64,000 nucleotides of DNA, taken from a virus. The stretch's first letter is position 1. Each line of letters opens with the position of its first letter. This document shows positions 1 through 64,000 of this stretch, piece by piece. The notes beneath the pieces are model-generated. The model saw nothing but the letters and a program-made list of their open reading frames with translations. It searched no databases and had not been told where the DNA came from. Made by a program: the position numbers and the translations under genes. The stretch is taken from the IMG/VR virus record IMGVR_UViG_3300032242_002477, positions 1-64,000 of that record. One strand, 5' to 3'.

Positions 1-105
1 GGCTCAAGCAGCTCAGGCGGCTCAAGCAGCTCAGGCGGCTCAAGCAGCTCAGGCGGCTCAAGCAGCTCAGGCGGCTCAAGCAGCTCAGGCGGCTCAAGCA
101 GCTCA
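1..105 (+). repeat. 18-bp tandem repeat GGCTCAAGCAGCTCAGGC (~5.8 copies) encoding (GSSSSG)n
   Basis: Directly visible; in frame with the tape-measure ORF. Confidence 0.95.
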
Positions 106-528
106 AACTCATCTTCTTCAAGCTCATCTAGTGATGGAAAATCTTGGTGGCGTTCTCTTACTGATTTCTTGTTTGGTGGGGGTAGTAATAACAGCACGTC
201 TATAACTGGTTCTTCTAATCCGTATGCTCCTAAACCAATTGACGTAATGAATGGAGCTCATTTATCAACTGGTTTTGGTGGAGCAATGTCTTCAGCAATG
301 ACTATTGGCGGTTTTAGAGCCGAAGGTGGACCTGTAAAAGCTGGAGTTCCTTATGTTGTTGGCGAACAAGGTCCTGAAATGTTTAAATCAACATCCTCAC
401 CGTCTGTAGTAAACTACGGAGGGGTAACTATAAAAATTGAAGGCTCTAAAAATCCTCACGAAACGGCACAAGAAATTAAAAAAGTTCTTGAGTACAATCA
501 CATGATGAAAGCAGCGGTGAGTTCATAA
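1..528 (+). CDS. Tape measure protein, C-terminal part (5'-truncated)
   Basis: Frame 1 is open from base 1; 'RAEGGPV...YVVGEQGPE' motif typical of tape-measure C-termini; precedes baseplate genes. Confidence 0.75.
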   Translation, partial: GSSSSGGSSSSGGSSSSGGSSSSGGSSSSGGSSSSNSSSSSSSSDGKSWWRSLTDFLFGGGSNNSTSITGSSNPYAPKPIDVMNGAHLSTGFGGAMSSAMTIGGFRAEGGPVKAGVPYVVGEQGPEMFKSTSSPSVVNYGGVTIKIEGSKNPHETAQEIKKVLEYNHMMKAAVSS

Positions 529-1871
529 TGACTTCACAAAATTTAACCTCTAAACCTAAAAATACTTCAAAAGGAATAAGAATATCAACTAATTTACTTG
601 CAGTAGCTGCTACACCTAAAACTGGACTGGTAACCCCTGACCCAAATCCTTTGCACAATACTTCTATTGTTTTTTCAACTAATATTGTGGGAACTTTTCC
701 TACCATAAAAAGCTCGAGTACTAAAACAGTAACTCAAACAACTCCGTCTGGTGTTAAAAAAACTGGTCAATTAACATCACCAAGTGCGAGATTATCTATA
801 GGTTATCCTCAGCCAAGTCCGTCTGCTACAACATCTCCTATACCATCTCTTCTAACACCTGCTCCTAAACCGCACCCTACACCATCCCCCACACCAGGAC
901 CAAAACCAACACCGCCAAAAAATAACGGTAAAGACAATACTAATCAAACATCAGACCCAGGCGACGCTCAAACTGGTGCAAACTTTACAGATAGTGACTA
1001 TAAATGGAATTTACCACCGCATTTATGGAGTAGACCTATAAGTCTTAGTAGCGTTGATATCGGCCCAACTGCTCGTGAAAGAATTATTGGAGCAACGCAC
1101 GGAAAAAATACAGGCAAAGACCTCCGCCGCGGCCGTATTAAATGGTACGCAAACCCAAATGATGCTTATACAGTAGCTGACGGTACTAGTTCAGGAACTA
1201 CTCAACAAGCAGCTACTGGTATAGAAAGATGTTTTGGTTTTCAATTTTTATGGAATCCAGAAAGTTTTGCTACCCAAGTAACTTTAAATATGGACGTAAC
1301 ACCTTCTGTTGCCGATGCTTATGCTGGTGTTGCTTTAGCGTTTCCTAGCGGTGAAAATATTCAATTTGTTTTAAGAATAGATAGAACTAATGATTTCGTA
1401 ACATTTGGAAATATGTCTAGCGACGATGTGTATAAAACTAGTATTTCATTATTTAATAATTACTATTCTGGGTATGATTATGCCCCAAACCTTAGTAAAG
1501 CTCCATATGCTATTAGAAATCTTTTACAAGATTTAAGATTGCGTGGAACTTTAGCTGATATTGAATTTCTTTATCAAGCTATTAATGGCCCAAATTCAAA
1601 TTGGACACCAGGAAACTCACAAGTTTCAGGGTGGGGTAAAAGAGGTGTAACTGGTCAGCCTACATCTGACATTGGGTTTTTGTCGTCTACTTTGCTTAAT
1701 ATTGACATTGGGCCTACTTCATTTGTTGGATTCGTAGACCAATTAGCGATAAACCACACAGCATTTACAGAAGATATGATTCCAATACGTACAGATGTTC
1801 AAATTTCTATGAGTTTAATGGCCACAGCTTCATTTGGTTCTGTAGCTCCTACCTCAGCTAAACCTAATTAG
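528..1871 (+). CDS. Tail/baseplate protein with Pro/Thr-rich linker (tube-initiator-like)
   Basis: 'FQFLWNPES' motif; position between tape measure and LysM/gpX gene. Confidence 0.55.
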   Translation: MTSQNLTSKPKNTSKGIRISTNLLAVAATPKTGLVTPDPNPLHNTSIVFSTNIVGTFPTIKSSSTKTVTQTTPSGVKKTGQLTSPSARLSIGYPQPSPSATTSPIPSLLTPAPKPHPTPSPTPGPKPTPPKNNGKDNTNQTSDPGDAQTGANFTDSDYKWNLPPHLWSRPISLSSVDIGPTARERIIGATHGKNTGKDLRRGRIKWYANPNDAYTVADGTSSGTTQQAATGIERCFGFQFLWNPESFATQVTLNMDVTPSVADAYAGVALAFPSGENIQFVLRIDRTNDFVTFGNMSSDDVYKTSISLFNNYYSGYDYAPNLSKAPYAIRNLLQDLRLRGTLADIEFLYQAINGPNSNWTPGNSQVSGWGKRGVTGQPTSDIGFLSSTLLNIDIGPTSFVGFVDQLAINHTAFTEDMIPIRTDVQISMSLMATASFGSVAPTSAKPN

Positions 1872-1880
1872 GAATTAAAA

Positions 1881-2165
1881 ATGACAATTTATCAAAATTC
1901 TAGATACATGAACGCAGATATTGAATTTATATCTTTAGTTGAATACGGGGATGCTAATCCTGTAGTTTTTTATGAAATACCTTCTATTGGTCAAATAGAT
2001 TATTTTAAATATACTTGGAAAAGTGGAGATAGGTTAGATTTATTAGCGGAAACTTTTTATAAAACCCCAAGAAAATGGTGGGTAATTGCAGAGGCAAACC
2101 CAGAAATTGTTGATATAGCAACTATTACTGCAGGAACTGTAATTAGGATTCCTCATAATGTATAA
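1881..2165 (+). CDS. LysM-like baseplate protein (P2 gpX/T4 gp53-like)
   Basis: 'GDRLDLLAETFY...WWVIAEANP...GTVIRIP'. Confidence 0.8.
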   Translation: MTIYQNSRYMNADIEFISLVEYGDANPVVFYEIPSIGQIDYFKYTWKSGDRLDLLAETFYKTPRKWWVIAEANPEIVDIATITAGTVIRIPHNV

Positions 2166-3594
2166 ATATTTAACTATACAATTTCCAGAATCTGGTGTTC
2201 AACCAATAAGAGCTAATTCATTTCGTTTAATTCAAAATAATTATGAGCATGAGTTAGCATACATTACGTTTAATGATTGGAATATGGATTTATCCGATAT
2301 ACAACCAGGACTTCCTGTAACTATTGAGTTACATAATTTAACAAAAACTCGTTATTTTGTAGGATATGTGCATCATTTGGAGCCTAAAAAAACACCAGGA
2401 ACCGCTACTACAACTATGACTGTAATGGGCGCATCTTATGTTATGAAACAATCTTTTCAAAAAGTTTATAAAAACACAACAGCATCTGAGGTAGTCAAAC
2501 AAATTGCAGAAAGAAATAAATTTGCTTACTATGTAGTTGACCATCCTCGTGTTTATCCTCAAATTGTTCAGTCTGGACACAGTGATTGGGAACTTATAGC
2601 TCATTTAGCAAAACAATGCGGATATATGTTTATAGTTGAAAATACTGAATTATATTTTCAACCTCTTACCGAAGATTTTACTAATAAACGCTCAGAAGCG
2701 CCTAAATTTGTGCAAAGAAATAGAGGTAATCCAAAAGGAAGCACACTTTACTCATTTAATCCATTAATTGGAGAATCTTTGTCGTTTAATGGGGTAAAAA
2801 AAGCAGCTACTGCTATTTCTGGTTACGATTACATAACTAAACAGGGTGTATTTTCTATTACAAATCAAAATGGAGTAGCTAATACAAGAGTAAACGCTCA
2901 ACATCCTCATTTTGACCACTTTGCAACAATGACTACTGCTACGGACCCAATATCGGCAGCTCATGAAGCTGATTCAGCAGAAGAGCTTACAAGATTTCCG
3001 TATAGAGCTAGCGCTGTAGTACTTGGTGACCCATCTTTGCGCCCAGGTATGCCCGTATTTCTTGACGGACTTGGGTTAGATTACTCAGGTTACTGGATAG
3101 TTTTATCTGCTGAACATGAAGTAGAAAATAGAATCTATACAACTAAACTTGAAGTTGGAATAGATGCTTTAGGAAGTGCTACAACTTGGTCTGGAGGAAC
3201 TCTTAGAACTCAAATTAACCTAGTTAAACCTATATCTTCTGCTTCAACTAGTTCTTTTTATACCAATGGATTTGCAGGAGATAGAATGACTAGTGATTCA
3301 AGCTATGTTAGTGCTCCTTCTCCTAAATCAGCTAGAACCGTACACCCACTAGCAAAAACAACAAAAATAAAGTCTAAAAGTGTAATTACTGTGTCTAAAA
3401 AAGCTCCAAAAGCTAAATCAAATATAGCAGTTACTAAAGTAAACAACAGGGCGCCAAAAAATACGATAAATAAACATGTAACTAATTTATCGTGGACTAA
3501 CACCCACAAAAATATTAAAAATCCAGCTCCAGTAGCTCCTAAATCTAGAAGTGCTGTAGTCACACAAAGATTAAGGAGAGCAGGTCATCTCTAA
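2158..3594 (+). CDS. Baseplate hub (P2 gpD/Mu gp44-like) with basic C-terminal extension
   Basis: 'Q..SDWELIAHLA', 'GDPSLRPG...SGYWIV..AEH'. Confidence 0.8.
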   Translation: MYKYLTIQFPESGVQPIRANSFRLIQNNYEHELAYITFNDWNMDLSDIQPGLPVTIELHNLTKTRYFVGYVHHLEPKKTPGTATTTMTVMGASYVMKQSFQKVYKNTTASEVVKQIAERNKFAYYVVDHPRVYPQIVQSGHSDWELIAHLAKQCGYMFIVENTELYFQPLTEDFTNKRSEAPKFVQRNRGNPKGSTLYSFNPLIGESLSFNGVKKAATAISGYDYITKQGVFSITNQNGVANTRVNAQHPHFDHFATMTTATDPISAAHEADSAEELTRFPYRASAVVLGDPSLRPGMPVFLDGLGLDYSGYWIVLSAEHEVENRIYTTKLEVGIDALGSATTWSGGTLRTQINLVKPISSASTSSFYTNGFAGDRMTSDSSYVSAPSPKSARTVHPLAKTTKIKSKSVITVSKKAPKAKSNIAVTKVNNRAPKNTINKHVTNLSWTNTHKNIKNPAPVAPKSRSAVVTQRLRRAGHL

Positions 3595-4084
3595 TTTAAA
3601 ACATTATTACGGTATATATCCAGGTCAATGCGTGGAAAATGATGACCCAGATAAACAAAATCGAATCAAAGCGCTAATTCCTCAGGTATATGGTTCAGAA
3701 ATGTCTGAATGGGTTTATCCTTGTTTACCAGTAGTTGACAACGCTAACCACCCAGACCATGTAGCGCATTTGGCGGCAGATGTAGCAGCTTTATTATTAG
3801 ACCACTCGATATCTATCTCAGGAACCACAGATAGCAATGGAACCCCTGCTCATACTCATAATTTTAGCGGTGGTACTAACGTTTCTCATTCAGGAACGGG
3901 TGGGACTCTTGCACATCCTTATGTACCTAGTTCTGACCCATTAGACCAAGATGGTTCTGAACTCGGCCTGCCAGCTGCTGAACATACGTATCACCGTGCT
4001 GTACCCAACGTTGGTCAAACTGTATGGATTATGTTTGTTGGCGGCGACCCTAACTTTCCAATTTGGATGGGAGTAATGTCATGA
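3587..4084 (+). CDS. Baseplate central spike (gp5/gpV OB-fold); start probably upstream of the called GTG
   Basis: 'YYGIYPG..VENDDP...RIKALIPQV' and 'VWIMFVGGDPNFPIWMG'; SD AAGGAG at 3573-3578. Confidence 0.75.
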   Translation: MSNLKHYYGIYPGQCVENDDPDKQNRIKALIPQVYGSEMSEWVYPCLPVVDNANHPDHVAHLAADVAALLLDHSISISGTTDSNGTPAHTHNFSGGTNVSHSGTGGTLAHPYVPSSDPLDQDGSELGLPAAEHTYHRAVPNVGQTVWIMFVGGDPNFPIWMGVMS

Positions 4085-4479
4085 TAGCAAGAGCTATTTC
4101 ATTTCCTTTTTCTTTTAATTCCCAAGGCGAAGTTAATTACACCACAGATGAGGCAACTATGTGGCGGGACAGAGTTGCTATTGCCTGCCTTACAGGTATT
4201 GGTGAACGTTTAATGCTTCCATACTATGGAAGCCACATACCTAAAACAGTATTTGAAAATCAAGATGCCGCTACGGTAATAGTTAAAGACACTGTTCCAA
4301 AGGTTTTTTCTCAATCGTTACCTTTATTAAAATTAGACTCGATAAATACTGAAGTTAGCCTTGAAACTGGTCAAATAGACGTATTTATTTTATACACACT
4401 ACCTAACGCTCAACAAGATACAATTACTGTTAAAACCGAACTTTTTAGTCGTTCAGGCGATTTGATTCAGGAGCTATAG
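4081..4479 (+). CDS. Baseplate wedge, gp25-like
   Basis: 'ISFPF...LT..GERLMLP.YGS'. Confidence 0.85.
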   Translation: MIARAISFPFSFNSQGEVNYTTDEATMWRDRVAIACLTGIGERLMLPYYGSHIPKTVFENQDAATVIVKDTVPKVFSQSLPLLKLDSINTEVSLETGQIDVFILYTLPNAQQDTITVKTELFSRSGDLIQEL

Positions 4480-4480
4480 C

Positions 4481-6661
4481 ATGGATAATTTTTTTGTACC
4501 ACAAGTAGATTATACGTCTAGAGATTACTTGGCTATTCGCGATGACATGACTAATCTTATCAACTCTTTTATTCCTCAATGGACTACCAGGGATAACTCA
4601 GATTTTGGAATAGTTCTTTTACAAATGTTTTCTTGGATGGGCGATTTGATGTCTTATTATATTGATAGGGCAGCAAACGAAACATTTATTTCTACGGCTA
4701 GCCAAAGAAATAGCGTTTTAAGAATTTCAAGCCTATTAGATTACTCCCCTACTTTAAGTAGTCCATCAACTGTAACGCTTTCATTTACAAATACCGACAC
4801 AGTTAATTCAAAATTAGTACCAGCTTTAACTCAAGTAGCGACTACCGCAATTGTAAATGGCACATCTACGCAAATTATTTTTGAAACAGATTCAGCTATT
4901 ACAGTCCCAGCAAATACTATTTCTCCAGGAATAAGCGTAACAGCTACGCAAGGAACAACAGTATCTAATGAAATTGTTAAATCAGCAGCTACTGGTTATG
5001 CCAATCAAATTTATCAATTAAATAATACATCTGTAATTGAGTCAAGTGTGCAGATAACTATTGACGGAGTATCATATCAAAGGGTTCAATATTTATTAGA
5101 TTACTCTGGAATTTCTCCAGTATTTTCTACTTATACTGATGGTGATGGATTTACTTATGTTGTATTTGGCGATAACATAGGTGGAAGAATTCCTCCATTA
5201 AACAAAACTATTTATGCAACTTACAGAGTTGGTGGAGGCATTCTTGGCAATGTTTCAGCTAAATCATTAACATATATTCTTACAAACTATCAAGCAGGAC
5301 TTAAAGTACTTAATCCACTAGCTGCCACTGGTGGTGCTGACCCAGAATCTACTGATTCTATTCGAGTTAACGCCCCTCTTAGCATTAAATCTCTTAATAG
5401 AGCAGTTTCGTTAGATGATTATGCTTCATTAACTTTACAAGTTTCGGGCGTAGCAAAAACAAATGCTGCAGCAGGAACTTATTCAAGTGTAACAACTTAT
5501 ATAGCTCCGTTTGGAGATACTGGGGTGCAACCAGATAATCTTACGCCTACCCCAGGTTTTAATACTCTTGCAGGAAATGTTTTAAATTATATGACTGGAA
5601 AAGCTCCTGTTAATACAACTCTTACAGTTTCTCCTCCTTCTTACGTAAATGTTGATGTAATTATTAACGTAAATGTTCTTCCACAATACCGTCAAACAAC
5701 TGTTCAGCAAGCTGTTTATGCGGCTATATTAGATTTATTAACTTTTGATAATGTTTTTTTTGCTGACAAACTTGTGCAACAATATTTTCATAACGCAATT
5801 TCATCAATTAATGGCGTAGATTATGCAACTATTAATTTAATTCGAAGAAATTTAAATCAACAGTATTTTAATATTTCTACAAAAGCTGCTAGTGGAACTA
5901 CCGCAACACTTACAACAACTGGACCGATTGCAACTATTACTGGCGCTTCTAGTGGTGGGACTATTATTTCAGTTGTTCCTGGATACGTTGGAAGCACACC
6001 TACATCTGGAAAAGTTACCTATTACACAACAAAACCTGTTGCTGTTGGTACATCTGTAACTATTACTGGTTTAGTGCCTACTGGGTATAGTGGAACGTTT
6101 ACAGTAACAGACTCAACCCCTTATACTTCATTTTCAGTGTCTAATGCAACCGTTACTACAGTTACTGATGGAATTGGAAGTTTTACTGACGGAATTGTTA
6201 CTTATGTAGGAGCTAATACTTTTAGCGCAGGTCAAACAGTAAGCATTACGGGGTTATCTACAACCGCATTTAATTTGACTGGTGTTACAATTGCTACGGC
6301 AAGTAATACAGGATTTACCGTAGCCAATGCAGCAACAGGAACAGAGGTAATTGGAGCAAATGCAATTGCCTCAACAACAGCCAACCATAATTTAACTCCA
6401 GGTCAATTAATAAAAGTATCTATTGGAGATACTAATCTTGATGGAACTTATGTAGTAACGGGAACACCATCTGCAACAACATTTACTTATACCTTGCCTT
6501 CATCACTTAGTCTTTCGTCTACTTCAACAAGTTCATCTGGCACATTACTTGGTGCTTCAAATGTAAGAGTTCTTGCAGTTGAAGATATAACTTGTACAGT
6601 TAATGAAATCCCTCAAGCTGGAAGCATAACGGTTACTGCTTCCAATGGAATCACAACCTAA
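4481..6661 (+). CDS. Baseplate J-like wedge with inserted beta-rich repeat domains
   Basis: 'DYTSRDY', 'SDFG..LL', 'GGADPES...RAVSLDDY'. Confidence 0.85.
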   Translation: MDNFFVPQVDYTSRDYLAIRDDMTNLINSFIPQWTTRDNSDFGIVLLQMFSWMGDLMSYYIDRAANETFISTASQRNSVLRISSLLDYSPTLSSPSTVTLSFTNTDTVNSKLVPALTQVATTAIVNGTSTQIIFETDSAITVPANTISPGISVTATQGTTVSNEIVKSAATGYANQIYQLNNTSVIESSVQITIDGVSYQRVQYLLDYSGISPVFSTYTDGDGFTYVVFGDNIGGRIPPLNKTIYATYRVGGGILGNVSAKSLTYILTNYQAGLKVLNPLAATGGADPESTDSIRVNAPLSIKSLNRAVSLDDYASLTLQVSGVAKTNAAAGTYSSVTTYIAPFGDTGVQPDNLTPTPGFNTLAGNVLNYMTGKAPVNTTLTVSPPSYVNVDVIINVNVLPQYRQTTVQQAVYAAILDLLTFDNVFFADKLVQQYFHNAISSINGVDYATINLIRRNLNQQYFNISTKAASGTTATLTTTGPIATITGASSGGTIISVVPGYVGSTPTSGKVTYYTTKPVAVGTSVTITGLVPTGYSGTFTVTDSTPYTSFSVSNATVTTVTDGIGSFTDGIVTYVGANTFSAGQTVSITGLSTTAFNLTGVTIATASNTGFTVANAATGTEVIGANAIASTTANHNLTPGQLIKVSIGDTNLDGTYVVTGTPSATTFTYTLPSSLSLSSTSTSSSGTLLGASNVRVLAVEDITCTVNEIPQAGSITVTASNGITT

Positions 6662-6669
6662 GGACGGCT

Positions 6670-7272
6670 ATGGCATATTATCCATCATCGGTAGCTTCAT
6701 TTTCTACTCATCTCAATATAACTGAGATTATTGATGCTTCTCATCCAAATAGTATTCAAACTGAAGTAGTAGCAACTCAAACAGCTATAGGCACAACGCC
6801 GTCACTTGCTACTGCAGCAACTGCAACTGGTTGGGTGAATACAGCTACTGACTACACTACTATAACTGCTCGATTAGCTAATATTGAAAAAGGCATTGTT
6901 GCTGATGCTCACACCCAATACATAAAAAATTCTATAGCTACTGCAACAGGAGACATTTTATATGCTTCTGGTTCAGGAGCTTTTACTAAATTAAGTTCTG
7001 GTTCTGCTGGAACTTTTCTTCAAAGCAATGGTGTTGGGGTAGCTCCTTCCTGGGCAACAGTATCAACTACTGACTCTGCAAAAATTCCTTTGTCTACGGT
7101 CACGACTTCTGGAGACTTAATTGTTGCTTCTGGTTCTTCTGCTGTAACAAGACTCCCAATTGGAGCCAGCGGTACTATTTTATATAGTAACGGTTCTGCT
7201 ATATCTTGGCAATCTCTTGGAACAACAACTGCTGCAGACATAATTATGACAATCATGGGAGCGTATATCTAA
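6670..7272 (+). CDS. Tail fibre/collar-like protein
   Basis: Two 'GDILYASG...TKL..G..G..L' repeats. Confidence 0.6.
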   Translation: MAYYPSSVASFSTHLNITEIIDASHPNSIQTEVVATQTAIGTTPSLATAATATGWVNTATDYTTITARLANIEKGIVADAHTQYIKNSIATATGDILYASGSGAFTKLSSGSAGTFLQSNGVGVAPSWATVSTTDSAKIPLSTVTTSGDLIVASGSSAVTRLPIGASGTILYSNGSAISWQSLGTTTAADIIMTIMGAYI

Positions 7273-7273
7273 G

Positions 7274-9310
7274 ATGTCACGTTACGGTATTGATTACTAT
7301 GGTGTTTCCACATCTCTTTATGGAAATGTTACGGCTGCAACATTTGTTGTACAGTCTTTTATAGCCAAATCTGGCTACGTAATCGGTACTCCTACATTTA
7401 ATGCCTTTCAATACGGTTCGATAACAATTTCTTGGGTATCTCCTTCTGGGGGATGGCTAAACTTAAGACTTGTAAGAAACTCTTATGGTTTTCCAGTAGA
7501 TGCTGATGACGGAGATATTCTTGTAAATGTTGCTGCTGGTGCAGACCCAACTTTATACTACGATACGGGTAGTGGTATCGGAGGTTTACAGCAAGGACGT
7601 ACATATTATTATTCAATATTTGTACAAGAACCTACACTTAATACATGGGTTCGTGCTGGAAATACCTACGGTATCTCTGTAAAAGATTTTGGCACAAACG
7701 ATATAATGCTTAATAATTTACCAAATATTATGAAATCTTCTAGTCCGTATCAACTTACAAGTGGAACTGAGAACACGGACTTGTCTATGTTTTTAAGCTT
7801 GTTTGCTTTTGAGTATGACCTTGAAAAAACTCAAGCATATAATGTTTTAAATACTTACGATACTACATTTGTAGACGGCCGTTTAATTCCACCATTAATG
7901 CAGGAATTTGGACTTGTGTATGAACCAGAAATTGGTTTACAGCAATCTAGAATTCTTTTACGAAATATTATGAATATTTATAAAAATAAAGGTTCTTTAA
8001 ATGGTCTTAAAACATTTATAAAAGCGTTTACTGGATACGACGCGTCAATAAAAATGGGATACAACCTTTTCTTAGATTATAATTGTTCTTCTTTTGAAGA
8101 GAGTACTGGTTTTTGGGCAGCTAATGCAGCAACTTTAATTAGTTACAATAAAAATCAAACACCAACTATTGCACCCTATCTTGAAACAACAGAGCCTGCT
8201 CTTTTTGCAAATTTAACAAATGCTGTTTTAAAAGTAGTACCAACTGCAAACGGAACGTTAACTTTATCTTGCGGAGATTTAGACCCAGTAAACCAAGGCA
8301 TACCAGTAAGTGAAAAGACTAGTTATGTATTTAGTATTTATGGTCAGTCAGCAAATACGCGAACAGTTTCATTAGCTATTAAATGGTACGACTATAAAGG
8401 AAACTATTTAAGCACCAGTTCTTTTGGAACTGGAGCGGCTTTAACATCAGGGGGATGGTTAACACGACCTTCTGTAACGGCAACTTCTCCTGCTACTGCC
8501 GATTTTGCTGTACCCATTATTAGTGTTGCAAGTGCTGTGACTACTGACATATATTATTTTGATGCTGCTTTATTTAGGTTGTCTACTGCAGATTCTATTT
8601 ATGATGAGGCTCGTAATATAAAAATTACTCTTTTACCAACTCGTACAAATGAATTGGTAAACCCTAACTTTGCATCAACATCTAGTTGGACAACAACAAA
8701 CGGAACTCAAACTACAGTTACAGCTACCCAACCTAATGGTTTTAGTGGAAACGCCCTACAAGTTACGAGAACTTCTGGAACGGTAACTACAAAATCAACT
8801 AATGTAACCACAATTACTCCTAATTTTACTTATACTTTTAGTACTTATTTAAAGTTATCAGGCGGAACAGCTGGAAGCGACGCGGTTAATCTAAGCGTGC
8901 AATGGTACAACTCTCTAAACACTCTTGTGCAAACAGATAGTGGACCTATCATTTTGGGAACAAATCTGTCCACAACTGATTGGGCTAGAGCGTACGCTAC
9001 AGGGACTGCTCCAACTACTGCAAGCTACGCTGTTGTAAATATTATATGGACAGGTACTCAGACAGCTGTAAAGCTTTTAATAGACGAAGCATTATTTGAA
9101 TTAAGCTCGTTTGTCAACCCTTATTTTGATGGAACAACTGGAAGCGCTACCCCATCTAGTCTTATGTGGGAAGGTACGACCAACGCATCCCGCAGTTTTT
9201 ACTACAAAAATAGAACAGCTATACAAGGACGTTTAATCTCTGCTCTTCCAAAGTACTTAAATACAGGAAGTTTCTTTGAATTATACTTTTCCAGCTATCC
9301 GCAAGGGTAA
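7274..9310 (+). CDS. Tail protein (P2 gpI-like domain plus carbohydrate-binding-like modules)
   Basis: 'YKNKGS..GL..FIKAFTG'; 'N.LVNPNF' CBM-like repeats. Confidence 0.65.
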   Translation: MSRYGIDYYGVSTSLYGNVTAATFVVQSFIAKSGYVIGTPTFNAFQYGSITISWVSPSGGWLNLRLVRNSYGFPVDADDGDILVNVAAGADPTLYYDTGSGIGGLQQGRTYYYSIFVQEPTLNTWVRAGNTYGISVKDFGTNDIMLNNLPNIMKSSSPYQLTSGTENTDLSMFLSLFAFEYDLEKTQAYNVLNTYDTTFVDGRLIPPLMQEFGLVYEPEIGLQQSRILLRNIMNIYKNKGSLNGLKTFIKAFTGYDASIKMGYNLFLDYNCSSFEESTGFWAANAATLISYNKNQTPTIAPYLETTEPALFANLTNAVLKVVPTANGTLTLSCGDLDPVNQGIPVSEKTSYVFSIYGQSANTRTVSLAIKWYDYKGNYLSTSSFGTGAALTSGGWLTRPSVTATSPATADFAVPIISVASAVTTDIYYFDAALFRLSTADSIYDEARNIKITLLPTRTNELVNPNFASTSSWTTTNGTQTTVTATQPNGFSGNALQVTRTSGTVTTKSTNVTTITPNFTYTFSTYLKLSGGTAGSDAVNLSVQWYNSLNTLVQTDSGPIILGTNLSTTDWARAYATGTAPTTASYAVVNIIWTGTQTAVKLLIDEALFELSSFVNPYFDGTTGSATPSSLMWEGTTNASRSFYYKNRTAIQGRLISALPKYLNTGSFFELYFSSYPQG

Positions 9311-9364
9311 TTTGGCTCTCTTTTAGATTTTAAGGTAGTCTTCGACTCCAACAAAGGGAGTCAT

Positions 9365-10015
9365 ATGGCAGAAAAATATGCAGTAATAATTACAGGCAAT
9401 GGCAACACTACTCGAGCTAACGTAGAGGCTCTTTTAGACGACCATTACTACGCAAAAGGAAAAAATGGCACTATTGTGCTTCCATTCTACGGTCGTCCAA
9501 GTCAAGGGCAGGTATGGTCAGCTCAATTGGCTAAATTCCGTGGTTTGGACATAGTAATTTTTTCACAGCAAAACGCATTTTTAGACAACATATCAAGCGC
9601 TTCATTAATTGAGACAGACACACCTATTGACGACGCTATCTCTCAGTTTAGCTCTAAAGAGCTGGATTTATTTATTCTTTGGGATGATGAAGATGAGGTT
9701 TCAGCCCGTGCTTTAGCCATATCTAAAAAGCTTAAGATTTCAGCTTTTGACCTCTGCGACGGTCTAGTTGTAATCACGCCAAATGCCTCTTTAGAGCCAC
9801 AAAATGTGCCTGACATGCCCGATATAGAGGTAGATGTTTCTGAGGCCTTTGAGGAGCCTTCTGAGGCCGAAGAAGAGGATTTAGAAGAAGTTGACTCAGA
9901 GGAGTCCGAAGATGAAGAAGAAACGTTTGAAGAAGTGTTTTGGGGGCTTCAAGCCCTTATTAAGGCACTAGCTAAAGCTGTAGTAGAGGAAATGAAGGCT
10001 CAAGGCCTAAAGTGA
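9365..10015 (+). CDS. Hypothetical protein with acidic C-terminus
   Basis: 216-aa ORF with SD; first gene of the replication module. Confidence 0.6.
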   Translation: MAEKYAVIITGNGNTTRANVEALLDDHYYAKGKNGTIVLPFYGRPSQGQVWSAQLAKFRGLDIVIFSQQNAFLDNISSASLIETDTPIDDAISQFSSKELDLFILWDDEDEVSARALAISKKLKISAFDLCDGLVVITPNASLEPQNVPDMPDIEVDVSEAFEEPSEAEEEDLEEVDSEESEDEEETFEEVFWGLQALIKALAKAVVEEMKAQGLK

Positions 10016-10857
10016 TATCTGCTCGAGCTTGGATGGTCTTAATTGAGGCTGCAGTAAACCACGTAGACCTTAGCGGGTACGCCATGTCTAAATCCTTTAA
10101 GGAAGGTCGAGATGCGATGGAGGCTGCCCTAAAAGAGCTTCGTGAGGTTGGTTATATTGAACTAATTAAGCAACAAATTAAGGGAAAATGGGTTACAAAC
10201 CAGTCTATTACGAGCACTGGTTACCGAGCCCTGGAAACCCGTTGTCAGATATCACTAGCTATGCAGAATAGCAATAACGCTGTTATATCTAATTCTTTAA
10301 ATAGTAAACCAGGTACACCGAACGAGTCGGTGGAAGAGTTCATGAAGGTAGACATTAACGTGGGATATGAGTTCTTTGAAAAACAATCTTCTATGGATAA
10401 AGACGAGCAGTTGGCCGAACGAAATAAAGCCGAAGCTAAAAAGAAAGCCGAGTACGTTGAGTTTCGTGAGAAAAAACGTTCTGAAAAACGAATTAGCCGT
10501 CATGAAGTTGCTCAAGAGCTTTGGACTGTAACTGATGTTGGTTACGATTTTGCTGACCGCATTCATAAATACTGGCACATTAAGCCTTGGTCCGTTACCA
10601 ATAGTAAATTTATCCCTGCACTTGACACGATGCGTAAAAAACACGACACTAACGGTCGTATAGAGGTTTTAGTTATGGACCAATTTTTTTCCAGCATTAA
10701 CTTTGAAAAGTACGATGATGCTGAAGCTGTTTGGCGTTTATTTATATCTAGATTTCCAAATTTTGTTCAACGTGCTAAGTTATCTATACTGCCCGAAGAA
10801 GTTTCAGATAAAGAGCTAGCTATTCAAACCAAATCTCGTTCATGGTTGGAGGATTAA
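10012..10857 (+). CDS. Putative HTH replication initiator
   Basis: 'EGRDAMEAALKELREVGYI' wHTH-like; immediately upstream of DnaC-like gene. Confidence 0.55.
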   Translation: MISARAWMVLIEAAVNHVDLSGYAMSKSFKEGRDAMEAALKELREVGYIELIKQQIKGKWVTNQSITSTGYRALETRCQISLAMQNSNNAVISNSLNSKPGTPNESVEEFMKVDINVGYEFFEKQSSMDKDEQLAERNKAEAKKKAEYVEFREKKRSEKRISRHEVAQELWTVTDVGYDFADRIHKYWHIKPWSVTNSKFIPALDTMRKKHDTNGRIEVLVMDQFFSSINFEKYDDAEAVWRLFISRFPNFVQRAKLSILPEEVSDKELAIQTKSRSWLED

Positions 10858-11546
10858 TGTTTAAGTCAATAGACGTACCGCTTCGTCGCCGTACTTGGAT
10901 GCAGATTGCGGCGATTCCTAAAAATCGTATTGGTTGGGAGTTTGAGGATTGCAGCGACACTTCAGAAGAAGATATCCGTTTAATTAAGGCTTGGATTCGT
11001 AAAGTAGAAAGTGGACATGTAATTCGCGCTGAAGGAGAAAAAGGTTGTGGTCGCGGGTTGCTACTATACGGAGAGCCAGGGCACGGTAAAACCACCCTTT
11101 CATTGGTAATCTTGCAGGATTTGTTACTTCGTGTAACTCCCTCGGTGTTTGTTCCTGCAGAAAATAAGACTTTAGTTCGCCCGTGTTATTTCATCACCTA
11201 TAATGCTTTGTTAGATTTAAAAGGTTCAACAATGGATGACCCAACCTCTGAAGAATTAACTTTGTTTGATGGAATTATGGGGAATTGCATTGACGACGCG
11301 TACAACATTCGTGTTTTAGTTATTGACGATGTAGGCAAAGAGCATAATTCTGGTTCTGGATGGCAAAAAACAATGTTGCATCATGTATTACGCACGCGGT
11401 TTAATAATGGTCTTCCTACTATCGTTACATCAAATCTTCCACCAGAAGCTTGGGATGCAACATATGGTTCTGCAACAGAATCGTTTGCCCGAGAAGCTTT
11501 TGTACCTATTGCATTAAAATCTCCTCAAGGAGATTTGCGAAAGTGA
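10857..11546 (+). CDS. DnaC/IstB-like AAA+ helicase loader
   Basis: Walker A GEPGHGKT; Walker B LVIDDVGKE; 'R.NNGLPTIVTSN'. Confidence 0.85.
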   Translation: MFKSIDVPLRRRTWMQIAAIPKNRIGWEFEDCSDTSEEDIRLIKAWIRKVESGHVIRAEGEKGCGRGLLLYGEPGHGKTTLSLVILQDLLLRVTPSVFVPAENKTLVRPCYFITYNALLDLKGSTMDDPTSEELTLFDGIMGNCIDDAYNIRVLVIDDVGKEHNSGSGWQKTMLHHVLRTRFNNGLPTIVTSNLPPEAWDATYGSATESFAREAFVPIALKSPQGDLRK

Positions 11547-11557
11547 TGGAGGGTGCA

Positions 11558-11851
11558 ATGGACCAAGATGTAAAGCTAATCCAAATATTTTTGGGGGCTT
11601 CGTCTACACCAGCAGTTTTTGAGGTTAGCACTACTCAAGATGGGGATTTAATATGTAATTGCCCTGGGTATAGAGGGCGACGACGTTGTAAGCACGTTCA
11701 ATTTGTACAGGCTAGAATAGATGGAAATAATGGTTCATATCCATTAGAAATTTCAAAACGAGCTACGCAAGAAGAAGCTGATAAAGCCCAAACATCTACA
11801 GAACTTTTTAGAGAGTTCATTATTAAATTTGGAAAAATAGAGGTTTTTTAA
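11558..11851 (+). CDS. SWIM zinc-finger protein
   Basis: CNCPG...CKH. Confidence 0.7.
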   Translation: MDQDVKLIQIFLGASSTPAVFEVSTTQDGDLICNCPGYRGRRRCKHVQFVQARIDGNNGSYPLEISKRATQEEADKAQTSTELFREFIIKFGKIEVF

Positions 11852-11852
11852 A

Positions 11853-12257
11853 ATGTACAAAGGGGACTTAAGTAATGAGCTTACTAAACGTGTTTTAGTT
11901 ACTACAGACATTGTGATAACTAAATACAAAACATTTACTAAAAAATTTAAAGTAATTCCTAAGATAAACAATTATTACACGTTAAACAAAAAAGCTTTAA
12001 GTGGTTATTATTTGTTTGGCGATAGGACTCAGTTTACTTTAGAGTTAATTATGTTTGGTGATTCCCAAGAAGATTTAGACGAAATTGTTGAGTACTTAGA
12101 AAACTCTGGTACTAATCCTTTTCGTTACGCCAACTTGTACGCTTCGCCCGCAGCTCTTGTAGAAGACTTGCCTTATAGACCTGAAGTTGTGGGAGTTATA
12201 GATATACCTGAAAGACAATTACGATACGGACATTGGGGAATGGATTCAATACGATGA
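11853..12257 (+). CDS. Hypothetical protein
   Basis: ORF tightly coupled within the operon. Confidence 0.6.
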   Translation: MYKGDLSNELTKRVLVTTDIVITKYKTFTKKFKVIPKINNYYTLNKKALSGYYLFGDRTQFTLELIMFGDSQEDLDEIVEYLENSGTNPFRYANLYASPAALVEDLPYRPEVVGVIDIPERQLRYGHWGMDSIR

Positions 12258-13489
12258 ATAATGAAAAAAAATTATTAAGTAAAGCTATTTTAGGTCGTGA
12301 CATTGTTCCACTATTAATGCGTAATGTAAACTTAAATTGGTTTGGCGACGACGACGACAAGCGTGTTTGGACTTTTGTACGCGACCACTATTCAAAATAT
12401 GGTGAATGCCCTACTCAAGATGTTATACACAATAACTACCCTACGTATGTTATTTTAGACAACGTATACGATAGTCTTGATTACTTAATTGACTCTGTGG
12501 TTGAGCAACGTAGAAAGATTTCTACGGTAAACATGATTCGCGAGGCAGTTAACTCGATTGATAAAGACCAAAATCATGAAGATGCTTTATTAAAGCTTCA
12601 ACGCGGATTAATTCGTTTAGAAGATGATGGCTTAAGTGGTAGCACTGATATTGATTTAACCAAAGACCCCCTGCGTAGATGGGATGATTATTTAGAGCGT
12701 AAAGATTTACCTAATGGTTTGCGAGGAATTCCTACGGGATTTCCCACAATTGACCAAGCAACCAGCGGTTTGCAAAACGGGCAGCTTGTGGTAATTATTG
12801 CTCCGCCTAAAACAGGTAAGTCAACACTTGCTTTGCAAGTAGCTCTAAATTTACACCGCGAGCATGGAAAAGTTCCTATGTTTCAGTCTTTTGAGATGAG
12901 CAACATAGAGCAAGAAAACCGCTATGATGCTATGCGTTCACTTATTTCTCATCACCGTTTACTTACAGGTACTTTAACTCAAGATGAAGAAGCTAGATAT
13001 AAGAAGATTCTTGAGGGCTTAGAAAAAATAGACCATAAATTTTGGTTAGTTGATTCCGCAGCTGGCTCAACCGTTTCAGGTATCGCAAGCAAAATTCAAA
13101 CATTACAGCCTGATATTGTATTTATTGATGGTGTCTACCTCATGATAGACGAGCAGTCTGGTGAGGCTAATACCCCACAGGCATTGACAAATATTACTCG
13201 CTCCTTAAAACGTTTAGCTCAGCGTTTTAACAAGCCAATAGTCATCACTACCCAGGTCTTGACTTGGAAAATGAAAAAAGGTAATGTTACCGCCGACTCA
13301 ATTGGTTATTCATCTTCATTTTTTCAAGACGCGGATATCATCTTAGGCTTACAACGTGAAGATGAGAATGTTGATGACACTCGTTTACTTAAGGTTGTTG
13401 CCAGCCGTAACTCTGGCCCAGCTGAGGTAACCTTAGAATGGCAATGGAACGAAGGTCGTTTCCGAGAAATGGATGCAGGTGATTTATGA
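12254..13489 (+). CDS. dnaB: DnaB-like replicative helicase
   Basis: 'GIPTGF..ID..TSG', APPKTGKS, 'FEMS', 'QDAD'. Confidence 0.9.
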   Translation: MNNEKKLLSKAILGRDIVPLLMRNVNLNWFGDDDDKRVWTFVRDHYSKYGECPTQDVIHNNYPTYVILDNVYDSLDYLIDSVVEQRRKISTVNMIREAVNSIDKDQNHEDALLKLQRGLIRLEDDGLSGSTDIDLTKDPLRRWDDYLERKDLPNGLRGIPTGFPTIDQATSGLQNGQLVVIIAPPKTGKSTLALQVALNLHREHGKVPMFQSFEMSNIEQENRYDAMRSLISHHRLLTGTLTQDEEARYKKILEGLEKIDHKFWLVDSAAGSTVSGIASKIQTLQPDIVFIDGVYLMIDEQSGEANTPQALTNITRSLKRLAQRFNKPIVITTQVLTWKMKKGNVTADSIGYSSSFFQDADIILGLQREDENVDDTRLLKVVASRNSGPAEVTLEWQWNEGRFREMDAGDL

Positions 13490-13608
13490 GCATTTCCGAA
13501 CGCATGAAGCGCGTACTAGAGCTTCGTCGTTCGTCTGCCTCCACACCAGTAAAGAATAAAAAGAAATACACACGCAAAAAAAAGTATAAGGGGAAAGATG
13601 ACGATTGA
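13486..13608 (+). CDS. 40-aa basic peptide (ArfA-like tail), absent from ORF track
   Basis: MSISERMKRVLELRRSSASTPVKNKKKYTRKKKYKGKDDD; overlaps both neighbours. Confidence 0.6.
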   Translation: MSISERMKRVLELRRSSASTPVKNKKKYTRKKKYKGKDDD

Positions 13609-14527
13609 AGATATGCAGGAGCTACTTGACCGACTAGGTGTTGAGTACTACAACACTAGAGGTTCAGAGATTCAAGGGGCTTGCCCTGCTCACTTTCAAC
13701 GCACTGGGCATGAAGACCACAATCCTTCTTGGTGGATTAACTCCGAGACTGGTGCTCATATCTGTTTTTCTTGCCATTTCAAGGGAGGATTGCAGTCTCT
13801 TGTTTCTTACGTAAATGGTATAGACTTTGAACAGGCTAAAGATTGGTTGTCTCAAGGAGAGACCAACCTAACTAAGGCATTAGAACGCCTTGAAAAAAAG
13901 AAAGAACCAGTATTTAAAGATGTTCCAGAGTTAACTGAGGCAAATCTTGCGGCTTTTATTTCCCCTCCGCAAGATATGTTGAAGGAGCGCGGCCTTACTG
14001 CCGAGGCCGCCTCTTTCTACGGTATTCAATGGGATAAACAAAAAAATTGTTGGATTTTACCGATTCGTGACCCGTTTACTGGAAAGTTATGGGGTTGGCA
14101 AGAAAAAGGTTCTAACCGTTATTTTAAAAATTACCCTACAGGCGTTCAAAAAAGTCAAGCATTATTTGGTTATGGAAATTATTTAACGGGAACGATGATT
14201 GTGGTCGAGTCCCCATTAGATGTGGCCAGACTCTTGTCTGTAGGGATTACAGGGGGAGTTTCTACATACGGGTCTGCTATATCTGTTACCCAACTTAATT
14301 TAATACGTGGAGCTGAAAATATTATATTTGCAATGGACAACGATGATTCTGGCCGTTCTTCTTCTGAGAATTTACTTCAATGGTCAATTAAGCTAGGGTT
14401 TGAGGCACGATTCTTTAATTATAAAGATATAGACGTTAAAGACATAGGTGGAATGAGTAAGGCAGAGATTTTGATGGGATTAGAGTCGGCAAAACATTCG
14501 ATATTAGGAGAGAAGGCGCTTTGGTGA
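13598..14527 (+). CDS. dnaG: DNA primase (zinc-binding + TOPRIM)
   Basis: CPAH...CFSC; 'VVESPLD'; 'MDND'. Confidence 0.88.
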   Translation: MTIEDMQELLDRLGVEYYNTRGSEIQGACPAHFQRTGHEDHNPSWWINSETGAHICFSCHFKGGLQSLVSYVNGIDFEQAKDWLSQGETNLTKALERLEKKKEPVFKDVPELTEANLAAFISPPQDMLKERGLTAEAASFYGIQWDKQKNCWILPIRDPFTGKLWGWQEKGSNRYFKNYPTGVQKSQALFGYGNYLTGTMIVVESPLDVARLLSVGITGGVSTYGSAISVTQLNLIRGAENIIFAMDNDDSGRSSSENLLQWSIKLGFEARFFNYKDIDVKDIGGMSKAEILMGLESAKHSILGEKALW

Positions 14528-15051
14528 TTATTGGACTATCAGGATACGCACAGGCTGGAAAAGACACAGTTGCAAAGTATTTAATTGAGGAGCACGGATT
14601 TGAGCGCATAGCATTTGCTGACACTATTCGCGACATTCTTTGGGAGATGAATCCCTTATTAGGAGATGATTTACATTTACAAACCGTAATTGATGACTAT
14701 GGTTGGGATGTAGCAAAAACTAAGTTTCCAGAAGTTCGTCGTTTACTTCAAGAAATAGGTGTTAGCGCAAGAAAGTATTTAGATGAAAACATTTGGATTG
14801 CTGCTGCTTTGAGAAAGATAGACAGCGAAGGTAACTATGTTATTACTGACGTTCGTTTTGCAAACGAAGCCGTTATGGTGCGTCAACTTGGAGGACGAGT
14901 ATGGCGCGTAGAACGCCCTGGGGTATACGCCGTAAACAATCACGTATCAGAAAATGATTTAGTTGGTTGGAAGTTTGATGCTTACCTACTTAACTTTGGA
15001 ACTATAGAAGAATTAAACGAGTCTGTTAAGGCTTGCTTAGAGCTCGTATGA
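14521..15051 (+). CDS. Deoxynucleoside monophosphate kinase
   Basis: 'IGLSGYAQAGKDT', 'RRLLQEIG', 'DVRFANE', 'HVSE'. Confidence 0.88.
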   Translation: MVIIGLSGYAQAGKDTVAKYLIEEHGFERIAFADTIRDILWEMNPLLGDDLHLQTVIDDYGWDVAKTKFPEVRRLLQEIGVSARKYLDENIWIAAALRKIDSEGNYVITDVRFANEAVMVRQLGGRVWRVERPGVYAVNNHVSENDLVGWKFDAYLLNFGTIEELNESVKACLELV

Positions 15052-16637
15052 CTTTTAAAGGTACCTTACTTCCATATCAACCTGAGGCCGTTGAGCTTAT
15101 GTGCAAACGTAAAAAGGTTTTAGTGGCGTACGATTTAGGGCTTGGTAAGACGGTATTAACAATTGCCGCAATTGAACGCCTTATGGATGAAAAGAAAATA
15201 AAAGAACCTGGTCTTGTTATTTGCCTTTCAAGTATTAAGTATCAGTGGCATAATCAAATTGCAAAATTTACTGAGAGTACTTCTAAGTCCATAGTTATTG
15301 ACGGAACAAAAGCTAAACGTGAAAAACAATATGCCGAAGCACTTGACTGGGAAAACAGTGGCATTGACTACATTATTATGAACTACGAACAAGTGGTCAA
15401 CGATTGGGATATTGTAAAGAAACTTCCTCGTGGCTTTGTGGTGTTAGATGAAGCCACTGCTATTAAGTCTTTTCGTTCTAAACGTTCTAAGCATGTTAAG
15501 CGTTTAATTAATGCTCCGTTTAAATACGCGTTAACAGGCACTCCTATTGAGAACGGAAAACCCGAAGAACTGTTCAGCATAATGCAGTTCGTTGACGATA
15601 CTGTGCTTGGTAGATTTGATATCTTTGATAAGGCTTTTATTATCCGCAACAACTGGGGTGCCGTGGAAAGATATCGCAACCTTCCAGTGCTTCACGAAAA
15701 GCTAAAAGAAGCTTGCGTAAGAAAAGCGCAAAAAGACCCCGATGTGGCGCCGTACCTTCCAGACGCAATTCATAAAGACCCAATTACTATCACTTTAGAC
15801 CGTAAGACCGCCAAGCTGTACGGAGTTATCTTGAACGACCTACTAGCTGACTTGGACGACGCACAAAACCTATTTGGTAAATCTTTTAATATTTTTGCTC
15901 ACTATGGTCTGGAATCGGGATACGGCGGTGAGGCCGAAGAGATTCGGGGAAAAATTATGGCTAAGGTTGGGTGCCTAAAGATGCTGTGTGCCCACCCAGA
16001 CCTACTTAAAACTAGCGCTCATAAATACGACATGATGACTGGTGAAGGGTCCAAATATGCCTATGAATTGGTTCAAGAAGGGTTCTTAGACGGCCTAACT
16101 TCGTCCCCAAAGTTTGACTACCTCATTGAGTATGTAAACGATTTTTTGGACGAAAATGAAAACAATAAAGCAGTAATATTCGTCACATATGTTGACATGC
16201 TGGACAAGATTGCCGATACTTTAGGCAGAGATAAATGCGTAGTTTATTCGGGCAAATTAGATGCTCAGACTAAAGAGGAGAACAAAATTGCTTTCAATAC
16301 TGAGCCTTCTACTCGGGTACTTGTTTCTAGCGATGCTGGTGGTTACGGCGTTGATTTGCCCGCTGGAAATCTACTTATCAATTACGACCTACCGTGGTCG
16401 GCAGGCCTTGCCACACAAAGAAACGGACGTATCAAAAGAGCCTCGTCAACCTGGGAAACCATTGTAATTCAAGACATTTTAGTTGCGGGGTCCATCGAAA
16501 TTCGACAGCATTCGATGCTAAACCAAAAGAATGCGGTAGCAAATGCCGTATTAGATGGGGAAGGCATAAATGAAGAGGGCGGCGTTACTATGTCTGTGGG
16601 CAGTTTGAGCGGATTCTTGCGCTTAATGTCCGTATGA
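15048..16637 (+). CDS. SNF2-family helicase
   Basis: 'DLGLGKT', 'VLDEA', 'LTGTPIEN', 'QRNGRIKR'. Confidence 0.88.
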   Translation: MTFKGTLLPYQPEAVELMCKRKKVLVAYDLGLGKTVLTIAAIERLMDEKKIKEPGLVICLSSIKYQWHNQIAKFTESTSKSIVIDGTKAKREKQYAEALDWENSGIDYIIMNYEQVVNDWDIVKKLPRGFVVLDEATAIKSFRSKRSKHVKRLINAPFKYALTGTPIENGKPEELFSIMQFVDDTVLGRFDIFDKAFIIRNNWGAVERYRNLPVLHEKLKEACVRKAQKDPDVAPYLPDAIHKDPITITLDRKTAKLYGVILNDLLADLDDAQNLFGKSFNIFAHYGLESGYGGEAEEIRGKIMAKVGCLKMLCAHPDLLKTSAHKYDMMTGEGSKYAYELVQEGFLDGLTSSPKFDYLIEYVNDFLDENENNKAVIFVTYVDMLDKIADTLGRDKCVVYSGKLDAQTKEENKIAFNTEPSTRVLVSSDAGGYGVDLPAGNLLINYDLPWSAGLATQRNGRIKRASSTWETIVIQDILVAGSIEIRQHSMLNQKNAVANAVLDGEGINEEGGVTMSVGSLSGFLRLMSV

Positions 16638-16644
16638 TTTAACC

Positions 16645-16797
16645 ATGCCTAACGCACCTAAGACACCTACGCGCACTATCCGCGTCTCGGACGAGCTCTG
16701 GACAGCCGTACAAAAGAAGGCTGCCTCTGAGAAGGTCACCGTTACCAGCGTCATTATTGAGGCGCTAGAGGCTTATTTAGACCAAGTTGACAACTAG
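16645..16797 (+). CDS. Ribbon-helix-helix DNA-binding protein (50 aa, probably leaderless), absent from ORF track
   Basis: MPNAPKTPTRTIRVSDELWTAVQKKA...; TATGAT -10 at 16633-16638 ends 7 nt before the ATG. Confidence 0.75.
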   Translation: MPNAPKTPTRTIRVSDELWTAVQKKAASEKVTVTSVIIEALEAYLDQVDN

Positions 16798-16816
16798 TAT
16801 TTACCTCCACTAATGT
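16787..16816 (+). promoter_or_regulatory. SigA-type promoter
   Basis: TTGACA-18 bp-TAATGT upstream of SD GAAAGGGG. Confidence 0.65.
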
Positions 16817-16837
16817 CTCCCCTTGAAAGGGGTAATC

Positions 16838-17242
16838 ATGACATTAGATACCAACAACTTAAAGCGCGAAGTGCAGCAATACGCTGCCCTTAAAGAGCAA
16901 ATTTCTCAGTTAACAAAGCGCCAATCTGAAATAAAAACTCGCCTTATTGATACTCTTAAAGAGTACGGCGAAGAAGATTCCAAAGGACATATCGTTCTTG
17001 ATGTGAACGATGAGGTTTCTGGCATTCAAAAACTTACTCATCAACGCAAAGTATCAAAGCAATTTGATGAGGATGTTGCTGAAGATATACTTACAGATAA
17101 AGGGATTTATAAGCAGTGTATTCAAGTTGTTGAAGTGCTTGATGAAGCTGCTATTATGGCTGCGTATTACCAGGGCACTTTAACTGAAGCCGATATTGAT
17201 AATATGTTCCCATCTAAAGTTACTTACGCATTTATCGCATGA
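16838..17242 (+). CDS. Hypothetical coiled-coil protein
   Basis: ORF with SD and promoter. Confidence 0.6.
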   Translation: MTLDTNNLKREVQQYAALKEQISQLTKRQSEIKTRLIDTLKEYGEEDSKGHIVLDVNDEVSGIQKLTHQRKVSKQFDEDVAEDILTDKGIYKQCIQVVEVLDEAAIMAAYYQGTLTEADIDNMFPSKVTYAFIA

Positions 17243-17712
17243 CCGAAGATTTTATTGACGCCACGTTTGCTGACCTGTACTATCCAGGCAGTAAACGTAA
17301 ACGTCGTGAACCCGTAACTAAGGTTGTAGAAGATACGACTTGGGATGCAAAGGGTTTTAAGAAGACTTTGCCAAATGGTAAAGAAGTTGATATGTTTACT
17401 ATTGGTGCGTTAGCGGATGCTTTAGGGCGTCCGATTATCACACTAAGAAAATGGATGGAAGAGGGTTACTTACCTACGTCTCCTTACCGATTGCCAGCAA
17501 AAGTTGACAAAAAAGGAAAAGTAGTGCAAGGTAGACGCTTGTATACCCGTCCAATGATTGAAAAAGCTGTCGAGCTCTTTTCTAAAGCTGGCGTATTACA
17601 CGCAAAGCGTATAGAATGGTCCTCGCATCAGAAGCTCTCCAAAGAGATTTCTGATTCTTGGAGTAATATCCAAGCAATGGAAACGGAAACAATAGAAACA
17701 ACGGATAGATAA
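17239..17712 (+). CDS. MerR-like HTH DNA-binding protein
   Basis: 'FTIGALADALGR...TLRKW..EGYLP...RRLYT'. Confidence 0.7.
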   Translation: MTEDFIDATFADLYYPGSKRKRREPVTKVVEDTTWDAKGFKKTLPNGKEVDMFTIGALADALGRPIITLRKWMEEGYLPTSPYRLPAKVDKKGKVVQGRRLYTRPMIEKAVELFSKAGVLHAKRIEWSSHQKLSKEISDSWSNIQAMETETIETTDR

Positions 17713-17721
17713 GGAAAATAA

Positions 17722-18408
17722 ATGGCCGTAAACCGCCAGGCGCCAAGCGTCGAAGAATATCTGATTGAGAACGAAGATTTCTCAATTGATGACCGTCCAG
17801 TGTCTTCTGTAAAGCAGACAACATCACCAACAACTGCAGTAGGAGAAGGTTGGGATGCGGGCGATAGCTTAAGCACTCCAGCAGGAGATTATCCTGTTGA
17901 AATGAAACTTAATGAAGACTTTCAAGTAATTAAGTTTCTTGACCCAGACGGTCCTTTTGCAACATATAAGCAACACTTTTTGTCACAGAAGACCGTAGGA
18001 CGCCGTTCGTACATCTCACTTGGTGCGGATGACCCACTAGCTATTAAACTTAATAGCAAGCCTGAAGATAAGCGTGCGTTTACTGTCGCTAATCTCAGCG
18101 CGGTAGGTGGTGCTCAACGCCAGATGTTGATTGCAACTCCACGTCTATATAAAACATTGCATGCTGCACACTTCTCTCCTCAAGGACCTTTGAATAAGGT
18201 TTATTGGGCGATTAGTCGTACAGGAAAAATGCAACAAACTGTTTATCACCTAACACCAATCAAGGGTCGTGACCTCATGGAGGACTGGGCTATTGACGAG
18301 GCAGAAGCTGAAGCCGCAATTAAAGATATGACGTGCTATACACGCGCTGATATCAAAACCCATTCATGGGAAGAGTTGGATGAAATTGCCAACTCATTGT
18401 TGGGCTAA
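17722..18408 (+). CDS. Putative single-stranded DNA-binding protein
   Basis: 'IKFLD..PFA.YKQHF', 'ISRTG....TVY'; immediately upstream of the polymerase. Confidence 0.6.
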   Translation: MAVNRQAPSVEEYLIENEDFSIDDRPVSSVKQTTSPTTAVGEGWDAGDSLSTPAGDYPVEMKLNEDFQVIKFLDPDGPFATYKQHFLSQKTVGRRSYISLGADDPLAIKLNSKPEDKRAFTVANLSAVGGAQRQMLIATPRLYKTLHAAHFSPQGPLNKVYWAISRTGKMQQTVYHLTPIKGRDLMEDWAIDEAEAEAAIKDMTCYTRADIKTHSWEELDEIANSLLG

Positions 18409-18420
18409 AGCAAACTAGAT

Positions 18421-18489
18421 GTCTAAAGGTTGGGCGCGTGTTTCCCCCTTTCTTCGCGCTCAGCCTTTAGACCTTAAAGGGGATAAACA
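18421..18489 (+). promoter_or_regulatory. 18-bp RNA hairpin whose loop is complementary to the polA SD/start
   Basis: Arms 18421-18438/18455-18472 with two G-U pairs; loop TGTTTCCCCCTTT vs AAAGGGGATAAACA. Confidence 0.6.
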
Positions 18490-20486
18490 TGAACATTATT
18501 ACGACAAAAGAACAATTAAATGAATTCGTTCAGCACTATTCAACTGTAGATGCTTTTGCATATGACGTTGAAACTGTTGGCGATAGACGTGGTGACACGC
18601 CTTTAAATCAAGTTCTGTGGATTACATTTGCAACACACGGAAGAACCGACGTAATCCCCATGGGTCACCCACATGGCGAATTAATGGACACTGTTTATCC
18701 TCTTACTGGCCAAGGCGAAAAACGTGTAGAAAAAGGTTTAACTGCACGTCCTAGCGATTATTCTCGAGACATTAAAAAAGCCACACAATTATTTTCAGAC
18801 GCACCTGCTCAGTTATTCCCAGCAGAAGTATTTACCGCTATAAAGCCTTTAATGTTTAATCCCAACATACTAAAAGTTGGTCACAACCTACTATTTGACT
18901 TGACCTCTGTTGCCAAATACTTAGGTGGCGAGGTTCCTGTTGGTCCTTACTTTGACACCATGATTGGTTCGTTTGTTTTAAGCAATAAAAACAAGCACCA
19001 TGTGGGCCTTGATGATTGCCTTAAACGCGAGTTCGGTTACGAAATGGTAAAAGGTGTGGGTAAAGAGGTTGAAAAGTACGCTTTCTCAGTAGTTGCTAAG
19101 TATGCTTATTTAGACGCTAAGTACACGTTTTTACTTTGGAAAAAAATTGCGCCTTTACTTACGGAGTCTAAGTTAGATAACGTAATGAAATTAGAAATGG
19201 ATGTTCTTGTTGTATTATGCGATATGAAGTTATCTGGAGCTCCGATTGATACAGGTCTATTGTCTGATTTACACGACAAGCTACTTGTCGATATTGAGGC
19301 AGCCAAAGCTGAGATTTACAAAGTAGCTGGGCGTCAATTTAATATTAACTCTAACCAAGAAAAACAGTATTTACTCTACTCAGCTAAGAAAGATGGAGGA
19401 CGCGGGCTTTCCCCTAAAATTTTAACCCCTAAAGGTATTAAAAAAGACCAAGAAGGCAAAGATTTAGAATATTTAGATTATTCCGTATCTGCTGAAGCTT
19501 TAGAACATTACCGTGACTCTGACCCACTTGTAACTGCGATTCTTAATTATTCTGATTTAAATAAATTGTTAACTACATATGTAATTCCATATTTGGGCGG
19601 TTCAGTTACGCATGTTACAGGCGGTAAAGCTAAGACTGAATACAAGGAAAGTCTTTTAATTAATGGCCATATTCATGGAGATTTTGTTCAACATGGTGCA
19701 GAAACTGGTCGTTTTTCTAGTCGTAACCCTAATCTTCAAAATATCCCTAATCCAAAGAAAAGCGATATTGGGCGTGAGATTCGTAACTTATTTTGTGCTC
19801 CTTCAGGTTATAAATTAGTAGTTGCTGATTACTCACAAATTGAACCTAGAGTTTTAGCTTCCATGGCTCAAGACCCGATTCTTATGTCTACGTACACCAC
19901 ACCAGGGGTCAAAGGCGACATTTACACAACTATTGGCGATACTATGAACGTAACTCGTGACGCAGGTAAGGTTTTAGTGTTATCTCTTATGTATGGAGTA
20001 GGTCCAGACAAAATTTCAAAAACTATTGGCTGTACGGTTCAGGAAGCTAAAGACCTACTTAACCGATTTTCTAAACAATTTCCTTCAGTAACTAAATACC
20101 GTATGAAAGTTATCCAAGCAGTTCGTGAAAGCGACTCAAAAAATCCTTATATTCACACCTTATTAGGTCGTAAGCGTTATTTATCCGAAATTAATTCCCG
20201 AGATAATGGTGAAAGAGCCGCTGCAGAACGTCAGGCTTTTAATACAAGAATTCAAGGCTCAGCTGCGGATATCATTAAATTGGCTATGGTTCGCGCACAC
20301 GCTATGCTTCCTACTGAGTCAAAATTGATTTTAACTGTTCACGATGAACTTGTTACTCTTTGTCCAGACCATTTAGTTACAGAAACAGAGAACGCAATTA
20401 AAGAAGCTATGGAAGGAATCAATGTGTTAAAGGTACCGCTGATAGCTGAGATGGCAACCGTACAAAGTTGGGGAGAAGCAAAATGA
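18489..20486 (+). CDS. polA: DNA polymerase family A with 3'-5' exonuclease
   Basis: DVET, HNLLFD, TGRFSS, ADYSQIEPR, YG, QGSAAD, VHDE. Confidence 0.95.
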   Translation: MNIITTKEQLNEFVQHYSTVDAFAYDVETVGDRRGDTPLNQVLWITFATHGRTDVIPMGHPHGELMDTVYPLTGQGEKRVEKGLTARPSDYSRDIKKATQLFSDAPAQLFPAEVFTAIKPLMFNPNILKVGHNLLFDLTSVAKYLGGEVPVGPYFDTMIGSFVLSNKNKHHVGLDDCLKREFGYEMVKGVGKEVEKYAFSVVAKYAYLDAKYTFLLWKKIAPLLTESKLDNVMKLEMDVLVVLCDMKLSGAPIDTGLLSDLHDKLLVDIEAAKAEIYKVAGRQFNINSNQEKQYLLYSAKKDGGRGLSPKILTPKGIKKDQEGKDLEYLDYSVSAEALEHYRDSDPLVTAILNYSDLNKLLTTYVIPYLGGSVTHVTGGKAKTEYKESLLINGHIHGDFVQHGAETGRFSSRNPNLQNIPNPKKSDIGREIRNLFCAPSGYKLVVADYSQIEPRVLASMAQDPILMSTYTTPGVKGDIYTTIGDTMNVTRDAGKVLVLSLMYGVGPDKISKTIGCTVQEAKDLLNRFSKQFPSVTKYRMKVIQAVRESDSKNPYIHTLLGRKRYLSEINSRDNGERAAAERQAFNTRIQGSAADIIKLAMVRAHAMLPTESKLILTVHDELVTLCPDHLVTETENAIKEAMEGINVLKVPLIAEMATVQSWGEAK

Positions 20487-20929
20487 GGTGGAAGTTTTGG
20501 AAACGTAATCAACCCTTTAATTTTAAAGTATCTTCTGAAGAAATTCCCGTTAGTACCATTCTTCGTTGGTATTGTTACGATTTAGACATTGAAGACACAA
20601 ATAATTTAGTTACAGAATTTAATTTAATACCTGTAAGTGAAGAGGGCGAGGAACACGAAAGAAAAGAAAGTGATGAAAGAATGAAAGAAGTTACTCAGTT
20701 TTTTCCCTTTTTTGACTTGATGTCGGAGATTAATTCAAGAGCTATCACAGCTTTACAATTAAAAGAATTGCCCACCGAAATGCAAGAAGTTGGTCCAGAA
20801 GTTTTAGAACTTATGTACAAACATGTTTCATTATCAGCTTTAATATCTTCATTCTCAACTGCAATTGCATTAGGTTTAGTTCACTCAAATCCAACGTTAA
20901 TAAATATGATGGAAGGAAAATATGAGTAA
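20483..20929 (+). CDS. Hypothetical protein
   Basis: Coupled ORF. Confidence 0.55.
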   Translation: MRWKFWKRNQPFNFKVSSEEIPVSTILRWYCYDLDIEDTNNLVTEFNLIPVSEEGEEHERKESDERMKEVTQFFPFFDLMSEINSRAITALQLKELPTEMQEVGPEVLELMYKHVSLSALISSFSTAIALGLVHSNPTLINMMEGKYE

Positions 20930-21302
20930 TAATTGGTGGGCCGCTAAATTGGGACAACCTCAAACACGACCGAGTAATATTCCTCCCGCTCCCCCGTCCC
21001 AACAACCTATGACGCCAGTTACTATGCCTCAGCAATTAGATAGCACACTTCCGCCTAGTTCTCAAACATCTACTAAGTGCCCAGGATGTCGTGGAAATAA
21101 TTATGCTTTGATTGGTACCCAAGTCACCATGAATGGCTCGGTTCCTACTTATCGTTGTTATGACTGCGGTTATCCATTAGTACAAGCTGGTAGTCAACAT
21201 GGAGGAGCTTCTTCGGCACCGTCATCAGGTTCCGCCACTCCTGCTAAACAGGTTTCTACTGGCGGTTGGAATCCTACGACGATTATTGGTAAGCTAGGAT
21301 AA
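20922..21302 (+). CDS. Pro-rich zinc-ribbon protein
   Basis: CPGC...CYDCG. Confidence 0.6.
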   Translation: MSNNWWAAKLGQPQTRPSNIPPAPPSQQPMTPVTMPQQLDSTLPPSSQTSTKCPGCRGNNYALIGTQVTMNGSVPTYRCYDCGYPLVQAGSQHGGASSAPSSGSATPAKQVSTGGWNPTTIIGKLG

Positions 21303-22372
21303 TGAAAACAATGAATCCAGATTTAGCAAAAGTACTTAACATAATTAATAAAAAATTTGGCGTGGATACTGTTGTACAAGGCGACCAAATTCGTGATGGG
21401 TTAATTGGTCGCGTTCCCACTGGTTCTTTAGGACTAGACGTAATTTTAGGTGGAGGATGGCCTACTAATCAATGGCATGAAATTATCGGTGAAGCCAGTA
21501 ATGGAAAGACAGCTATCGCTTTAAAAACCGTAGCTGCTAATCAACAACGTGACCCTGAGTTCACTACTGTGTGGGTTGCTGCCGAACAATGGGTCCCCTC
21601 ATACGCAGAACTTTGCGGAGTTGACCTTTCTCGAGTATACGTAATTTCTACAAATGTAATGGAAGAGGCTTATGAAGCAGTTATTCAAATCACAAACAGC
21701 AAAGCTGTTGATTGTATTGTTATTGATTCCCTCCCTGCTCTGGTACCTAGTTCAGAAGACGAAAAAGAAATGGAAGAGTCAACCGTAGGTCGTTCGGCTT
21801 TATTGACAAACAAATTTTTTCGTAAAGTTGGTAAGGCTTCAAAGCGTTCCCTAACCGAAGAAGAACGCCCGTTTATCGGTCTTATGATTAATCAATGGCG
21901 TTCTAAAATTGGAGTTCAATACGGTGACCCACGCACTACTCCAGGCGGTTTGGGAAAAGATTATGCTTTTTTTACCCGCCTAGAGGTCAAACGCGATGAC
22001 TGGGTTGAGGTTGGAAAAGGCGATTATAAGCGTCGTATAGGCCAAACTATCAAGATTCGCACATTAAAAAACAAATCCGCTCCTCCATCTCAGGTAGCCT
22101 ACGTAGACTTTTACTTTGCTGATGGTGGGTTGGCCCTTCCTGGTGAGTATGACTTCGCAAAAGAAATCGTAGCTCTTGGTATACTTAACAAGGTAATTAC
22201 TCGAGCTGGAGCGTACTACCGTTACTCCGAACGCCAATGGCAAGGAGCAGACGCGTTAGTGGTCTCAATTCGAGAAGAAATTGACCTCAAGGAAGCACTG
22301 GAGAAGGAAGTTCTTGAGACCGTTAAAGCTGGTTCTAAGTACGTTGTAGAACCTATCGACGATGCGGAGTAA
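21302..22372 (+). CDS. recA: RecA-like recombinase
   Basis: 'TGSLGLDVILGGG', GEASNGKT, 'VIDS', 'INQWR', 'TPGG'. Confidence 0.93.
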   Translation: MKTMNPDLAKVLNIINKKFGVDTVVQGDQIRDGLIGRVPTGSLGLDVILGGGWPTNQWHEIIGEASNGKTAIALKTVAANQQRDPEFTTVWVAAEQWVPSYAELCGVDLSRVYVISTNVMEEAYEAVIQITNSKAVDCIVIDSLPALVPSSEDEKEMEESTVGRSALLTNKFFRKVGKASKRSLTEEERPFIGLMINQWRSKIGVQYGDPRTTPGGLGKDYAFFTRLEVKRDDWVEVGKGDYKRRIGQTIKIRTLKNKSAPPSQVAYVDFYFADGGLALPGEYDFAKEIVALGILNKVITRAGAYYRYSERQWQGADALVVSIREEIDLKEALEKEVLETVKAGSKYVVEPIDDAE

Positions 22373-22700
22373 AGGACAAAAAGAATCAAGGAAGCACGAG
22401 GATAGACTTGCAAAAGCTATTGGTGGTAAGCGCAATGCTGCCAGCGGTGCCTTTTGGAGTCGAAAAGGCGATGTTCGTTCAGACGATTTGCTCATAGAGC
22501 ATAAGTGGACGGGCAAGCTATCCGTATCCGTTAAGGCTGCGGTTCTAGAAAAGATTGTCAAAGAAGCAATTCTTGACAGTCGAATGCCCGTCCTCGGGTT
22601 TCATCTTAACGGTGAAAATTACGTATTGTTACAAGAGGATGACTTTCTGGAGCTGCGTCACTATCTCCAGGAGTGCACTTGTACGAAGACGAAGGTGTAG
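22362..22700 (+). CDS. PD-(D/E)XK Holliday-junction-resolvase-like nuclease
   Basis: 'SGA...KGDV....LIEHK'. Confidence 0.7.
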   Translation: MRSKGQKESRKHEDRLAKAIGGKRNAASGAFWSRKGDVRSDDLLIEHKWTGKLSVSVKAAVLEKIVKEAILDSRMPVLGFHLNGENYVLLQEDDFLELRHYLQECTCTKTKV

Positions 22701-22993
22701 AAAAATGGCGTTACGACGCTAAATGTTCAGGTATGGATACCGAACTTTGGTTTCCTCCGCGTGATAAAGACTTATATAAACCCATTGCTGATAGAGCTAA
22801 GGCGATTTGCTTTGGCAGGGATGGTCTGGAAGAATGTCCAGTAAGGTTGCAGTGTTTGTTGTACGCTGAAAGCAACAACGAACAGCACGGTATCTGGGGC
22901 GGGCTATCGCATCGTGAAAGAAACGCGTTAAAAAGAAAAGCTGAAAAAAACGGTTCAACATTAGAAGAATGGGTATTAGCTGGTAAAAAATGA
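22673..22993 (+). CDS. whiB: WhiB-family transcription factor
   Basis: C..MDTELWFP...C...CPVRLQC...GIWGG. Confidence 0.92.
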   Translation: MHLYEDEGVEKWRYDAKCSGMDTELWFPPRDKDLYKPIADRAKAICFGRDGLEECPVRLQCLLYAESNNEQHGIWGGLSHRERNALKRKAEKNGSTLEEWVLAGKK

Positions 22994-23853
22994 AATATAA
23001 ACCAACGGGAGATTTAAAAAAGTTAGTTGATTTAGGAAAATCTAATTCACGCGTCCTAGCTTCAGTAGAGCGGTTTGTTATATCAAAGCCACAAGAGAAT
23101 GACCGACGCACAGATGTGCTTCATCCTTCCGCTATGGCTAAAGCTGATTGGTGCCATCGTGCGTCCTTCTTCGAGTTAACTGGTCGTAAACCTGCTCCGT
23201 CTAAATACGGTCGCAGTCTTCGCATGGATAACGTATTTCAAAACGGTCACGATATGCACGCTCGTTGGCAAAATTATTTTGGCGAAATGAATCGTTTATA
23301 CGGTATTTGGGAGTGCACAGGGTGTGGTCTACGTGAGTGGGGTCTGCGTACAGATATCCATGTTTGCAATGATTTGCCCCCAGTCTATAGAGAAGTTGCG
23401 CTTAAATATGAACCCCTAAGAATCCACGGTCACGCGGATGGTTGGTTAAAGGGTTTTGGAGACCCACTCCTTTTAGAGCTAAAGTCTGTAGGCGCAGGAA
23501 CCGCTCGTTTTGAAGACCCAGATTTATTTTATAAACATGACGGCAACCCCACCAAGATTTGGGATAACATTAAAAACCCATTTTATAGCCACATCCAACA
23601 AGCTCAGATTTATATGAAGCTTATGGAGCTGTTAGAACTATCAGATGCTCCGCAAGAAGCCATTTTTATCTACGAGAACAAAGGCACTCAAGAAGCTAAA
23701 GAATTTATTATGGCTAAGAGTGATTTTAGTATCGCCCCCATTTTTGAAGCCGCTCAGATGATTATTGACGCAATTGGCGTTGACAGCCCTCCTATGTGTA
23801 ATATTAACGGTATCGCTGGATGTGCCCAGTGCAGTTATCACACGGAGGATTAA
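22990..23853 (+). CDS. Cas4-like PD-(D/E)XK exonuclease
   Basis: 'HPS....WC.R', 'GHADG', 'LELKS', 'QAQIY', C-terminal C..C..C. Confidence 0.8.
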   Translation: MKYKPTGDLKKLVDLGKSNSRVLASVERFVISKPQENDRRTDVLHPSAMAKADWCHRASFFELTGRKPAPSKYGRSLRMDNVFQNGHDMHARWQNYFGEMNRLYGIWECTGCGLREWGLRTDIHVCNDLPPVYREVALKYEPLRIHGHADGWLKGFGDPLLLELKSVGAGTARFEDPDLFYKHDGNPTKIWDNIKNPFYSHIQQAQIYMKLMELLELSDAPQEAIFIYENKGTQEAKEFIMAKSDFSIAPIFEAAQMIIDAIGVDSPPMCNINGIAGCAQCSYHTED

Positions 23854-24360
23854 GTGAGTAAGATGGAAATCAGCGTAGGAGAAAGCAAATCAACTATTGA
23901 TTCTATGCACTCCCAAGGACTTACTCTGCGTACCAGTATGCAGATTGATACTCCTCAACTTCCTGCAGATATTACCGAGCTTGGAGACGAGCAGTTAATG
24001 GGGTTATTTTCCCAACTAACTGCCTATAACAACTTTCTATCTACCCAGTTAGCTTGTGCTTTTATTGATGAGCGCGACGTTGAGCGCGAACTAGACACCC
24101 ACGAAAGCATCGCCTTTTTGCAATTTTATGATGCAAAAAAGACCAAAGATACTATGAGCTTGTTAAAAGCTCAGGTGTCAACCGACCCTAAAGTTAAGCA
24201 CCTTAAAGAGATGCATTCGGCCCGCTACAACTACCGTAAATTAATTGAAGTAATGGTAGATAATGTAGAGCGGGATACCGCACTAGTATCCCGAGAGTTA
24301 ACTCGCAGAACCTCTGGTGCAAGTGCAAGCCGATATCGTGGGGAGCGCATGGTTCCGTGA
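23854..24360 (+). CDS. Helical protein, possibly a UvsY-like recombination mediator
   Basis: Coiled-coil ending 'SRELTRR'; recombination context. Confidence 0.4.
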   Translation: MSKMEISVGESKSTIDSMHSQGLTLRTSMQIDTPQLPADITELGDEQLMGLFSQLTAYNNFLSTQLACAFIDERDVERELDTHESIAFLQFYDAKKTKDTMSLLKAQVSTDPKVKHLKEMHSARYNYRKLIEVMVDNVERDTALVSRELTRRTSGASASRYRGERMVP

Positions 24361-24929
24361 AAGTTAAAACCTTTGGTCCTGGCCTAACCCCAGGTAGCAA
24401 GTGTTATCTTGGAATCGACCAGTCTTATAGCGGGTTTGCTACAACTTATTTAGCTGAAGACAATTCGTATGTAACAATTGTTAGAAAATTTGAAGGCGTT
24501 GGAATCTCCAGATTAGCGGAGGTTTATAAGACATTAAATATGGAGATTGACCATTTATTTGACGAGTACCAATGTACCGTAGAGGACGCGGCAATAGAGG
24601 GATACGCTTTTGGTAGCCAAATGGCTAATATGGCGGGAGAACTTGGGGCTATCACAAAATTAGCTTTATATAATCGTTTTGATAATAACGCCAAGTATCC
24701 TCTTATTGTACCCCCTACTAATTTAAAAAAATATGTTGCAGGTAAAGGTACTGGTGTTGCAAAAAGCCAAATGCTACTGCATGTTTTTAAAAATTGGGGC
24801 GCCGAATTTTCTGATGACAACGCCGCTGATTCATTTGGTTTGGCTCACCTAGTGGCTAAAAAATATAAAAAAGCAGTAGAAAAAGAAGTATACGAAAAAC
24901 TACAAGACCCTAAGTTTAGGGAGGGATAG
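24357..24929 (+). CDS. RuvC-like resolvase
   Basis: 'LGIDQS', 'IEGYAF', 'PPTNLKKY..GKG', 'DNAADS'. Confidence 0.85.
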   Translation: MKVKTFGPGLTPGSKCYLGIDQSYSGFATTYLAEDNSYVTIVRKFEGVGISRLAEVYKTLNMEIDHLFDEYQCTVEDAAIEGYAFGSQMANMAGELGAITKLALYNRFDNNAKYPLIVPPTNLKKYVAGKGTGVAKSQMLLHVFKNWGAEFSDDNAADSFGLAHLVAKKYKKAVEKEVYEKLQDPKFREG

Positions 24930-25477
24930 TGACTACAATCGTAGCTGTTCAATATAAAGATAAATGCGTAATAGGTGCTGATAACCAGGTAACTGATGGT
25001 ACTGGTCGCATTTACCGTCATTCCGATATGTTAAAGATTAGTAAACGAGGTTCTTTTTTAATTGCGGGTAGTGGTGAGGTTCAGCCTTGTGATATAGCCC
25101 AACATATTTGGAAGCCGCCAGTTCCAACAGCTGCTGATAAAAAAGACGTATATCATTTTGTAATTACTAAAGCAATGCCTTCATTAAGAGAAGTTCTAAA
25201 AACTAACGGGTATAACTTTGATGAGTCAAATGATAAGTCAGAATCTACTGTTCGTTTTAATTTCCTTATTGCGGTATGTGGAGAGCTTTTTGATATTTCA
25301 GAGGATTTATCCGTATGCCGAACCGATATGGGGTTTTATGGGGTAGGAAATGGTGCTCCGTATGCTTTAGGAGCTCTTAAAGCTGGAGTTTCTATTAAAA
25401 AAGCATTAGAAATTGCTTCCTCATTTGATGCTTACACTTCAGGACCGTTCATTCAAATCGAACAGTTTAAGGATTAA
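24929..25477 (+). CDS. HslV/proteasome-beta-like Ntn peptidase
   Basis: N-terminal MTTIVAV, 'GADNQ.T', 'K', 'GVGNGA.YALGAL'. Confidence 0.75.
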   Translation: MTTIVAVQYKDKCVIGADNQVTDGTGRIYRHSDMLKISKRGSFLIAGSGEVQPCDIAQHIWKPPVPTAADKKDVYHFVITKAMPSLREVLKTNGYNFDESNDKSESTVRFNFLIAVCGELFDISEDLSVCRTDMGFYGVGNGAPYALGALKAGVSIKKALEIASSFDAYTSGPFIQIEQFKD

Positions 25478-25480
25478 ATT

Positions 25481-25648
25481 ATGCCGATATATGATTTTAA
25501 ATGCGATAAGTGCGAGTCAGTTGTAGAGATGCACATGGTGCATGATTCTACTATTGCCCCTATATGTAACCAATGTAGCGGAACTATGTCTAAAAATTGG
25601 ACGCCCCCAGCTATAATTTTTCGCGGCGGAGGGTGGGGCGGCCAATGA
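25481..25648 (+). CDS. FmdB-family zinc-ribbon protein, absent from ORF track
   Basis: MPIYDFKCDKC...CNQC...IFRGGGW. Confidence 0.8.
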   Translation: MPIYDFKCDKCESVVEMHMVHDSTIAPICNQCSGTMSKNWTPPAIIFRGGGWGGQ

Positions 25649-25890
25649 GTAAAACGCAAGAGAAAAGAGCCCATCGTTTGAATGAACAACAAGAATTTAT
25701 TAAAGCTCGCAGAATAATGCAGTTAAATATATTTAAACAAAACTTTGAAGCTGGTTTGACGGTGTACGAAAACAGCAAGGACAAGCTAAGCACAGAAGAT
25801 ATAACCCTTATTGAAGCTGAAATTGAACGAAATAAAGCTCTTATTGAGCAGCTACAGGCTGAGGTAAATGGCTTCAATACGGGAAATTAA
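25645..25890 (+). CDS. Hypothetical protein
   Basis: Coupled ORF. Confidence 0.55.
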   Translation: MSKTQEKRAHRLNEQQEFIKARRIMQLNIFKQNFEAGLTVYENSKDKLSTEDITLIEAEIERNKALIEQLQAEVNGFNTGN

Positions 25891-26086
25891 GCCTGATTAC
25901 ACAGGCAGCATGGATTATGAAAACACGATATGCCATGAGTGCCCCCACTGCGGGTCCAATCTTTGGAACCTCAAGGTTTCTTTTGCAGACTATGAAATAG
26001 CTCAATATTTATTGCCCATGGAGTGTGCTATTTGTGGAACATATGCCACTGCACCTACACCTTTAGACAGATTAAACGCCGACTAA
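25868..26086 (+). CDS. Zinc-finger protein
   Basis: CPHCGS...CAICG. Confidence 0.6.
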   Translation: MASIREIKPDYTGSMDYENTICHECPHCGSNLWNLKVSFADYEIAQYLLPMECAICGTYATAPTPLDRLNAD

Positions 26087-26140
26087 CCTTCATAATATTT
26101 ACCACGGGAACACTACTAATAGTAAACCGAGGTACAATAT

Positions 26141-26422
26141 ATGTCAGAGATAAACAGTGAAGAAAACATTTTACGCGTTAGCGCTGGGTCTAACCCCCAA
26201 TCCTTAGCGTCTGCAATTGCCCATGCAATTTATGAGGCTCGCACGTGTAAAGTTAGAGCGGTAGGCGCTGGGGCTGTAAATCAGGCTGTAAAGGCAATAG
26301 CAATTGCACGCGGTTATACCGCTCCACGAGGTATAGATTTGGTCTGTATTCCTGGATTTGCATCTATTGAGTCCCATGACGGTCAAATTTCAGCCATCGT
26401 ATTTGTTGTAAACGCAAGTTAA
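26141..26422 (+). CDS. spoVS: SpoVS-family protein
   Basis: 'LRVSAGSNPQSLASAIA...AVGAGAVNQAVKAIAIARG...IPGF'. Confidence 0.88.
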   Translation: MSEINSEENILRVSAGSNPQSLASAIAHAIYEARTCKVRAVGAGAVNQAVKAIAIARGYTAPRGIDLVCIPGFASIESHDGQISAIVFVVNAS

Positions 26423-26482
26423 GGCAGACATACAGCCTTAATAAGCCTATTCTTAATTAAACCTTAGGCCAAAGGAAACCAA

Positions 26483-26815
26483 ATGATAGATAAGAACCCA
26501 AAGCCAATTGCTCCTGTCTCAGACAAACCAGCAAATGCTTCAGGTATGAAAGTAACAGACGTTTCATCCGCACCATCTAAAAATACAAAGTTAATGCCCA
26601 AAAAGAACGTAGCAGCAGGAAATCCAACTTTAGAAGCAAAGCCTTCTCGCAAGATGGAGCGTGCAGGTGCTTCTTATGGTATTCGCGTAAGCATGCCCGC
26701 TCATCAGGCTCCCGAAGCTGGGTTGACCCAAGCTAACGGACGCCTTTTTACGGCTTCGATTAACCGTTCTCGTCCTAATTTTCAGGACGCGGTTAACGAG
26801 TCTGTGTCCCGCTAA
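26483..26815 (+). CDS. Hypothetical basic protein
   Basis: ORF with SD, followed by a terminator. Confidence 0.55.
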   Translation: MIDKNPKPIAPVSDKPANASGMKVTDVSSAPSKNTKLMPKKNVAAGNPTLEAKPSRKMERAGASYGIRVSMPAHQAPEAGLTQANGRLFTASINRSRPNFQDAVNESVSR

Positions 26816-26830
26816 CCACACAGACACTGC

Positions 26831-26875
26831 GCCCCTCACCTAGAGCCTTTTTATCTAGCTGAGGGGCTTTTTTTT
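26831..26875 (+). terminator. Intrinsic terminator
   Basis: GCCCCTCA...TGAGGGGC + T8. Confidence 0.8.
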
Positions 26876-26930
26876 GAAATTACAAGTTTGTATGTTATTC
26901 TTGCAGCGTCTACAGTCGAGAGGAAAATTG

Positions 26931-27167
26931 ATGCTGGAAGTATTAAATAAGCACCTAAAAGGCAATCATTCAGTGTGCTCAGTAGCATTGTGGATGTCTT
27001 CACTAGATAAAGAAGAACAAGAAGCTTTTATACTTTTAAGAGATAATAGCGAAAAAGTAAATGTATCAGAACTATATGGAGATTTAGCAGATACTACCGA
27101 CCTTCCATTTAAAACAACCACATTCCGCGCACATTTAAGAGGTTATTGCGTATGTCCGAAAAACTAG
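26931..27167 (+). CDS. Hypothetical protein
   Basis: SD GAGG; ends 'HLRGYCVC'. Confidence 0.55.
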   Translation: MLEVLNKHLKGNHSVCSVALWMSSLDKEEQEAFILLRDNSEKVNVSELYGDLADTTDLPFKTTTFRAHLRGYCVCPKN

Positions 27168-28177
27168 ACATTTTAAATATTATTAATAACGCTATTAATA
27201 AACCTATTGCTCCTGATGGGTGGTTATGGCCACCTATTCAACAAGCAAAACCAACTATTATTAAACCTTATGAAAAAACGGGCCCTTCTAAATCCAAACA
27301 TGATTACAATTTGGTTGTTTTTGTACCTGACCCACAAATTGGGTATCGTAAATATGAAGATGGTACATTAGACCCGTTTCATGATGAAGCAGCGATTGAT
27401 GTGCATTTTCAAATACTTCGTTACTTAGAAGATGAGTACGGCGTAGATAAAATTATTCATTTAGGAGATTATTTAGACTTGCCAACTATGGGTAAGTATG
27501 CACAAGAAGAAATGTTTGCCCACACAGTGCAGCCTGCTTTAGACTATGGTCATAAATTATTAGCACAGCAACGCGCTACTTGCCCAAATGCTAAAATTAT
27601 ATTATTAGAAGGTAATCACGACTGTCGAATGCAACGCTATGTTATAGCAAATGCAATGGCGTCAAAAGGAATTAAACGCGCAGGAGCAACGCCAGAAGAT
27701 TGGCCCGTTATGTCCTTGCCGTATCTATTACGTTTGGAGGAATTAAATGTGGAGTATGTGGGAGCTTACCCTGCAGGAGAGTATTGGCTCACCAAAAGCT
27801 TACGAGCAATTCATGGAACCACGGTTCGCTCAAATGGTTCGACAGCATCAGCTTATGTCAACAAAAACCCCCACATCTCGACAGTCTTCGGACACGCCCA
27901 TCGACAAGAACTACAGTACAAAACTGTAGCAAATCAGGACGGACCTATTCGTAGTGTTTCAGCTAGTCCAGGGTGCCTATGCCGAATAGATGGTGCAGTT
28001 CCTTCTTATGGGGGAGGCGTAAATGACCAAGGACGTCCAGTAAAACATTGGGAAGATTGGCAACAGGGAATTATGATTGGTTGGATTCGAGATGATGGAC
28101 ACTTTACTCTACAACCAATTCATATTATGGATGGTTGGGCAGTTCATGAAGGTGTAGAGTTTAAGGCTGGAGAATAG
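27152..28177 (+). CDS. Calcineurin-like metallophosphoesterase
   Basis: 'PDPQ', 'LGDYLD', 'GNHD', 'HG', 'GHAHR'. Confidence 0.85.
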   Translation: MSEKLDILNIINNAINKPIAPDGWLWPPIQQAKPTIIKPYEKTGPSKSKHDYNLVVFVPDPQIGYRKYEDGTLDPFHDEAAIDVHFQILRYLEDEYGVDKIIHLGDYLDLPTMGKYAQEEMFAHTVQPALDYGHKLLAQQRATCPNAKIILLEGNHDCRMQRYVIANAMASKGIKRAGATPEDWPVMSLPYLLRLEELNVEYVGAYPAGEYWLTKSLRAIHGTTVRSNGSTASAYVNKNPHISTVFGHAHRQELQYKTVANQDGPIRSVSASPGCLCRIDGAVPSYGGGVNDQGRPVKHWEDWQQGIMIGWIRDDGHFTLQPIHIMDGWAVHEGVEFKAGE

Positions 28178-28201
28178 CTAAATAGGCGTACCATATATGG
28201 T

Positions 28202-28741
28202 ATGCCTAGTACACATCAAAATATTCAGTACCTTGGTGCTGGAGGCATGTCTGGAACTTACACCAATTACGGCGGTGGCGGCACCCCAGTAGCGCGTTCT
28301 GAACTTGACTTCCTTCGTATTGGTACAGGACGAGAGCCTTCTGCGGAGTATCCAGATGGTTATCTTGGAACAATTCGTACACGACGAGATGATAAAGGTC
28401 GTCCAAATAGTGTATCTGAGCAGGTACTTGATGGGTTAAAGGTACGTGCAGGTCAACGTTCATACCAACGCGGCGTTCATCGCGGTGAGCGTATTGACCC
28501 CTCTGATTATTATTATCCAGGTGGATTAGAAGCCGACCGCGGAATTAGGCGGCAGATGCGCGGCGTTATTAACGGTACTACTGTTATGGTTAAACGCAAT
28601 TCTGATAAAGCAACACTCGCACCCGCACCTCATTTACCAAACGATGGAAAAGCTGGCCCCAACGTTCGCAGTGATTCACCGATGGTAGTTAATAAGCGCC
28701 GTGTAGACCAGTTCTCACGCATGAGACCAGCCTGGAGTTAA
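28202..28741 (+). CDS. Hypothetical protein
   Basis: 179-aa ORF. Confidence 0.6.
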   Translation: MPSTHQNIQYLGAGGMSGTYTNYGGGGTPVARSELDFLRIGTGREPSAEYPDGYLGTIRTRRDDKGRPNSVSEQVLDGLKVRAGQRSYQRGVHRGERIDPSDYYYPGGLEADRGIRRQMRGVINGTTVMVKRNSDKATLAPAPHLPNDGKAGPNVRSDSPMVVNKRRVDQFSRMRPAWS

Positions 28742-28742
28742 T

Positions 28743-29257
28743 ATGTCAGATAACATGCCAACTTGGGACGACGAAGAGCCAGAATCTCCAAGAGATAGAG
28801 CTAAGGACGAGCGTCGTCGATACAGCCATTTGACTTGGAAATACCTAACTGAACCAGGCGGAGTAAGACCAGGAGACGAAGATTCTCACGGTCACCGTTT
28901 TGGTGAGTGGGACCCTGAGAGGTACTAACTATGGGACTTACTAGGTCTGTTTATCATGTAGGTAAAGCTGTAGCAAAGGGCGGGGGCGCCTCAGAAATTG
29001 CTAGAGGTCTTGTTGTTGGAATGCTTCCTCCAGTAATCGGTACGGTTGTAAATGGCCTTGCTTCAGACGCAAATATTTCTAGAGTGGCTACAGGTATTAG
29101 AAATGTAGCTGACCGCGGTAGACGCTCAACATTTCATTCTGAAACTGGCCTGCCTCAGGCTCCAAGTACAGTTGATGATGCCCCAATTTCCAGACCAACT
29201 TCAGGTTTTGAATTAACAGCTACAGGTCGTAACCCTTATACGGGTGAGCGTGAGTGA
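28743..29257 (+). CDS. Two small hypothetical proteins (28743-28928, 28931-29257)
   Basis: Tightly packed co-oriented ORFs. Confidence 0.5.
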
Positions 29258-29658
29258 TACCCAATCAAAGCCAACTTGATAAATGGCGTCAACCTGAGCT
29301 GAGCACAGAAGTTCATCGCGGAATTAAACTTAATAGTAGAAACAACTACACCGTAAGTCCTAATTTAGGTACGCATTGGAGCACTAATCCCGAGATGGCA
29401 GCTTTATTTTCAGGTTTAGAGCGCAATGCTCACGACAGTATAGTTTTTCACGGCGAAGTTCCCATCAGCTCAGTAGAAGGTGACAAAAATATACTTAAAG
29501 AAAACGGCGTAAGAAATTTTGATACGTCAGAAAAAGAAGTACCAGTCAAACAAGGGTCACCCGTAAAAGTGACGGGTATAAGTAAATTTAGAGATGTAAA
29601 CGGTATAATTAAAGAACGTAAACGTAGTTACAATCCCCCAAGGGAGATGAAAGCATAA
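29254..29658 (+). CDS. ADP-ribosyltransferase-fold-like protein (paralog of 56484-56900)
   Basis: 'VHRG', 'HWST', 'EKEV' R-S-E-like triad. Confidence 0.5.
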   Translation: MIPNQSQLDKWRQPELSTEVHRGIKLNSRNNYTVSPNLGTHWSTNPEMAALFSGLERNAHDSIVFHGEVPISSVEGDKNILKENGVRNFDTSEKEVPVKQGSPVKVTGISKFRDVNGIIKERKRSYNPPREMKA

Positions 29659-31330
29659 TGGCAGGTAAATATGCAGACGGAGTATACAGTCGTCATCCTT
29701 GGACTGCCCCTGCTGAAGCGGCGTATCCTCCGCAGGAATATATAGGTCCGTTTCAAAGTAACCAGGAACGTATGATTAGCCAAGCCATAGCGGTAGGCAC
29801 TATGACAAGCGAAGAGATTCAAGAATATGTTCGTCCAAACCTTCCACAAATACAATTATTTCCAGAAAAGTTTGGGTATCCCACGACAGAAGTGGGAATT
29901 GAAGATATTGTAGAGCTACGTGGACGCCCTGCAGCTCAACGTGTGGAATCAGACTTCTCGCAGAAGCCTAACTCACAGCAATCAAGCAGCCGAAATACCT
30001 TAGGAGATTCAATTTAATGGCATACGACCCAGGTTTATTGACCGACTCCACAGGCGAAGGCATGGCTGGAGCGGAAGATGTGTCCTTAGAAACGCAACAA
30101 AAATTGAAAGAAACGTACTACAATGGGTCTAAGCCTTGCATCAGTTGCGGGCTAACCTTGAACCCAGTTCAGGCATTAACTTCGGAGCACTGCCCAAGCT
30201 GTGCCCGTAAAAAGAAAGTTAATTTAGTAAAGAATAGGATGGCACAATGACAGTTCGCCACGCACGTTCAGAGAACACCTCACTTGAAGAGGGCGCAACA
30301 GACGGTAAGTATCGTAAGCGTCGTCCTAACACAGAGGTAGCGACAGGACAAGGCGACCAGTTGGTCGTTAAGAACCGCGCAGACCTTCACCCATACTTCA
30401 ACTATGGCTTCATCAATTCTGAAGAGCCAAGCATGGTAAATCCAGCAGGTAACTAATGAAACTACCGCACCGTAGAGAAAAAGACGAAACCCGCGTCTTA
30501 CAAAATATGGGAAAAGCCCTAGGGTGGGAGCGTTCTGACAATAACCCACGCATTACCTACCAACAAACAAGTCCCAATACTAAGAAGGCTGTTATTACTG
30601 CAAAGCCTCACGTTAACATGGTAAGAGAAGAAGATGAAGAGTAATCCATCACAATTTCCTGATAATGACAAGCCAGACGATGATGAAGAAAAACTAGGTA
30701 AACCTTTAGTTTCCCCTGCTTTAGCTCGTGCTTTTGAAGCCACGAGAGGCTGGGGTGAAGAGGAATATATCCCCTGGGTGCAACGTTGGCATGAAAAGTT
30801 TGGTAAGGGTTCTGGAGCAAAAGGCTAATATGGTTAACCGTTGGCGCAAGCAACGGAAAATAATAAATACTATGACTGGAGGTAAGTAAGTGAGTGATTT
30901 TGAGTGGGATGAAGAACCTCAAGATAGCCGTGCGTCAAAAGCGCGTAAACTAGATGCAGAACGCGCTGCCCGTGACGCTAGGTCTGCTGCAATTGATAAG
31001 GAAATAAATGAGTCTTACGGCACTCCAGGATATTTTCGCGACCCAAATGACCACGAAAACCGCATGATAAACTCCTCATTAGAGGGATTTCGTAGAGAAA
31101 AACCTGGGCCTAAAAAAGAAGCTCATCGCACAACTTTTTGGAACATTGTTCAGGGAACTGGTCGGGGCCGAACACAGGCTACCCGAGGTGCCTTTCCGCA
31201 CGGTTCAGCAGCTCCTTGTGCAAATCCAGGCTGCAACAATGAAGTTGGGTATGACGAAGGCGATGTAACCTGCGGGCCAAACGGCTGTGATATGCCTAAC
31301 AGTGTAGACGTTCAGCGCGAAAAAGAATAA
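29658..31330 (+). CDS. Cluster of six small hypothetical proteins (29658, 30017, 30247, 30456, 30634, 30890)
   Basis: Mostly overlapping start/stop codons, same strand. Confidence 0.55.
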
Positions 31331-31384
31331 ACATTTAAATATTATTTGTAGTATTATTTAGCTTGTCTAATATTAGGAGTATAA

Positions 31385-31924
31385 ATGGAAGACATTGAGA
31401 ATGAGCGTTTCAACCTTTTAATTTGCAAAACTTGCAAAACAATTGAAGAGCTTCCGTATACTAAAACTGGCGAGTATCTTGGCCAGGGTAAGTACAAGCA
31501 GGATGATAATCCATTTGTACAACAAGCTGCCGATAGGCATCCAGACCATGTAGGCGCCCCGTTAATGGATGTGCAATTTGCTGTTTGGATGACTCAAAAG
31601 TATAAAGATGGTGTCGTAGAGCAGCTTCGTGAAACTTTTTTTGGAAAAGGCGCGTCTCAAGGTTTGGACGTTTTTGGTACAGGATTTTATGGACTAAAAG
31701 ATACTTATAGTCAAGACGCGATGTCATGTTGGAAACTACATAACAGTCCTAAAGGTCAATGCGACGATTACAAATCTGAGCGTAAGCTTTTGGACCCAGG
31801 CACATCTAAAGAACGTGCTGCTGAAGGCTTAGGCAAATCTAATATTAAAGTTTATTTATGCGATTTTTGTCCAGTTAAAATGTATAACCAAAAGAAAGCA
31901 TATGAAGAACGAGGGCTATACTAA
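31385..31924 (+). CDS. Cys-containing hypothetical protein
   Basis: SD AGGAG; CKTC...CDFC. Confidence 0.6.
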   Translation: MEDIENERFNLLICKTCKTIEELPYTKTGEYLGQGKYKQDDNPFVQQAADRHPDHVGAPLMDVQFAVWMTQKYKDGVVEQLRETFFGKGASQGLDVFGTGFYGLKDTYSQDAMSCWKLHNSPKGQCDDYKSERKLLDPGTSKERAAEGLGKSNIKVYLCDFCPVKMYNQKKAYEERGLY

Positions 31925-32444
31925 TGGAAGAATTACCAACTAAAGAAGAAAGCCCCGATGTAGAGACGGCGTTTATTGTTTATAAAACATTTGACGGGTC
32001 GTTTCACGCTACACCAGCCTTAGATATATCGTTTATTGTTGACCATTTAGCTACAAAACAAGATATAAAGACCGCAATGTCTGAATTACTTGAATCCATG
32101 CACCAAACTGCTATAGCAGAAGTTTTATTACGTAAATTAACTGAAAAAAATAACGAGGATAGCTAGAAAAAAACGGGTGAGATACGTCAAACTTTACGTG
32201 ATAGAAAAGACATGGCGTAACTACAAACTTAGGCGGTACTATGTTCATCGAAATGAATTGCCAGTGCATGGCTAACGTGCATATTGAAACAGAAGAAAAC
32301 GAATCGTTAGCCGTACTATGGGCACAAAAGTTTGTAGAAGCGCATGAATCATGCGGATATATGGCTCCGACTAAAGTTGATACTCCTGAAGTAACTAAAC
32401 GATATCACATTTCAACAGAGATAAAGCGTAGAGAAAAGGAATAA
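31924..32444 (+). CDS. Two small hypothetical proteins (31924-32166, 32241-32444)
   Basis: ORF track, same strand. Confidence 0.5.
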
Positions 32445-32461
32445 TCCAGTAGTATTAGGGA

Positions 32462-33394
32462 ATGGATTACCAAGAGTTATTGAGCGAGCAAGCTGAGCCA
32501 GTGGATATTGAGCCTGGTTCTACTTCTTACTTTAGCAAGCCCGAAACTCACTTAGACCCCCGTCTATTTCGCAGCGGCAAACTTATTCCCAACGTTCGTG
32601 ACGCCATCCTTAGTATTTTATTTGGGTATTTAAATAATACTTACCAAAGCGCTGAGTCTTGGACACACGCTTGGATAGCAGGTTCTGGAGCATCCTACCA
32701 ATGGGCAGCGGCCAGAGAGCCAGCAGATTTGGATTGTTTAGTTGGCATTGATTATATTATATTTCGCCAATCAAATGATAAATACGCTGGATTTAGCAAC
32801 CAAGAAATAGCTAATATGTTAAATTCCGAATTTCGGAATTACATTTGGCCAGATACTGAGCATTTTTTAAACACTTTTGAGTTAACTTTTTATGTAAATG
32901 TGCAGACAGATATTAAAAATATTAAGCCGTATGCCGCCTATTCATTGACGGACGATACTTGGGTTGTAGAGCCTCAGTTAATAGAGACAAAGCACAAACC
33001 CGAATGGGACGTAAAAATTATAAGAGATAAATCTATGGCATTAGAAATATTAAGCCGTTACACTCAGGCTTTAAATAAAATTCATGCAGCTACAAATCCT
33101 TCAGCCAAATTAAATGCAGAGAACGAGCTACAGCTAGCTGTACAGCAGGGAGCTGCTTTATTTGATTCTATACATTTAGGTCGTAGAGTAGCCTTTAGCC
33201 AAAGTGGTCAAGGATATTTAGATTATGCTAATTATCGTTGGCAATCCCACAAAGAAATGGGAATCGTTCCAGCTTTAAAAAAGCTAAAAGATATGTCTGA
33301 ATCTGCTAAAAAAACATATGAAGAAAACACTTACGGAGCAGAACTGCCAACAACCGATACGTTATTGCGGAGAGCAATCACTACTAACAAATAA
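32462..33394 (+). CDS. Pol-beta-superfamily nucleotidyltransferase
   Basis: 'IAGSGASY...DLDCLV' (GS-Xn-DxD). Confidence 0.65.
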   Translation: MDYQELLSEQAEPVDIEPGSTSYFSKPETHLDPRLFRSGKLIPNVRDAILSILFGYLNNTYQSAESWTHAWIAGSGASYQWAAAREPADLDCLVGIDYIIFRQSNDKYAGFSNQEIANMLNSEFRNYIWPDTEHFLNTFELTFYVNVQTDIKNIKPYAAYSLTDDTWVVEPQLIETKHKPEWDVKIIRDKSMALEILSRYTQALNKIHAATNPSAKLNAENELQLAVQQGAALFDSIHLGRRVAFSQSGQGYLDYANYRWQSHKEMGIVPALKKLKDMSESAKKTYEENTYGAELPTTDTLLRRAITTNK

Positions 33395-33408
33395 TTTGGG
33401 GTAAATAC

Positions 33409-33870
33409 GTGGCTTTATTAATGTATCTAGACGGAGTACTCAGAAACGGGAAAAAAGTTCCGATTCGCGAGTCAATGGCTTTTTATCGTAGTACAAAAGA
33501 AAATATTAAAATAATTCTAGCTGCTGACAGTAAGTCTGAAGGTGACCAATGGCTGCGTACTCATAATTTAAAGCAGTTTGACGATATTGTGGGCGATGAG
33601 GTACCTATGGTAGCCCCCACCTTGCAGATTAGTCAGGCAGAATACATTCGTTCTCAGGGACAAGGCAAGTTGTCGATGGTTATCACCGCAGACCCTGAGC
33701 TGGCTAAAGAGTTATTAGAGCGCGGGTTTACCGTAATGTTATTCCTAAACCCGTTGTACGCAGACCCAGCCAGCCGACCAGATAGTTCTGAAGGCCGCCG
33801 TAAATGGGAAGACATTACATCTGCCATAGACCGACAACAGGAATTATTTATGGAAGACCCACGAACTTGA
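33409..33870 (+). CDS. HAD-like protein
   Basis: 'MYLDGVL' degenerate motif I. Confidence 0.45.
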   Translation: MALLMYLDGVLRNGKKVPIRESMAFYRSTKENIKIILAADSKSEGDQWLRTHNLKQFDDIVGDEVPMVAPTLQISQAEYIRSQGQGKLSMVITADPELAKELLERGFTVMLFLNPLYADPASRPDSSEGRRKWEDITSAIDRQQELFMEDPRT

Positions 33871-35342
33871 ACATAATATATTTGGGTGCCGAAGTCCCTA
33901 GTAATAGAACCATTTTGGAAGAATCTGGGGCCTCCCATGTTGGCGTCAGCTTTTGGCGGCTAACAAAGCGTGGGATGCCTAAAACTAAGGCTTATCTGTT
34001 ATCAAATTATTTTAGCCCTAATATGAATATATTTGTTCATCCAGGTATACCACGGGGAGAGAATTTAGACCGACTGCAGCTAGAAGCCTTTGCCGCCGAG
34101 TACGAAGAGTTTGTGGCAAATAATATAGACCGTATTAATATGTTTACAGAGGTTACCCATCCACAGCTTAGCCAAGCCTTTATAGAGGAACAACGTAGGA
34201 CTTGTTGGTCTGAGGTTACGCCGTCTAAATTCTTACCTGTATGGGCTACAGAGACTGGAAAACAGGGTCTTGAAGAGTTAGCCCTAAAATATTTAGATAT
34301 AGGTATATCGGGCGAAAGTATAGAGGAGTTTACTTGGTTAGCTTCTGAAACCCGTCGGTTGCGTCAATATGGCACTCGTTTTCACGCCCTAGCTTGTGCT
34401 AAACCTGATAATTTACGACAAGTTTGTGTTGAGTCAGCTTCGACTTTATCGTGGATTTCCCCTATGACTAGAGGCGAAACTATAGTTTGGGACGGTACTC
34501 GTTTAGTCCGTTACCCAAAGAAAATGAAAGACCAAGCCCGTACAAGATATCGTAAAGTGTACGAAAAGTCTGGTGTTGATTTCGATAAGATTATGGAAGA
34601 CGATGATAGAGAGGTTTGTAAATTAGCCGTATGGTCATACCAACAATTGGAGATAAAACTAAGCATGATTAACAATAATGGTTCAGACGGCTATGAGTTA
34701 TATGATAACAGTGACGATTTAGATGAGTCTTTATTTGAGGAAAGTACCCCCAGCGATGCTGATAAGAAGGGTATTGATGTACGGAAACTTGAACCAAGAA
34801 ACCCATCTGAAATGGTTGCGCTACCAGTATTTGGGTATGAGTTTAAAGAGGTAATTGAGAATGAAAATGGCAAGGATGTAATTAAAGAAGTTCCTGTTAT
34901 AAAGTCAAATTCAAGTACTTTAAGAGCATGCGATACTTGCTTTGTAGCTTCTAACTGTCCCGCATTTAAGCCTCAAACCATGTGTGCATTTAACTTACCA
35001 GTAGAGGTAAAGACTAAAGAACAACTTAAGAGTTTAATTAACACAATAATTGAAATGCAAGGTCAACGCGTTGCTTTTATGCGTTTTGCTGAGGAAATGA
35101 GCGGCGGATACGCTGACCCGAATGTATCGCAAGAAATCGACCGTTTGTTTAAGTTAATTAAAACTGTTAAAGAATTGGATGACTCTAGAGAGTTTATTAG
35201 AATGACTGTAGAGCGCCAAGGAGGGGCAGGTGTGTTGTCTTCTATATTTGGAGATAAGGCACAAGCCCTAAAAGAACTACCTAATAATGGGTTGGATGAG
35301 GACCAAACAACGCGTATTATCCAGCAATCTATTGAAGAATAG
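33867..35342 (+). CDS. TGT/DpdA-like TIM-barrel protein fused to a Cys-cluster C-terminal domain
   Basis: 'FHALA...ESASTLSW...RGE' resembles TGT 'HGFG...S.DSSSW..RYG'; CDTC..SNCP...C. Confidence 0.45.
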   Translation: MNIIYLGAEVPSNRTILEESGASHVGVSFWRLTKRGMPKTKAYLLSNYFSPNMNIFVHPGIPRGENLDRLQLEAFAAEYEEFVANNIDRINMFTEVTHPQLSQAFIEEQRRTCWSEVTPSKFLPVWATETGKQGLEELALKYLDIGISGESIEEFTWLASETRRLRQYGTRFHALACAKPDNLRQVCVESASTLSWISPMTRGETIVWDGTRLVRYPKKMKDQARTRYRKVYEKSGVDFDKIMEDDDREVCKLAVWSYQQLEIKLSMINNNGSDGYELYDNSDDLDESLFEESTPSDADKKGIDVRKLEPRNPSEMVALPVFGYEFKEVIENENGKDVIKEVPVIKSNSSTLRACDTCFVASNCPAFKPQTMCAFNLPVEVKTKEQLKSLINTIIEMQGQRVAFMRFAEEMSGGYADPNVSQEIDRLFKLIKTVKELDDSREFIRMTVERQGGAGVLSSIFGDKAQALKELPNNGLDEDQTTRIIQQSIEE

Positions 35343-35495
35343 TTATATGATAATAAGCCAATTTCTATGGTGAATCGACACTGCTCCATTAATTAGACAT
35401 TGGTTCTACTGCGGAGTAAGTTTGGCTACGATAAAATTAATACCTCCCGCCAACGCGGGATTTTCTATTTACGATAACAATAAGAGGAGATATAC

Positions 35496-37529
35496 ATGCT
35501 GACTTTCCGTTTAGCTGAGGATTTTGTAGCTAGTTACCAAAATGAGAAAGTTCCTTGGGGCTACCAAGACGCGGCAGGAAACAGCGTGGGCGAGATTACT
35601 TTTCTTCGAACTTACTCAAGAATAAAGCCTGATGGAACCAAAGAAACATGGACAGATGTTTGCGAACGAGTTATCAATGGGATGTACTCTATTCAAAAAG
35701 ACCACTGTAAAAGCCAACGATTACCTTGGAATGACTCTAAAGCGCAGTCTTCAGCTAAAGAAGCTTTTGACCGCATGTTCAAGTTAAAGTGGACACCGCC
35801 AGGTCGTGGACTTTGGGTTATGGGTACACCTATCGTCAATGAACAAAAAAACTCAGCAGCTTTGCAGAACTGCTCGTTCGTATCTACCGCAGAAATGACC
35901 AAATTAAATCCCGCTAAACCATTCGCTTTTCTTATGGAAGCCTCAATGCTCGGAGTGGGCGTTGGCTTTGATGATAAGGGTGCAGATAAGGACTTTACTA
36001 TTTATGAACCTCAACCCGATACCGACTCTATTGTCATCCCAGACACCCGTGAAGGCTGGGTTGAAAGCGCTGCCACCCTCATCAATTCCTACCTTAAGCC
36101 AGATTCGAAGAGCCCTAAATTCGACTACTCACTCATCCGACCAGAAGGAGCTCCGATTGCAACCTTTGGAGGTACCGCTGCGGGGCCTGAGCCGTTAATT
36201 AAGTTGCACAATCATATTCGTAAAATATTTAACGGTCGTGCTGGAGAAAAATTAACCCGAGTAGATATTGCTGATATTGGAAATCTAATTGGAGTTTGCG
36301 TGGTATCTGGAAATGTTCGCCGTAGTGCTGAATTGTTTATGGGTCGCGTAGATGACCAAGATTTTTTAAATCTAAAGAACCCAGATGTATATCCAGAACG
36401 CAACTCTTATAACCCAGAAGCTCCTGGTTGGGCCTGGATGAGCAACAATTCTGTAGCAGTAAATGTAGGAGATGACTTGTCTAATATTATTGACGGCATT
36501 GCTCGCAACGGTGAGCCTGGGGTAATCTGGATGGATGTCACCCGTAAATATGGTCGTTTAATTGACCCTGAAAATAATAAAGATTGGCGAGCTTCAGGCT
36601 ACAACCCGTGTGCCGAGCAATCTTTGGAGTCTTTTGAATGTTGTACTTTGGTAGAGACCTATGTTAACCGACATGATTCTTTAGAAGATTTTAAGCGAAC
36701 ACTTAAGTTTGCTTACCTTTACGCCAAGACTGTTACTTTGCTCCCGACTCATTGGGAGGAAACAAATGCGATTATGCAACGTAACCGTCGTATAGGAACT
36801 TCTATTTCAGGTATCGCTAACTTTGCCGACAGCAAGGGTTTGCCAATGCTGCGCGATTGGATGGATACAGGTTATTCTACTGTTACTTCCTACGATAAAA
36901 TATATTCAGAGTGGCTTGGTATTCGTGAATCTATTAAAATGACCACAGTTAAGCCCTCAGGAACCGTGAGCATCCTAGCTGGTGAATCTCCAGGGGTTCA
37001 CTGGACTGTTGGCGGAAAATATTTTCTACGCGCTATTCGTTTTCGTAATGGCGACCCAATGCTACCTCTCTTTAAACTGGCTCAATACACAGTTGAACCT
37101 GCAAGTGAGGACCCTGAGGGTACTTCTGTGGTGTTCTTTCCAGTTAAATCAGAAGCGGTTCGCTCAGAGAAAGATGTTTCTATCTTTGAAAAGATGGCTC
37201 TCGCGGCTACCGCTCAACGATACTGGTCAGACAATTCAGTATCAGTAACCATTTCTTTTGACCCTGAGACTGAGGCTTCTGCCGTTGGGACTGTGCTTCA
37301 CATGTACGACGGACAACTTAAGACCGTTTCTTTCTTACCTTCAGGAAATGCGGTATATCCGCAAATGCCTTACACTCAAATAGATGAGGAAAAATATAAT
37401 GACTATACAATGAAATTATTTCCTATTGACTTTTCGGGTGTATACGCTGGTATGGCAGCCGACGCTATTGGCGAAAACTACTGCACTACAGACGCTTGCG
37501 AGATTAAGTTGATTAAAGATAATCAATAA
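35496..37529 (+). CDS. nrdJ: Class II (adenosylcobalamin-dependent) ribonucleotide reductase
   Basis: 'RTYSR', 'PPGRGLW', 'NC', 'GNVRRSA', 'NPCAEQ', 'TVKPSGTVS', C-terminal CTTDAC. Confidence 0.93.
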   Translation: MLTFRLAEDFVASYQNEKVPWGYQDAAGNSVGEITFLRTYSRIKPDGTKETWTDVCERVINGMYSIQKDHCKSQRLPWNDSKAQSSAKEAFDRMFKLKWTPPGRGLWVMGTPIVNEQKNSAALQNCSFVSTAEMTKLNPAKPFAFLMEASMLGVGVGFDDKGADKDFTIYEPQPDTDSIVIPDTREGWVESAATLINSYLKPDSKSPKFDYSLIRPEGAPIATFGGTAAGPEPLIKLHNHIRKIFNGRAGEKLTRVDIADIGNLIGVCVVSGNVRRSAELFMGRVDDQDFLNLKNPDVYPERNSYNPEAPGWAWMSNNSVAVNVGDDLSNIIDGIARNGEPGVIWMDVTRKYGRLIDPENNKDWRASGYNPCAEQSLESFECCTLVETYVNRHDSLEDFKRTLKFAYLYAKTVTLLPTHWEETNAIMQRNRRIGTSISGIANFADSKGLPMLRDWMDTGYSTVTSYDKIYSEWLGIRESIKMTTVKPSGTVSILAGESPGVHWTVGGKYFLRAIRFRNGDPMLPLFKLAQYTVEPASEDPEGTSVVFFPVKSEAVRSEKDVSIFEKMALAATAQRYWSDNSVSVTISFDPETEASAVGTVLHMYDGQLKTVSFLPSGNAVYPQMPYTQIDEEKYNDYTMKLFPIDFSGVYAGMAADAIGENYCTTDACEIKLIKDNQ

Positions 37530-37539
37530 GCAAGCAAAT

Positions 37540-37565
37540 AAAAAAGCCCCCGAAAGGGGGCTTTT
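37540..37565. terminator. Bidirectional intrinsic terminator
   Basis: AAAAAAGCCCCC-GAAA-GGGGGCTTTT between convergent genes. Confidence 0.88.
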
Positions 37566-37571
37566 CTATTT

Positions 37572-38227
37572 TTACCACATCCCTAAATATTTCTCTCTTA
37601 AGTTGTCGTGACCTTCGTAGGCTTGGTACTTGGTAGAATATCTCTCTAAATGCACTGAGTTCATATCAGAGTCAAACACTACGGTTTGAAATATTAAAGG
37701 GGGTTCATTAGGTGTCCAGCGGTTATATGAGCTATTGACTGGGGTATGGGTTGGCATATCTACTCCAACCCATTTAGTAATAATTAAATACCCATTTAAA
37801 TCGTGCTTTCTATTAAATATTTTACCGCTGGATAAAGCGCACCACTCTTTTAAATTAATGCTTTCTCCATCTTCATTGAAGAATACATTAGAATCATAAT
37901 CCTTACGAGTAAGGACTATTTTATTTTTAGTCATTAAACTGCCACTTTTACTCTAATAGTTGCTTTAAATGATTGAGGTTTTTCGTTAACAAAGTTATCC
38001 TCAACCCATTTAACAGACTTTTTACCTGTCCAAGAAAGCAAGAAAGCTTTAGCCTCTCTTTTACCTGCCGACGCACTTGTTGTGGCTGAGTAAACTGTTT
38101 TACTTTCCAAAAAATCATTTTCTGCGGTTTGTTCAAGTAGTGCTCCTGTAATCAACCAAGCACCGCCTTTAGTTTGAATTTTGTCAACTGTTAGGTGAAC
38201 TTCTACTTCTTTTTTCTTTATTGCCAT
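37572..38227 (-). CDS. Two hypothetical proteins (37572-37934, 37934-38227)
   Basis: Coupled ORFs. Confidence 0.55.
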
Positions 38228-38652
38228 TATATTTTCTCCTTATATTTTTTTATTTTAGTTGGCCAATAATACGGAATATCATTACTTACCTGGAACTGAG
38301 GGCCGTAATGTTCTGGGTCTTTTCGCAGCAAATTTGATTGGTGGGAGATGTGGAACTCTGCGTCACCTAACCACTGCGGAAAGTTTGTGTTGGCATTATT
38401 TGTGAACTTGGGTAATAGACTATCATTAAAACCTCTATGAATCCACTCACGACAGATGATAAATCCGTATTTATTAAGGGCTGGCTCGAACCCCTGCCAC
38501 ATTAAAACAGCAGGGTGATTTCGCCAGCCTTTAGTATTACCTGCTAACACATTTAATATTTGATACGCCTCTACTCGTTGCTTACCGAGTCGCTTGTTAT
38601 CCAAGCTCTTCGCGGTTTGTTCAAAGTCGGGGTATGGCAAAAAAGTCTGCAC
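38227..38652 (-). CDS. Pyrimidine-dimer DNA glycosylase family (MSMEG_6728-like)
   Basis: 'QTFLPY...LDNKRLGKQRVE...HPAVLMW...SHQSNLLRKDP'. Confidence 0.85.
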   Translation of the reverse strand: MQTFLPYPDFEQTAKSLDNKRLGKQRVEAYQILNVLAGNTKGWRNHPAVLMWQGFEPALNKYGFIICREWIHRGFNDSLLPKFTNNANTNFPQWLGDAEFHISHQSNLLRKDPEHYGPQFQVSNDIPYYWPTKIKKYKEKI

Positions 38653-38807
38653 TATTCCTCCCAATACTTTACGATAGTTTTAATGGTGGTGTGGATATGG
38701 CAATCACACTCATCACCACCCATATTCTCATCAAACTCAAAGTGTCCTAAGTTATCCTCATAAATTACATCTATAAGTTCCTTAATTGTGTAAAGTTTGT
38801 ATCCCAT
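38652..38807 (-). CDS. 51-aa hypothetical protein, absent from ORF track
   Basis: MGYKLYTIKELIDVIYEDN...; abuts neighbours. Confidence 0.55.
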   Translation of the reverse strand: MGYKLYTIKELIDVIYEDNLGHFEFDENMGGDECDCHIHTTIKTIVKYWEE

Positions 38808-38810
38808 AGG

Positions 38811-39065
38811 TTACGCTACTTTTCTTTTAGACACAACTGTCACAGGCGACTCATAGCCTGTGCCGTCGTAAACTCTACCGCCCCACACGCCATAAGTACC
38901 GACGTGACTGTCTGCGTATTTTCGGCAAGCTTCGATTAAGTGGCATTTGTTACAGATACTTATTGCAAGTGCTACCTCCTGCTTACGTCGAAAGTTGTTA
39001 GAAGGAAAGAACACTTCGGAGTCTGTTTGGGCGCATAACTGCGTTCCGTCATACGGATTATTCAT
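38811..39065 (-). CDS. whiB: Second WhiB-family protein
   Basis: CAQTDSEVFFP...CNKC....C...GVWGG. Confidence 0.88.
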   Translation of the reverse strand: MNNPYDGTQLCAQTDSEVFFPSNNFRRKQEVALAISICNKCHLIEACRKYADSHVGTYGVWGGRVYDGTGYESPVTVVSKRKVA

Positions 39066-39191
39066 TAAAGTTCTCCACATATCTATCGCACTCCCGACAA
39101 TCACCTTCGTTAACTCCTGCGATATGAGTCCACTTTCGATTCTTACAAATTAATTCGTTTGGGACATATTCGCCTAATATTAATTCATCTT

Positions 39192-39404
39192 TCATAGTGT
39201 TAATCCTGCCTTTCGTAATGCTGCTCGTATTTTGTATAAAGCTCGTACATCGCTTGGAGTTTGCGATGAAAAATATATAAATCCGTCAGGTCTTATCCAT
39301 TTAATATGACCACCGTTACTTTTTTCCAACCTCCAACCCTCTGATACGGCTACCCGCATAATTTTTTGTAGCTCACGATTGTTCGATATTTTGCGTAATC
39401 GCAC
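39192..39404 (-). CDS. HicA-like mRNA interferase fold
   Basis: 'GWRLEKSNGGHIKWIRPDG...TPSD'. Confidence 0.65.
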   Translation of the reverse strand: MRLRKISNNRELQKIMRVAVSEGWRLEKSNGGHIKWIRPDGFIYFSSQTPSDVRALYKIRAALRKAGLTL

Positions 39405-39521
39405 GTTCTTGCTCCTCCAATTTTTTTATGACTCGTTTGGTTTGGGCATTAGGTACTAATTGCCATAATATTTCTTTTGCCAATTTAATAGTATTAAGTT
39501 GAATATTTTTTTCTGTGTCGT

Positions 39522-41501
39522 TCATCGACGTGCTCCAATCTGTGCCTTAACGATATCGCTGGCAATCTCCACCAAGTGACGAGGTTCAGTAATAACATTA
39601 AAGAACTGGGCATAGTGTCGATACTGCTCAATGGACTCTACTTCATCAAACCCTTCGTAGATGTGACCAATAAACACGGTGCTGGTAATGACTCCCTTGT
39701 CGTTGAGTCGTTTTACTACATCATCGCAAGGTTCAGAATTATCAAATCCACCGTCAGTTATGATGAATAGTAATTTGGTAGAGCGCGAAGTCATATCAAA
39801 TATTTGTTCGGCTTCCGTAAGTGCACCAGTTGGATTTGTAGTTCCGTTTGTGTGAAGTACTGGAACTACATGGGGGTCTGTATCCTCATCAGCACTAAAC
39901 ATTAAACGGCTATTACTATTAAAAGAATATACGGTGGTGTTAGCGTTAAGTGCTTGAAGCCCACGCTTGATAGACCATACCGCATGGGAAGCGTGGAGAA
40001 CACGACCGCTCATTGAACTTGAGCAGTCTACAAGAATTACCGCTTCCATTTCTGTAGAATAATCAGCTTCCTCCCAGCGGTCAAACATACGATACAGGTC
40101 GTTGATACCTGAGTTCATAGTGCGTTGGACATTAAGTCGACCCTGAGGAACTTCGCGTACCCACGACTGCTCGTTATCTAATTCTAAGCGTTCGAGTTCA
40201 CGCGCAAACTCATCTGAAGCGTGACGATAATCCTCCATAACCGAACTTTTAGATGTGTTAGAGCGACCGAGAGTACCGTTGTATTCGTCGTTGAGATACA
40301 CGGACTCACGGAACTGTTGAATTTCTTGGGCAACGTGCGTGTTTGTTTTGAGTTTTTTAATGCGCTCGTTGATTTGGTCAGCTAACTTGTGGTCGGCTTC
40401 TGAGTATTGGTGCTCGTTTTCTATATCATTATTAGTGGTATCAAAATTATTATCATCACCTGAACCGCTATCTGAATTACTACCTGTTAATGATACTTCT
40501 GGAGCATTACCGAACATCTGTTCGGCTTTCTTGGAATCCTGCTCCTGAGCTTTTCCGCTAGTAGCACGACCTTTAGTAAGTGGGTTGTCTTTGCCACCGC
40601 AAGGGCTACTGATTTTAATATTATTACCAGCAGAATTATCGCCCTGTTTATCGCTTATTTCCTGGCCAGGAACTCCGCCACTACCGTTACCTTTTGGCAT
40701 ATCATTACCTGTGCCCACGATATCTGCAAACCGTTTGATGAGTGCTTTGGCTAAGTAATTATTGTCAGGAAAGGTAAGATAAATATATTCGTCGATGATG
40801 TCGGCAACGGATTTGGCGAGTTCCTGTCCATAATTATCTACGAACATTGAAGTAATCCGTTGGCGAATCCCAAAGTCCATATATTTTCTGCCATGAATTA
40901 ATATGAACGAATCAGCACTTTCGGACTCCAACATGACGTATCGCAGTGCGTTAGCTTCAAGAAAGAATCGAACGCTGGGAAAACGAGCCGTCATAAGTAA
41001 CTCGATACGTTGGTCCTCTAATATATTAAAGGCGTTCATAAAGTCGTTTTCAATTACCCACTTAACGAACTCCGACCCACCTCTAGGCGTGTAAAGGCTA
41101 TGGCAGATTTCGTGATAGTTAATTCCGTGAAGGCTAGGAATATCCTCCTCCGATAGCAACTTCACGACTTCACGGTTGAACGAGATATTTTTGCCGTCGT
41201 TCCAAGCCGACACCTGTGTAGGGATTTCGGGCGTTACGATTTGCACCGTAATATCCTCACCAGTAAGGATACGGTCGAACTTGGTATACACTTTTGTAGC
41301 TGATATCAAAGCCGAATCTTTTGAGCGGATAAAGCAGTCGATTTCTACTAATAATTGCTCATATTCGTGAATCGTATATACATCATCATTTAGAAGGTTT
41401 TTGACCGTATCAACACCGAACTCCTCGTCAATGATTTCCCAGTTGGCGCGTAAAAATTCGACAGTAATCTCCTTCTGAAGCTTTAAATGAGCGTGTGTCA
41501 T
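39522..41501 (-). CDS. Metallopeptidase-like (HExxH) + VWA domain protein (CobT-like)
   Basis: HEICH, 'NILEDQRIE', MIDAS DCSSSM, 'ITDG'. Confidence 0.8.
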   Translation of the reverse strand: MTHAHLKLQKEITVEFLRANWEIIDEEFGVDTVKNLLNDDVYTIHEYEQLLVEIDCFIRSKDSALISATKVYTKFDRILTGEDITVQIVTPEIPTQVSAWNDGKNISFNREVVKLLSEEDIPSLHGINYHEICHSLYTPRGGSEFVKWVIENDFMNAFNILEDQRIELLMTARFPSVRFFLEANALRYVMLESESADSFILIHGRKYMDFGIRQRITSMFVDNYGQELAKSVADIIDEYIYLTFPDNNYLAKALIKRFADIVGTGNDMPKGNGSGGVPGQEISDKQGDNSAGNNIKISSPCGGKDNPLTKGRATSGKAQEQDSKKAEQMFGNAPEVSLTGSNSDSGSGDDNNFDTTNNDIENEHQYSEADHKLADQINERIKKLKTNTHVAQEIQQFRESVYLNDEYNGTLGRSNTSKSSVMEDYRHASDEFARELERLELDNEQSWVREVPQGRLNVQRTMNSGINDLYRMFDRWEEADYSTEMEAVILVDCSSSMSGRVLHASHAVWSIKRGLQALNANTTVYSFNSNSRLMFSADEDTDPHVVPVLHTNGTTNPTGALTEAEQIFDMTSRSTKLLFIITDGGFDNSEPCDDVVKRLNDKGVITSTVFIGHIYEGFDEVESIEQYRHYAQFFNVITEPRHLVEIASDIVKAQIGARR

Positions 41502-42874
41502 TAGAGGGTACCTCCTACGAATTCCTCAGTGCAAGAGAACCCCTCATCAGGTTGGAAAGTAATGTCGATTTTAATACCGAAGTCGCTGGCAATATTGACC
41601 TTGTAGGTATTCTCGACCGTCATACGGACTGCATTACGCTCCTTGCCTACATTAAAGCCGTTGAGAAAGGAATACATCGCGTAATCCAACCCTAGACGTT
41701 CGACATTTCGTGAGAAAGTAACTAGGTCGCGCGTAGATACTGGCGTGGCTAGTTCGCCCTTGATGTGGCTTTCGCGTAGCGCGTTCGCCATTTCGATGAG
41801 CGACTTTGATTTGACCAAAGCTTTCTCAATCTTAGGGTCGTAATCAAACTCCAACTTATGCGCCCAGCGGTTCTTGAACGCCTCATTTAGTGGTCGGGTT
41901 CCGCGGTACATTGGGTTCATATCAGCGACAATAAGAAGGTTTGGGTGAGCCTTGATAATTTCGCCGTCTTTGCCCATTAGTTGAATCTCACGTCGGTCGT
42001 CGAGGAGTGAGAATATAGCGGTTGTCACGCGCTCAGGGAGGAAGTTAACCTCATTGAGAAGCAATACACCGCCATTTCGGACAATTTGGGTAACTGCACC
42101 GTCTTGCCAAGCATAGTGTCCGTCTGTTGTAGGAATCCATTGACCAATCCACTGTGAAGGCTCTGAGCCGTTGTGACTGGAAATATTATAGTAATTGAGA
42201 TTTCGGGCTGAGGCATAGGCTAAAACGCTCATCGTCTTACCCGAGCCTGTTGGACCGAATACAAGCACGTTCTCAGCGTTAGCCATAGCGGAGTCGTAGA
42301 TATCGAACTCCGAGAGGTTGCCTAGCACTTTACGCTGGACATACTCTGTAGCCCACTTCTTGTCGGGAACTTGGGCAAGAACTACTTCATTGGAGGTCGT
42401 GCTTTGACGGGTATCGGTCTTAGCGGTTGCCTGTGGGGAAATTGGGGCTTGGCTGATTGGTTTAATATCAGTATGCCCACCGTCAATACGATAGGTATTG
42501 ATAGAGGAATCACCAATAAGCAAACGTTTATAGAACAGTTCAACCGCTATGGAATACGGCTCCAAGTCGTCGTGAGTTGGGTGCTCGTATTCAGCCCATT
42601 GGTTGATAATGCGAGAGGCTAGGGGAGTGATAATGCCGTTCTCAACCTGTAAGATATTATTAGCAGTAGTAGGAAAGGCGTACATATAGCAATTCGCTTC
42701 TACCTCAGGGAGCTCCTCTAAGGAAATTTCGCGCCAAGCTGAACCGCGACCACGTTGACCAGTATATTCTCTATGATAGATAGAGATACCATTAGATACA
42801 GGGACTAGAAGGGTCTGATATACCCCTTGACCTTCCCTCTTGCCGATAATGAGAACACTTAGGCTATTTGCCAT
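41501..42874 (-). CDS. MoxR/CbbQ (CobS-like) AAA+ ATPase
   Basis: GPTGSGKT, 'LLNEVN', 'MNP.YRGT..LNEAFKNR', 'STR'. Confidence 0.88.
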   Translation of the reverse strand: MANSLSVLIIGKREGQGVYQTLLVPVSNGISIYHREYTGQRGRGSAWREISLEELPEVEANCYMYAFPTTANNILQVENGIITPLASRIINQWAEYEHPTHDDLEPYSIAVELFYKRLLIGDSSINTYRIDGGHTDIKPISQAPISPQATAKTDTRQSTTSNEVVLAQVPDKKWATEYVQRKVLGNLSEFDIYDSAMANAENVLVFGPTGSGKTMSVLAYASARNLNYYNISSHNGSEPSQWIGQWIPTTDGHYAWQDGAVTQIVRNGGVLLLNEVNFLPERVTTAIFSLLDDRREIQLMGKDGEIIKAHPNLLIVADMNPMYRGTRPLNEAFKNRWAHKLEFDYDPKIEKALVKSKSLIEMANALRESHIKGELATPVSTRDLVTFSRNVERLGLDYAMYSFLNGFNVGKERNAVRMTVENTYKVNIASDFGIKIDITFQPDEGFSCTEEFVGGTL

Positions 42875-42904
42875 TTATAAGCCCCTTTCATTGGGTTATG
42901 GCTG

Positions 42905-42960
42905 ATAATGCCATATATAGCAGACAATACCTACACCCTCTCTCTGTGAAGTAGGTCACA
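42905..42960 (-). promoter_or_regulatory. Cassette promoter 1: CRP box 42945-42960, AGGGTGTAGGT, -10 CATTAT
   Basis: TGTGAagtaggTCACA; drives the AAA/VWA operon. Confidence 0.8.
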
Positions 42961-43211
42961 TCTCTTTGGCTCTCGCTCTCTCGCTCTTGTTCTTTAGCTC
43001 TCTCACTCTCTCTGCTCTCTTATCTCTTATCTCTTTTGTGGCTATCTATTGCCTGTGGTACTTATCACATAACAAGCCTGAGACGGCTTCAAATATCTGG
43101 TGGTGCCCGTGTCGCTTTGTCGACATTGTGGGCAGTAGCCAAAATTGCCTATAAAGCAATAAGCAGATATGTTGATTTGTCGACATTTCATGTCGCATAA
43201 TCGTGCATATC

Positions 43212-43324
43212 AGGCTAGTTCTGCAAAATCAAGCCGACACGCCGAATTAGCAGTGTGAGATTGGTCACAACTCTCTTCACACACTATTCCCAATAGAGAA
43301 TGGGGTGGGTGGGCCAACACAAAC
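43212..43324 (-). promoter_or_regulatory. Variant element 2: CRP box 43254-43269 with GGCGTGTCG in place of AGGGTGTAGGT, plus G3/CAACACAAAC motif
   Basis: TGTGAgattggTCACA; TAGCCT at 43212-43217. Confidence 0.65.
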
Positions 43325-43385
43325 AAGCGGCGAGCACGCCAAGAAGCCCCCACGCACGCGGCGCGGGGGCTTTGGGGCTGAGGGA

Positions 43386-44078
43386 TTACCTCTTCTTGAT
43401 GGAGAACAACACGTCCTTGCCTCCTTTCACGCATATATTGCAGGCGATACAGGCGCCTTTTAAGCTTATTTGCTTACGATTCTCGGGGCACATTGCAGCT
43501 CGGGGTAAAATCGCCTTACCGTCGGCAAATGTCTCTTCTAACATCGCTATTGATATCCCCATATCTTTTAATTCCATCGCCGTTGACAGATTCTCAGTGT
43601 CTGCGGAGAAATATAGGCTTAAATTTGTTAGCTCTAAGCTATGGAGAAATTTCGCGCTATGCGAATTACGCGTGTATACCCAAAATATAATATTAGGATG
43701 AGACTTAATGACATGAGCCCACGCCTCAGTGTAGGTCATGGAGAAAAAATCTCCATCCCAATGGATGCGGAATTTCTTATCGGCAGACCATTTCTCACAT
43801 TCACTCTCAAATGCGATAACCATGCTATTAAGTAGGTTAATCATGGTATCTCTCTTAGCCTCTCTCAATAGGCTATAGTTATACATGAGCACATCTCTCA
43901 CGCTAGGCCTAATTTTTTCTAGTTTGCCTGCGTAACAGATACTTTCACAGATAGAAGTAGCTCCTGGACAGGAATACGCCTTGCCACTAGGCAAGCCGAA
44001 GGAATTACCTATGCGAGCAGACCCGCTAGGCGTGAGGCTATTAGCCACTTTGACATCTTTAGACCTTTTAAGTTCCAT
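43386..44078 (-). CDS. Mycobacteriophage Gp88-like Cys-cluster (radical-SAM-like) protein, leaderless
   Basis: 'SFGLP....CPGAT..C...CYA', 'RIHWDGDF', 'YTR', 'C..CNIC'. Confidence 0.75.
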   Translation of the reverse strand: MELKRSKDVKVANSLTPSGSARIGNSFGLPSGKAYSCPGATSICESICYAGKLEKIRPSVRDVLMYNYSLLREAKRDTMINLLNSMVIAFESECEKWSADKKFRIHWDGDFFSMTYTEAWAHVIKSHPNIIFWVYTRNSHSAKFLHSLELTNLSLYFSADTENLSTAMELKDMGISIAMLEETFADGKAILPRAAMCPENRKQISLKGACIACNICVKGGKDVLFSIKKR

Positions 44079-44084
44079 AGGTAG

Positions 44085-44199
44085 ACCTTATCTCGCTATA
44101 TCTAGCAGACCTACACCCTGATGGTGTGAATTAGGTCACAGTGAACTCTCTTTAATATATATTCCCTAAATGGACATGGGAGGGTGGGCCAACACAAAC
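44085..44199 (-). promoter_or_regulatory. Cassette element 3 (CRP box 44125-44140; -10 TAAGGT)
   Basis: TGTGAattaggTCACA; predicted +1 is the ATG at 44078. Confidence 0.85.
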
Positions 44200-44257
44200 A
44201 AACGCGCCCCGCGAAAAGCGGGGAGCGGGTTTTAAGCCCGCCCCCCAGCCTTTCCGC

Positions 44258-44698
44258 TTAGAGGTACTGTTTCGACCAATCGACAGGTAGAGCAATCTCA
44301 TCTTTGCTAGTCATCTCAAGATAAGAGAGCATATTTGCGCGTTCATTGTAATTACTGTTATTTTCAGGCTTAATCGGCTCACTAGGCTTATTAGGCATAG
44401 TGTCAAACTCAGAGGCGAAAATGCCCTTGATAGTTAGCCGAATATCAACACCTGTACTTTGGCGAGCGTTATTTACCCACTCCCAATCGTCAGACACATT
44501 GGCATAGGTAATCTCATTACTCTTAGCAAGCAAGGAAGACACTTTCTTGACATATAAGGTTATGGACTTTTCATAAGCAATTTTCGCCTTTTCATAAGCC
44601 TTAACCTCTCTCTCATATTCTTTGAGAGTATCAGCCTGTTTTCTTTCAATTTTAGCGATAAGTAGCGTCTTATCAACTACGAGCCTTGTGGTTGCCAT
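44258..44698 (-). CDS. Hypothetical cassette protein
   Basis: Own promoter, SD AAGGGG, terminator-like hairpin. Confidence 0.7.
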   Translation of the reverse strand: MATTRLVVDKTLLIAKIERKQADTLKEYEREVKAYEKAKIAYEKSITLYVKKVSSLLAKSNEITYANVSDDWEWVNNARQSTGVDIRLTIKGIFASEFDTMPNKPSEPIKPENNSNYNERANMLSYLEMTSKDEIALPVDWSKQYL

Positions 44699-44755
44699 AA
44701 GGCGAACCCCCCTTATTTATCTGTAACAGAACCCTGTTGTTCAGTTACATAGCAG

Positions 44756-44879
44756 AACCTATCGCACCAAACTCCTAAGACCTACACCCTCCGCGTGTGA
44801 CATACATCACACTCTAGTTTTATCTCTCTTACTCCATACTCCCTATAATATTAAACGGGGTGGGAGGGCCAACACAAAC
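44756..44879 (-). promoter_or_regulatory. Cassette element 4 (CRP box 44796-44811; -10 TAGGTT)
   Basis: TGTGAcatacaTCACA. Confidence 0.85.
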
Positions 44880-45013
44880 ATATTTTCGCAGCGGGCAATC
44901 TCGCGACAAAGGTCGTCAAGGTCGTCAAGGTCGTCACCTAAAAAAATAGCGGGCTCTGCCTAGAAACAGAACCCGCTATGTAGTCAGGGGGTGACTACCT
45001 CACTAAAACCCCG

Positions 45014-45262
45014 TTAGTCACGCTCCCAATTGTCATAATCAACGGGGTCATATTCTCCCCCAGAACTATAACTCTCAGAACAATCAGGGCATGTCCAATC
45101 TGCCGTCCAATAGACTACCCCATGCTCGTAGACTTCGAGAGTAGGTATTTCTCCCGAAAACCCACATTCGCACTCTAAGTCTTGAACTCCATCAGACTCA
45201 TCATATCCAGAAATAGCGGGCTCATTACCCGATACCCCAGGAGGATAATTACTCAATGACAT
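45014..45262 (-). CDS. Acidic zinc-ribbon cassette protein
   Basis: 'YPPGV', CECG...CPDC. Confidence 0.65.
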   Translation of the reverse strand: MSLSNYPPGVSGNEPAISGYDESDGVQDLECECGFSGEIPTLEVYEHGVVYWTADWTCPDCSESYSSGGEYDPVDYDNWERD

Positions 45263-45536
45263 CTTCAACCTCCAATATAGTGTTAAGGAACTCTTCCAAA
45301 TGGTGTTGCTCAACAATAGCGTTAGCAGGTGCCGTTGCCTCACCCTTGAAAGTGACAGGACTAGGCAATTCAATCTGCCGATAGCTGTCACCCTCTGCCA
45401 CAGCATAGAGAGCCTCAATACATGGTATAACCATGCTTGATGGAATAGGCGGATAAAAATTACCCGTCAAATGAACCTTGACTCCAACTTCCAATGGAAC
45501 TGATACTGATAAGTCTTGTGCGAAATTACGCCCCAT
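45249..45536 (-). CDS. Hypothetical cassette protein
   Basis: SD GAAAGGGGG; 'HL..NFYPP', 'HHL'. Confidence 0.7.
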   Translation of the reverse strand: MGRNFAQDLSVSVPLEVGVKVHLTGNFYPPIPSSMVIPCIEALYAVAEGDSYRQIELPSPVTFKGEATAPANAIVEQHHLEEFLNTILEVEDVIE

Positions 45537-45561
45537 GACTTCCCCCTTTCTAGGTAAGCAA

Positions 45562-45678
45562 AACTTATCACGCCACAATAGGCAGACCTACACCCTCTTG
45601 ATGTGACTTATATCACAACTCTCTCCACCACCTATTCCCTTTAGGGTTAGGAAGGGTGGGTGGGCTTCCAACACAAAC
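45562..45678 (-). promoter_or_regulatory. Cassette element 5 (CRP box 45602-45617; -10 TAAGTT)
   Basis: TGTGActtataTCACA. Confidence 0.85.
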
Positions 45679-45761
45679 ATCCCACGCGTTCAAGCGTGTC
45701 GCGAAACGCGAGAACCCGACCCCCACCAAGCAGGGAGTCGGGTCGCGTTTTTGCTAGGGGG

Positions 45762-46244
45762 CTAGCAAATCTCGAAGCCACCACAAGCTAACAAAAATTC
45801 GGCAAATTCTTGGACATTCTCTACCGAGAACGGATAGTGAGTCTGCCAAGGTCGCTTAGTTTTTTTGCCATCACAGGAATTACAAGGGTCGCGGAAAGTA
45901 ACTTCACCCTCTACATAATCGAACCAACCTTCCTGAACTTGAACAATCCCCACACCTTTACAAAAATCGCAAGGTTCATCCTCAAGGCTATCCAACGACT
46001 CTTGATATTGACGAGCATATTCGGCAGTACGACCCGAAGCAATTTCCGCTAACAAATCCTCAGCGAGAGCAATCGCCCCTTCACTATCGAACCCGTCACC
46101 GCTATTGCTATGACCATCAATCTCTGAACACTCAGGTCGTATCTGCTCACAGTAATCCCAAAGTGGTCGCCACCACCACACATTATTGCGAAAATACTCA
46201 CCCTTAGTAGAAATCGGCGTTTTACCATAGACATCCATACCCAT
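45762..46244 (-). CDS. Cassette protein with DnaJ-type zinc-finger insert
   Basis: 'YFRNNVWWWRPLW'; CDFCKGVG...CNSCDG. Confidence 0.7.
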   Translation of the reverse strand: MGMDVYGKTPISTKGEYFRNNVWWWRPLWDYCEQIRPECSEIDGHSNSGDGFDSEGAIALAEDLLAEIASGRTAEYARQYQESLDSLEDEPCDFCKGVGIVQVQEGWFDYVEGEVTFRDPCNSCDGKKTKRPWQTHYPFSVENVQEFAEFLLACGGFEIC

Positions 46245-46246
46245 AA

Positions 46247-46540
46247 TTATTCACCCATACTCTCTGCTAGTTTTTGACACATCATAAAATCGTTATACTC
46301 ACTCGCCCCTAATTGAGTCGCCACAAGAGAAATAGTTTCAATCAAGGCTGATGCCTCATCTTTCTCCACATTGTGAACCTCAATCAAACGAGATATAGCG
46401 ACAGTTTTTAAGAAACTAAGGAACATTGACAGGTTATTATTCCACCATGCCATATCCTCATTACCAATTTCAAGATTATTTTTCATTAAATCCATTAAAT
46501 CGAACATCCGTTTAATTTTTTCAATATTAGGCTTATCCAT
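46247..46540 (-). CDS. Hypothetical cassette protein
   Basis: SD GAAAGGGGG. Confidence 0.65.
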   Translation of the reverse strand: MDKPNIEKIKRMFDLMDLMKNNLEIGNEDMAWWNNNLSMFLSFLKTVAISRLIEVHNVEKDEASALIETISLVATQLGASEYNDFMMCQKLAESMGE

Positions 46541-46570
46541 AATATTGAACCCCCTTTCTTGGTAGACCAA

Positions 46571-46693
46571 ACATTATCCCACCGACTAGGGCAGACCTAC
46601 ACCCTGCCATTGTGACTTACATCACATTAAACTCTCTTCTTCCCTTTATTCCCTGTATTGGTAACTGGGTGGGTGGGCAGTTCCAACACAAAC
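46571..46693 (-). promoter_or_regulatory. Cassette element 6 (CRP box 46611-46626; -10 TAATGT)
   Basis: TGTGActtacaTCACA. Confidence 0.85.
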
Positions 46694-46785
46694 TTTTCGC
46701 GGGCGGGCTTGCCACGCGTTCGGGCGTGTCGCAATAAAAAAAACCCCCACCTTTCCTAAGGGCAGGGGTTCTTTCCGCTTGGGGG

Positions 46786-47340
46786 CTATTCCTCTAGAGG
46801 AATTATTAAATCAGAATTCTCTAGTATTTTATCAACTACTGTACTATGTAATTCTGTTCTCATCATAGAGAATCCGCTGGCTGGCCAACCTGCTTGATAA
46901 CATCTTGCTAGTAGATTGGTAAGATTAGACGCGTCAGACTTAGTTTCGCCATGACTAAGTGTTAAATACGAATTAGCGAGCGCGGTATCTCCTAATTCAT
47001 ACTTGAACGAGGAAAGTACGGCATAGATAGGAGCCTTATAACCATCAGGAAAGGACATCCCGATAATCTCTAGGAAATCGGCAACATCTGAAACGGAGGA
47101 CTCATTAGGTAATCCGATAACATAATCTCTTATGTCTAGGACTTCACTATTGACTCCCACTAGGAAATCAAGCAATAAATCGTCGGTAATCTCACTCTCT
47201 CGACCTTCACGCCATAATTTATACGCCGTATCAATCGCTAGTTTAGACTTGCCAACTGTGGTGCTATGTGCGGAAACCTTTTCCGCTTGGAGTGATGTAA
47301 TCATCACTTCCCCCAATCTGTCGGGTGTACTGTCCGACAT
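46786..47340 (-). CDS. DUF4192-like protein, leaderless
   Basis: 'IRDY....AP....S..YE.GD..LA...L...LL...AGWP'; ATG within 1 nt of predicted +1. Confidence 0.65.
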   Translation of the reverse strand: MSDSTPDRLGEVMITSLQAEKVSAHSTTVGKSKLAIDTAYKLWREGRESEITDDLLLDFLVGVNSEVLDIRDYVIGLPNESSVSDVADFLEIIGMSFPDGYKAPIYAVLSSFKYELGDTALANSYLTLSHGETKSDASNLTNLLARCYQAGWPASGFSMMRTELHSTVVDKILENSDLIIPLEE

Positions 47341-47345
47341 GGCAA

Positions 47346-47470
47346 ACACTATCTGACCAATACCCTTAGACCTACACCCTGTCTATGTGACTTATGTCAC
47401 ACTCTGTAACTCTCTTCTTCCCATAATTCCCATAATAAAGAGATGGGTGGGAGGGCAGCTCAACACAAAC
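47346..47470 (-). promoter_or_regulatory. Cassette element 7 (CRP box 47386-47401; -10 TAGTGT)
   Basis: TGTGActtatgTCACA. Confidence 0.85.
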
Positions 47471-47520
47471 ATTTTTTGCCCACGCGCTCGGGCGTGTCGC
47501 GGAGCGTGAAAAACGGGGGC

Positions 47521-47888
47521 TTACGCCCCCGCCTTCCTATGATTTTTGCGCGTACACTTACCGCAAGGCTTACCAGTAATTGCCACGAGTAAGTCATTAT
47601 CATCTCCGCATTGTGGGCAGACACTATCTAATAAGTGACGGCTCACGCCGTCACCTCCTTTCGTAGTTGTGCCTCGCACTCTTCGAGGATTGCTAGAGCG
47701 TATTCGCGCCCCTTGATGCCACGACCTGGGTTGATACCTGTTAAACGGGTGAAAGCGTGGAGAGATGATTCTTTCGTGAGTTGTGCTCGTGATGTGTTCC
47801 ATGTGCGGATTTCAAGATTCAACCCTTGCTTAAGGATAAGAACCTGAATCGGTGATATCGAGAATTCTACTAATTGACCTTGTGTCAT
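47521..47888 (-). CDS. Two small cassette genes (47643-47888; 47521-47646 CPQC/CGKC peptide)
   Basis: SDs GAAAGGGGG and GGAGG; GTGA overlap. Confidence 0.6.
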
Positions 47889-47911
47889 TTAGTGCCCCCT
47901 TTCACTATCAA

Positions 47912-48036
47912 ACATTACAGCCCCAACCAGCCAAACCTACACCCTGCCATTGTGATTTATGTCACACGCTTAGACTCTCTTCTTCCCTTTATTCCCTTAT
48001 ATATTGAGCTGGGTGGGTGGGCTGCTCAACACAAAC
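47912..48036 (-). promoter_or_regulatory. Cassette element 8 (CRP box 47951-47966; -10 TAATGT)
   Basis: TGTGAtttatgTCACA. Confidence 0.85.
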
Positions 48037-48103
48037 ATTTACCGCGCGACCGCGGACATGCGAAAGCCCCCACCTTTCGGCAGGGGCTCCGCGTTAGCGG
48101 GGG

Positions 48104-48498
48104 CTAACCTTCTTGACCGCACGCCTTGAGGAAACGGTACGTGTCAAAATTACTGTTGAATTGTCGGCAAGCTCTCGCGACTGCTTGACATGTCGCTAAG
48201 TCTGCCCCGACTGCCTTCAGCTCATCCGCTAAGGCTTGAAAGTGTTTACGGCTCATGCTCTCACCCCCTTAAGATGAGCGTTTAATTCTGCCTTGACTGT
48301 CCGAGCCGTATCGCCCCTCCAGTATGTCAGATTAGACAATGCGTAGAGAACAATAGATGAACCGCTGTCCTCGTAATAATTGTCAGATATTGACGTGAGC
48401 GATTCCATAGCCGAGATGTAAGGCTCAGCGTAAACGTACCAATTCTTATAAGCACACTCAGATTTAACAATCTGAGCTAATTCTGCGAGAGTTCGCAT
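48104..48498 (-). CDS. Two small cassette genes (48253-48498; 48104-48256)
   Basis: 'YALSNL..WRG..A..VK.EL'; 'MSRKHF...N.NFD..RFL.AC'; SDs present. Confidence 0.65.
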
Positions 48499-48539
48499 TC
48501 TTGCCCCCTTTACTAGTTCGGCACTTTGCCGATAAGAGA

Positions 48540-48663
48540 AACCTACCACCCACCACCAGCAAGACCTACACCCTGCCATTGTGACATAAGTCACACGCCT
48601 AAACTCTCTCCTCCTTATTCCCTTTAGGGTTGTGACTGGGTGGGTGGGCAGTCCAACACAAAC
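48540..48663 (-). promoter_or_regulatory. Cassette element 9 (CRP box 48580-48595; -10 TAGGTT)
   Basis: TGTGAcataagTCACA. Confidence 0.85.
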
Positions 48664-48712
48664 AAATAGGGCGAGCCCGCTTTCGCGAGCCCGCCCCTGC
48701 GGAAATTCGGGG

Positions 48713-49042
48713 CTAAACCCCTGCCCCCTCCTCCTCAATTTCCAAGTCCTCGCGTATTAAGTCCGAGAGACAAGAGCAGGAATCTTGCATTTCGAGACAA
48801 TAGCAATCATAGCCAGCGTTGAGATACCTACATTCATCACGGTGAAAAGCTCGCACTACACTATAGCCCTCATCTGTAGGCTTACCGCACACACCACACC
48901 ACTCGACTCTACCTAACTCAAAATTGGCGTGAAACTCGCACAGAACCTCATTATTAAGAGCATACCTTGCTACACCCCCACACTCGCGTGGAAAAAGGTC
49001 AGGACGGACGGAAGTAGAAACATTAAATTGGCAATTTGCCAT
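48713..49042 (-). CDS. Cys-rich cassette protein
   Basis: Own promoter and SD; ten Cys. Confidence 0.6.
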   Translation of the reverse strand: MANCQFNVSTSVRPDLFPRECGGVARYALNNEVLCEFHANFELGRVEWCGVCGKPTDEGYSVVRAFHRDECRYLNAGYDCYCLEMQDSCSCLSDLIREDLEIEEEGAGV

Positions 49043-49086
49043 GAGAAGCCCCCTAAAACGGTGTAGGCGGTGTTGCCTACGGCAAC

Positions 49087-49216
49087 AGTTTATTGCCCCG
49101 ATTACAGAAACCTACACCCTGACCATGTGACATAAGTCACATATACTAGGCATTTCTCTTCAACAACCCCCTTACGAAGTAAGTTAGGAGCTGGGTGGGT
49201 GGGCTCCAACACAAAC
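49087..49216 (-). promoter_or_regulatory. Cassette element 10 (CRP box 49126-49141; -10 TAAACT)
   Basis: TGTGAcataagTCACA. Confidence 0.85.
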
Positions 49217-49293
49217 ATTTCGCCGCGACACGCCCAACCGCGGACATGCGAAAGCCCCCGCCGTGTGGCAGGGGCTCCGCATTTATCCGAGGG

Positions 49294-49698
49294 CTATTCG
49301 GAAACCTCGTGTGAGCACTCGATAACTTCCTCGCTATCCGATACCTTTCCGTCTAGTGAGATAACAGAAAGATTGTCGCTAACCCAATCCTCATCTATTT
49401 CATCGCTGGTAGTAATTGAGAATCGAGCCTTGATTAAGACCTCTACTACATAGTCATAACTCAATATAAGACCAAAGATGCTTGCGATTTCCTGAGTGTG
49501 TTCCTCAAGGTTGTCGCGGTTATCTTTGAGATAAGTTTCGAGCGAATCACGCTGACTATATAGGCGCGATAGTGTCTTAAGATGGTACTGATTAGTACCC
49601 TTGAGATTTTCGATTTCGGATTTTAGTGCGTCATACTCGCTGAGAGTAAGAGTTACTTCCATAGCTACTGCTGGTGTTACTGGTGTATCTGTATCCAT
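49294..49698 (-). CDS. Acidic/coiled-coil cassette protein
   Basis: SD AAGGGGG; own promoter. Confidence 0.65.
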   Translation of the reverse strand: MDTDTPVTPAVAMEVTLTLSEYDALKSEIENLKGTNQYHLKTLSRLYSQRDSLETYLKDNRDNLEEHTQEIASIFGLILSYDYVVEVLIKARFSITTSDEIDEDWVSDNLSVISLDGKVSDSEEVIECSHEVSE

Positions 49699-49745
49699 TG
49701 TATAGCCCCCTTGTTTAGTTATAGTCACACTTTGACTATGCCCTA

Positions 49746-49801
49746 AGGCTACACCACCAACACCCCTCGACCTACACCCTGCTCGTGTGAGCTACCTCAC
49801 A
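49746..49801 (-). promoter_or_regulatory. Cassette element 11 (CRP box 49786-49801; -10 TAGCCT)
   Basis: TGTGAgctaccTCACA. Confidence 0.85.
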
Positions 49802-49820
49802 TTTACCCCCCGACCCTTAA

Positions 49821-49836
49821 TCGAACAGGTGTTCGA
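49821..49836. promoter_or_regulatory. LexA (SOS) box, Gram-positive/actinobacterial type
   Basis: TCGAACaggtGTTCGA matches TCGAAC-N4-GTTCGA. Confidence 0.75.
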
Positions 49837-49876
49837 AAGGGCCACCAGACTTCAGACCCAGGTCATACATAGAAAG

Positions 49877-50359
49877 CTAGGCAGTAGCCGAGTTTTTGAG
49901 CAAATTTGCGCTTTTGCGGATATTGCAGGTTGCGTGGGAGGGCTTTACATTTGAAATAATATTTGGGCCACCTTTGGCTAAAGGAATTACGTGGTCAAGG
50001 TGCAGACCGTACTCCCAGCCTGGTTCACCGCAATTTCGGGTTAATCTCATATCAATTGAGGTATTACAGATATGACACTCCGTACCCCATAGGTCTAACA
50101 CGTCTTTAGTAGAAAAATTAACAGACTTAACTTGTCGTAGTCGTGCTCGTGCTTTTCGGTCTTTTCTTCGGTTCCACTCTGTTTTTTTATGGGGATACCG
50201 CTTGTAATAGTCTTTATCTTGTTGTTTATACTTTTCTGGGTCTTTGGCTATTTGAGCGCGTCTATAAGCAGCTGCTATGGCTTTGCAATCAAGGCACGCT
50301 ATTTCGTTAAGCTTTTTGCAGCGGTAATAGTCCCCTATAGATACCCCATGTTGGTCCAT
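49877..50359 (-). CDS. HNH endonuclease
   Basis: CHIC...'LDHVIPLAKGG.N...NV...H..CN..K'. Confidence 0.88.
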   Translation of the reverse strand: MDQHGVSIGDYYRCKKLNEIACLDCKAIAAAYRRAQIAKDPEKYKQQDKDYYKRYPHKKTEWNRRKDRKARARLRQVKSVNFSTKDVLDLWGTECHICNTSIDMRLTRNCGEPGWEYGLHLDHVIPLAKGGPNIISNVKPSHATCNIRKSANLLKNSATA

Positions 50360-50426
50360 ATGAAAATAATACTACACTTCATAGGCAGTAGCTAAGTTTT
50401 GCGGGTGTTGCAGGTTGTGTTAGTAT

Positions 50427-50621
50427 GTGCGTATGGATAAATTACTGTATACCGCTGTTGAGACTGCAAAGATGTTGAATGTTTCCAGAGCTACAATTTA
50501 CGTGCTTATTCGCGAGGGCAAGTTGAAGCCAGTGCATATCGGGCGTTCTATGCGTGTGCATATTGATGAAATTCGCGGGTTTGTAGATTCGCTTGTTGCT
50601 GATTCTGAGGTGACTGTATGA
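50427..50621 (+). CDS. Excisionase-like HTH protein
   Basis: 'YTAVETAKMLNVSRATIY.LI..GKL....IG...R'. Confidence 0.8.
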   Translation: MRMDKLLYTAVETAKMLNVSRATIYVLIREGKLKPVHIGRSMRVHIDEIRGFVDSLVADSEVTV

Positions 50622-51088
50622 GAGTTATGAGAGAGTTTTCCGACGGGTATATCGGGTTTACTCAAGGCTCTTTTGACGAGTGGGCCGTAGTGGTGAAAGT
50701 TGCGGGCTTTCCAGAATGGCCTAAGGACTCTTGGTACTTCACAAAGCTTGCAGAGTACGCTCAAGAGCTAGGAGAGGTCGTCTACAAGGACTTTGTAACT
50801 TTATACGAAGTCACAACTAAAGAGGCCTCAGAGAGCATTTTTGACCTGATTTCGGGTATTTCATTCAGATATCCTAAGCCAAAGGAAGCAGAGGTAATAT
50901 TCTGTATTCTCTACATGACAATGATTGCAGAAGAGAATAAAGACGGGGCTATCTTGAAAAAACGTATCAAACGCTTAGGAGTACACCAGATACTGGTCGA
51001 GGGTATGGCACCCGAGCTAGCTGCTAACTACTCTCGCGGCAAGAAGTCGGAAGAGCTAGTTATGGAATGTCATTCAAGAGGATTTTAA
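50618..51088 (+). CDS. Hypothetical protein
   Basis: 156-aa ORF coupled to the HTH gene. Confidence 0.65.
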   Translation: MRVMREFSDGYIGFTQGSFDEWAVVVKVAGFPEWPKDSWYFTKLAEYAQELGEVVYKDFVTLYEVTTKEASESIFDLISGISFRYPKPKEAEVIFCILYMTMIAEENKDGAILKKRIKRLGVHQILVEGMAPELAANYSRGKKSEELVMECHSRGF

Positions 51089-51128
51089 CGAAAAAATTGA
51101 AATACCAAATGATGGATAGTAAAGTATC

Positions 51129-51515
51129 CAAGCCATAGAGAAGGAGTTAGAGAGGTGATGTAGGTGGAGATTAAAGAACTTATTGGCATATTTGATGCCT
51201 CTAAAAGGACTTATAGGAACGATTGATGCATTACCGAAGACTTTAGGTCATAATTGATGCGGTGACTTATCAGCGAAAATCGGGTAGCCATGTATTATAC
51301 CTGCCCAACGATTCAAGCCATAGAGAAGGAGTTGAAATGAGAGGGATATGCGATGTTTCAAATTGTTCCATTCCAGATGAATCAAGAAAAATCCATGAAG
51401 ATTTTGAAGTTCTGGACAGAAATGTCTGTTGGGAATGTGGTGAAAGAATCAAAAAAACTGTTGAAAACCACATGGCAAATTTTTTGAATGTCATCCAAGC
51501 CATAGAAAAGGAGTT
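51129..51515 (+). repeat. Three copies of CAAGCCATAGARAAGGAGTT (IQAIEKEL gene end + SD)
   Basis: 51129-51148, 51314-51333, 51496-51515. Confidence 0.9.
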
Positions 51516-51522
51516 AAAATGA
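51337..51522 (+). CDS. Small Cys protein ending IQAIEKELK
   Basis: SD supplied by the repeat; CDVSNC...CWEC. Confidence 0.6.
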   Translation: MRGICDVSNCSIPDESRKIHEDFEVLDRNVCWECGERIKKTVENHMANFLNVIQAIEKELK

Positions 51523-51664
51523 AATCTTACACAAAGCGTTTAATTAAAAATGAAAAGATATGGGTTCATGCAGGGTGGTGTAAACAAATTGCGCTTAGCA
51601 TAAAGATTACACCCTGGAGTTTTGATATTGATATTCTTTGTTTTTTTATTGCAGTGGAGTACTA

Positions 51665-51808
51665 ATGACACAATGTGATTCATGCGGAAGCACGCTTAAT
51701 AGTACTGTTAGTCTTCATACTAATAAGTGCATTTTTTGCGATAGCGAGGCCCCCATCAAAAATTCTGGTGTACTGTCAGATGTCGCGGCGGAAAAAGAAG
51801 AAGATTAA
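51665..51808 (+). CDS. Small zinc-finger peptide
   Basis: MTQCDSCG...CIFCD; SD GGAG. Confidence 0.5.
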   Translation: MTQCDSCGSTLNSTVSLHTNKCIFCDSEAPIKNSGVLSDVAAEKEED

Positions 51809-51856
51809 TTCTCTCTTTGGTGCACTTACTCAGCACCTCTTTGATATTTTTATCCT

Positions 51857-52090
51857 ATGTTTATGATGTGGTTGCAGGACCAAGAAGACAGAACAGATTC
51901 AACAGGAAGATTTGCTAGATTAGTTACAGACGATAAAAACAATGGGTGCTCTGGGCCTATCAAAACACCCGATGAACTACTAACGCATTTTTTTAACAAA
52001 CATGCCAAGGTATATAAAATTTTACGAGAAAACCTTGTAGTAGTTTATAAAGAATATGCCGCGCTTAACAATAAATTCCCCTTAATATAG
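51857..52090 (+). CDS. YozE-like SAM-fold protein
   Basis: 'F..WL..Q.DR.D..G.FA....D'. Confidence 0.5.
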   Translation: MFMMWLQDQEDRTDSTGRFARLVTDDKNNGCSGPIKTPDELLTHFFNKHAKVYKILRENLVVVYKEYAALNNKFPLI

Positions 52091-52104
52091 GAGAGAATAA
52101 GACC

Positions 52105-53836
52105 ATGGCAAAACCTCGTAAACCCCGCGCTGCTCGTCCTGCAAGAAGCGGACGGGGCAATCCTACTATAGGTAGGACCGCACAAGACAAACTTGTTTCT
52201 CCAGAGCGCATGCTTGGCCGTATTCGTCGGCCAGGTGAGTATGACGAGAGCCGCGAAGAGAACGAATATGGCAATACAGTTGATTTTGCCGATGCCAAAA
52301 TGCGTCGTGAAGCTGGAGAAGGCGTAAACCGATACCCAGGAAAGTGCGTTCACTGCTCTAAGAGTATTGCAGTTGGAATGGGAGAACCTATTCATCGCGA
52401 CGATGTTCCTGCCGAAAAATTGCGCGGAAAAGGCGAATGGCATGTTCAATGCGCTGGCGCATCATGCCTTAATAAAAAGGGAAATGTAAAAGGCCCAGCA
52501 ACTCAAGATGTACCTGTTGCTCAAGGAACTGTCGGTAAAAAAGTTCCAATTGGTAAGGCGGGCGGAGCACATCACGCTGTTCACGTGCACGATAGCCAGG
52601 GAGTTTGGCAAGGTTCACTTAGCTGGCATCCTCGTTCAGGAGTCATTCAAAGTATTGATATTAACCCAGACCACCCAAATCCAGATGTCGTACATAATCG
52701 TTTAATGCAGGACGCGCTCTCTATGTCAAATCAACGCGGATTATCAACTCCAAGAAATAGAGGCTTAAATCCATGAGTGATTCCCCACACGAACCAGTAC
52801 AGGCTGGATTAGTAGGAAAGCCTGATACTAGTAATGTGCGTCCTGTAAATAGGCGCGAAATGGATGTGCGCCGTAAATTGCGTAACTCCACAGACCCAAT
52901 TGATGTATCTGTGTATGAGGACCCGACCTCTCGCAAGAGGCATGTAGACCAAGAAATGGCTAAACCAGAACCTCGTCAAAGCGTATTTGATAAAGCTCTG
53001 GACTACTTAGGATTGTCGGAGAACCCTAACTAATGGCAAAATCAAAACGTAAATCAGGTAACTTGGGCTCACTTCAAAACCAGTATCACAAAGATTCTGT
53101 TGATTATATGCTTTCTAAAACTGGTGGGCGAGTACCTTCTGGCAAAGAAGCTACAGCGTTAGACCAAGAGTGGGCAGCATCTAGAACCCGCGAATTTGCT
53201 GTAGGTCAAGGTATTGACCACCAGATTAACTACGAAGCATTAATGCAAGAAGTTCCTGGCAAAGCTCCTTCTACAAGTTCTAAAACAAAAAAAGAAATTG
53301 CAAAAACTGGTGAAGAACAGGGTCGAGAAGCGCAAGCTCAGGAACCTTATCTTGCAGATAATATTTACAAAAACGATTTAGGATACGTTAATCGTGCACC
53401 CAACTGACGGACAGTTTGATGAGTACGCACTTCCAGGTGATGAGCCTCTAAGACACCAATGGGATACAAACGTGCAGTTTGACTGGTACCGCCATCTTCC
53501 CAAAGAAAAGCAACAAGAGCTAAGTCCCGAAGGAGACCACGCAAAGGCGTGGGAAAAACACACTCGTATGCTTGATTTAGAGCACCGAGCTGAAAGCGAA
53601 GAATGACAGACCCAGCCACAGGTCGTGACCGATTAACACGAGCTTTAGGAGAGTTTACACCTCGTCGTGGCGTTAGGACTGACGGTTCCCGTAATAAGGC
53701 CTTTACAGGTAACAGCGATGACCGCATGATTAACAATGGACTTATCTCTGGGCCCCGTCAAAGCTTTCAACGCTACAATGTAGGCAAGAATGCAACTGAC
53801 GCAATAAATAGGGGCAAACCTACACTGGAGAGATAA
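52105..53836 (+). CDS. Five small hypothetical proteins (52105, 52773, 53033, 53394, 53603), possibly virion-internal
   Basis: Coupled ORFs, first with SD AGGAG. Confidence 0.55.
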
Positions 53837-54286
53837 ATGCTTGAGATACTTCCAATGCCGAATGATGACTTGGTTATAGAGACTGTCTCCAGATGGAACG
53901 CGGATTTTTGGAAAGAACAAGGTGCAGAGCTCAGCACTCAGATAAAACATTATAAAGAGCTATTAAGTTCTGATGATAATGTTTTTGCCCTTGTCGCCTA
54001 TTATGACGGGATTTTGGCGGGTTCAATTTGCTTAGAAAAGCAAAATGGTATTTATTTAGGCGCAGGGTTATTTGTACCCAAAGAAATGAGAAAACATAGA
54101 GTTGGTCTGTCTTTAATAGAGGCAATGAAATCCCACGCTGCTAAACTTGGCGTAGACAAGATTTATGTTTGGACGCCTAATTTGACTCGTTTATATACGT
54201 ATTATGGTTGGGTAGTTATTCAAGAAAAAACAGAACATCTTGGTATGCTAGTAGACATACTAGTTTTAAATATTAAAGGAGAATAA
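53837..54286 (+). CDS. GNAT acetyltransferase
   Basis: 'LFVPKEMRKHRVG..LI', 'LY..YGW'. Confidence 0.8.
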   Translation: MLEILPMPNDDLVIETVSRWNADFWKEQGAELSTQIKHYKELLSSDDNVFALVAYYDGILAGSICLEKQNGIYLGAGLFVPKEMRKHRVGLSLIEAMKSHAAKLGVDKIYVWTPNLTRLYTYYGWVVIQEKTEHLGMLVDILVLNIKGE

Positions 54287-54287
54287 A

Positions 54288-54751
54288 ATGCCATTTTTAG
54301 CAGCGGCAGCGCCAGAACTACTCGCAGTAGGTGCAGGAGCTGGTGAGGCAGCGGCAGGTGGCGCAGCGGTAGCAGGGGAAGCGGGGGCGGCTACCGAAGG
54401 TGCAGCTGGAGCCGCGGAAGAAACGGCAGGTAGCCGTTCAGATGAGTTTAATAACGCAAAAGATGAACAGAAAAAAAACAATCAACAAAAACGCGAATCT
54501 GATAATAGTGGTGGAATAACTGTTGCTGGCATGCCTGTTGTTCCAAATATGGCAGAGTATTATAGTAAAAACTAATGAAGCCAAATAGTATTCAATTTAA
54601 AGTTGATGGTGAAGAGCATGTGGTTGACAAGCACGGCAATAAGTACAAAGTTCACCACCCAGGCAAGAAAAATAAAACTTATACATTAGACGCTAATTCT
54701 TTGTCGGAAGCTAAAAATGCTGTAAAGGAGTGGCACAAAAAAAATGGCTGA
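54288..54751 (+). CDS. Two small proteins (54288-54575 Ala/Gly-rich; 54575-54751)
   Basis: SD and TAATG coupling. Confidence 0.55.
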
Positions 54752-55052
54752 ATCACCAGCATGGCAACGTAAAGAAGGTAAGAACCCAAAGGGTGGCTTA
54801 AACGCTAAAGGCCGCGCATCGGCTAAGGCAGAAGGCCATAACTTGAAAGCTCCTGTTAAGTCAGGAGATAATCCGCGTCGTGCATCGTTCCTAGCACGTA
54901 TGGGACACGCATCTGGCCCAGAACATAAACCAAACGGCGAACCAACTCGTTTGCTACTATCATTGCAGGCATGGGGAGCTTCCTCTAAAGCTGATGCCGT
55001 AGCAAAAGCTGCTGCTATTTCTAAAAGAAATAAAGGTAAGGATAAGAAATGA
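54744..55052 (+). CDS. Conserved basic phage protein (DUF6321-like)
   Basis: 'AWQRKEGKNPKGGLNAKGRAS...RRASFLARM'. Confidence 0.7.
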   Translation: MAESPAWQRKEGKNPKGGLNAKGRASAKAEGHNLKAPVKSGDNPRRASFLARMGHASGPEHKPNGEPTRLLLSLQAWGASSKADAVAKAAAISKRNKGKDKK

Positions 55053-55240
55053 CAAAAGAAAAACCAGTATGGGATAAAAAAGACCCTGACAAGGGAAAGC
55101 ATACAAAGTTAAGTAAGTCACAGAAATCATCTGCTCGAGCAAAAGCTAAAGCAGCTGGGCGCCCTTACCCAAATCTTATTGATAATATGGCTGTGGCGAA
55201 GAAAAACAAACCTCCTAAAAATACAGGTAAAACAACATGA
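55049..55240 (+). CDS. Small basic conserved phage protein
   Basis: 'AKAAGRPYPNLIDNM'. Confidence 0.6.
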   Translation: MTKEKPVWDKKDPDKGKHTKLSKSQKSSARAKAKAAGRPYPNLIDNMAVAKKNKPPKNTGKTT

Positions 55241-55635
55241 GCGCCGAAGATAACCTTATCCCTAGACAATTTAATCCTCTAGAAAAAACTGCTGGATTTG
55301 AAAATCCACATGGTAAATGGTCATTTAAAGTTGGGGATATTGTTAATATGGCTGCTAGTAAAGGTGAGTTAAATACCTTTAATCCTCAGATATTTGCCCC
55401 TCAACTAGAAGGACGTCTAGGAGAGAGCACAGAAGAAAATAGAACACGAACCAATGCGGTAGATATGAGCCACCCTATTGTTGTACTTAAACATCCAGAT
55501 GATACACATAGCCTCCTTGATGGAACCCACAGAGTCCAAAATGCTTTGGAAAAGGGTATGGAAAGCATTAATGCACGAGTAGTGACTCATAAAGACATGC
55601 AACCATGGCAAAAAAGAAGAAAAAATAATGGCTAA
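55237..55635 (+). CDS. ParB/Srx-like domain protein
   Basis: 'PIVV......LLDGTHRV..A...G'. Confidence 0.7.
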   Translation: MSAEDNLIPRQFNPLEKTAGFENPHGKWSFKVGDIVNMAASKGELNTFNPQIFAPQLEGRLGESTEENRTRTNAVDMSHPIVVLKHPDDTHSLLDGTHRVQNALEKGMESINARVVTHKDMQPWQKRRKNNG

Positions 55636-55688
55636 AATTAATCGACCATCACGTGCTTCTGGACAACGTAGTAGAAGGAGAGCACTTC

Positions 55689-56444
55689 GTGGGTAAAAAC
55701 AAGTTTAGTCAGCCTGCTTTGCCAGGTATGCCTCGTCCTAGAGACCTCATGACTCCTGAAGCACGTTACCCTCGCGGGTATACCCCTGAACGTCAACGCG
55801 CTATTTCAGATGCGTTTAAAAATACTCATGTAGGTGGTACGATTAATCCAGATAATCCCGACCCTTCATTTCCAAAAGATATTAGAAAGTTAAGAGCTTT
55901 AGCTATTGATTCGGTAGCAAATAGTAAAATACAACCAGAACAATTACAAGGCATACACTCAATAAATTTTAATGAAGGTGATGAAAAAAACACGAATATG
56001 GATGAAAACGAGATGGGCAATTATAGGGGCGGAATTATAAATATTCGAGGTAGCATGACAGGAGTCGAAAGAAATGAAGGCGCATCTAATTTACGCCATG
56101 AAATTGGGCATCATGCTACTCTAGGCACGGTGCCACCGAATGGCACAGATACAAATAGGGGACTTCGTGAAGGTGTTGCAGATGAGTTTGCTCAAACAAC
56201 TGAAAATAAAATTCATAGAGGGGCCCCCTCAAGATTACCAAATCAACGTACTTATGTTCGTCGAGCATTGCGGGGAACTTCTTTCGGTGGTGAACATAAA
56301 GACTGGAGTGAAGGTTATTTTCAAGGCCGTGCTCCTGGAAGAAGAGAAGAATTTATAAAATCTTTAAAACCAGGTGACTATAGCGATAAATTTGCTGATG
56401 CTAATAATCTTGGTGTGCAATTAGCATTGCCAGGTATGGAATAA
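55689..56444 (+). CDS. Zincin-like metallopeptidase (HExxH)
   Basis: 'LRHEIGHH...EGVADEFA'. Confidence 0.6.
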   Translation: MGKNKFSQPALPGMPRPRDLMTPEARYPRGYTPERQRAISDAFKNTHVGGTINPDNPDPSFPKDIRKLRALAIDSVANSKIQPEQLQGIHSINFNEGDEKNTNMDENEMGNYRGGIINIRGSMTGVERNEGASNLRHEIGHHATLGTVPPNGTDTNRGLREGVADEFAQTTENKIHRGAPSRLPNQRTYVRRALRGTSFGGEHKDWSEGYFQGRAPGRREEFIKSLKPGDYSDKFADANNLGVQLALPGME

Positions 56445-56483
56445 GATTGCAAAGAAAACCGCCGTCTACAGAAAAGATAAATA

Positions 56484-56900
56484 ATGAAGCATGACGAGGG
56501 CCGCCAGTGGAAAGAGGTTTTTAGAGGCCTTGGTCCAGGAAATTCAACAGTTAATAACCCAGTGGGTATTCATTGGTCATCGGATTACCGTATTGCAGCC
56601 ACCCGTTTTGCCAATCGAACAGTTCCAGCTAAGCGTGGGAGCGTTGATACCTCTATTGTTTTGCACGGACACGTACCACCTGCTAGTGTAGTTAATCCAA
56701 AAAGTAAGGAAGGAAAAGACTTAGTATCTAGGTTTGGTATTTGGCCAGGCTCAGGTGAAAAAGAAGAAACTGTGCGACCTGGTTCTACAGTTTTAGTAAC
56801 AGGTCAAACTCGTCTAAAGTCAAGAAAAGATAAAGGGGGGCACATTGAGTGGAAGTCTCGCCTCCGAACATACAACCCACCGCGAGAAATGCAAGCGTGA
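56484..56900 (+). CDS. ADP-ribosyltransferase-fold-like protein (paralog of 29254-29658)
   Basis: 'VFRG', 'HWSS', 'EKEE'; shared C-terminus R.YNPPREM.A. Confidence 0.5.
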   Translation: MKHDEGRQWKEVFRGLGPGNSTVNNPVGIHWSSDYRIAATRFANRTVPAKRGSVDTSIVLHGHVPPASVVNPKSKEGKDLVSRFGIWPGSGEKEETVRPGSTVLVTGQTRLKSRKDKGGHIEWKSRLRTYNPPREMQA

Positions 56901-56915
56901 TGAAGGGGATAAATA

Positions 56916-57257
56916 ATGGCTGAACCAACTAGACAATTTAAATTAAACAGGTCAATGACCGCTTCCCCAGAAACTATGGCACATACAGGTGAGGCAGCAC
57001 CTGACTGGGATACTCATTATGGGACTGCTTTTCGTTTTGCTGAGACACCTAAAGGAGCTGCCACAATAAATGGTAAGACTGTAGACGCAGCGCCAGGAAC
57101 AGTTTCCTTAGTTACTCCTTATAACGGTGACGCTTGGAAGTCTTGGCCCGAGGCCTCTAATGAAGCAAAAATTAACTTTAAGTCTAATTGGGGTAGCATG
57201 TGGGACACCGCAGGTGGTTACAAACAACGTCAAATACTAGGAGCTATTAATGGCTGA
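56916..57257 (+). CDS. Hypothetical protein
   Basis: SD AAGGGG. Confidence 0.55.
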   Translation: MAEPTRQFKLNRSMTASPETMAHTGEAAPDWDTHYGTAFRFAETPKGAATINGKTVDAAPGTVSLVTPYNGDAWKSWPEASNEAKINFKSNWGSMWDTAGGYKQRQILGAING

Positions 57258-57546
57258 GACAAAAAAGTTTGGGCCTTACAAAGGCTCTGATGCTAACGGT
57301 GGCCGTCCTATTTATGTCTACAAGACTAAAGGCAAGGATGGTAAGTGGCATACCACTTCTAAAAACAAAGCTCGTGCGGATTACGAGTCTGAGCACGGAA
57401 AAATTAAAAACAAAAACAAAACAGTTGACCACAAAGATAATAACCACAATAATGATTCTAAAAAAAATCTTCAAATTCTTGACAAAGGAAAAAACACGGC
57501 TAAAGAAAATAAACGCCGTGCAGGTAAAAAACCAAATGCAAAGTAA
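57250..57546 (+). CDS. HNH-like endonuclease
   Basis: 'VDHKDNNHNND...NL....N'. Confidence 0.7.
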   Translation: MAETKKFGPYKGSDANGGRPIYVYKTKGKDGKWHTTSKNKARADYESEHGKIKNKNKTVDHKDNNHNNDSKKNLQILDKGKNTAKENKRRAGKKPNAK

Positions 57547-57571
57547 ACCACTAAGTTAAGGAGCGTTTCAA

Positions 57572-57772
57572 ATTACTGTATCTGCTGTTACTAGAGACCT
57601 TACCGCTCAAGACCGATGTGATTCCTGTGGCGCTGCTGCAAGAGTTGTAGCAACGTTTTTAAACGGGGAGCTGCTGTTCTGTGGGCACCATGCCCGCAAA
57701 TCAGTTGAAGCATTAAAAATTAAAGCTTTAGGGGTTCATGACCCTGAGGGTGAGTTGGAAAACCTAGTATAG
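57572..57772 (+). CDS. Actinobacterial small zinc-finger protein with apparent ATT start
   Basis: 'LTAQDRCDSCGA.A......GELLFCGHHA'; SD AAGGAG 8 nt upstream. Confidence 0.65.
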   Translation: MTVSAVTRDLTAQDRCDSCGAAARVVATFLNGELLFCGHHARKSVEALKIKALGVHDPEGELENLV

Positions 57773-57930
57773 TTATGGAAAATCCTTGGCAATGCGAGAT
57801 TTGTAAAAAAATTTATGTGGTTACTTCTTTGGCTAGACATTGCGAAGAAAAACACTTAGAAGAGTAGTAGTATTCTCCTAGACCGCCAAATGGGGTCTAT
57901 TAACCTATTTTCGTCTAAGGAGAAAATATA

Positions 57931-58440
57931 ATGGCATCAGGCTATCCACATTCAGAATATAACAAAGCACCGCACTGGGAACCAAAAGACTATTGGGCTA
58001 CGCCAAATACAAAAACCCAAGTAGCAACAGTAAATTTTCCCTCGTTGTTTAACGACCAATTCTTTTTAGGGTTTCATGACCAAATTGCTCGTTGGAATGC
58101 TTTAGCAACTATGAAGAAACCTGCTTCATTTCCACCTTACAACATCATTAAGATAGATGAGGATAACTACATAGTTGAACTAGCTGTTGCAGGCTACGGA
58201 AAAGAAGATATCGACATTACTATTGAAACAGACCTTTTAACTGTAAAAAGCAATAAGACATCTAAAACTAAAGAAGATTTTGTCCATCAAGGTATTGCTG
58301 AACGAAACTGGGAACAGCAGTTCGTACTTGGTGAGTGGATGTCTATTAAAGAGGCTGCCCTCAAAGATGGGCTCTTGACTATTAAGGTTGAGCGCGAGAT
58401 TCCTGAGGAATTAAAGCCAAAAACAATCAAAATAAAATAA
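57931..58440 (+). CDS. Small heat-shock protein (Hsp20/IbpA-like)
   Basis: 'FPPYNI....YIVELAVAG...HQGIA.R...F.L...A.LKDGLL'. Confidence 0.92.
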   Translation: MASGYPHSEYNKAPHWEPKDYWATPNTKTQVATVNFPSLFNDQFFLGFHDQIARWNALATMKKPASFPPYNIIKIDEDNYIVELAVAGYGKEDIDITIETDLLTVKSNKTSKTKEDFVHQGIAERNWEQQFVLGEWMSIKEAALKDGLLTIKVEREIPEELKPKTIKIK

Positions 58441-58454
58441 GTAAATAAAGCCTT

Positions 58455-58485
58455 AAGCCCTACAGATTAGCTTTGTAGGGCTTTT
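58455..58485 (+). terminator. Intrinsic terminator
   Basis: AAGCCCTACA...TGTAGGGCTTTT. Confidence 0.75.
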
Positions 58486-58531
58486 GTGCTTTTATACAGA
58501 CAAAGGTATGTTTACCATAAATAATTAAGAC

Positions 58532-59188
58532 ATGTCATTTTATAATCCTAATCAAGCAGGTATCCCAGGAAATCACGGCTCTGGGTTTGGTAATTTATTT
58601 AGCGGTTTTAGATATGGAACGTACGGCGACCACCATCGTGGTCGTAGCGGGTTGACATTCGGTAGCGGCAGACAGATGAAACAGTACTTTGAAAACCAAG
58701 CTGAACTTGAACGAGTAAAAGCTCAACACAGCATGGACATGAAAACTCATGAAGCTAATGTAGGCGATTGGTCAGAGCAGCAGACTCACGGAAGAAACAA
58801 GGACGACCGCGAGCATTCTAATACTGAAATGCAAAAAATTATGGATGCAAATCCTCATCTCGCGCATTATGATGCAAATAACAACGTATACAAGTTTGGT
58901 AAGCGCGAAACACCAGCTGCAGGGCCAGCTGCAGGGCCAGCGGCAGGGCCAGCTGCCGACGGTCTAGTAGGTTCTTCTGAAGAAGGTCACGGTGGAGACG
59001 GAAACGCTAGCTATGAAGACGCATCTAATGCTGTGTTAGGTGGTCACATTGCACCATTGCAGGCTATGGATTTAAGCCCAGAGTACGGTCAGCAATGGGC
59101 ACTGGCCAAGGTAGATGCTGACGGTCGTACAGCAAAGATGGGACCACAGTTTAAGGTTGCAGATAACTTCGTTCACCCAGATGATTAA
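58532..59188 (+). CDS. Hypothetical protein with (PAAG)n repeat
   Basis: 12-bp tandem repeat at 58913-58956. Confidence 0.6.
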   Translation: MSFYNPNQAGIPGNHGSGFGNLFSGFRYGTYGDHHRGRSGLTFGSGRQMKQYFENQAELERVKAQHSMDMKTHEANVGDWSEQQTHGRNKDDREHSNTEMQKIMDANPHLAHYDANNNVYKFGKRETPAAGPAAGPAAGPAADGLVGSSEEGHGGDGNASYEDASNAVLGGHIAPLQAMDLSPEYGQQWALAKVDADGRTAKMGPQFKVADNFVHPDD

Positions 59189-59557
59189 TGAGCAGGAAAC
59201 TCAATCGCTTAGTAAGGTAGACCCAAGAGAGTTTTGGGATGCGCTTACTAGAGCAAAAGGCGCCATTGATGGGCAAGAAACTGAAGCCCTGCAATGGAAT
59301 CGGTGGTCCGTGTGAGAAGCAAAGAATTTGATAACTCTGTAGAAAAACCCTTAACTGTAATTGACAGTAGGTTTGGGCTTCGCAGATTACCTAAAAGCAA
59401 CGAAAAACCAACAGCATTTAGTTATGACACGCCTGGGCGTGGACCAAATGGTGAACATCAAAGCTAACGCTTAGCAAGACTGCGTAAAGGGCTGCCAGTA
59501 AACTTATGAGGTCCCAACGCGCATGGGATATATCCTCTCTAGAGACAAGGAATCTTA

Positions 59558-60940
59558 ATGGCAATTCGCGACTCGGGTTATAAGAATAACTCGGCAGGAA
59601 ACATTCAGACAGATTTTGTGTATGGACCTTTTCCAGCACAAACAAATGATGACCGTTCTGGTACGGCAACAGATTACAAGACCCCTGCTTCATACAACGC
59701 AACTGGCGGGTCAACAGGAGATAAAGCTTGGGGCACAACCACAGATTTTGCCTCTGCACCAATTACAACAACAAATATTTCAGTAGCTGCTAACCAACTT
59801 ACTTTGACTGTTAACCCAGATAATCATGTTAACGTTGTTAACGGTTGGGACAACTACCCTAACTACACAGACCCAGGTAAAACAGGAACTGGCTACAACC
59901 CAGCTGGCTATCTCTATGGCGTAATCACTGCTGCATCAGGTAACGGTACAACTGTTACTTACACAGCTAACAACAACTTCACAGTTGGACAGACTGTAAC
60001 AATTACAGGTCTTTACAACTCTGTATCAGCTGGTTCATCTCAGCCAATCAGCACTCAGTACTACGCTCCAACTTACACGACCTCATCGGCTTTCAACTTG
60101 TCTGGCGTAACAATTGCTTCAGCTACAGCTACAGGTTTCACCGTTACAAACTCAACTACAGGCACAGCAGTATCTGGTGCTAATGGTCTTGCTACAGTTA
60201 CAATCGCTGCAGGTACTGGAACAGCGACTGTCCCAACACTTACGGGTTTAACACAGGATGAGGCCGACCGACTTCTTAACAACGCTGACTTTGACAACGG
60301 TACAGCTACCTATGTCACAGCTGGTGCTACTGAGGTAGACCTTGTTGCTACAGGAATCACGGCAGCATCTGCTACTGGTGGAACGGTTACCTACACAGTA
60401 CCTAACAATTTCACTGCAGGTCAGGTAGTAAGCATCTTTGGTCTTTCAACAGCTGCTTTCAATCTTTCTAAAGTAACAATTGCAACAGCTTCTGCTACAG
60501 GCTTTACTGTAACAAACGCTGCAACAGGTACTGCAGTATCTGGGGCATCTGCTACTCAAGTAGCAGTATATGGCGCAACAGCCGCTATCACAGGAACCAA
60601 TACATATACCTACACAGTTGCAAACAGTTTTGTAGCTGGTCAAATTGTAAGCATTTCTGGTTTTGCTTCAGCTAACTACAACCTAGTTAACGCTACAATT
60701 GCTACAGCAAGCTCAACTAATTTTACTGTAACAGGCACAGGGCTTACTAACAGCACTGCAGTTGGAACAGGAACAGTAGTTGCTAGCCCAGCAATTGCGC
60801 GTGTACCAGCTAATGCTAAGACAATCAAGAGCTACACACCAACAGGTACACAGACTGTTGGAACTGCAATCAACACTACCGTATGGAAAAAAGCTTTTGG
60901 CGCTGCTGTAGGTACTCAGGACGGAACATTCACTTACTAA
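59558..60940 (+). CDS. Thr/Ala/Gly-rich virion structural protein with three beta-repeat domains
   Basis: Three 'N.F..GQ.V.I.G...FNL...TIA.A..T.FTV' repeats. Confidence 0.7.
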   Translation: MAIRDSGYKNNSAGNIQTDFVYGPFPAQTNDDRSGTATDYKTPASYNATGGSTGDKAWGTTTDFASAPITTTNISVAANQLTLTVNPDNHVNVVNGWDNYPNYTDPGKTGTGYNPAGYLYGVITAASGNGTTVTYTANNNFTVGQTVTITGLYNSVSAGSSQPISTQYYAPTYTTSSAFNLSGVTIASATATGFTVTNSTTGTAVSGANGLATVTIAAGTGTATVPTLTGLTQDEADRLLNNADFDNGTATYVTAGATEVDLVATGITAASATGGTVTYTVPNNFTAGQVVSIFGLSTAAFNLSKVTIATASATGFTVTNAATGTAVSGASATQVAVYGATAAITGTNTYTYTVANSFVAGQIVSISGFASANYNLVNATIATASSTNFTVTGTGLTNSTAVGTGTVVASPAIARVPANAKTIKSYTPTGTQTVGTAINTTVWKKAFGAAVGTQDGTFTY

Positions 60941-60949
60941 TTAATAAGT

Positions 60950-60986
60950 AAAAAGCCCCCTGCTTTTTTGGCAGGGGGCTTTTTTG
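60950..60986. terminator. Bidirectional terminator
   Basis: AAAAGCCCCCTGC...GCAGGGGGCTTTTTT. Confidence 0.88.
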
Positions 60987-60995
60987 TATTCCTTT

Positions 60996-61511
60996 CTAGT
61001 ACCAGTAATGTTTTTTCCAGAATTTAACAGCGGAACAGGCGGTTCCATATCTAGATTTTATGTAGTGTAGACCGTATGTAATTTGTAAAGATGGTACAGA
61101 AGTTTTCTTTACAGAGTAATTATCCCAAGTAGTGGGCATAAATTGAGCGATGCCATACGCTCCAGAGCCCTTATTTTGGGCTAATGGATTAAAGTTACTT
61201 TCTTTACTCCATAATTGATTTAGGCACTTCCATTGCGCCAGTTTCCAGCCTTTTACATAGACCATTAAAAATGTTAATGCTTGGGCATCATACATATCTT
61301 TGAATGGACTATTAAGGGCTTTAACAGCCTCTAATCGGGTCATAGTTAAGTTCATGTGATTGAGCCCAACTGACACTCTTAAAGACGCCTCTGCGACCTT
61401 CGCAGGTGCTGGCTCTGGCGTTACGCTTAGAGCCATAGCTGGACTTGCAAGATGGGAACCCATGATTAGGGTTATCGCCATTACAGCCAACTTCTTTCTG
61501 ATATTAAGCAT
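60996..61511 (-). CDS. Secreted lytic transglycosylase (SLT, actinobacterial type)
   Basis: Signal peptide; 'CL..LW.KESNFNP.A.N..SGAYGIAQ...YIKSRYG..C.A...W....WY'. Confidence 0.85.
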   Translation of the reverse strand: MLNIRKKLAVMAITLIMGSHLASPAMALSVTPEPAPAKVAEASLRVSVGLNHMNLTMTRLEAVKALNSPFKDMYDAQALTFLMVYVKGWKLAQWKCLNQLWSKESNFNPLAQNKGSGAYGIAQFMPTTWDNYSVKKTSVPSLQITYGLHYIKSRYGTACSAVKFWKKHYWY

Positions 61512-61735
61512 TTCTGCTCCTCTCAGTAGTGCAAAAAAGAACCATCGCTGGTTCTTCATATCCTATGAAACACTAGAGTTACGGCCCGTGTCAAGTTCAA
61601 GACACCCGTCTTTACAGAGAAAAATAAAAAATATATGTGTAAAATATTAAAAACAGTACTTTTTGCGCTATTTATATTTGTAAAACTTGATTGTAGCTTG
61701 TACCCCACCTTCTACAGAACAGGCACCCTTCGCAA

Positions 61736-62246
61736 ATGACACCTTCTGATTGGTCAACCATCATATACTCCTATTTTTTTGTAAGCATTGGGGTGCTTAG
61801 TGGCCTTTGGTTTGTTATTAAAAGAACAATTAATCACGTAATAGCAGAGCATATAGAAGACATTAAAATTATTAAACATGAGGTAACTCCAAATAGCGGA
61901 GGGTCTCTTAATGACAAGATTAATAAAGAAGTTATACCGATGTTAACTACGCTGGTAGAAAAACAACAAAAGATTGCGGTAGATGTGGCAACTATCACAG
62001 GTAAGTTTGAGCAACATATACGGGAACATGAGTAATAGTTAAACATAAATGATAAATTTTTTTAAAAAAAATAGAAGAAAATTTCGTTCTGTATTTTCTA
62101 CATGGTTTCAATCTTTTCTAGCTTTTGAGCTAGCACTTCACGCTAAAGATTTAATAACTAAAGACGTGGTAATACCAGCAATTATGGCGGCTATTATTCC
62201 TGTTATACTTCGGTGGGCTAACCCCAAAGATTCGTTTCCAGATTAG
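61736..62246 (+). CDS. Two membrane/holin-like proteins (61736-62035, 62049-62246)
   Basis: TM segments; 'PNSGGSL.D'; 'ILRWANPKD'. Confidence 0.6.
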
Positions 62247-62256
62247 GAGAGATTAA

Positions 62257-62802
62257 ATGACTTATAAATTCATACAAGCTAAACATTACAGCCCTGGACG
62301 TGGTGGCAAAAAACCACATTTAATTGTAATCCACACAATGGAAACCCCAGAAAATGAAGGAAGAGCTGCTCAGGTAGCCAATTGGTTTGCTGGAGCAACG
62401 GCTCCAGATTCTAGTGCTCACTATATGGTGGATGACAAACAAGTTCTTCAGTCAGTTAAGGATGAAGATACTGCTTGGGCTGTAGGTGATTTTCCCTTAA
62501 ATCAAGTTAGCATAAGTATTGAGCACGCGGGCACGGCTTCCCAAACAGCAGCTCAATGGGCCGACGATTACTCTAAAGCTGAACTAGCACTTAGTAGCGC
62601 TTTAGCAGCCGAACTAGCTCATAAATGGGGTATACCTGCAGTTAAATTAACTCCAGAAGATATTTTGGCTGGTAAGTCTGGTTTCTGTGGCCACGCTGAT
62701 ATAACTGCTGCTAAAAAAGTAGCTGGCGGTCACACAGACCCAGGCGCTCATTTTCCTTGGGACTTTTACCTGTCTACAATTAAAACAAAAATGGTAAAAT
62801 AG
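62257..62802 (+). CDS. Endolysin, N-acetylmuramoyl-L-alanine amidase (Amidase_2)
   Basis: 'IVIHT', 'SAHY', 'AWAVG', 'SISIE', 'GH', 'HTDPG'. Confidence 0.9.
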   Translation: MTYKFIQAKHYSPGRGGKKPHLIVIHTMETPENEGRAAQVANWFAGATAPDSSAHYMVDDKQVLQSVKDEDTAWAVGDFPLNQVSISIEHAGTASQTAAQWADDYSKAELALSSALAAELAHKWGIPAVKLTPEDILAGKSGFCGHADITAAKKVAGGHTDPGAHFPWDFYLSTIKTKMVK

Positions 62803-62829
62803 CTCCTAGAACTAAATTAGGGAGAGATA

Positions 62830-63120
62830 GTGAAAATAAATAGTAAAAAATTAATATCTTTGGCAGAACACTATGCTTATGCAACTCTTGCAGCAGGCCT
62901 AGCTATTTGGCAAAGTGGTAACCACAATATCAAAGAAGTAGCTTGGGCAGCGCTTATTGGAGTTTTAGGGCCAGTTGTTGCTCATGTTAACCCAAAAAGC
63001 CTTATTAACACTATTGCTAAAGAGGCTAATTTAGACGCAGAAACTACTGCTGTATTAGAAAAAATAGCTGAGCCAGTAGTTGAAGCTGCTATTGCGAAGA
63101 CTGAGCCCGTAAAAAAATAA
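62830..63120 (+). CDS. Holin-like protein
   Basis: Two hydrophobic segments; follows the endolysin. Confidence 0.55.
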   Translation: MKINSKKLISLAEHYAYATLAAGLAIWQSGNHNIKEVAWAALIGVLGPVVAHVNPKSLINTIAKEANLDAETTAVLEKIAEPVVEAAIAKTEPVKK

Positions 63121-63193
63121 GCTATCTAAAACTTGAGGGGACCAGATAATACCTGGTCCCCTTTTTCGTATATAATAAATGTAGGAGGAGTTT

Positions 63194-63668
63194 ATGCAAT
63201 GCGCCAATTGTTCTAACGTATCAGTTTTTAAAGTAGATGACCCAGGAGCTATGCCTGTTCATTACTGTGCAGTTTGTTTGCCTGTTCATATGCGAACTAG
63301 AGCTTCTGCTGGACACTTTGACATTAAAGTCGAAGAAGTTATTGTTGTAGAAGAACCTACACCAGAAAAAAATAAAACTGCGACTAAAAAAAAGGTAACT
63401 AGTGAGAGTAACGAGAACTAAAGCCGTACAGGTGCATCCTGTTCCTTCTAGAATAACTTCACCTAAGGGCCCATTTCCTCCTGAACTTTTTCGCGAATCA
63501 AAGATTGTTACTGAATACGACTTTGCTTCCCCAGAAGACGGAAGCGATTTTCCTGTTGGAGCCACAGTTCAAAATGATTTTCAAGAAGTTAAGTGGATGA
63601 TTTGCGCTTCTTGCTATGAAAGAATGCCAGAAGCAAAAACTGGTGACCATGTTTGTGAGGAAGAATGA
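63194..63668 (+). CDS. Two small zinc-finger proteins (63194-63421, 63402-63668)
   Basis: CANC...CAVC; CASC...HVC. Confidence 0.55.
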
Positions 63669-64000
63669 ATAGAAAAAAAGTTCAACTACCTTCTTGGGCA
63701 GAAATTACTAGCGCTAATCAAACTGAAGATGTAGCGGAAAACTTTGCTATGGGGTCTGAGCAACCTCCAGAAGACCCAGATTTTCAAACCTTAGATTCTC
63801 TTGCTATGCGCCCAACTTCATCGTCTAACCCAGCGCGTCCCCGAACTACTCAAGCTGGATACGATTATAGAACTGAAACTATGACAATAGTATTTAGAGA
63901 TGGTACTTGGTATGACTATTACAATGTGCCTCTTCCACTTTGGGAAGGATTTGTATTAGCACCATCTAAAGGAACGTATTTAAGAGAATCTGGTTTAGAT
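63665..64000 (+). CDS. KTSC-domain protein (3'-truncated)
   Basis: 'GYD...TMTIVFRDG..YDYYNVP...W..F..APSKG.Y'. Confidence 0.75.
   Translation, partial: MNRKKVQLPSWAEITSANQTEDVAENFAMGSEQPPEDPDFQTLDSLAMRPTSSSNPARPRTTQAGYDYRTETMTIVFRDGTWYDYYNVPLPLWEGFVLAPSKGTYLRESGLD

Follow-up and report, generated by a model that had tools for sequence, protein, structure and literature searches.

The leftward gene block and its repeated boxes

The window analysed here comprises the first 64,000 nucleotides of the virus record IMGVR_UViG_3300032242_002477, whose total length is 74,580 bp. Its leftward gene block runs from an HNH endonuclease through nine small-gene cassettes and a control region to an AAA_5 gene (MoxR/CobS-like) and a VWA gene, after which come HicA-like, WhiB and pyrimidine-dimer glycosylase genes and small ORFs (Table 1). 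Most of the cassette proteins are ORFans, with no family assignment in Pfam or PHROG. The diverging rightward block begins with the gene of an HTH_17 protein, and a LexA box, the sole perfect one in the record, lies 19 bp upstream of the first CRP-type box. The conserved non-coding stretch of about 300 bp ahead of the AAA_5 operon is opened by an orphan box and holds GGCGTGTCGGCTTGA, two TGTCGACA palindromes, GGCTACTGCC, a box with one mismatch at 43054 and a GA-rich tract.

A motif scan of the window found 11 perfect TGTGA-N6-TCACA sites between 42945 and 49801. An earlier sequence-only reading had claimed 11 mismatch-free boxes, with constant arms and variable spacers, and both claims held: the boxes start at 42945, 43254, 44125, 44796, 45602, 46611, 47386, 47951, 48580, 49126 and 49786, and only those at 48580 and 49126 share the same N6. 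In dinucleotide shuffles 0.07 perfect boxes are expected by chance, the maximum was 1 and none of 100 shuffles reached 11. No further perfect box exists in the whole 74,580-bp record, and with one mismatch tolerated the window gains just three sites. In relatives, 48 distinct perfect boxes were found behind junction modules; their logo is TGTGA-Y-N-T-A-N-R-TCACA, with C or T at position 6 in 43 of the 48, G or A at position 11 in 39 and A at position 9 in 34. The E. coli CRP consensus TGTGATCTAGATCACA has a pyrimidine at position 6, a purine at position 11 and a central T-A, and the logo shares these secondary preferences. Also in agreement with published data is the earlier statement that the box is the CRP consensus used by actinobacterial CRP/GlxR, TGTGA-N6-TCACA being the literature consensus for mycobacterial CRP and C. 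glutamicum GlxR.

Table 1. Features of the leftward gene block and its surroundings (positions in the window).
Feature	Position	Strand	Details
Only leftward gene block of the record	37572..50359	-	ORF layout; Pfam/PHROG matches
Promoter unit 1	49746..49801	-	box 49786-49801, AGGGTGTAGGT (11-mer) 49770-49780, -10 TAGCCT 49746-49751; predicted target ORF 49294-49698
Promoter unit 2	49087..49141	-	box 49126-49141, 11-mer 49110-49120, -10 TAAACT 49087-49092; predicted target ORF 48713-49042
Promoter unit 3	48540..48595	-	box 48580-48595, 11-mer 48564-48574, -10 TAGGTT 48540-48545; predicted targets ORFs 48253-48498, 48104-48256
Promoter unit 4	47912..47966	-	box 47951-47966, 11-mer 47935-47945, -10 TAATGT 47912-47917; predicted targets ORFs 47643-47888, 47521-47646
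Promoter unit 5	47346..47401	-	box 47386-47401, 11-mer 47370-47380, -10 TAGTGT 47346-47351; predicted target ORF 46786-47340, possibly leaderless
Promoter unit 6	46571..46626	-	box 46611-46626, 11-mer 46595-46605, -10 TAATGT 46571-46576; predicted targets ORFs 46247-46540, 45762-46244
Promoter unit 7	45562..45617	-	box 45602-45617, 11-mer 45586-45596, -10 TAAGTT 45562-45567; predicted targets ORFs 45249-45536, 45014-45262
Promoter unit 8	44756..44811	-	box 44796-44811, 11-mer 44780-44790, -10 TAGGTT 44756-44761; predicted target ORF 44258-44698
Promoter unit 9	44085..44140	-	box 44125-44140, 11-mer 44109-44119, -10 TAAGGT 44085-44090; predicted target GP88-family gene 43386-44078
Orphan box 10	43254..43269	.	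junction module before, GGCGTGTCGGCTT after in place of 11-mer, no gene behind
Conserved non-coding control region upstream of AAA_5 operon	42961..43253	-	elements recur in distant relatives
Promoter unit 11	42905..42960	-	box 42945-42960, 11-mer 42929-42939, -10 CATTAT 42905-42910; predicted targets AAA_5 (41501-42874), VWA (39522-41501), downstream genes
LexA (SOS) box, perfect actinobacterial type	49821..49836	.	TCGAAC-N4-GTTCGA
HTH_17 (MerR/excisionase-type) DNA-binding protein, 64 aa	50427..50621	+	Pfam E 2.9e-13
Junction module	49155..49216	-	follows terminator hairpin of upstream cassette
Junction module	48606..48663	-	
Junction module	47975..48036	-	
Junction module	47410..47470	-	
Junction module	46632..46693	-	
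Junction module	45621..45678	-	
Junction module	44824..44879	-	
Junction module	44146..44199	-	
Junction module	43271..43324	-	ahead of orphan box

Ten of the boxes belong to one rigid unit on the minus strand, made of the box, N5, the invariant AGGGTGTAGGT, 17-18 nt and a (T/C)AnnnT hexamer. This is the geometry previously claimed for ten of the 11 boxes. AGGGTGTAGGT occurs in exactly ten copies, all on the minus strand and all 5 nt past a box; extended by two bases (mostly CT) it forms an invariant 13-mer, which spans -41 to -29 and replaces the -35 hexamer. The -10 hexamer begins 33 or 34 nt after the box in all ten units, and a TAnnnT peak at 33-34 nt downstream of the boxes is found in the relatives too (48-box set). 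Transcription starts are predicted, being set 7 nt after the -10 hexamer; no RNA runs holding the stretch were found. With these starts, the box centre lies at -53.5 in two units and at -54.5 in eight, and the start codon follows 0-51 nt downstream in the ten units, consistent with the earlier claim of promoters directly upstream of genes. The ATG of the GP88-family gene is 7 nt after its -10, so that a leaderless mRNA is predicted and the start-site prediction is anchored; the same leaderless arrangement recurs in the relative L030.

A class I or class II CRP promoter was rejected, the predicted centre being at -53.5/-54.5 and not at -41.5 or at -61.5, -71.5, -82.5 or -92.5. The activating sites reported for mycobacterial CRP (-58.5, -65.5, -81.5) also differ from the phage position, which fits no known CRP activation class and in this respect counts against the involvement of host CRP. 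A PafBC-type promoter was rejected as well: tGTCgg-N10-TAnnnT is present in none of the ten array promoters, and the sole match in the record, at 33529, is on the other side of the genome.

Junction modules and the variable slot in related phages

Each of the nine junction modules comes after a GC hairpin with a T-rich tail; eight precede promoter units and one the orphan box, while promoter unit 1 has no module upstream. The module is composed of GTTTGTGTTG, a hairpin with loop CCCACCCACC, a second small hairpin and a GA-rich tail. The hairpin with the C-rich loop covaries across the phage family; the 6C RNA (Rfam RF01066) was considered for it and rejected, with no match at E <= 1 in 37-51 kb. 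A composite terminator and promoter motif is repeated between small variable ORFs, as in PeSL (promoter-early stem-loop) cassettes, and the cassette gene 46247-46540 recurs in the arrays of two other genomes. Because each cassette ends in a terminator and a conserved structured junction, the array is a run of promoter-terminator gene cassettes forming a putatively exchangeable set.

The junction module is common to about 45 related IMG/VR contigs, where it is found around different genes. In the slot before the promoter, a perfect CRP box follows 42 of 118 distinct modules and a box with one mismatch follows 14 more (56 of 118 in total). The relative L030/L118, whose AAA protein is 60% identical, possesses the same module and eight perfect boxes, and its -35-region box is changed in concert to GGGTGGCAGGTT. 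Since relatives in which the adjacent protein is only 44-61% identical retain both the box arms and their geometry, we consider the boxes real, selected sites of the CRP/GlxR type, putatively of high affinity and built into promoters. Several relatives carry three to six boxes abutting at 16-17 bp spacing in control regions, a closer packing than one would expect of CRP dimers and reminiscent of a phage operator array.

In other lineages the slot holds unassigned repeats, of the ATAACG..CGTTAT type (14 of 118 modules) or GGCGTGTCG (24 of 118), and either there or in the adjacent control region lie consensus sites of other conserved host proteins. Across 1.46 Mb of family loci, LexA sites number 12 versus 0 in shuffles, the DnaA site TTATCCACA 198 versus 15 in shuffles and parS 12 versus 0.01 expected; PhoP-type GTTCAYC repeats with an 11-nt period are also present. 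Reversed-motif controls for the slot motifs gave 0-1 matches.

The protein that may bind the boxes

Two whiB genes mark the phage as an actinophage, which bears out the actinobacterial host implied by the sequence-only reading, and the nearest phage homologues point to such a host. The Nanopelagicaceae may be the host clade, as indicated indirectly by whiB, base composition and one 7.3-kb contig with seven junction modules, binned in a Nanopelagicaceae MAG. In this MAG there is a CRP orthologue (E 1e-73 against M. tuberculosis CRP) whose helix-turn-helix shows one conservative difference from that of M. tuberculosis, the recognition helix RETVNK being identical. The candidate clade has this one CRP orthologue, found in 36 of 41 Nanopelagicaceae genomes. 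The 1.3-Mb candidate host MAG contains one perfect TGTGA-N6-TCACA site, so that native CRP sites there are degenerate, a point against the involvement of host CRP.

On the phage side, a CRP-family HTH domain was found neither in the record nor in five related partial records with box arrays, a cNMP-binding domain neither in the record nor in ten relatives (six at least 91% complete), and a phage RNA polymerase or sigma factor neither in the record nor in seven relatives (the same six among them); these searches apply to a record outside which 23% of the phage genome lies, and many ORFs have no recognisable fold.

Because no CRP-family gene was found in the phages and the candidate host clade has a matching CRP orthologue, binding of host CRP to the boxes is our best reading, with a chance that we judge to be about even. 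The host's single CRP orthologue would dock on the box as the upstream half of a composite promoter, completed by the 13-mer in the -35 place and the TAnnnT -10, which, in this uncultured phage of freshwater actinobacteria, would stand at the head of the nine small-gene cassettes and of the AAA_5-VWA operon. Since the phage appears to encode neither RNA polymerase nor sigma factor, the array genes must presumably be transcribed by host RNA polymerase with the housekeeping sigma, possibly early in infection; the transcription strength of the cassettes would then be set by host CRP, probably together with a second factor bound to the 13-mer. We favour activation over repression, given the fixed distance and a site placed upstream of where the polymerase footprint would lie. 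The gating by host cAMP or carbon status proposed in the sequence-only reading was not supported: a search of 41 candidate host family genomes and nine phage records gave no class III adenylate cyclase (PF00211), and specific DNA binding by mycobacterial CRP is only weakly cAMP-dependent. A cAMP link of the array is thus doubtful.

The palindrome might instead be the operator of a phage-encoded dimeric regulator (repressor or activator) from an unrecognised ORF family, with the likeness to CRP due to coincidence or mimicry. This explanation, which we consider rather unlikely, is favoured by the ORFan nature of most cassette proteins, the portion of the genome outside the record and the operator-like abutting boxes, and it would also account for the other repeats in the slot, as the palindromes of other lineages would reflect co-evolving pairs of phage regulator and operator. 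However, phage operator specificities usually drift, and here the arms are identical even where the flanking protein has diverged. Moreover, across nine genomes no ORF family tracks the boxes by being present in all box carriers and absent from the box-free complete genomes. The only clear HTH gene, that of HTH_17, had no match in 20 related records, box carriers among them; one could speculate that its product binds the lineage-specific AGGGTGTAGGTCT box. Finally, four further motifs of the slot or control region equal consensus sites of conserved host proteins, which makes coincidence unlikely.

A decoy function as the main role of the array seems improbable to us; titration of host CRP had been offered in the sequence-only reading as an alternative or addition. 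According to this explanation the array, multiplied by phage replication, would soak up host CRP and de-regulate the host CRP regulon, any effect on phage promoters being secondary. It agrees with the contrast between 11 perfect sites in 7 kb of phage DNA and one in the whole candidate host MAG, and with the observation that GlxR binding is greatly strengthened when a natural site is converted to the perfect consensus. A decoy, however, needs no fixed distance, yet all ten promoter-linked boxes keep theirs from the -10, in relatives too, and only the orphan and tandem boxes look like pure decoys. It is very improbable that the boxes have no protein partner and belong to a recombination or cassette-shuffling junction (PeSL-type homology patches) or to an RNA/ssDNA structure: they do adjoin the family-wide junction module with its covarying hairpin, and cassette genes recur in different arrays, but invariance is limited to 5+5 arm bases around a variable spacer, as is characteristic of sites bound by dimeric proteins rather than of homology patches, a stem of 5 bp closing a 6-nt loop makes a weak structure, and the box is at a fixed distance from the -10 while its distance to the junction varies by 0-50 nt.

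Comparison with known regulatory systems

These data suggest that an uncultured lake actinophage may plug a block of small genes of unassigned function into a global regulator of its host. No phage array of this kind was found described in the literature searched, in line with the earlier claim that no phage with such a dense CRP regulon was known. The CRP/GlxR operators of M. tuberculosis CRP (Rv3676), M. smegmatis Crp1 and C. glutamicum GlxR have the same 16-bp palindrome as the phage boxes; in the hosts, however, they are mostly imperfect and scattered, whereas the phage has 11 perfect ones in 7 kb, ten of them in units with one fixed promoter distance. As in E. coli class I and class II promoters (lac and gal types), a CRP-type site is kept at a fixed distance upstream of a recognisable -10, which is what contact-dependent activation would lead one to expect, but the box centre differs and the 13-mer in the -35 position is unlike TTGACA.

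In the PeSL cassettes of T4-like phages, terminator/promoter motifs flank small variable genes (PMC2839356, PMC4122927). The two systems share a hyperplastic block of small genes with no assigned function and a motif conserved across phages while the intervening genes differ, a likeness in motif arrangement. Host phylum and sequences are different, and the junction described here has a covarying C-rich-loop hairpin and a variable slot for regulator sites.

The -35-place element, which changes in concert from one lineage to another as though a dedicated factor recognised it, resembles sigma adaptation, as in mycobacterial PafBC, where a -26 element is combined with a canonical -10 (PMC8635444). 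Sigma adaptation or appropriation (PafBC; the T4 MotA/AsiA middle promoters) and the phage array both combine a canonical -10 with a non-sigma element for the -35. Unlike that of PafBC, the phage element is at -41 to -29 and not at -26, and its adaptor is hypothetical.

The stoperators of mycobacteriophage L5 and the conserved inverted repeats before the phiC31 early promoters are read by a known phage repressor. They too are many copies of a short intergenic site in one transcription block, near conserved early promoters and terminators; in the present array, in contrast, no phage repressor gene was found and the site equals a host-factor consensus. Borrowing of a host global regulator for the timing or tuning of phage genes is exemplified by the LexA boxes of temperate phages and the PHO boxes of cyanophages, with one or few sites, whereas in this case the sites belong to an entire promoter family, and CRP-, LexA-, DnaA- and PhoP-type sites replace one another in the slot across the phage family.

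Promoter units and the leftward gene block

The sequence-only reading had described eleven perfect matches to the CRP/GlxR-type box TGTGA-N6-TCACA, ten of them built into a promoter of fixed geometry, and pattern scans together with dinucleotide-preserving shuffles (0.07 boxes expected by chance in the window) confirmed this in full. No perfect box was found in the full 74,580-bp record beyond these eleven, and allowing one mismatch added only three sites. The arms are constant in all the boxes, while the six central bases vary. All ten copies of the 11-mer AGGGTGTAGGT lie on the minus strand, 5 bases past a box, and each of these ten units has a (T/C)AnnnT hexamer that starts 33 or 34 nt beyond the box, followed by a start codon. 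The feature is real, and it is clearly under selection.

Read on the minus strand, the unit runs from a stop codon into a GC-rich hairpin, whose T-rich tail leads into the invariant GTTTGTGTTG, then to a hairpin with the loop CCCACCCACC, a second small hairpin and a GA-rich tract; after these come the box, N5, AGGGTGTAGGT plus two bases (together the 13-mer, or -35-region box), 15-16 nt, TAnnnT, and a short leader with a AAAGGGGG-type ribosome site before the ATG. The conserved hairpin element between cassettes is here called the junction module. Its second hairpin shows compensatory changes. The start of the GP88-family gene lies 7 nt past its own -10, both here and in a relative, which predicts a leaderless mRNA and served as the anchor for the predicted transcription starts. 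With respect to these starts, eight units have their box centre at -54.5 and the remaining two at -53.5, and the 13-mer spans -41 to -29, the place of a -35 hexamer. Unit 1 (box 49786) is without a junction module and has a perfect LexA-type box before it; at box 43254 there is a junction module and no promoter, and this box opens a non-coding control region of about 300 bp, which stands before the last promoter (box 42945), the one driving the AAA_5-VWA operon.

The ten promoters serve the sole leftward block of the genome, whose genes are probably host-takeover genes. When cassette proteins were compared with PHROG, nine of the ten scanned had no family and one fell in a family of unknown function; in Pfam the only clear match was GP88, with a weak DnaJ zinc-finger match for one other protein. 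The phage also encodes baseplate proteins, DnaB, a PolA-type polymerase, RecA, ribonucleotide reductase and a DpdA-like transglycosylase, the last hinting at 7-deazaguanine DNA modification. The three copies of a 30-nt repeat point to tiny paralogous genes arranged as a tandem family, and the control region is a possible origin or regulatory hub. We infer early timing and activation for the array promoters; its position with respect to contig ends was not used as an argument for early expression, because the "terminal repeats" of 113-123 bp in complete relatives resemble assembly overlaps.

Table. Positions of the array elements and of other features of the phage
Feature	Position	Strand	Remarks
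Perfect TGTGA-N6-TCACA boxes (starts)	42945, 43254, 44125, 44796, 45602, 46611, 47386, 47951, 48580, 49126, 49786		
Junction modules, GTTTGTGTTG-stem-CCCACCCACC-stem	43271-49216		nine modules; GA-rich tail; about 45 IMG/VR contigs
LexA box, TCGAAC-N4-GTTCGA	49821-49836		actinobacterial type; heads the array, 19 bp before the first CRP-type box
Control region	42961-43253		conserved, non-coding, before the AAA_5 operon; GGCGTGTCGGCTTGA, GGCTACTGCC and TGTCGACA palindromes, GA repeats; also in L032, L036, L042, L047, L052 and other related loci
Leftward gene block	37572-50359	-	
GP88-family gene	43386-44078		
Divergent region	50360-50433		GGGTGTTGCAGGTT, like the -35-region boxes; TAGTAT -10, 6 nt before the HTH_17 ATG
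HTH_17 protein	50427-50621		one clear HTH
WhiB-family gene	22673-22993	+	
WhiB-family gene	38811-39104	-	distal end of the operon of the last CRP-type promoter
HicA-toxin-like ORF	39192-39404	-	weak, E 6e-4
T4 DenV-type pyrimidine-dimer glycosylase	38227-38664	-	
DpdA-like queuine tRNA-ribosyltransferase	33804-35342	+	
30-nt repeat	51126-51155, 51311-51340, 51493-51522		three copies, spacing about 183 nt; ribosome site and start codon at the end of the repeat
SpoVS-family protein	one ORF between 9365 and 33870		Pfam E 5e-29; replication-side block; unusual for an actinophage

Boxes, junction modules and slot contents in related phages

An alignment-based search with the AAA_5 protein gave 60 IMG/VR loci, in contrast to a single-protein locus search, which gave none. 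In L030, one of the two closest relatives (60% identity), eight perfect boxes lie within 3.4 kb upstream of the AAA gene in the same module, with GGGTGGCAGGTT as the -35-region box in all copies, and more distant relatives keep a single box, perfect or nearly so, in the control region that precedes this gene. A scan of the whole genome and of relatives had been proposed in the sequence-only reading; in the 74,580-bp record perfect boxes are confined to the array, and they recur elsewhere in the family. Numbers per genome range from 0 to 11, with none in three complete or nearly complete relatives. The junction motif alone retrieved 64 stretches on about 45 contigs; among 118 distinct junction modules a perfect box comes next in 42 and a one-mismatch box in 14 more. 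The logo of 48 distinct boxes reads TGTGA-Y-N-T-A-N-R-TCACA, and TAnnnT peaks 33-34 nt downstream. Since L119, L143, L144 and like lineages keep the box-to-promoter spacing with TTGGCG, TTAGCG or TTGACA as the -35 hexamer, the geometry is older than the 13-mer of this phage. The exact pattern of box, N5 and 11-mer gave only single chance matches in IMG/VR, so the 11-mer is private to this lineage.

The C-rich-loop hairpin of the junction is backed by covariation. RNAalifold gave no structure for a MAFFT alignment of the junctions, in which the stems were misaligned, and it was replaced by an energy test of own against permuted arms; here the mean pairing energy of 30 distinct 5' arms was -3.86 kcal/mol with the 3' arms of their own modules and -1.19 kcal/mol with permuted ones (p = 5e-10), and both strands score alike. 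The loop contains an anti-Shine-Dalgarno-like CCUCC and recalls 6C-type RNAs. Rfam returned nothing relevant for the junction or elsewhere in 37-51 kb.

In other lineages the slot, that is the place between junction module and promoter, or the adjoining control region carries consensus sites of other conserved host proteins. Over 1.46 Mb of family loci we counted 12 actinobacterial LexA boxes (0 in shuffles), 198 DnaA boxes of the form TTATCCACA (15 in shuffles) and 12 parS sites (0.01 expected), while reversed-motif controls gave 0-1; GTTCAYC direct repeats with an 11-nt period, like the Streptomyces PHO box, also occur in the family. With five independent matches to consensus sequences of host proteins, a chance match of the CRP-type palindrome is unlikely.

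Individual lineages illustrate how the slot is filled. L158, a 7.3-kb contig in a Nanopelagicaceae MAG bin, has seven junction modules whose slots hold the GTTCAYC repeats, resembling the PHO box of PhoP in Streptomyces; it would be a phosphate-wired form of the same cassette promoter. In L094, L123 and L099/L121/L142 the slot holds perfect DnaA boxes (TTATCCACA), two or three of them, directly before a TTGACA -35; in the family this low-GC type, with 198 copies, far outnumbers TTGTCCACA, present in 4 copies. The slots of L116, L125, L152 and L106 contain ATAACG..CGTTAT-type repeats (14 of the 118 modules) and GGCGTGTCG boxes (24 of the 118). The control region of relatives adds DnaA boxes (TGTGGATAA), perfect parS (GTTTCACGTGAAAC) and tandem CRP-type boxes.

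Candidate host and candidate readers of the box

Among isolated phages, those of Streptomyces and Gordonia are the best relatives (40-46% protein identity); BRock and Wakanda, the nearest isolated phages, lack the array, and full-text literature searches returned no paper describing a phage with an array of CRP sites. The genome has two WhiB genes, whiB being used as an actinophage marker (PMC6802176), and a GC content of 42%. A cyanobacterial host, raised by this GC content and by cyanophage matches to the AAA protein, was rejected on account of both whiB genes and of the LexA box, which is of actinobacterial type. Searching 185,579 species genomes for the junction motif gave one multi-copy match, with seven junction modules on a 7.3-kb contig that belongs to the bin of a "Candidatus Nanopelagicaceae" MAG. 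As to Nanopelagicaceae being the host this is no more than a hint, and it agrees with whiB, base composition and the lake origin of relatives. Sequencing runs carrying the stretch are DNA from one study only, with no RNA run listed.

The array is best explained as a family of cassette promoters carrying a site for the host CRP orthologue, a reading to which we give about an even chance. TGTGA-N6-TCACA is recognised by mycobacterial CRP and by GlxR of C. glutamicum, and GlxR binds a natural site much better once it has been changed to the perfect consensus. The CRP orthologue of the Nanopelagicaceae MAG (E 1e-73 to M. tuberculosis CRP) has one conservative difference from the M. tuberculosis protein in the helix-turn-helix and an identical recognition helix, RETVNK; one such orthologue per genome is present in 36 of the 41 genomes of the family sampled. 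The MAG itself contains a single perfect box in 1.3 Mb.

The main rival, a reader of the boxes encoded by the phage itself, is in our view rather unlikely. Runs of three to six abutting boxes, spaced at 16-17 bp, occur in several relatives and look more like an operator array, an observation against which can be set the higher-order assemblies on DNA reported for apo-CRP of M. tuberculosis. Against such a reader, searches for the HTH_Crp_2 domain came back empty for this record and for five related partial records with box arrays, as did those for a cNMP-binding domain in this record and ten relatives, of which six are at least 91% complete; when nine genomes were compared all against all, no ORF family was shared by every box carrier and missing from the box-free genomes. 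The HTH_17 protein is an unlikely box binder, not being found in 20 relatives. A phage RNA polymerase or sigma factor was not found in this record or in seven relatives, including the six at least 91% complete; for the RNA polymerase this blank is weak, as that search missed its controls too. Titration of host CRP, also put forward in the sequence-only reading, is improbable, though a decoy role could be an addition to promoter function.

The proposal that the region is cAMP-gated and tuned to host carbon status was not supported: no class III adenylate cyclase (PF00211) was found in the 41 Nanopelagicaceae genomes, in a search where the C. glutamicum control matched, nor in nine phage records. 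The host CRP likely has a ligand, because its phosphate-binding cassette is intact, and the link to cAMP is doubtful. That 36 of these genomes encode CRP while none yielded the cyclase raises the question of which ligand is sensed in Nanopelagicaceae.

Since the 13-mer is invariant in this genome and altered in concert in a sister lineage, the sequences suggest that it has a dedicated reader. The promoters are not of PafBC type, whose pattern (tGTCgg-N10-TAnnnT) is absent from the array, and the 11-mer with the -10 pattern is without match in the candidate host MAG, which argues against a host promoter type. It is speculative that the lineage-private HTH_17 protein reads the 13-mer. Its gene, probably leaderless, has a plausible housekeeping-type promoter in the divergent region.

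Wider reading and known systems

Taken together, the data would describe a widespread freshwater actinophage family of about 90-98 kb with a small-gene block of exchangeable cassettes, whose promoter slot is filled, differently from lineage to lineage, with the consensus site of a host global regulator (CRP, LexA, DnaA or PhoP). In this phage all ten would be CRP sites, at the unprecedented -54.5 and beside a factor reading the 13-mer, forming a new composite class of CRP-dependent promoter, possibly cAMP-independent given that no class III cyclase was found in the likely host clade. As a joint proposal this is tentative. If host CRP reads the sites, a block of about 25 genes is tied to one global regulator of a host thought to be among the most abundant freshwater bacteria. 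The phage would then offer a clear case from nature of viral wiring into host physiology through modular promoter parts, and a simple handle on infection versus host state in lakes, the motif being mutable and Nanopelagicales hosts now culturable.

The box centre at -53.5/-54.5 fits none of the known classes of CRP activation, and activating CRP sites of mycobacteria have been reported at -58.5, -65.5/-93.5 and -81.5. This geometry, with the 13-mer in place of a -35, could bring to light a new mode of RNA polymerase recruitment in actinobacteria. For the 13-mer, sigma adaptation or appropriation (PafBC; T4 MotA/AsiA) is the nearest concept. With a terminator before and a promoter after the junction, the units resemble the PeSL promoter-terminator cassettes of T4-like phages, and the array would belong with two known kinds of system, host-regulator-dependent phage promoters and promoter-terminator cassettes.

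Follow-up and report, generated by a model that had tools for sequence, protein, structure and literature searches.

Between positions 43271 and 49216 of the window, which is the whole stretch of viral DNA analysed (64,000 nucleotides, positions 1 to 64,000 of the IMG/VR record IMGVR_UViG_3300032242_002477), nine copies of a composite intergenic element are found in a block of early genes headed by an HNH endonuclease gene. As the flanking genes are all encoded on the minus strand, the initial annotation of this DNA had described the antisense strand of the element. It had placed the plus-strand 10-mer CAACACAAAC at 43315, 44190, 44870, 45669, 46684, 47461, 48027, 48654, and 49207, and all nine copies start at these positions. 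Read in the sense of the genes, a terminator hairpin is followed by GTTTGTGTTG, by the C tract CCCNCCCNCCC and by a small hairpin ending in GGGART; a C-free spacer and the sequence GAGAG then lead to the CRP-like box of the promoter that follows. The terminator and promoter activities of the flanking signals are predicted from their sequence. The nine copies in the window span 54–62 nt. Together with two single words and a neighboring gene the features are as follows:

43271–43324, minus strand: copy 1, last in the direction of transcription; 10-mer 43315–43324, C tract 43303–43313, GGGAAT 43286–43291; GAGAG tail ending at 43271, CRP-like box 43254–43269, without AGGGTGTAGGT box
44146–44199, minus strand: copy 2; 10-mer 44190–44199, C tract 44178–44188, GGGAAT 44161–44166
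44823–44879, minus strand: copy 3; 10-mer 44870–44879, C tract 44858–44868, GGGAGT 44838–44843
45619–45678, minus strand: copy 4; 10-mer 45669–45678, C tract 45654–45664 within the stem GGAAG/CTTCC, GGGAAT 45634–45639, hairpin CCCTAAAGGG
46632–46693, minus strand: copy 5; 10-mer 46684–46693, C tract 46667–46677 within the stem AACTG/CAGTT, GGGAAT 46648–46653
47410–47470, minus strand: copy 6; 10-mer 47461–47470, C tract 47445–47455, GGGAAT 47426–47431
47975–48036, minus strand: copy 7; 10-mer 48027–48036, C tract 48011–48021 within the stem GAGC/GCTC, GGGAAT 47991–47996
48604–48663, minus strand: copy 8; 10-mer 48654–48663, C tract 48638–48648 within the stem GACTG/CAGTC, GGGAAT 48617–48622, hairpin CCCTAAAGGG
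49155–49216, minus strand: copy 9, first in the direction of transcription; 10-mer 49207–49216, C tract 49193–49203, stem GGAGC/GCTCC, hairpin CTTAC-TTC-GTAAG, GGGGGTT in place of GGGAAT
38383–38392, plus strand: single GTTTGTGTTG that lacks a C tract; strand opposite to that of the block, ∼4.9 kb downstream of it
38874–39041, minus strand: whiB-like gene near this single copy
34422–34431, plus strand: single GTTTGTGTTG in sense orientation within the DpdA-like gene 33804–35342

All nine 10-mers of the block adjoin GGGNGGGNGGG, an AYTCCC-type block and a CTCT block. The individual parts had been described correctly: three G3 tracts of the form GGG[AT]GGG[AT]GGG lie 1–6 nt upstream of CAACACAAAC in every copy, the CTCT(C) block is likewise present in all nine, and the CCC/TTCCC block reads ATTCCC or ACTCCC in eight copies and AACCCCC at 49207. 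The TATAAT at 44844 and the TAGGGT at 45642 and 48625 are also found, as are the placement between a terminator-like hairpin and a CRP-like box and the lack of the element in both end units (42927–42960 and 49768–49801). Including the two words at 34422 and 38383, which lie on the opposite strand to the nine, CAACACAAAC is matched 11 times in the window where 0.31 matches are expected, and 11 matches were reached by no shuffle. It is thereby confirmed that the nine repeats are true copies of one conserved element which follows the terminator of each early gene. With the covariance models of Rfam 15, the modules gave no match up to E = 5 in the region 37000–51500.

The search for the two-part pattern of 10-mer and C tract revealed 64 loci in IMG/VR on ∼45 contigs with 133 distinct copies. 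The GAGAG tail, which the search did not ask for, follows within at most 70 nt in 115 of the 133 copies, nearly all of which also have the GGGART-like block, and in 106 of the 133 a hairpin ends ∼10 nt or less upstream of the word. The spacing between the C tract and GGGART is 4–24 nt and that between GGGART and the end of the GA run is 14–24 nt. Relative to the local genes 48 modules are in sense orientation and none is antisense, with 11 being unclear. The operators further downstream vary among the relatives and comprise TGTGA-N6-TCACA, DnaA boxes, CGTTAT palindromes, and CGACACGCC. Loss or degeneration of the motif in relatives, named in the initial annotation as evidence against it, was not observed, and the element is kept even where the promoters are different. 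Promoter function does not account for the module, as had been stated before, and the module is a separate conserved unit retained across promoter types. We conclude that the element is conserved across a large phage clade, is independent of the promoter type, and is co-oriented with the early genes. The carriers are a widespread group of uncultured freshwater actinophages, and the phage of the window is placed among the actinobacterial phages because it encodes WhiB.

Within the element the C tract is enclosed by a stem (P1) which is fully paired in 43 of 56 copies by 38 distinct stems, whereas in 200 permutations such copies numbered 11.8 on average and never more than 24. The covariation analysis called for in the initial annotation thus shows a covarying stem. 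In 56 of 58 genome-wide occurrences (nine genomes) the C tract lies directly behind the 10-mer. The window's own copies carry one arm of the word only. In a sister group of phages (group II), the word and its exact complement flank a hairpin, with the complement either following or preceding the word, and the whole forms an imperfect palindrome of 72–143 nt at the 3′ end of each gene cassette, of which only the paired ends are conserved. Among closed variants, 22 of 22 have two exact arms and no wobble pair is found among 220 word pairs, but the neighboring stem does contain G·U pairs. This points to a word that is read by its sequence and not only by pairing.

The 10-mer is also found outside the module. 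In nine diverged lineages, which share at most 3% of their 15-mers, it occurs 95 times, while 209 permutations of the same composition average 3.6 occurrences and unrelated ones reach at most 14. In genome G002 it is the commonest 10-mer. Single copies make up 41 of the 95 occurrences; like the modules they are flanked by T(−1) and G(+10), so that the extended consensus is T-GTTTGTGTTG-G. The strand bias of the word amounts to 9:1, 12:1, 10:1, and 10:1 in individual genomes, with similar values in a further count, and by our recount 32 of the 41 single copies are on the DNA strand of the block. This holds regardless of the local gene direction, including copies behind co-oriented whiB genes. 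In the late regions 28 single copies are antisense and 6 are sense to the local genes, and those of the late arc are spaced at roughly 4–14 kb. Within genes, five to six single copies have the sense orientation. One homologous position of the RNR gene holds the word in three lineages, and at a homologous site of a glycosyltransferase gene the codons of the word are identical in three lineages and the adjacent synonymous sites differ. The word has a density of ∼2 per Mb in 31 Nanopelagicaceae genomes and of more than 100 per Mb in the phages, and it is therefore a phage word; 30 of the Nanopelagicaceae, whose assignment as hosts is only probable, have 0–7 copies per genome of 1–2 Mb, which is similar to the reversed control. 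A polar word of the host of the Chi or KOPS type is rejected, as the 10-mer is not over-represented in these probable hosts. The 10-mer is thus a phage-specific, genome-wide, and strand-biased word.

What such an element does can be approached by weighing several explanations. A G-quadruplex motif comprises at least four runs of G3 on one strand with loops of 1–7 nt. The initial annotation saw four G3 tracts in two copies; the tracts at 45644–45664 (+) fit this pattern, whereas those at 48627–48648 have an 8-nt loop. A plus-strand quadruplex which forms upon transcription and triggers recombination or regulation as at pilE can hardly be credited: the three G3 tracts with 1-nt loops are invariant, but a fourth tract at a distance of at most 7 nt is present in one of the nine own copies and in 35 of 133 overall and is missing in the other eight and 98, respectively. 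The bases between the tracts are free (A, T, or G on the C strand), a covarying Watson–Crick stem encloses the tract and would compete with the quadruplex, and the other conserved parts of the element would have no role in it. Quadruplex potential is thus not the conserved feature; conserved instead are three tracts flanked by a covarying stem, and the G tracts of the plus strand are the mere complement of the C-rich loop. It is also very improbable that the element is a promoter, either a late or antisense one reading CAACACAAAC on the plus strand or an additional sense promoter with its start at GGGART. CAACACAAAC does occur shortly upstream of some late genes, and GGGAGT or GGGAAT with a C-free stretch behind it is reminiscent of phage polymerase start sites. 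However, the word is absent from most late intergenic regions of G002, its distance to the Shine–Dalgarno sequence is only 2 nt in some cases, the variable spacings within the module do not fit, and a phage RNA polymerase or sigma factor was searched for and not found. For a divergent antisense RNA start, another earlier proposal, we see nothing in favor. Improbable as well is a crossover site for early-gene cassettes, used by a dedicated recombinase or by homologous recombination in the manner of the PeSL, conserved promoter–terminator cassettes which mediate shuffling (PMC2839356). The same early-gene families occur in differing order and grouping between the lineages with modules standing between the cassettes, which suggests homologous exchange at conserved patches, and the close relatives L052 (3067) and L053 (4794) differ only in P2 and the spacer inside the module. 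Nevertheless, a dedicated recombination signal finds no support: a tyrosine recombinase or integrase (PF00589) was not found in five genomes with a positive control, and the ends of homology blocks of at least 200 bp are not clearly enriched at the modules (8 vs 2 in one 20-nt bin and otherwise depleted, in a crude test). Homology alone leaves the invariant 10-mer, the covarying stem, and the single words in late genes unexplained, and shuffling is probably a by-product rather than what the element was selected for.

Two further explanations were weighed. GUUUGUGUUG in read-through early RNA, single-stranded beside the P1 hairpin, could pair with CAACACAAAC of the late mRNAs, and in the sister group in cis, so that the functional part would be a specific duplex of 10–12 bp stacked on the hairpin, which might, for instance, serve in RNase III cleavage or in controlling the translation of late genes. 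We consider this rather unlikely. It agrees with the exact complement carried by late mRNAs, with the antisense excess of the single copies, with the shared T(−1) and G(+10), which extend the possible duplex to 12 bp, and with the perfect complement that accompanies the word around the hairpins of the group II phages in both orders. Several single copies directly follow the terminator of the preceding gene, in G002 the major head gene, and have a Shine–Dalgarno sequence 2–20 nt downstream. By our count, closed hairpins without C tract fold better in the gene sense in ∼9 of 11 non-tied cases, and they contain G·U pairs. On the contrary, the modules lie behind terminators without a promoter of their own, most late sites are inside open reading frames and distant from start codons, the absence of wobble pairs favors reading by sequence over pairing, and copies in sense orientation within the RNR and DpdA genes are at odds with this explanation. 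Site-specific nicking of a single strand occurs in T5 or phiKMV-like phages. That the word is a DNA-strand-specific signal for a one-way machine, for nicking of one strand, lagging-strand priming or as a guide word in packaging or ejection, is nevertheless unlikely in our judgment. The strand preference of the single copies irrespective of gene direction, their intervals along the late arc, the exact arms of the closed variants, and the HNH endonuclease gene at the head of the block would suit such a machine. It would not lead one to expect 4–9 copies crowded into 6 kb where the units meet, every one of them joined to a structured part; the lack of enrichment in candidate host genomes speaks against a host word of the Chi or KOPS type, and the search for a recombinase was negative (PF00589, five genomes).

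We tentatively favor the view that the element is a polar boundary signal of the early transcription units which is read by a putative phage factor. The word and the adjoining hairpin would form a polar recognition site for this putative conserved, phage-encoded reader, which might stop, insulate or re-program the polymerase as it runs out of one early unit, before the following promoter is reached. The terminator hairpins of every early unit are followed by the word (T)GTTTGTGTTG(G), which is invariant and asymmetric, then by a short stem free in sequence with CCCNCCCNCCC as its loop, by another small hairpin with GGGART at its end and, last, by the C-free spacer and GAGAG tail, which directly adjoin the operator of the promoter downstream. 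Incidentally, the conserved patch of 55–62 nt could offer homology for the shuffling of early-gene cassettes. The antitermination or processing site and the protein-binding site which had been proposed earlier would both come close to such a boundary signal. A canonical sigma factor, a T7-type polymerase, and an integrase were searched for and none was found, so that there is no pointer to the reader. Several observations argue against a boundary signal: the single copies of the late regions run antisense to the local genes, an arrangement not predicted by a plain stoperator model, and the sense copies inside genes, including RNR in three lineages, argue against a strong stop. For a DNA roadblock the covarying hairpins and the invariant C-rich loop would be superfluous, an RNA hairpin in turn would not require both arms to be conserved exactly, and the position behind terminators and before promoters is at odds with a nut site. 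In a wider and more doubtful view, freshwater actinophages might use short, clade-specific, genome-polar words as a new direction-giving signal. In this clade a small structured element is joined to the word at each boundary between early units, and late messages carry the exact complement of the word; such a 12-nt code might couple the early to the late phase of transcription, or one DNA strand to the other, via a putative phage factor or RNA–RNA pairing.

Among known systems the element resembles the stoperators, if read on DNA, or the boxA/boxB nut sites, if read on RNA. Stoperators of Cluster A mycobacteriophages, the sites of L5 gp71-type repressors, are asymmetric 13-mers whose orientation matters (PMC9283540). 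Similarly, a short asymmetric word (10–12 nt here) is repeated many times in an actinophage genome far above chance (95 vs 3.6 in nine lineages), mainly in short intergenic spaces, and the copies of the early block are all co-oriented with transcription. Stoperator sites follow local transcription throughout, whereas here the modules do (48:0) and the single copies of the late region are mostly antisense (28 to 6). Moreover, there are ∼10–13 copies per 96 kb instead of more than 20 per 50 kb, no integrase was found (PF00589, five genomes) and the genome looks lytic, and stoperators have no counterpart of the covarying hairpin with its conserved C-rich loop and of the purine tail to which the word is joined here. 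The PeSL (promoter-early stem–loops) of T4-type phages (PMC2839356) are also composite conserved intergenic elements which lie beside small genes of unassigned function in a plastic early region, combine a terminator stem–loop with an early promoter, and are tied to modular shuffling. A promoter and a terminator stem–loop flanking small open reading frames would be provided by the whole intergenic unit but not by the module alone, which is an extra element between terminator and promoter that is kept when the promoter type changes; in addition, its 10-mer also stands alone across the late region, and PeSLs have no such polar word. With the lambdoid nut sites (boxA and boxB) the element shares an invariant linear word directly before a hairpin with a covarying stem and a conserved loop. 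Nut sites, however, lie downstream of the promoter and ahead of terminators, two per genome, while here 4–9 copies lie behind terminators and ahead of promoters and no N-like protein is known. No word resembling the 10-mer was found in the rrn leaders of four Nanopelagicaceae operons, and it is unrelated to a host-like rrn leader box; because of its position and the lack of likeness to rrn boxA, the element is not a lambdoid nut site. The integron attC site is rejected as well: the window copies have one arm only, an IntI-type recombinase was not found (PF00589, positive control) and the cassettes carry their own promoters, although the sister-group element recalls attC in being an imperfect palindrome at the 3′ end of a cassette with only its paired ends conserved.

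The invariant asymmetric 10-mer CAACACAAAC, here called the word, was found at all nine positions where the initial annotation had placed it in the window, against a chance expectation of 0.31. GGG[AT]GGG[AT]GGG lies 1–6 nt upstream of every copy and a CTCT block is present in each, as had been described, whereas the AYTCCC block holds for the window copies with the exception of one deviating copy. This description referred to the plus strand; between 39.5 and 50.4 kb every gene is encoded on the minus strand. Read in gene sense, a unit boundary consists of the gene stop, one or more strong GC hairpins, an A-rich linker and GTTTGTGTTG, followed after 0–6 nt by CCCNCCCNCCC and after a further 4–24 nt by GGGART. 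A C-less spacer, GAGAG and a TGTGA-N6-TCACA box come next, and then AGGGTGTAGGTCT and the -10-like hexamer of the next unit. The composite element between terminator and promoter, which we call the module, is conserved at every boundary between early units. The last cassette gene and a further repeated motif of this region are located as follows.

43386–44078, minus strand: last cassette gene, GP88 family (Pfam PF17338)
Directly upstream of the 10-mers at 45669, 46684, 47461 and 49207, minus strand: CGCGACACGCC(C)GA-CGCGTGG motif

The latter motif, inverted in one copy, stands between the main terminator and the word, and its core GACACGCC is found in relatives as a downstream operator-like box. 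In addition, the minus strand carries GACGACCTT three times in tandem at about 44900–44935, immediately upstream of the module copy at 44870.

The IMG/VR record has 74.6 kb and is estimated to be 77% complete; its bases 1–64000, the window, code for baseplate proteins, a DnaB-type helicase, PolA, a DpdA-like transglycosylase, RNR and a CobS-like ATPase. A megablast search of the GenBank phages with the region gave no match and hence no close relative, and the PolA shares only 40% identity with its counterpart in Streptomyces phages. In phages with a 50%-identical GP88 homologue the 10-mer is absent within about 3–9 kb on either side of the GP88 gene. The window phage and four relatives have two WhiB-like genes each, in a search whose control was positive only in Corynebacterium; those of the window are the following.

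22706–22930, plus strand: WhiB-like gene 1
38874–39041, minus strand: WhiB-like gene 2

Moreover, the bin of a Ca. Nanopelagicaceae MAG includes a 7.3-kb contig on which the element occurs eight times. Because of the WhiB-like genes and this multi-copy contig we infer that the host is an actinobacterium, probably from freshwater.

Searching IMG/VR with a pattern of the 10-mer and the C tract (the complement of the G tracts), which did not include the GAGAG tail, yielded 64 loci on about 45 contigs with 133 distinct copies. Several of the matching contigs are complete, with about 96 kb and terminal repeats, and this large clade of phages probably infects the abundant freshwater Nanopelagicales, for which phages have been cultured together with their hosts (PMC10202952). 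The GAGAG tail follows in 115 of the 133 copies, nearly all of these with a GGGART-like block. The operators downstream of the tail vary among the relatives, comprising CRP-like boxes, perfect DnaA boxes, CGTTAT palindromes and CGACACGCC, and it seems that the phages borrow differing host regulator sites for this part. For the initial annotation, a motif missing in relatives with the same promoters would have counted as a refutation; we observe the reverse, as the motif is kept and the promoters change. The element is clade-wide, independent of the promoter and not peculiar to one contig, and it has survived the complete turnover of neighbouring promoters, operators and genes. At the relative loci L003, L032, L072, L074 and L076 the part behind GAGAG consists of DnaA boxes (TTATCCACA), ATCGTTATCAAATCGTTAT-type palindromes or CGACACGCCG, where the window has CRP-like boxes.

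Within the element two small stems can be distinguished. P1 encloses the C tract and was examined by register-aware pair counts in copies with a linker of at least 3 nt, a cruder test being run as well. It is fully paired in 43 of 56 copies, representing 38 distinct stems, whereas 200 permutations averaged 11.8 and never exceeded 24. P1 therefore covaries, and its C-rich loop is conserved; five of the nine window copies have this stem (GACTG/CAGTC, AACTG/CAGTT, GAGC/GCTC, GGAGC/GCTCC and GGAAG/CTTCC). Extending P1 into the last UUG of the word via the following YAA was not convincing (17/38 versus 11/38 in the control). P2 is a small hairpin whose end is the GGG of GGGART; it is capped by a UUC or UAC triloop, and a reading of these loops as UNCG tetraloops was rejected. 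P2 folds equally well on both strands and therefore does not allow a strand call. RNAalifold predicted no structure in a MAFFT alignment of 38 copies because the stems of variable length were misaligned, and an Rfam scan of the modules matched no family. In the copies lacking the P1 stem, among them the window copies 43315, 44190 and 44870, the base after CCCC and base five of GGGANT are the same in all 41 distinct copies (17 A/A, 19 G/G and 5 T/T; for A versus G, Fisher p about 1e-10). This coupling is one of identity rather than complementarity, and base pairing does not explain it. The C tract is confined almost wholly to the position right behind the word (56 of 58 in nine genomes), and in 106 of the 133 copies a hairpin ends at most about 10 nt before the word. 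The G-quadruplex that had been proposed for the G tracts is not the conserved feature of the element, which removes a tempting but unsupported reading.

The word itself is distributed over the whole genome in a polar manner. In the complete relative G002 no other 10-mer is as frequent as the word, which stands 12 times on one strand and once on the other, and the ratios in other genomes with a single word arm (open type) are 9:1, 10:1, 10:1, 10:1, 7:1, 9:0 and 9:1. Nine lineages sharing at most 3% of their 15-mers contain 95 copies, whereas the 209 other words of equal composition average 3.6. Modules account for 54 of the 95, and the scorable modules are oriented in gene sense by 48 to 0. In 31 Nanopelagicaceae genomes the word occurs 0–7 times per genome, similar to the reversed control, when a phage contig in one bin is set aside. 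With no enrichment in candidate hosts a host Chi-like word was rejected: the invariant, polar word belongs to the phage and is not a host word of the Chi or KOPS type. A scan of bacterial genomes with the pattern gave 27 matches against about 39 expected by chance according to our own arithmetic; therefore only the multi-copy contig binned with Nanopelagicaceae is meaningful. A literature search with the two 10-mers brought up nothing except unrelated primers.

In about half of the contigs, a sister group, the intergenic element takes a closed form with the word and its complement. Here a 72–143 nt imperfect palindrome with the ends GTTTGTGTTGG and CCAACACAAAC occupies the same site, after the terminator and before the promoter. 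The relative G012 has a third, reversed layout of complement, 40-nt hairpin and word:

90/141, 85867/85928 and 87229/87288 in G012: complement-hairpin-word layout, forming a single long perfect palindrome that immediately precedes DnaA boxes

Among the palindromes without C tract the gene-sense strand folds better in about 9 of 11 non-tied cases by our own tally, which points to a sense-strand hairpin, presumably of RNA. Word and complement are exact in 22 of 22 palindromes without a wobble in 220 pairs, although G.U pairs are present in the variable stem adjoining the word. Thus, the word is read by its sequence on top of any pairing.

Several readings of the element were tried and rejected. 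A rigid promoter does not agree with the varying internal spacings, and GGGAAT stands at distances too short and too variable for the -35 box of an ECF-type promoter. Searches for a phage polymerase (PF00940) and a sigma factor (PF04542) found none; the PF00940 control was silent, which makes the polymerase result weak. A leader peptide starting from ATG-TTT-GTG-TTG would have no ribosome-binding site, its frame shifts with the stem length and the ATG is often missing. The word is absent from most late intergenic regions and hence not a general late promoter, and a host boxA-like word was dismissed as the rrn leaders are devoid of it. An integron-like site was rejected, as a search of five genomes, in which the control was positive, revealed no tyrosine recombinase. 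Early-gene families do differ in order and grouping between lineages, with modules between the cassettes; yet modules show no clear enrichment of the ends of long homology blocks. Shuffling is likely a by-product of the conserved 55–62 nt patch rather than a selected function, and in this it can be likened to the PeSLs of T4-type phages, for which shuffling at a conserved patch has been described (PMC2839356).

The remaining 41 of the 95 copies are single ones without C tract. Relative to the local genes 28 are antisense and 6 sense, the remainder being ambiguous. The word in early RNA might pair with its complement in late mRNAs, one of two main rival readings, which we regard as unlikely. 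By our recount 32 of the 41 share the DNA strand of the block. The other main rival, a DNA-strand signal that serves nicking, priming or packaging, would be in line with this figure; we hold it for rather improbable, still more so than RNA pairing. In G002 the single copies are found in the late structural arc (baseplate, glycosyltransferase, a 1200-aa structural protein and just behind the major head gene) and none in the replication arc. Some are flanked by a late terminator hairpin on one side and a Shine-Dalgarno sequence on the other; further ones stand deep within ORFs. At the homologous glycosyltransferase site the word spells P-T-Q-T with the same codons in three lineages while the adjacent synonymous sites all differ, and therefore the word is selected as nucleotides even within coding sequence. 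The RNR gene has a sense 10-mer at one homologous position in three diverged lineages (G002 13242, G004 26202, G023 26922), with the peptide G-V-C-V-V-S-G-N-V-R-R and identical V-C-V codons; the RNR gene of the window is without the 10-mer.

A word of 10–12 nt that is kept letter for letter likely has a specific, so far undescribed reader. As the most likely mechanism, though at less than an even chance, we tentatively suggest that word and hairpin together are the recognition site of a phage-encoded reader which handles polymerases between early units. Polymerases leaving one early unit would then be acted on by this putative reader before the next promoter. Once found, the reader would explain the separation or timing of the early and late programmes, and this might also provide actinobacterial genetics with a compact polar control element. 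One of the two closest precedents is formed by the stoperators of Cluster A mycobacteriophages, 13-mers which are orientation-dependent (PMC9283540); the element, however, breaks their orientation rule in the late regions. The other is the boxA-boxB layout of nut sites, but the position of the element relative to promoter and terminator is different.
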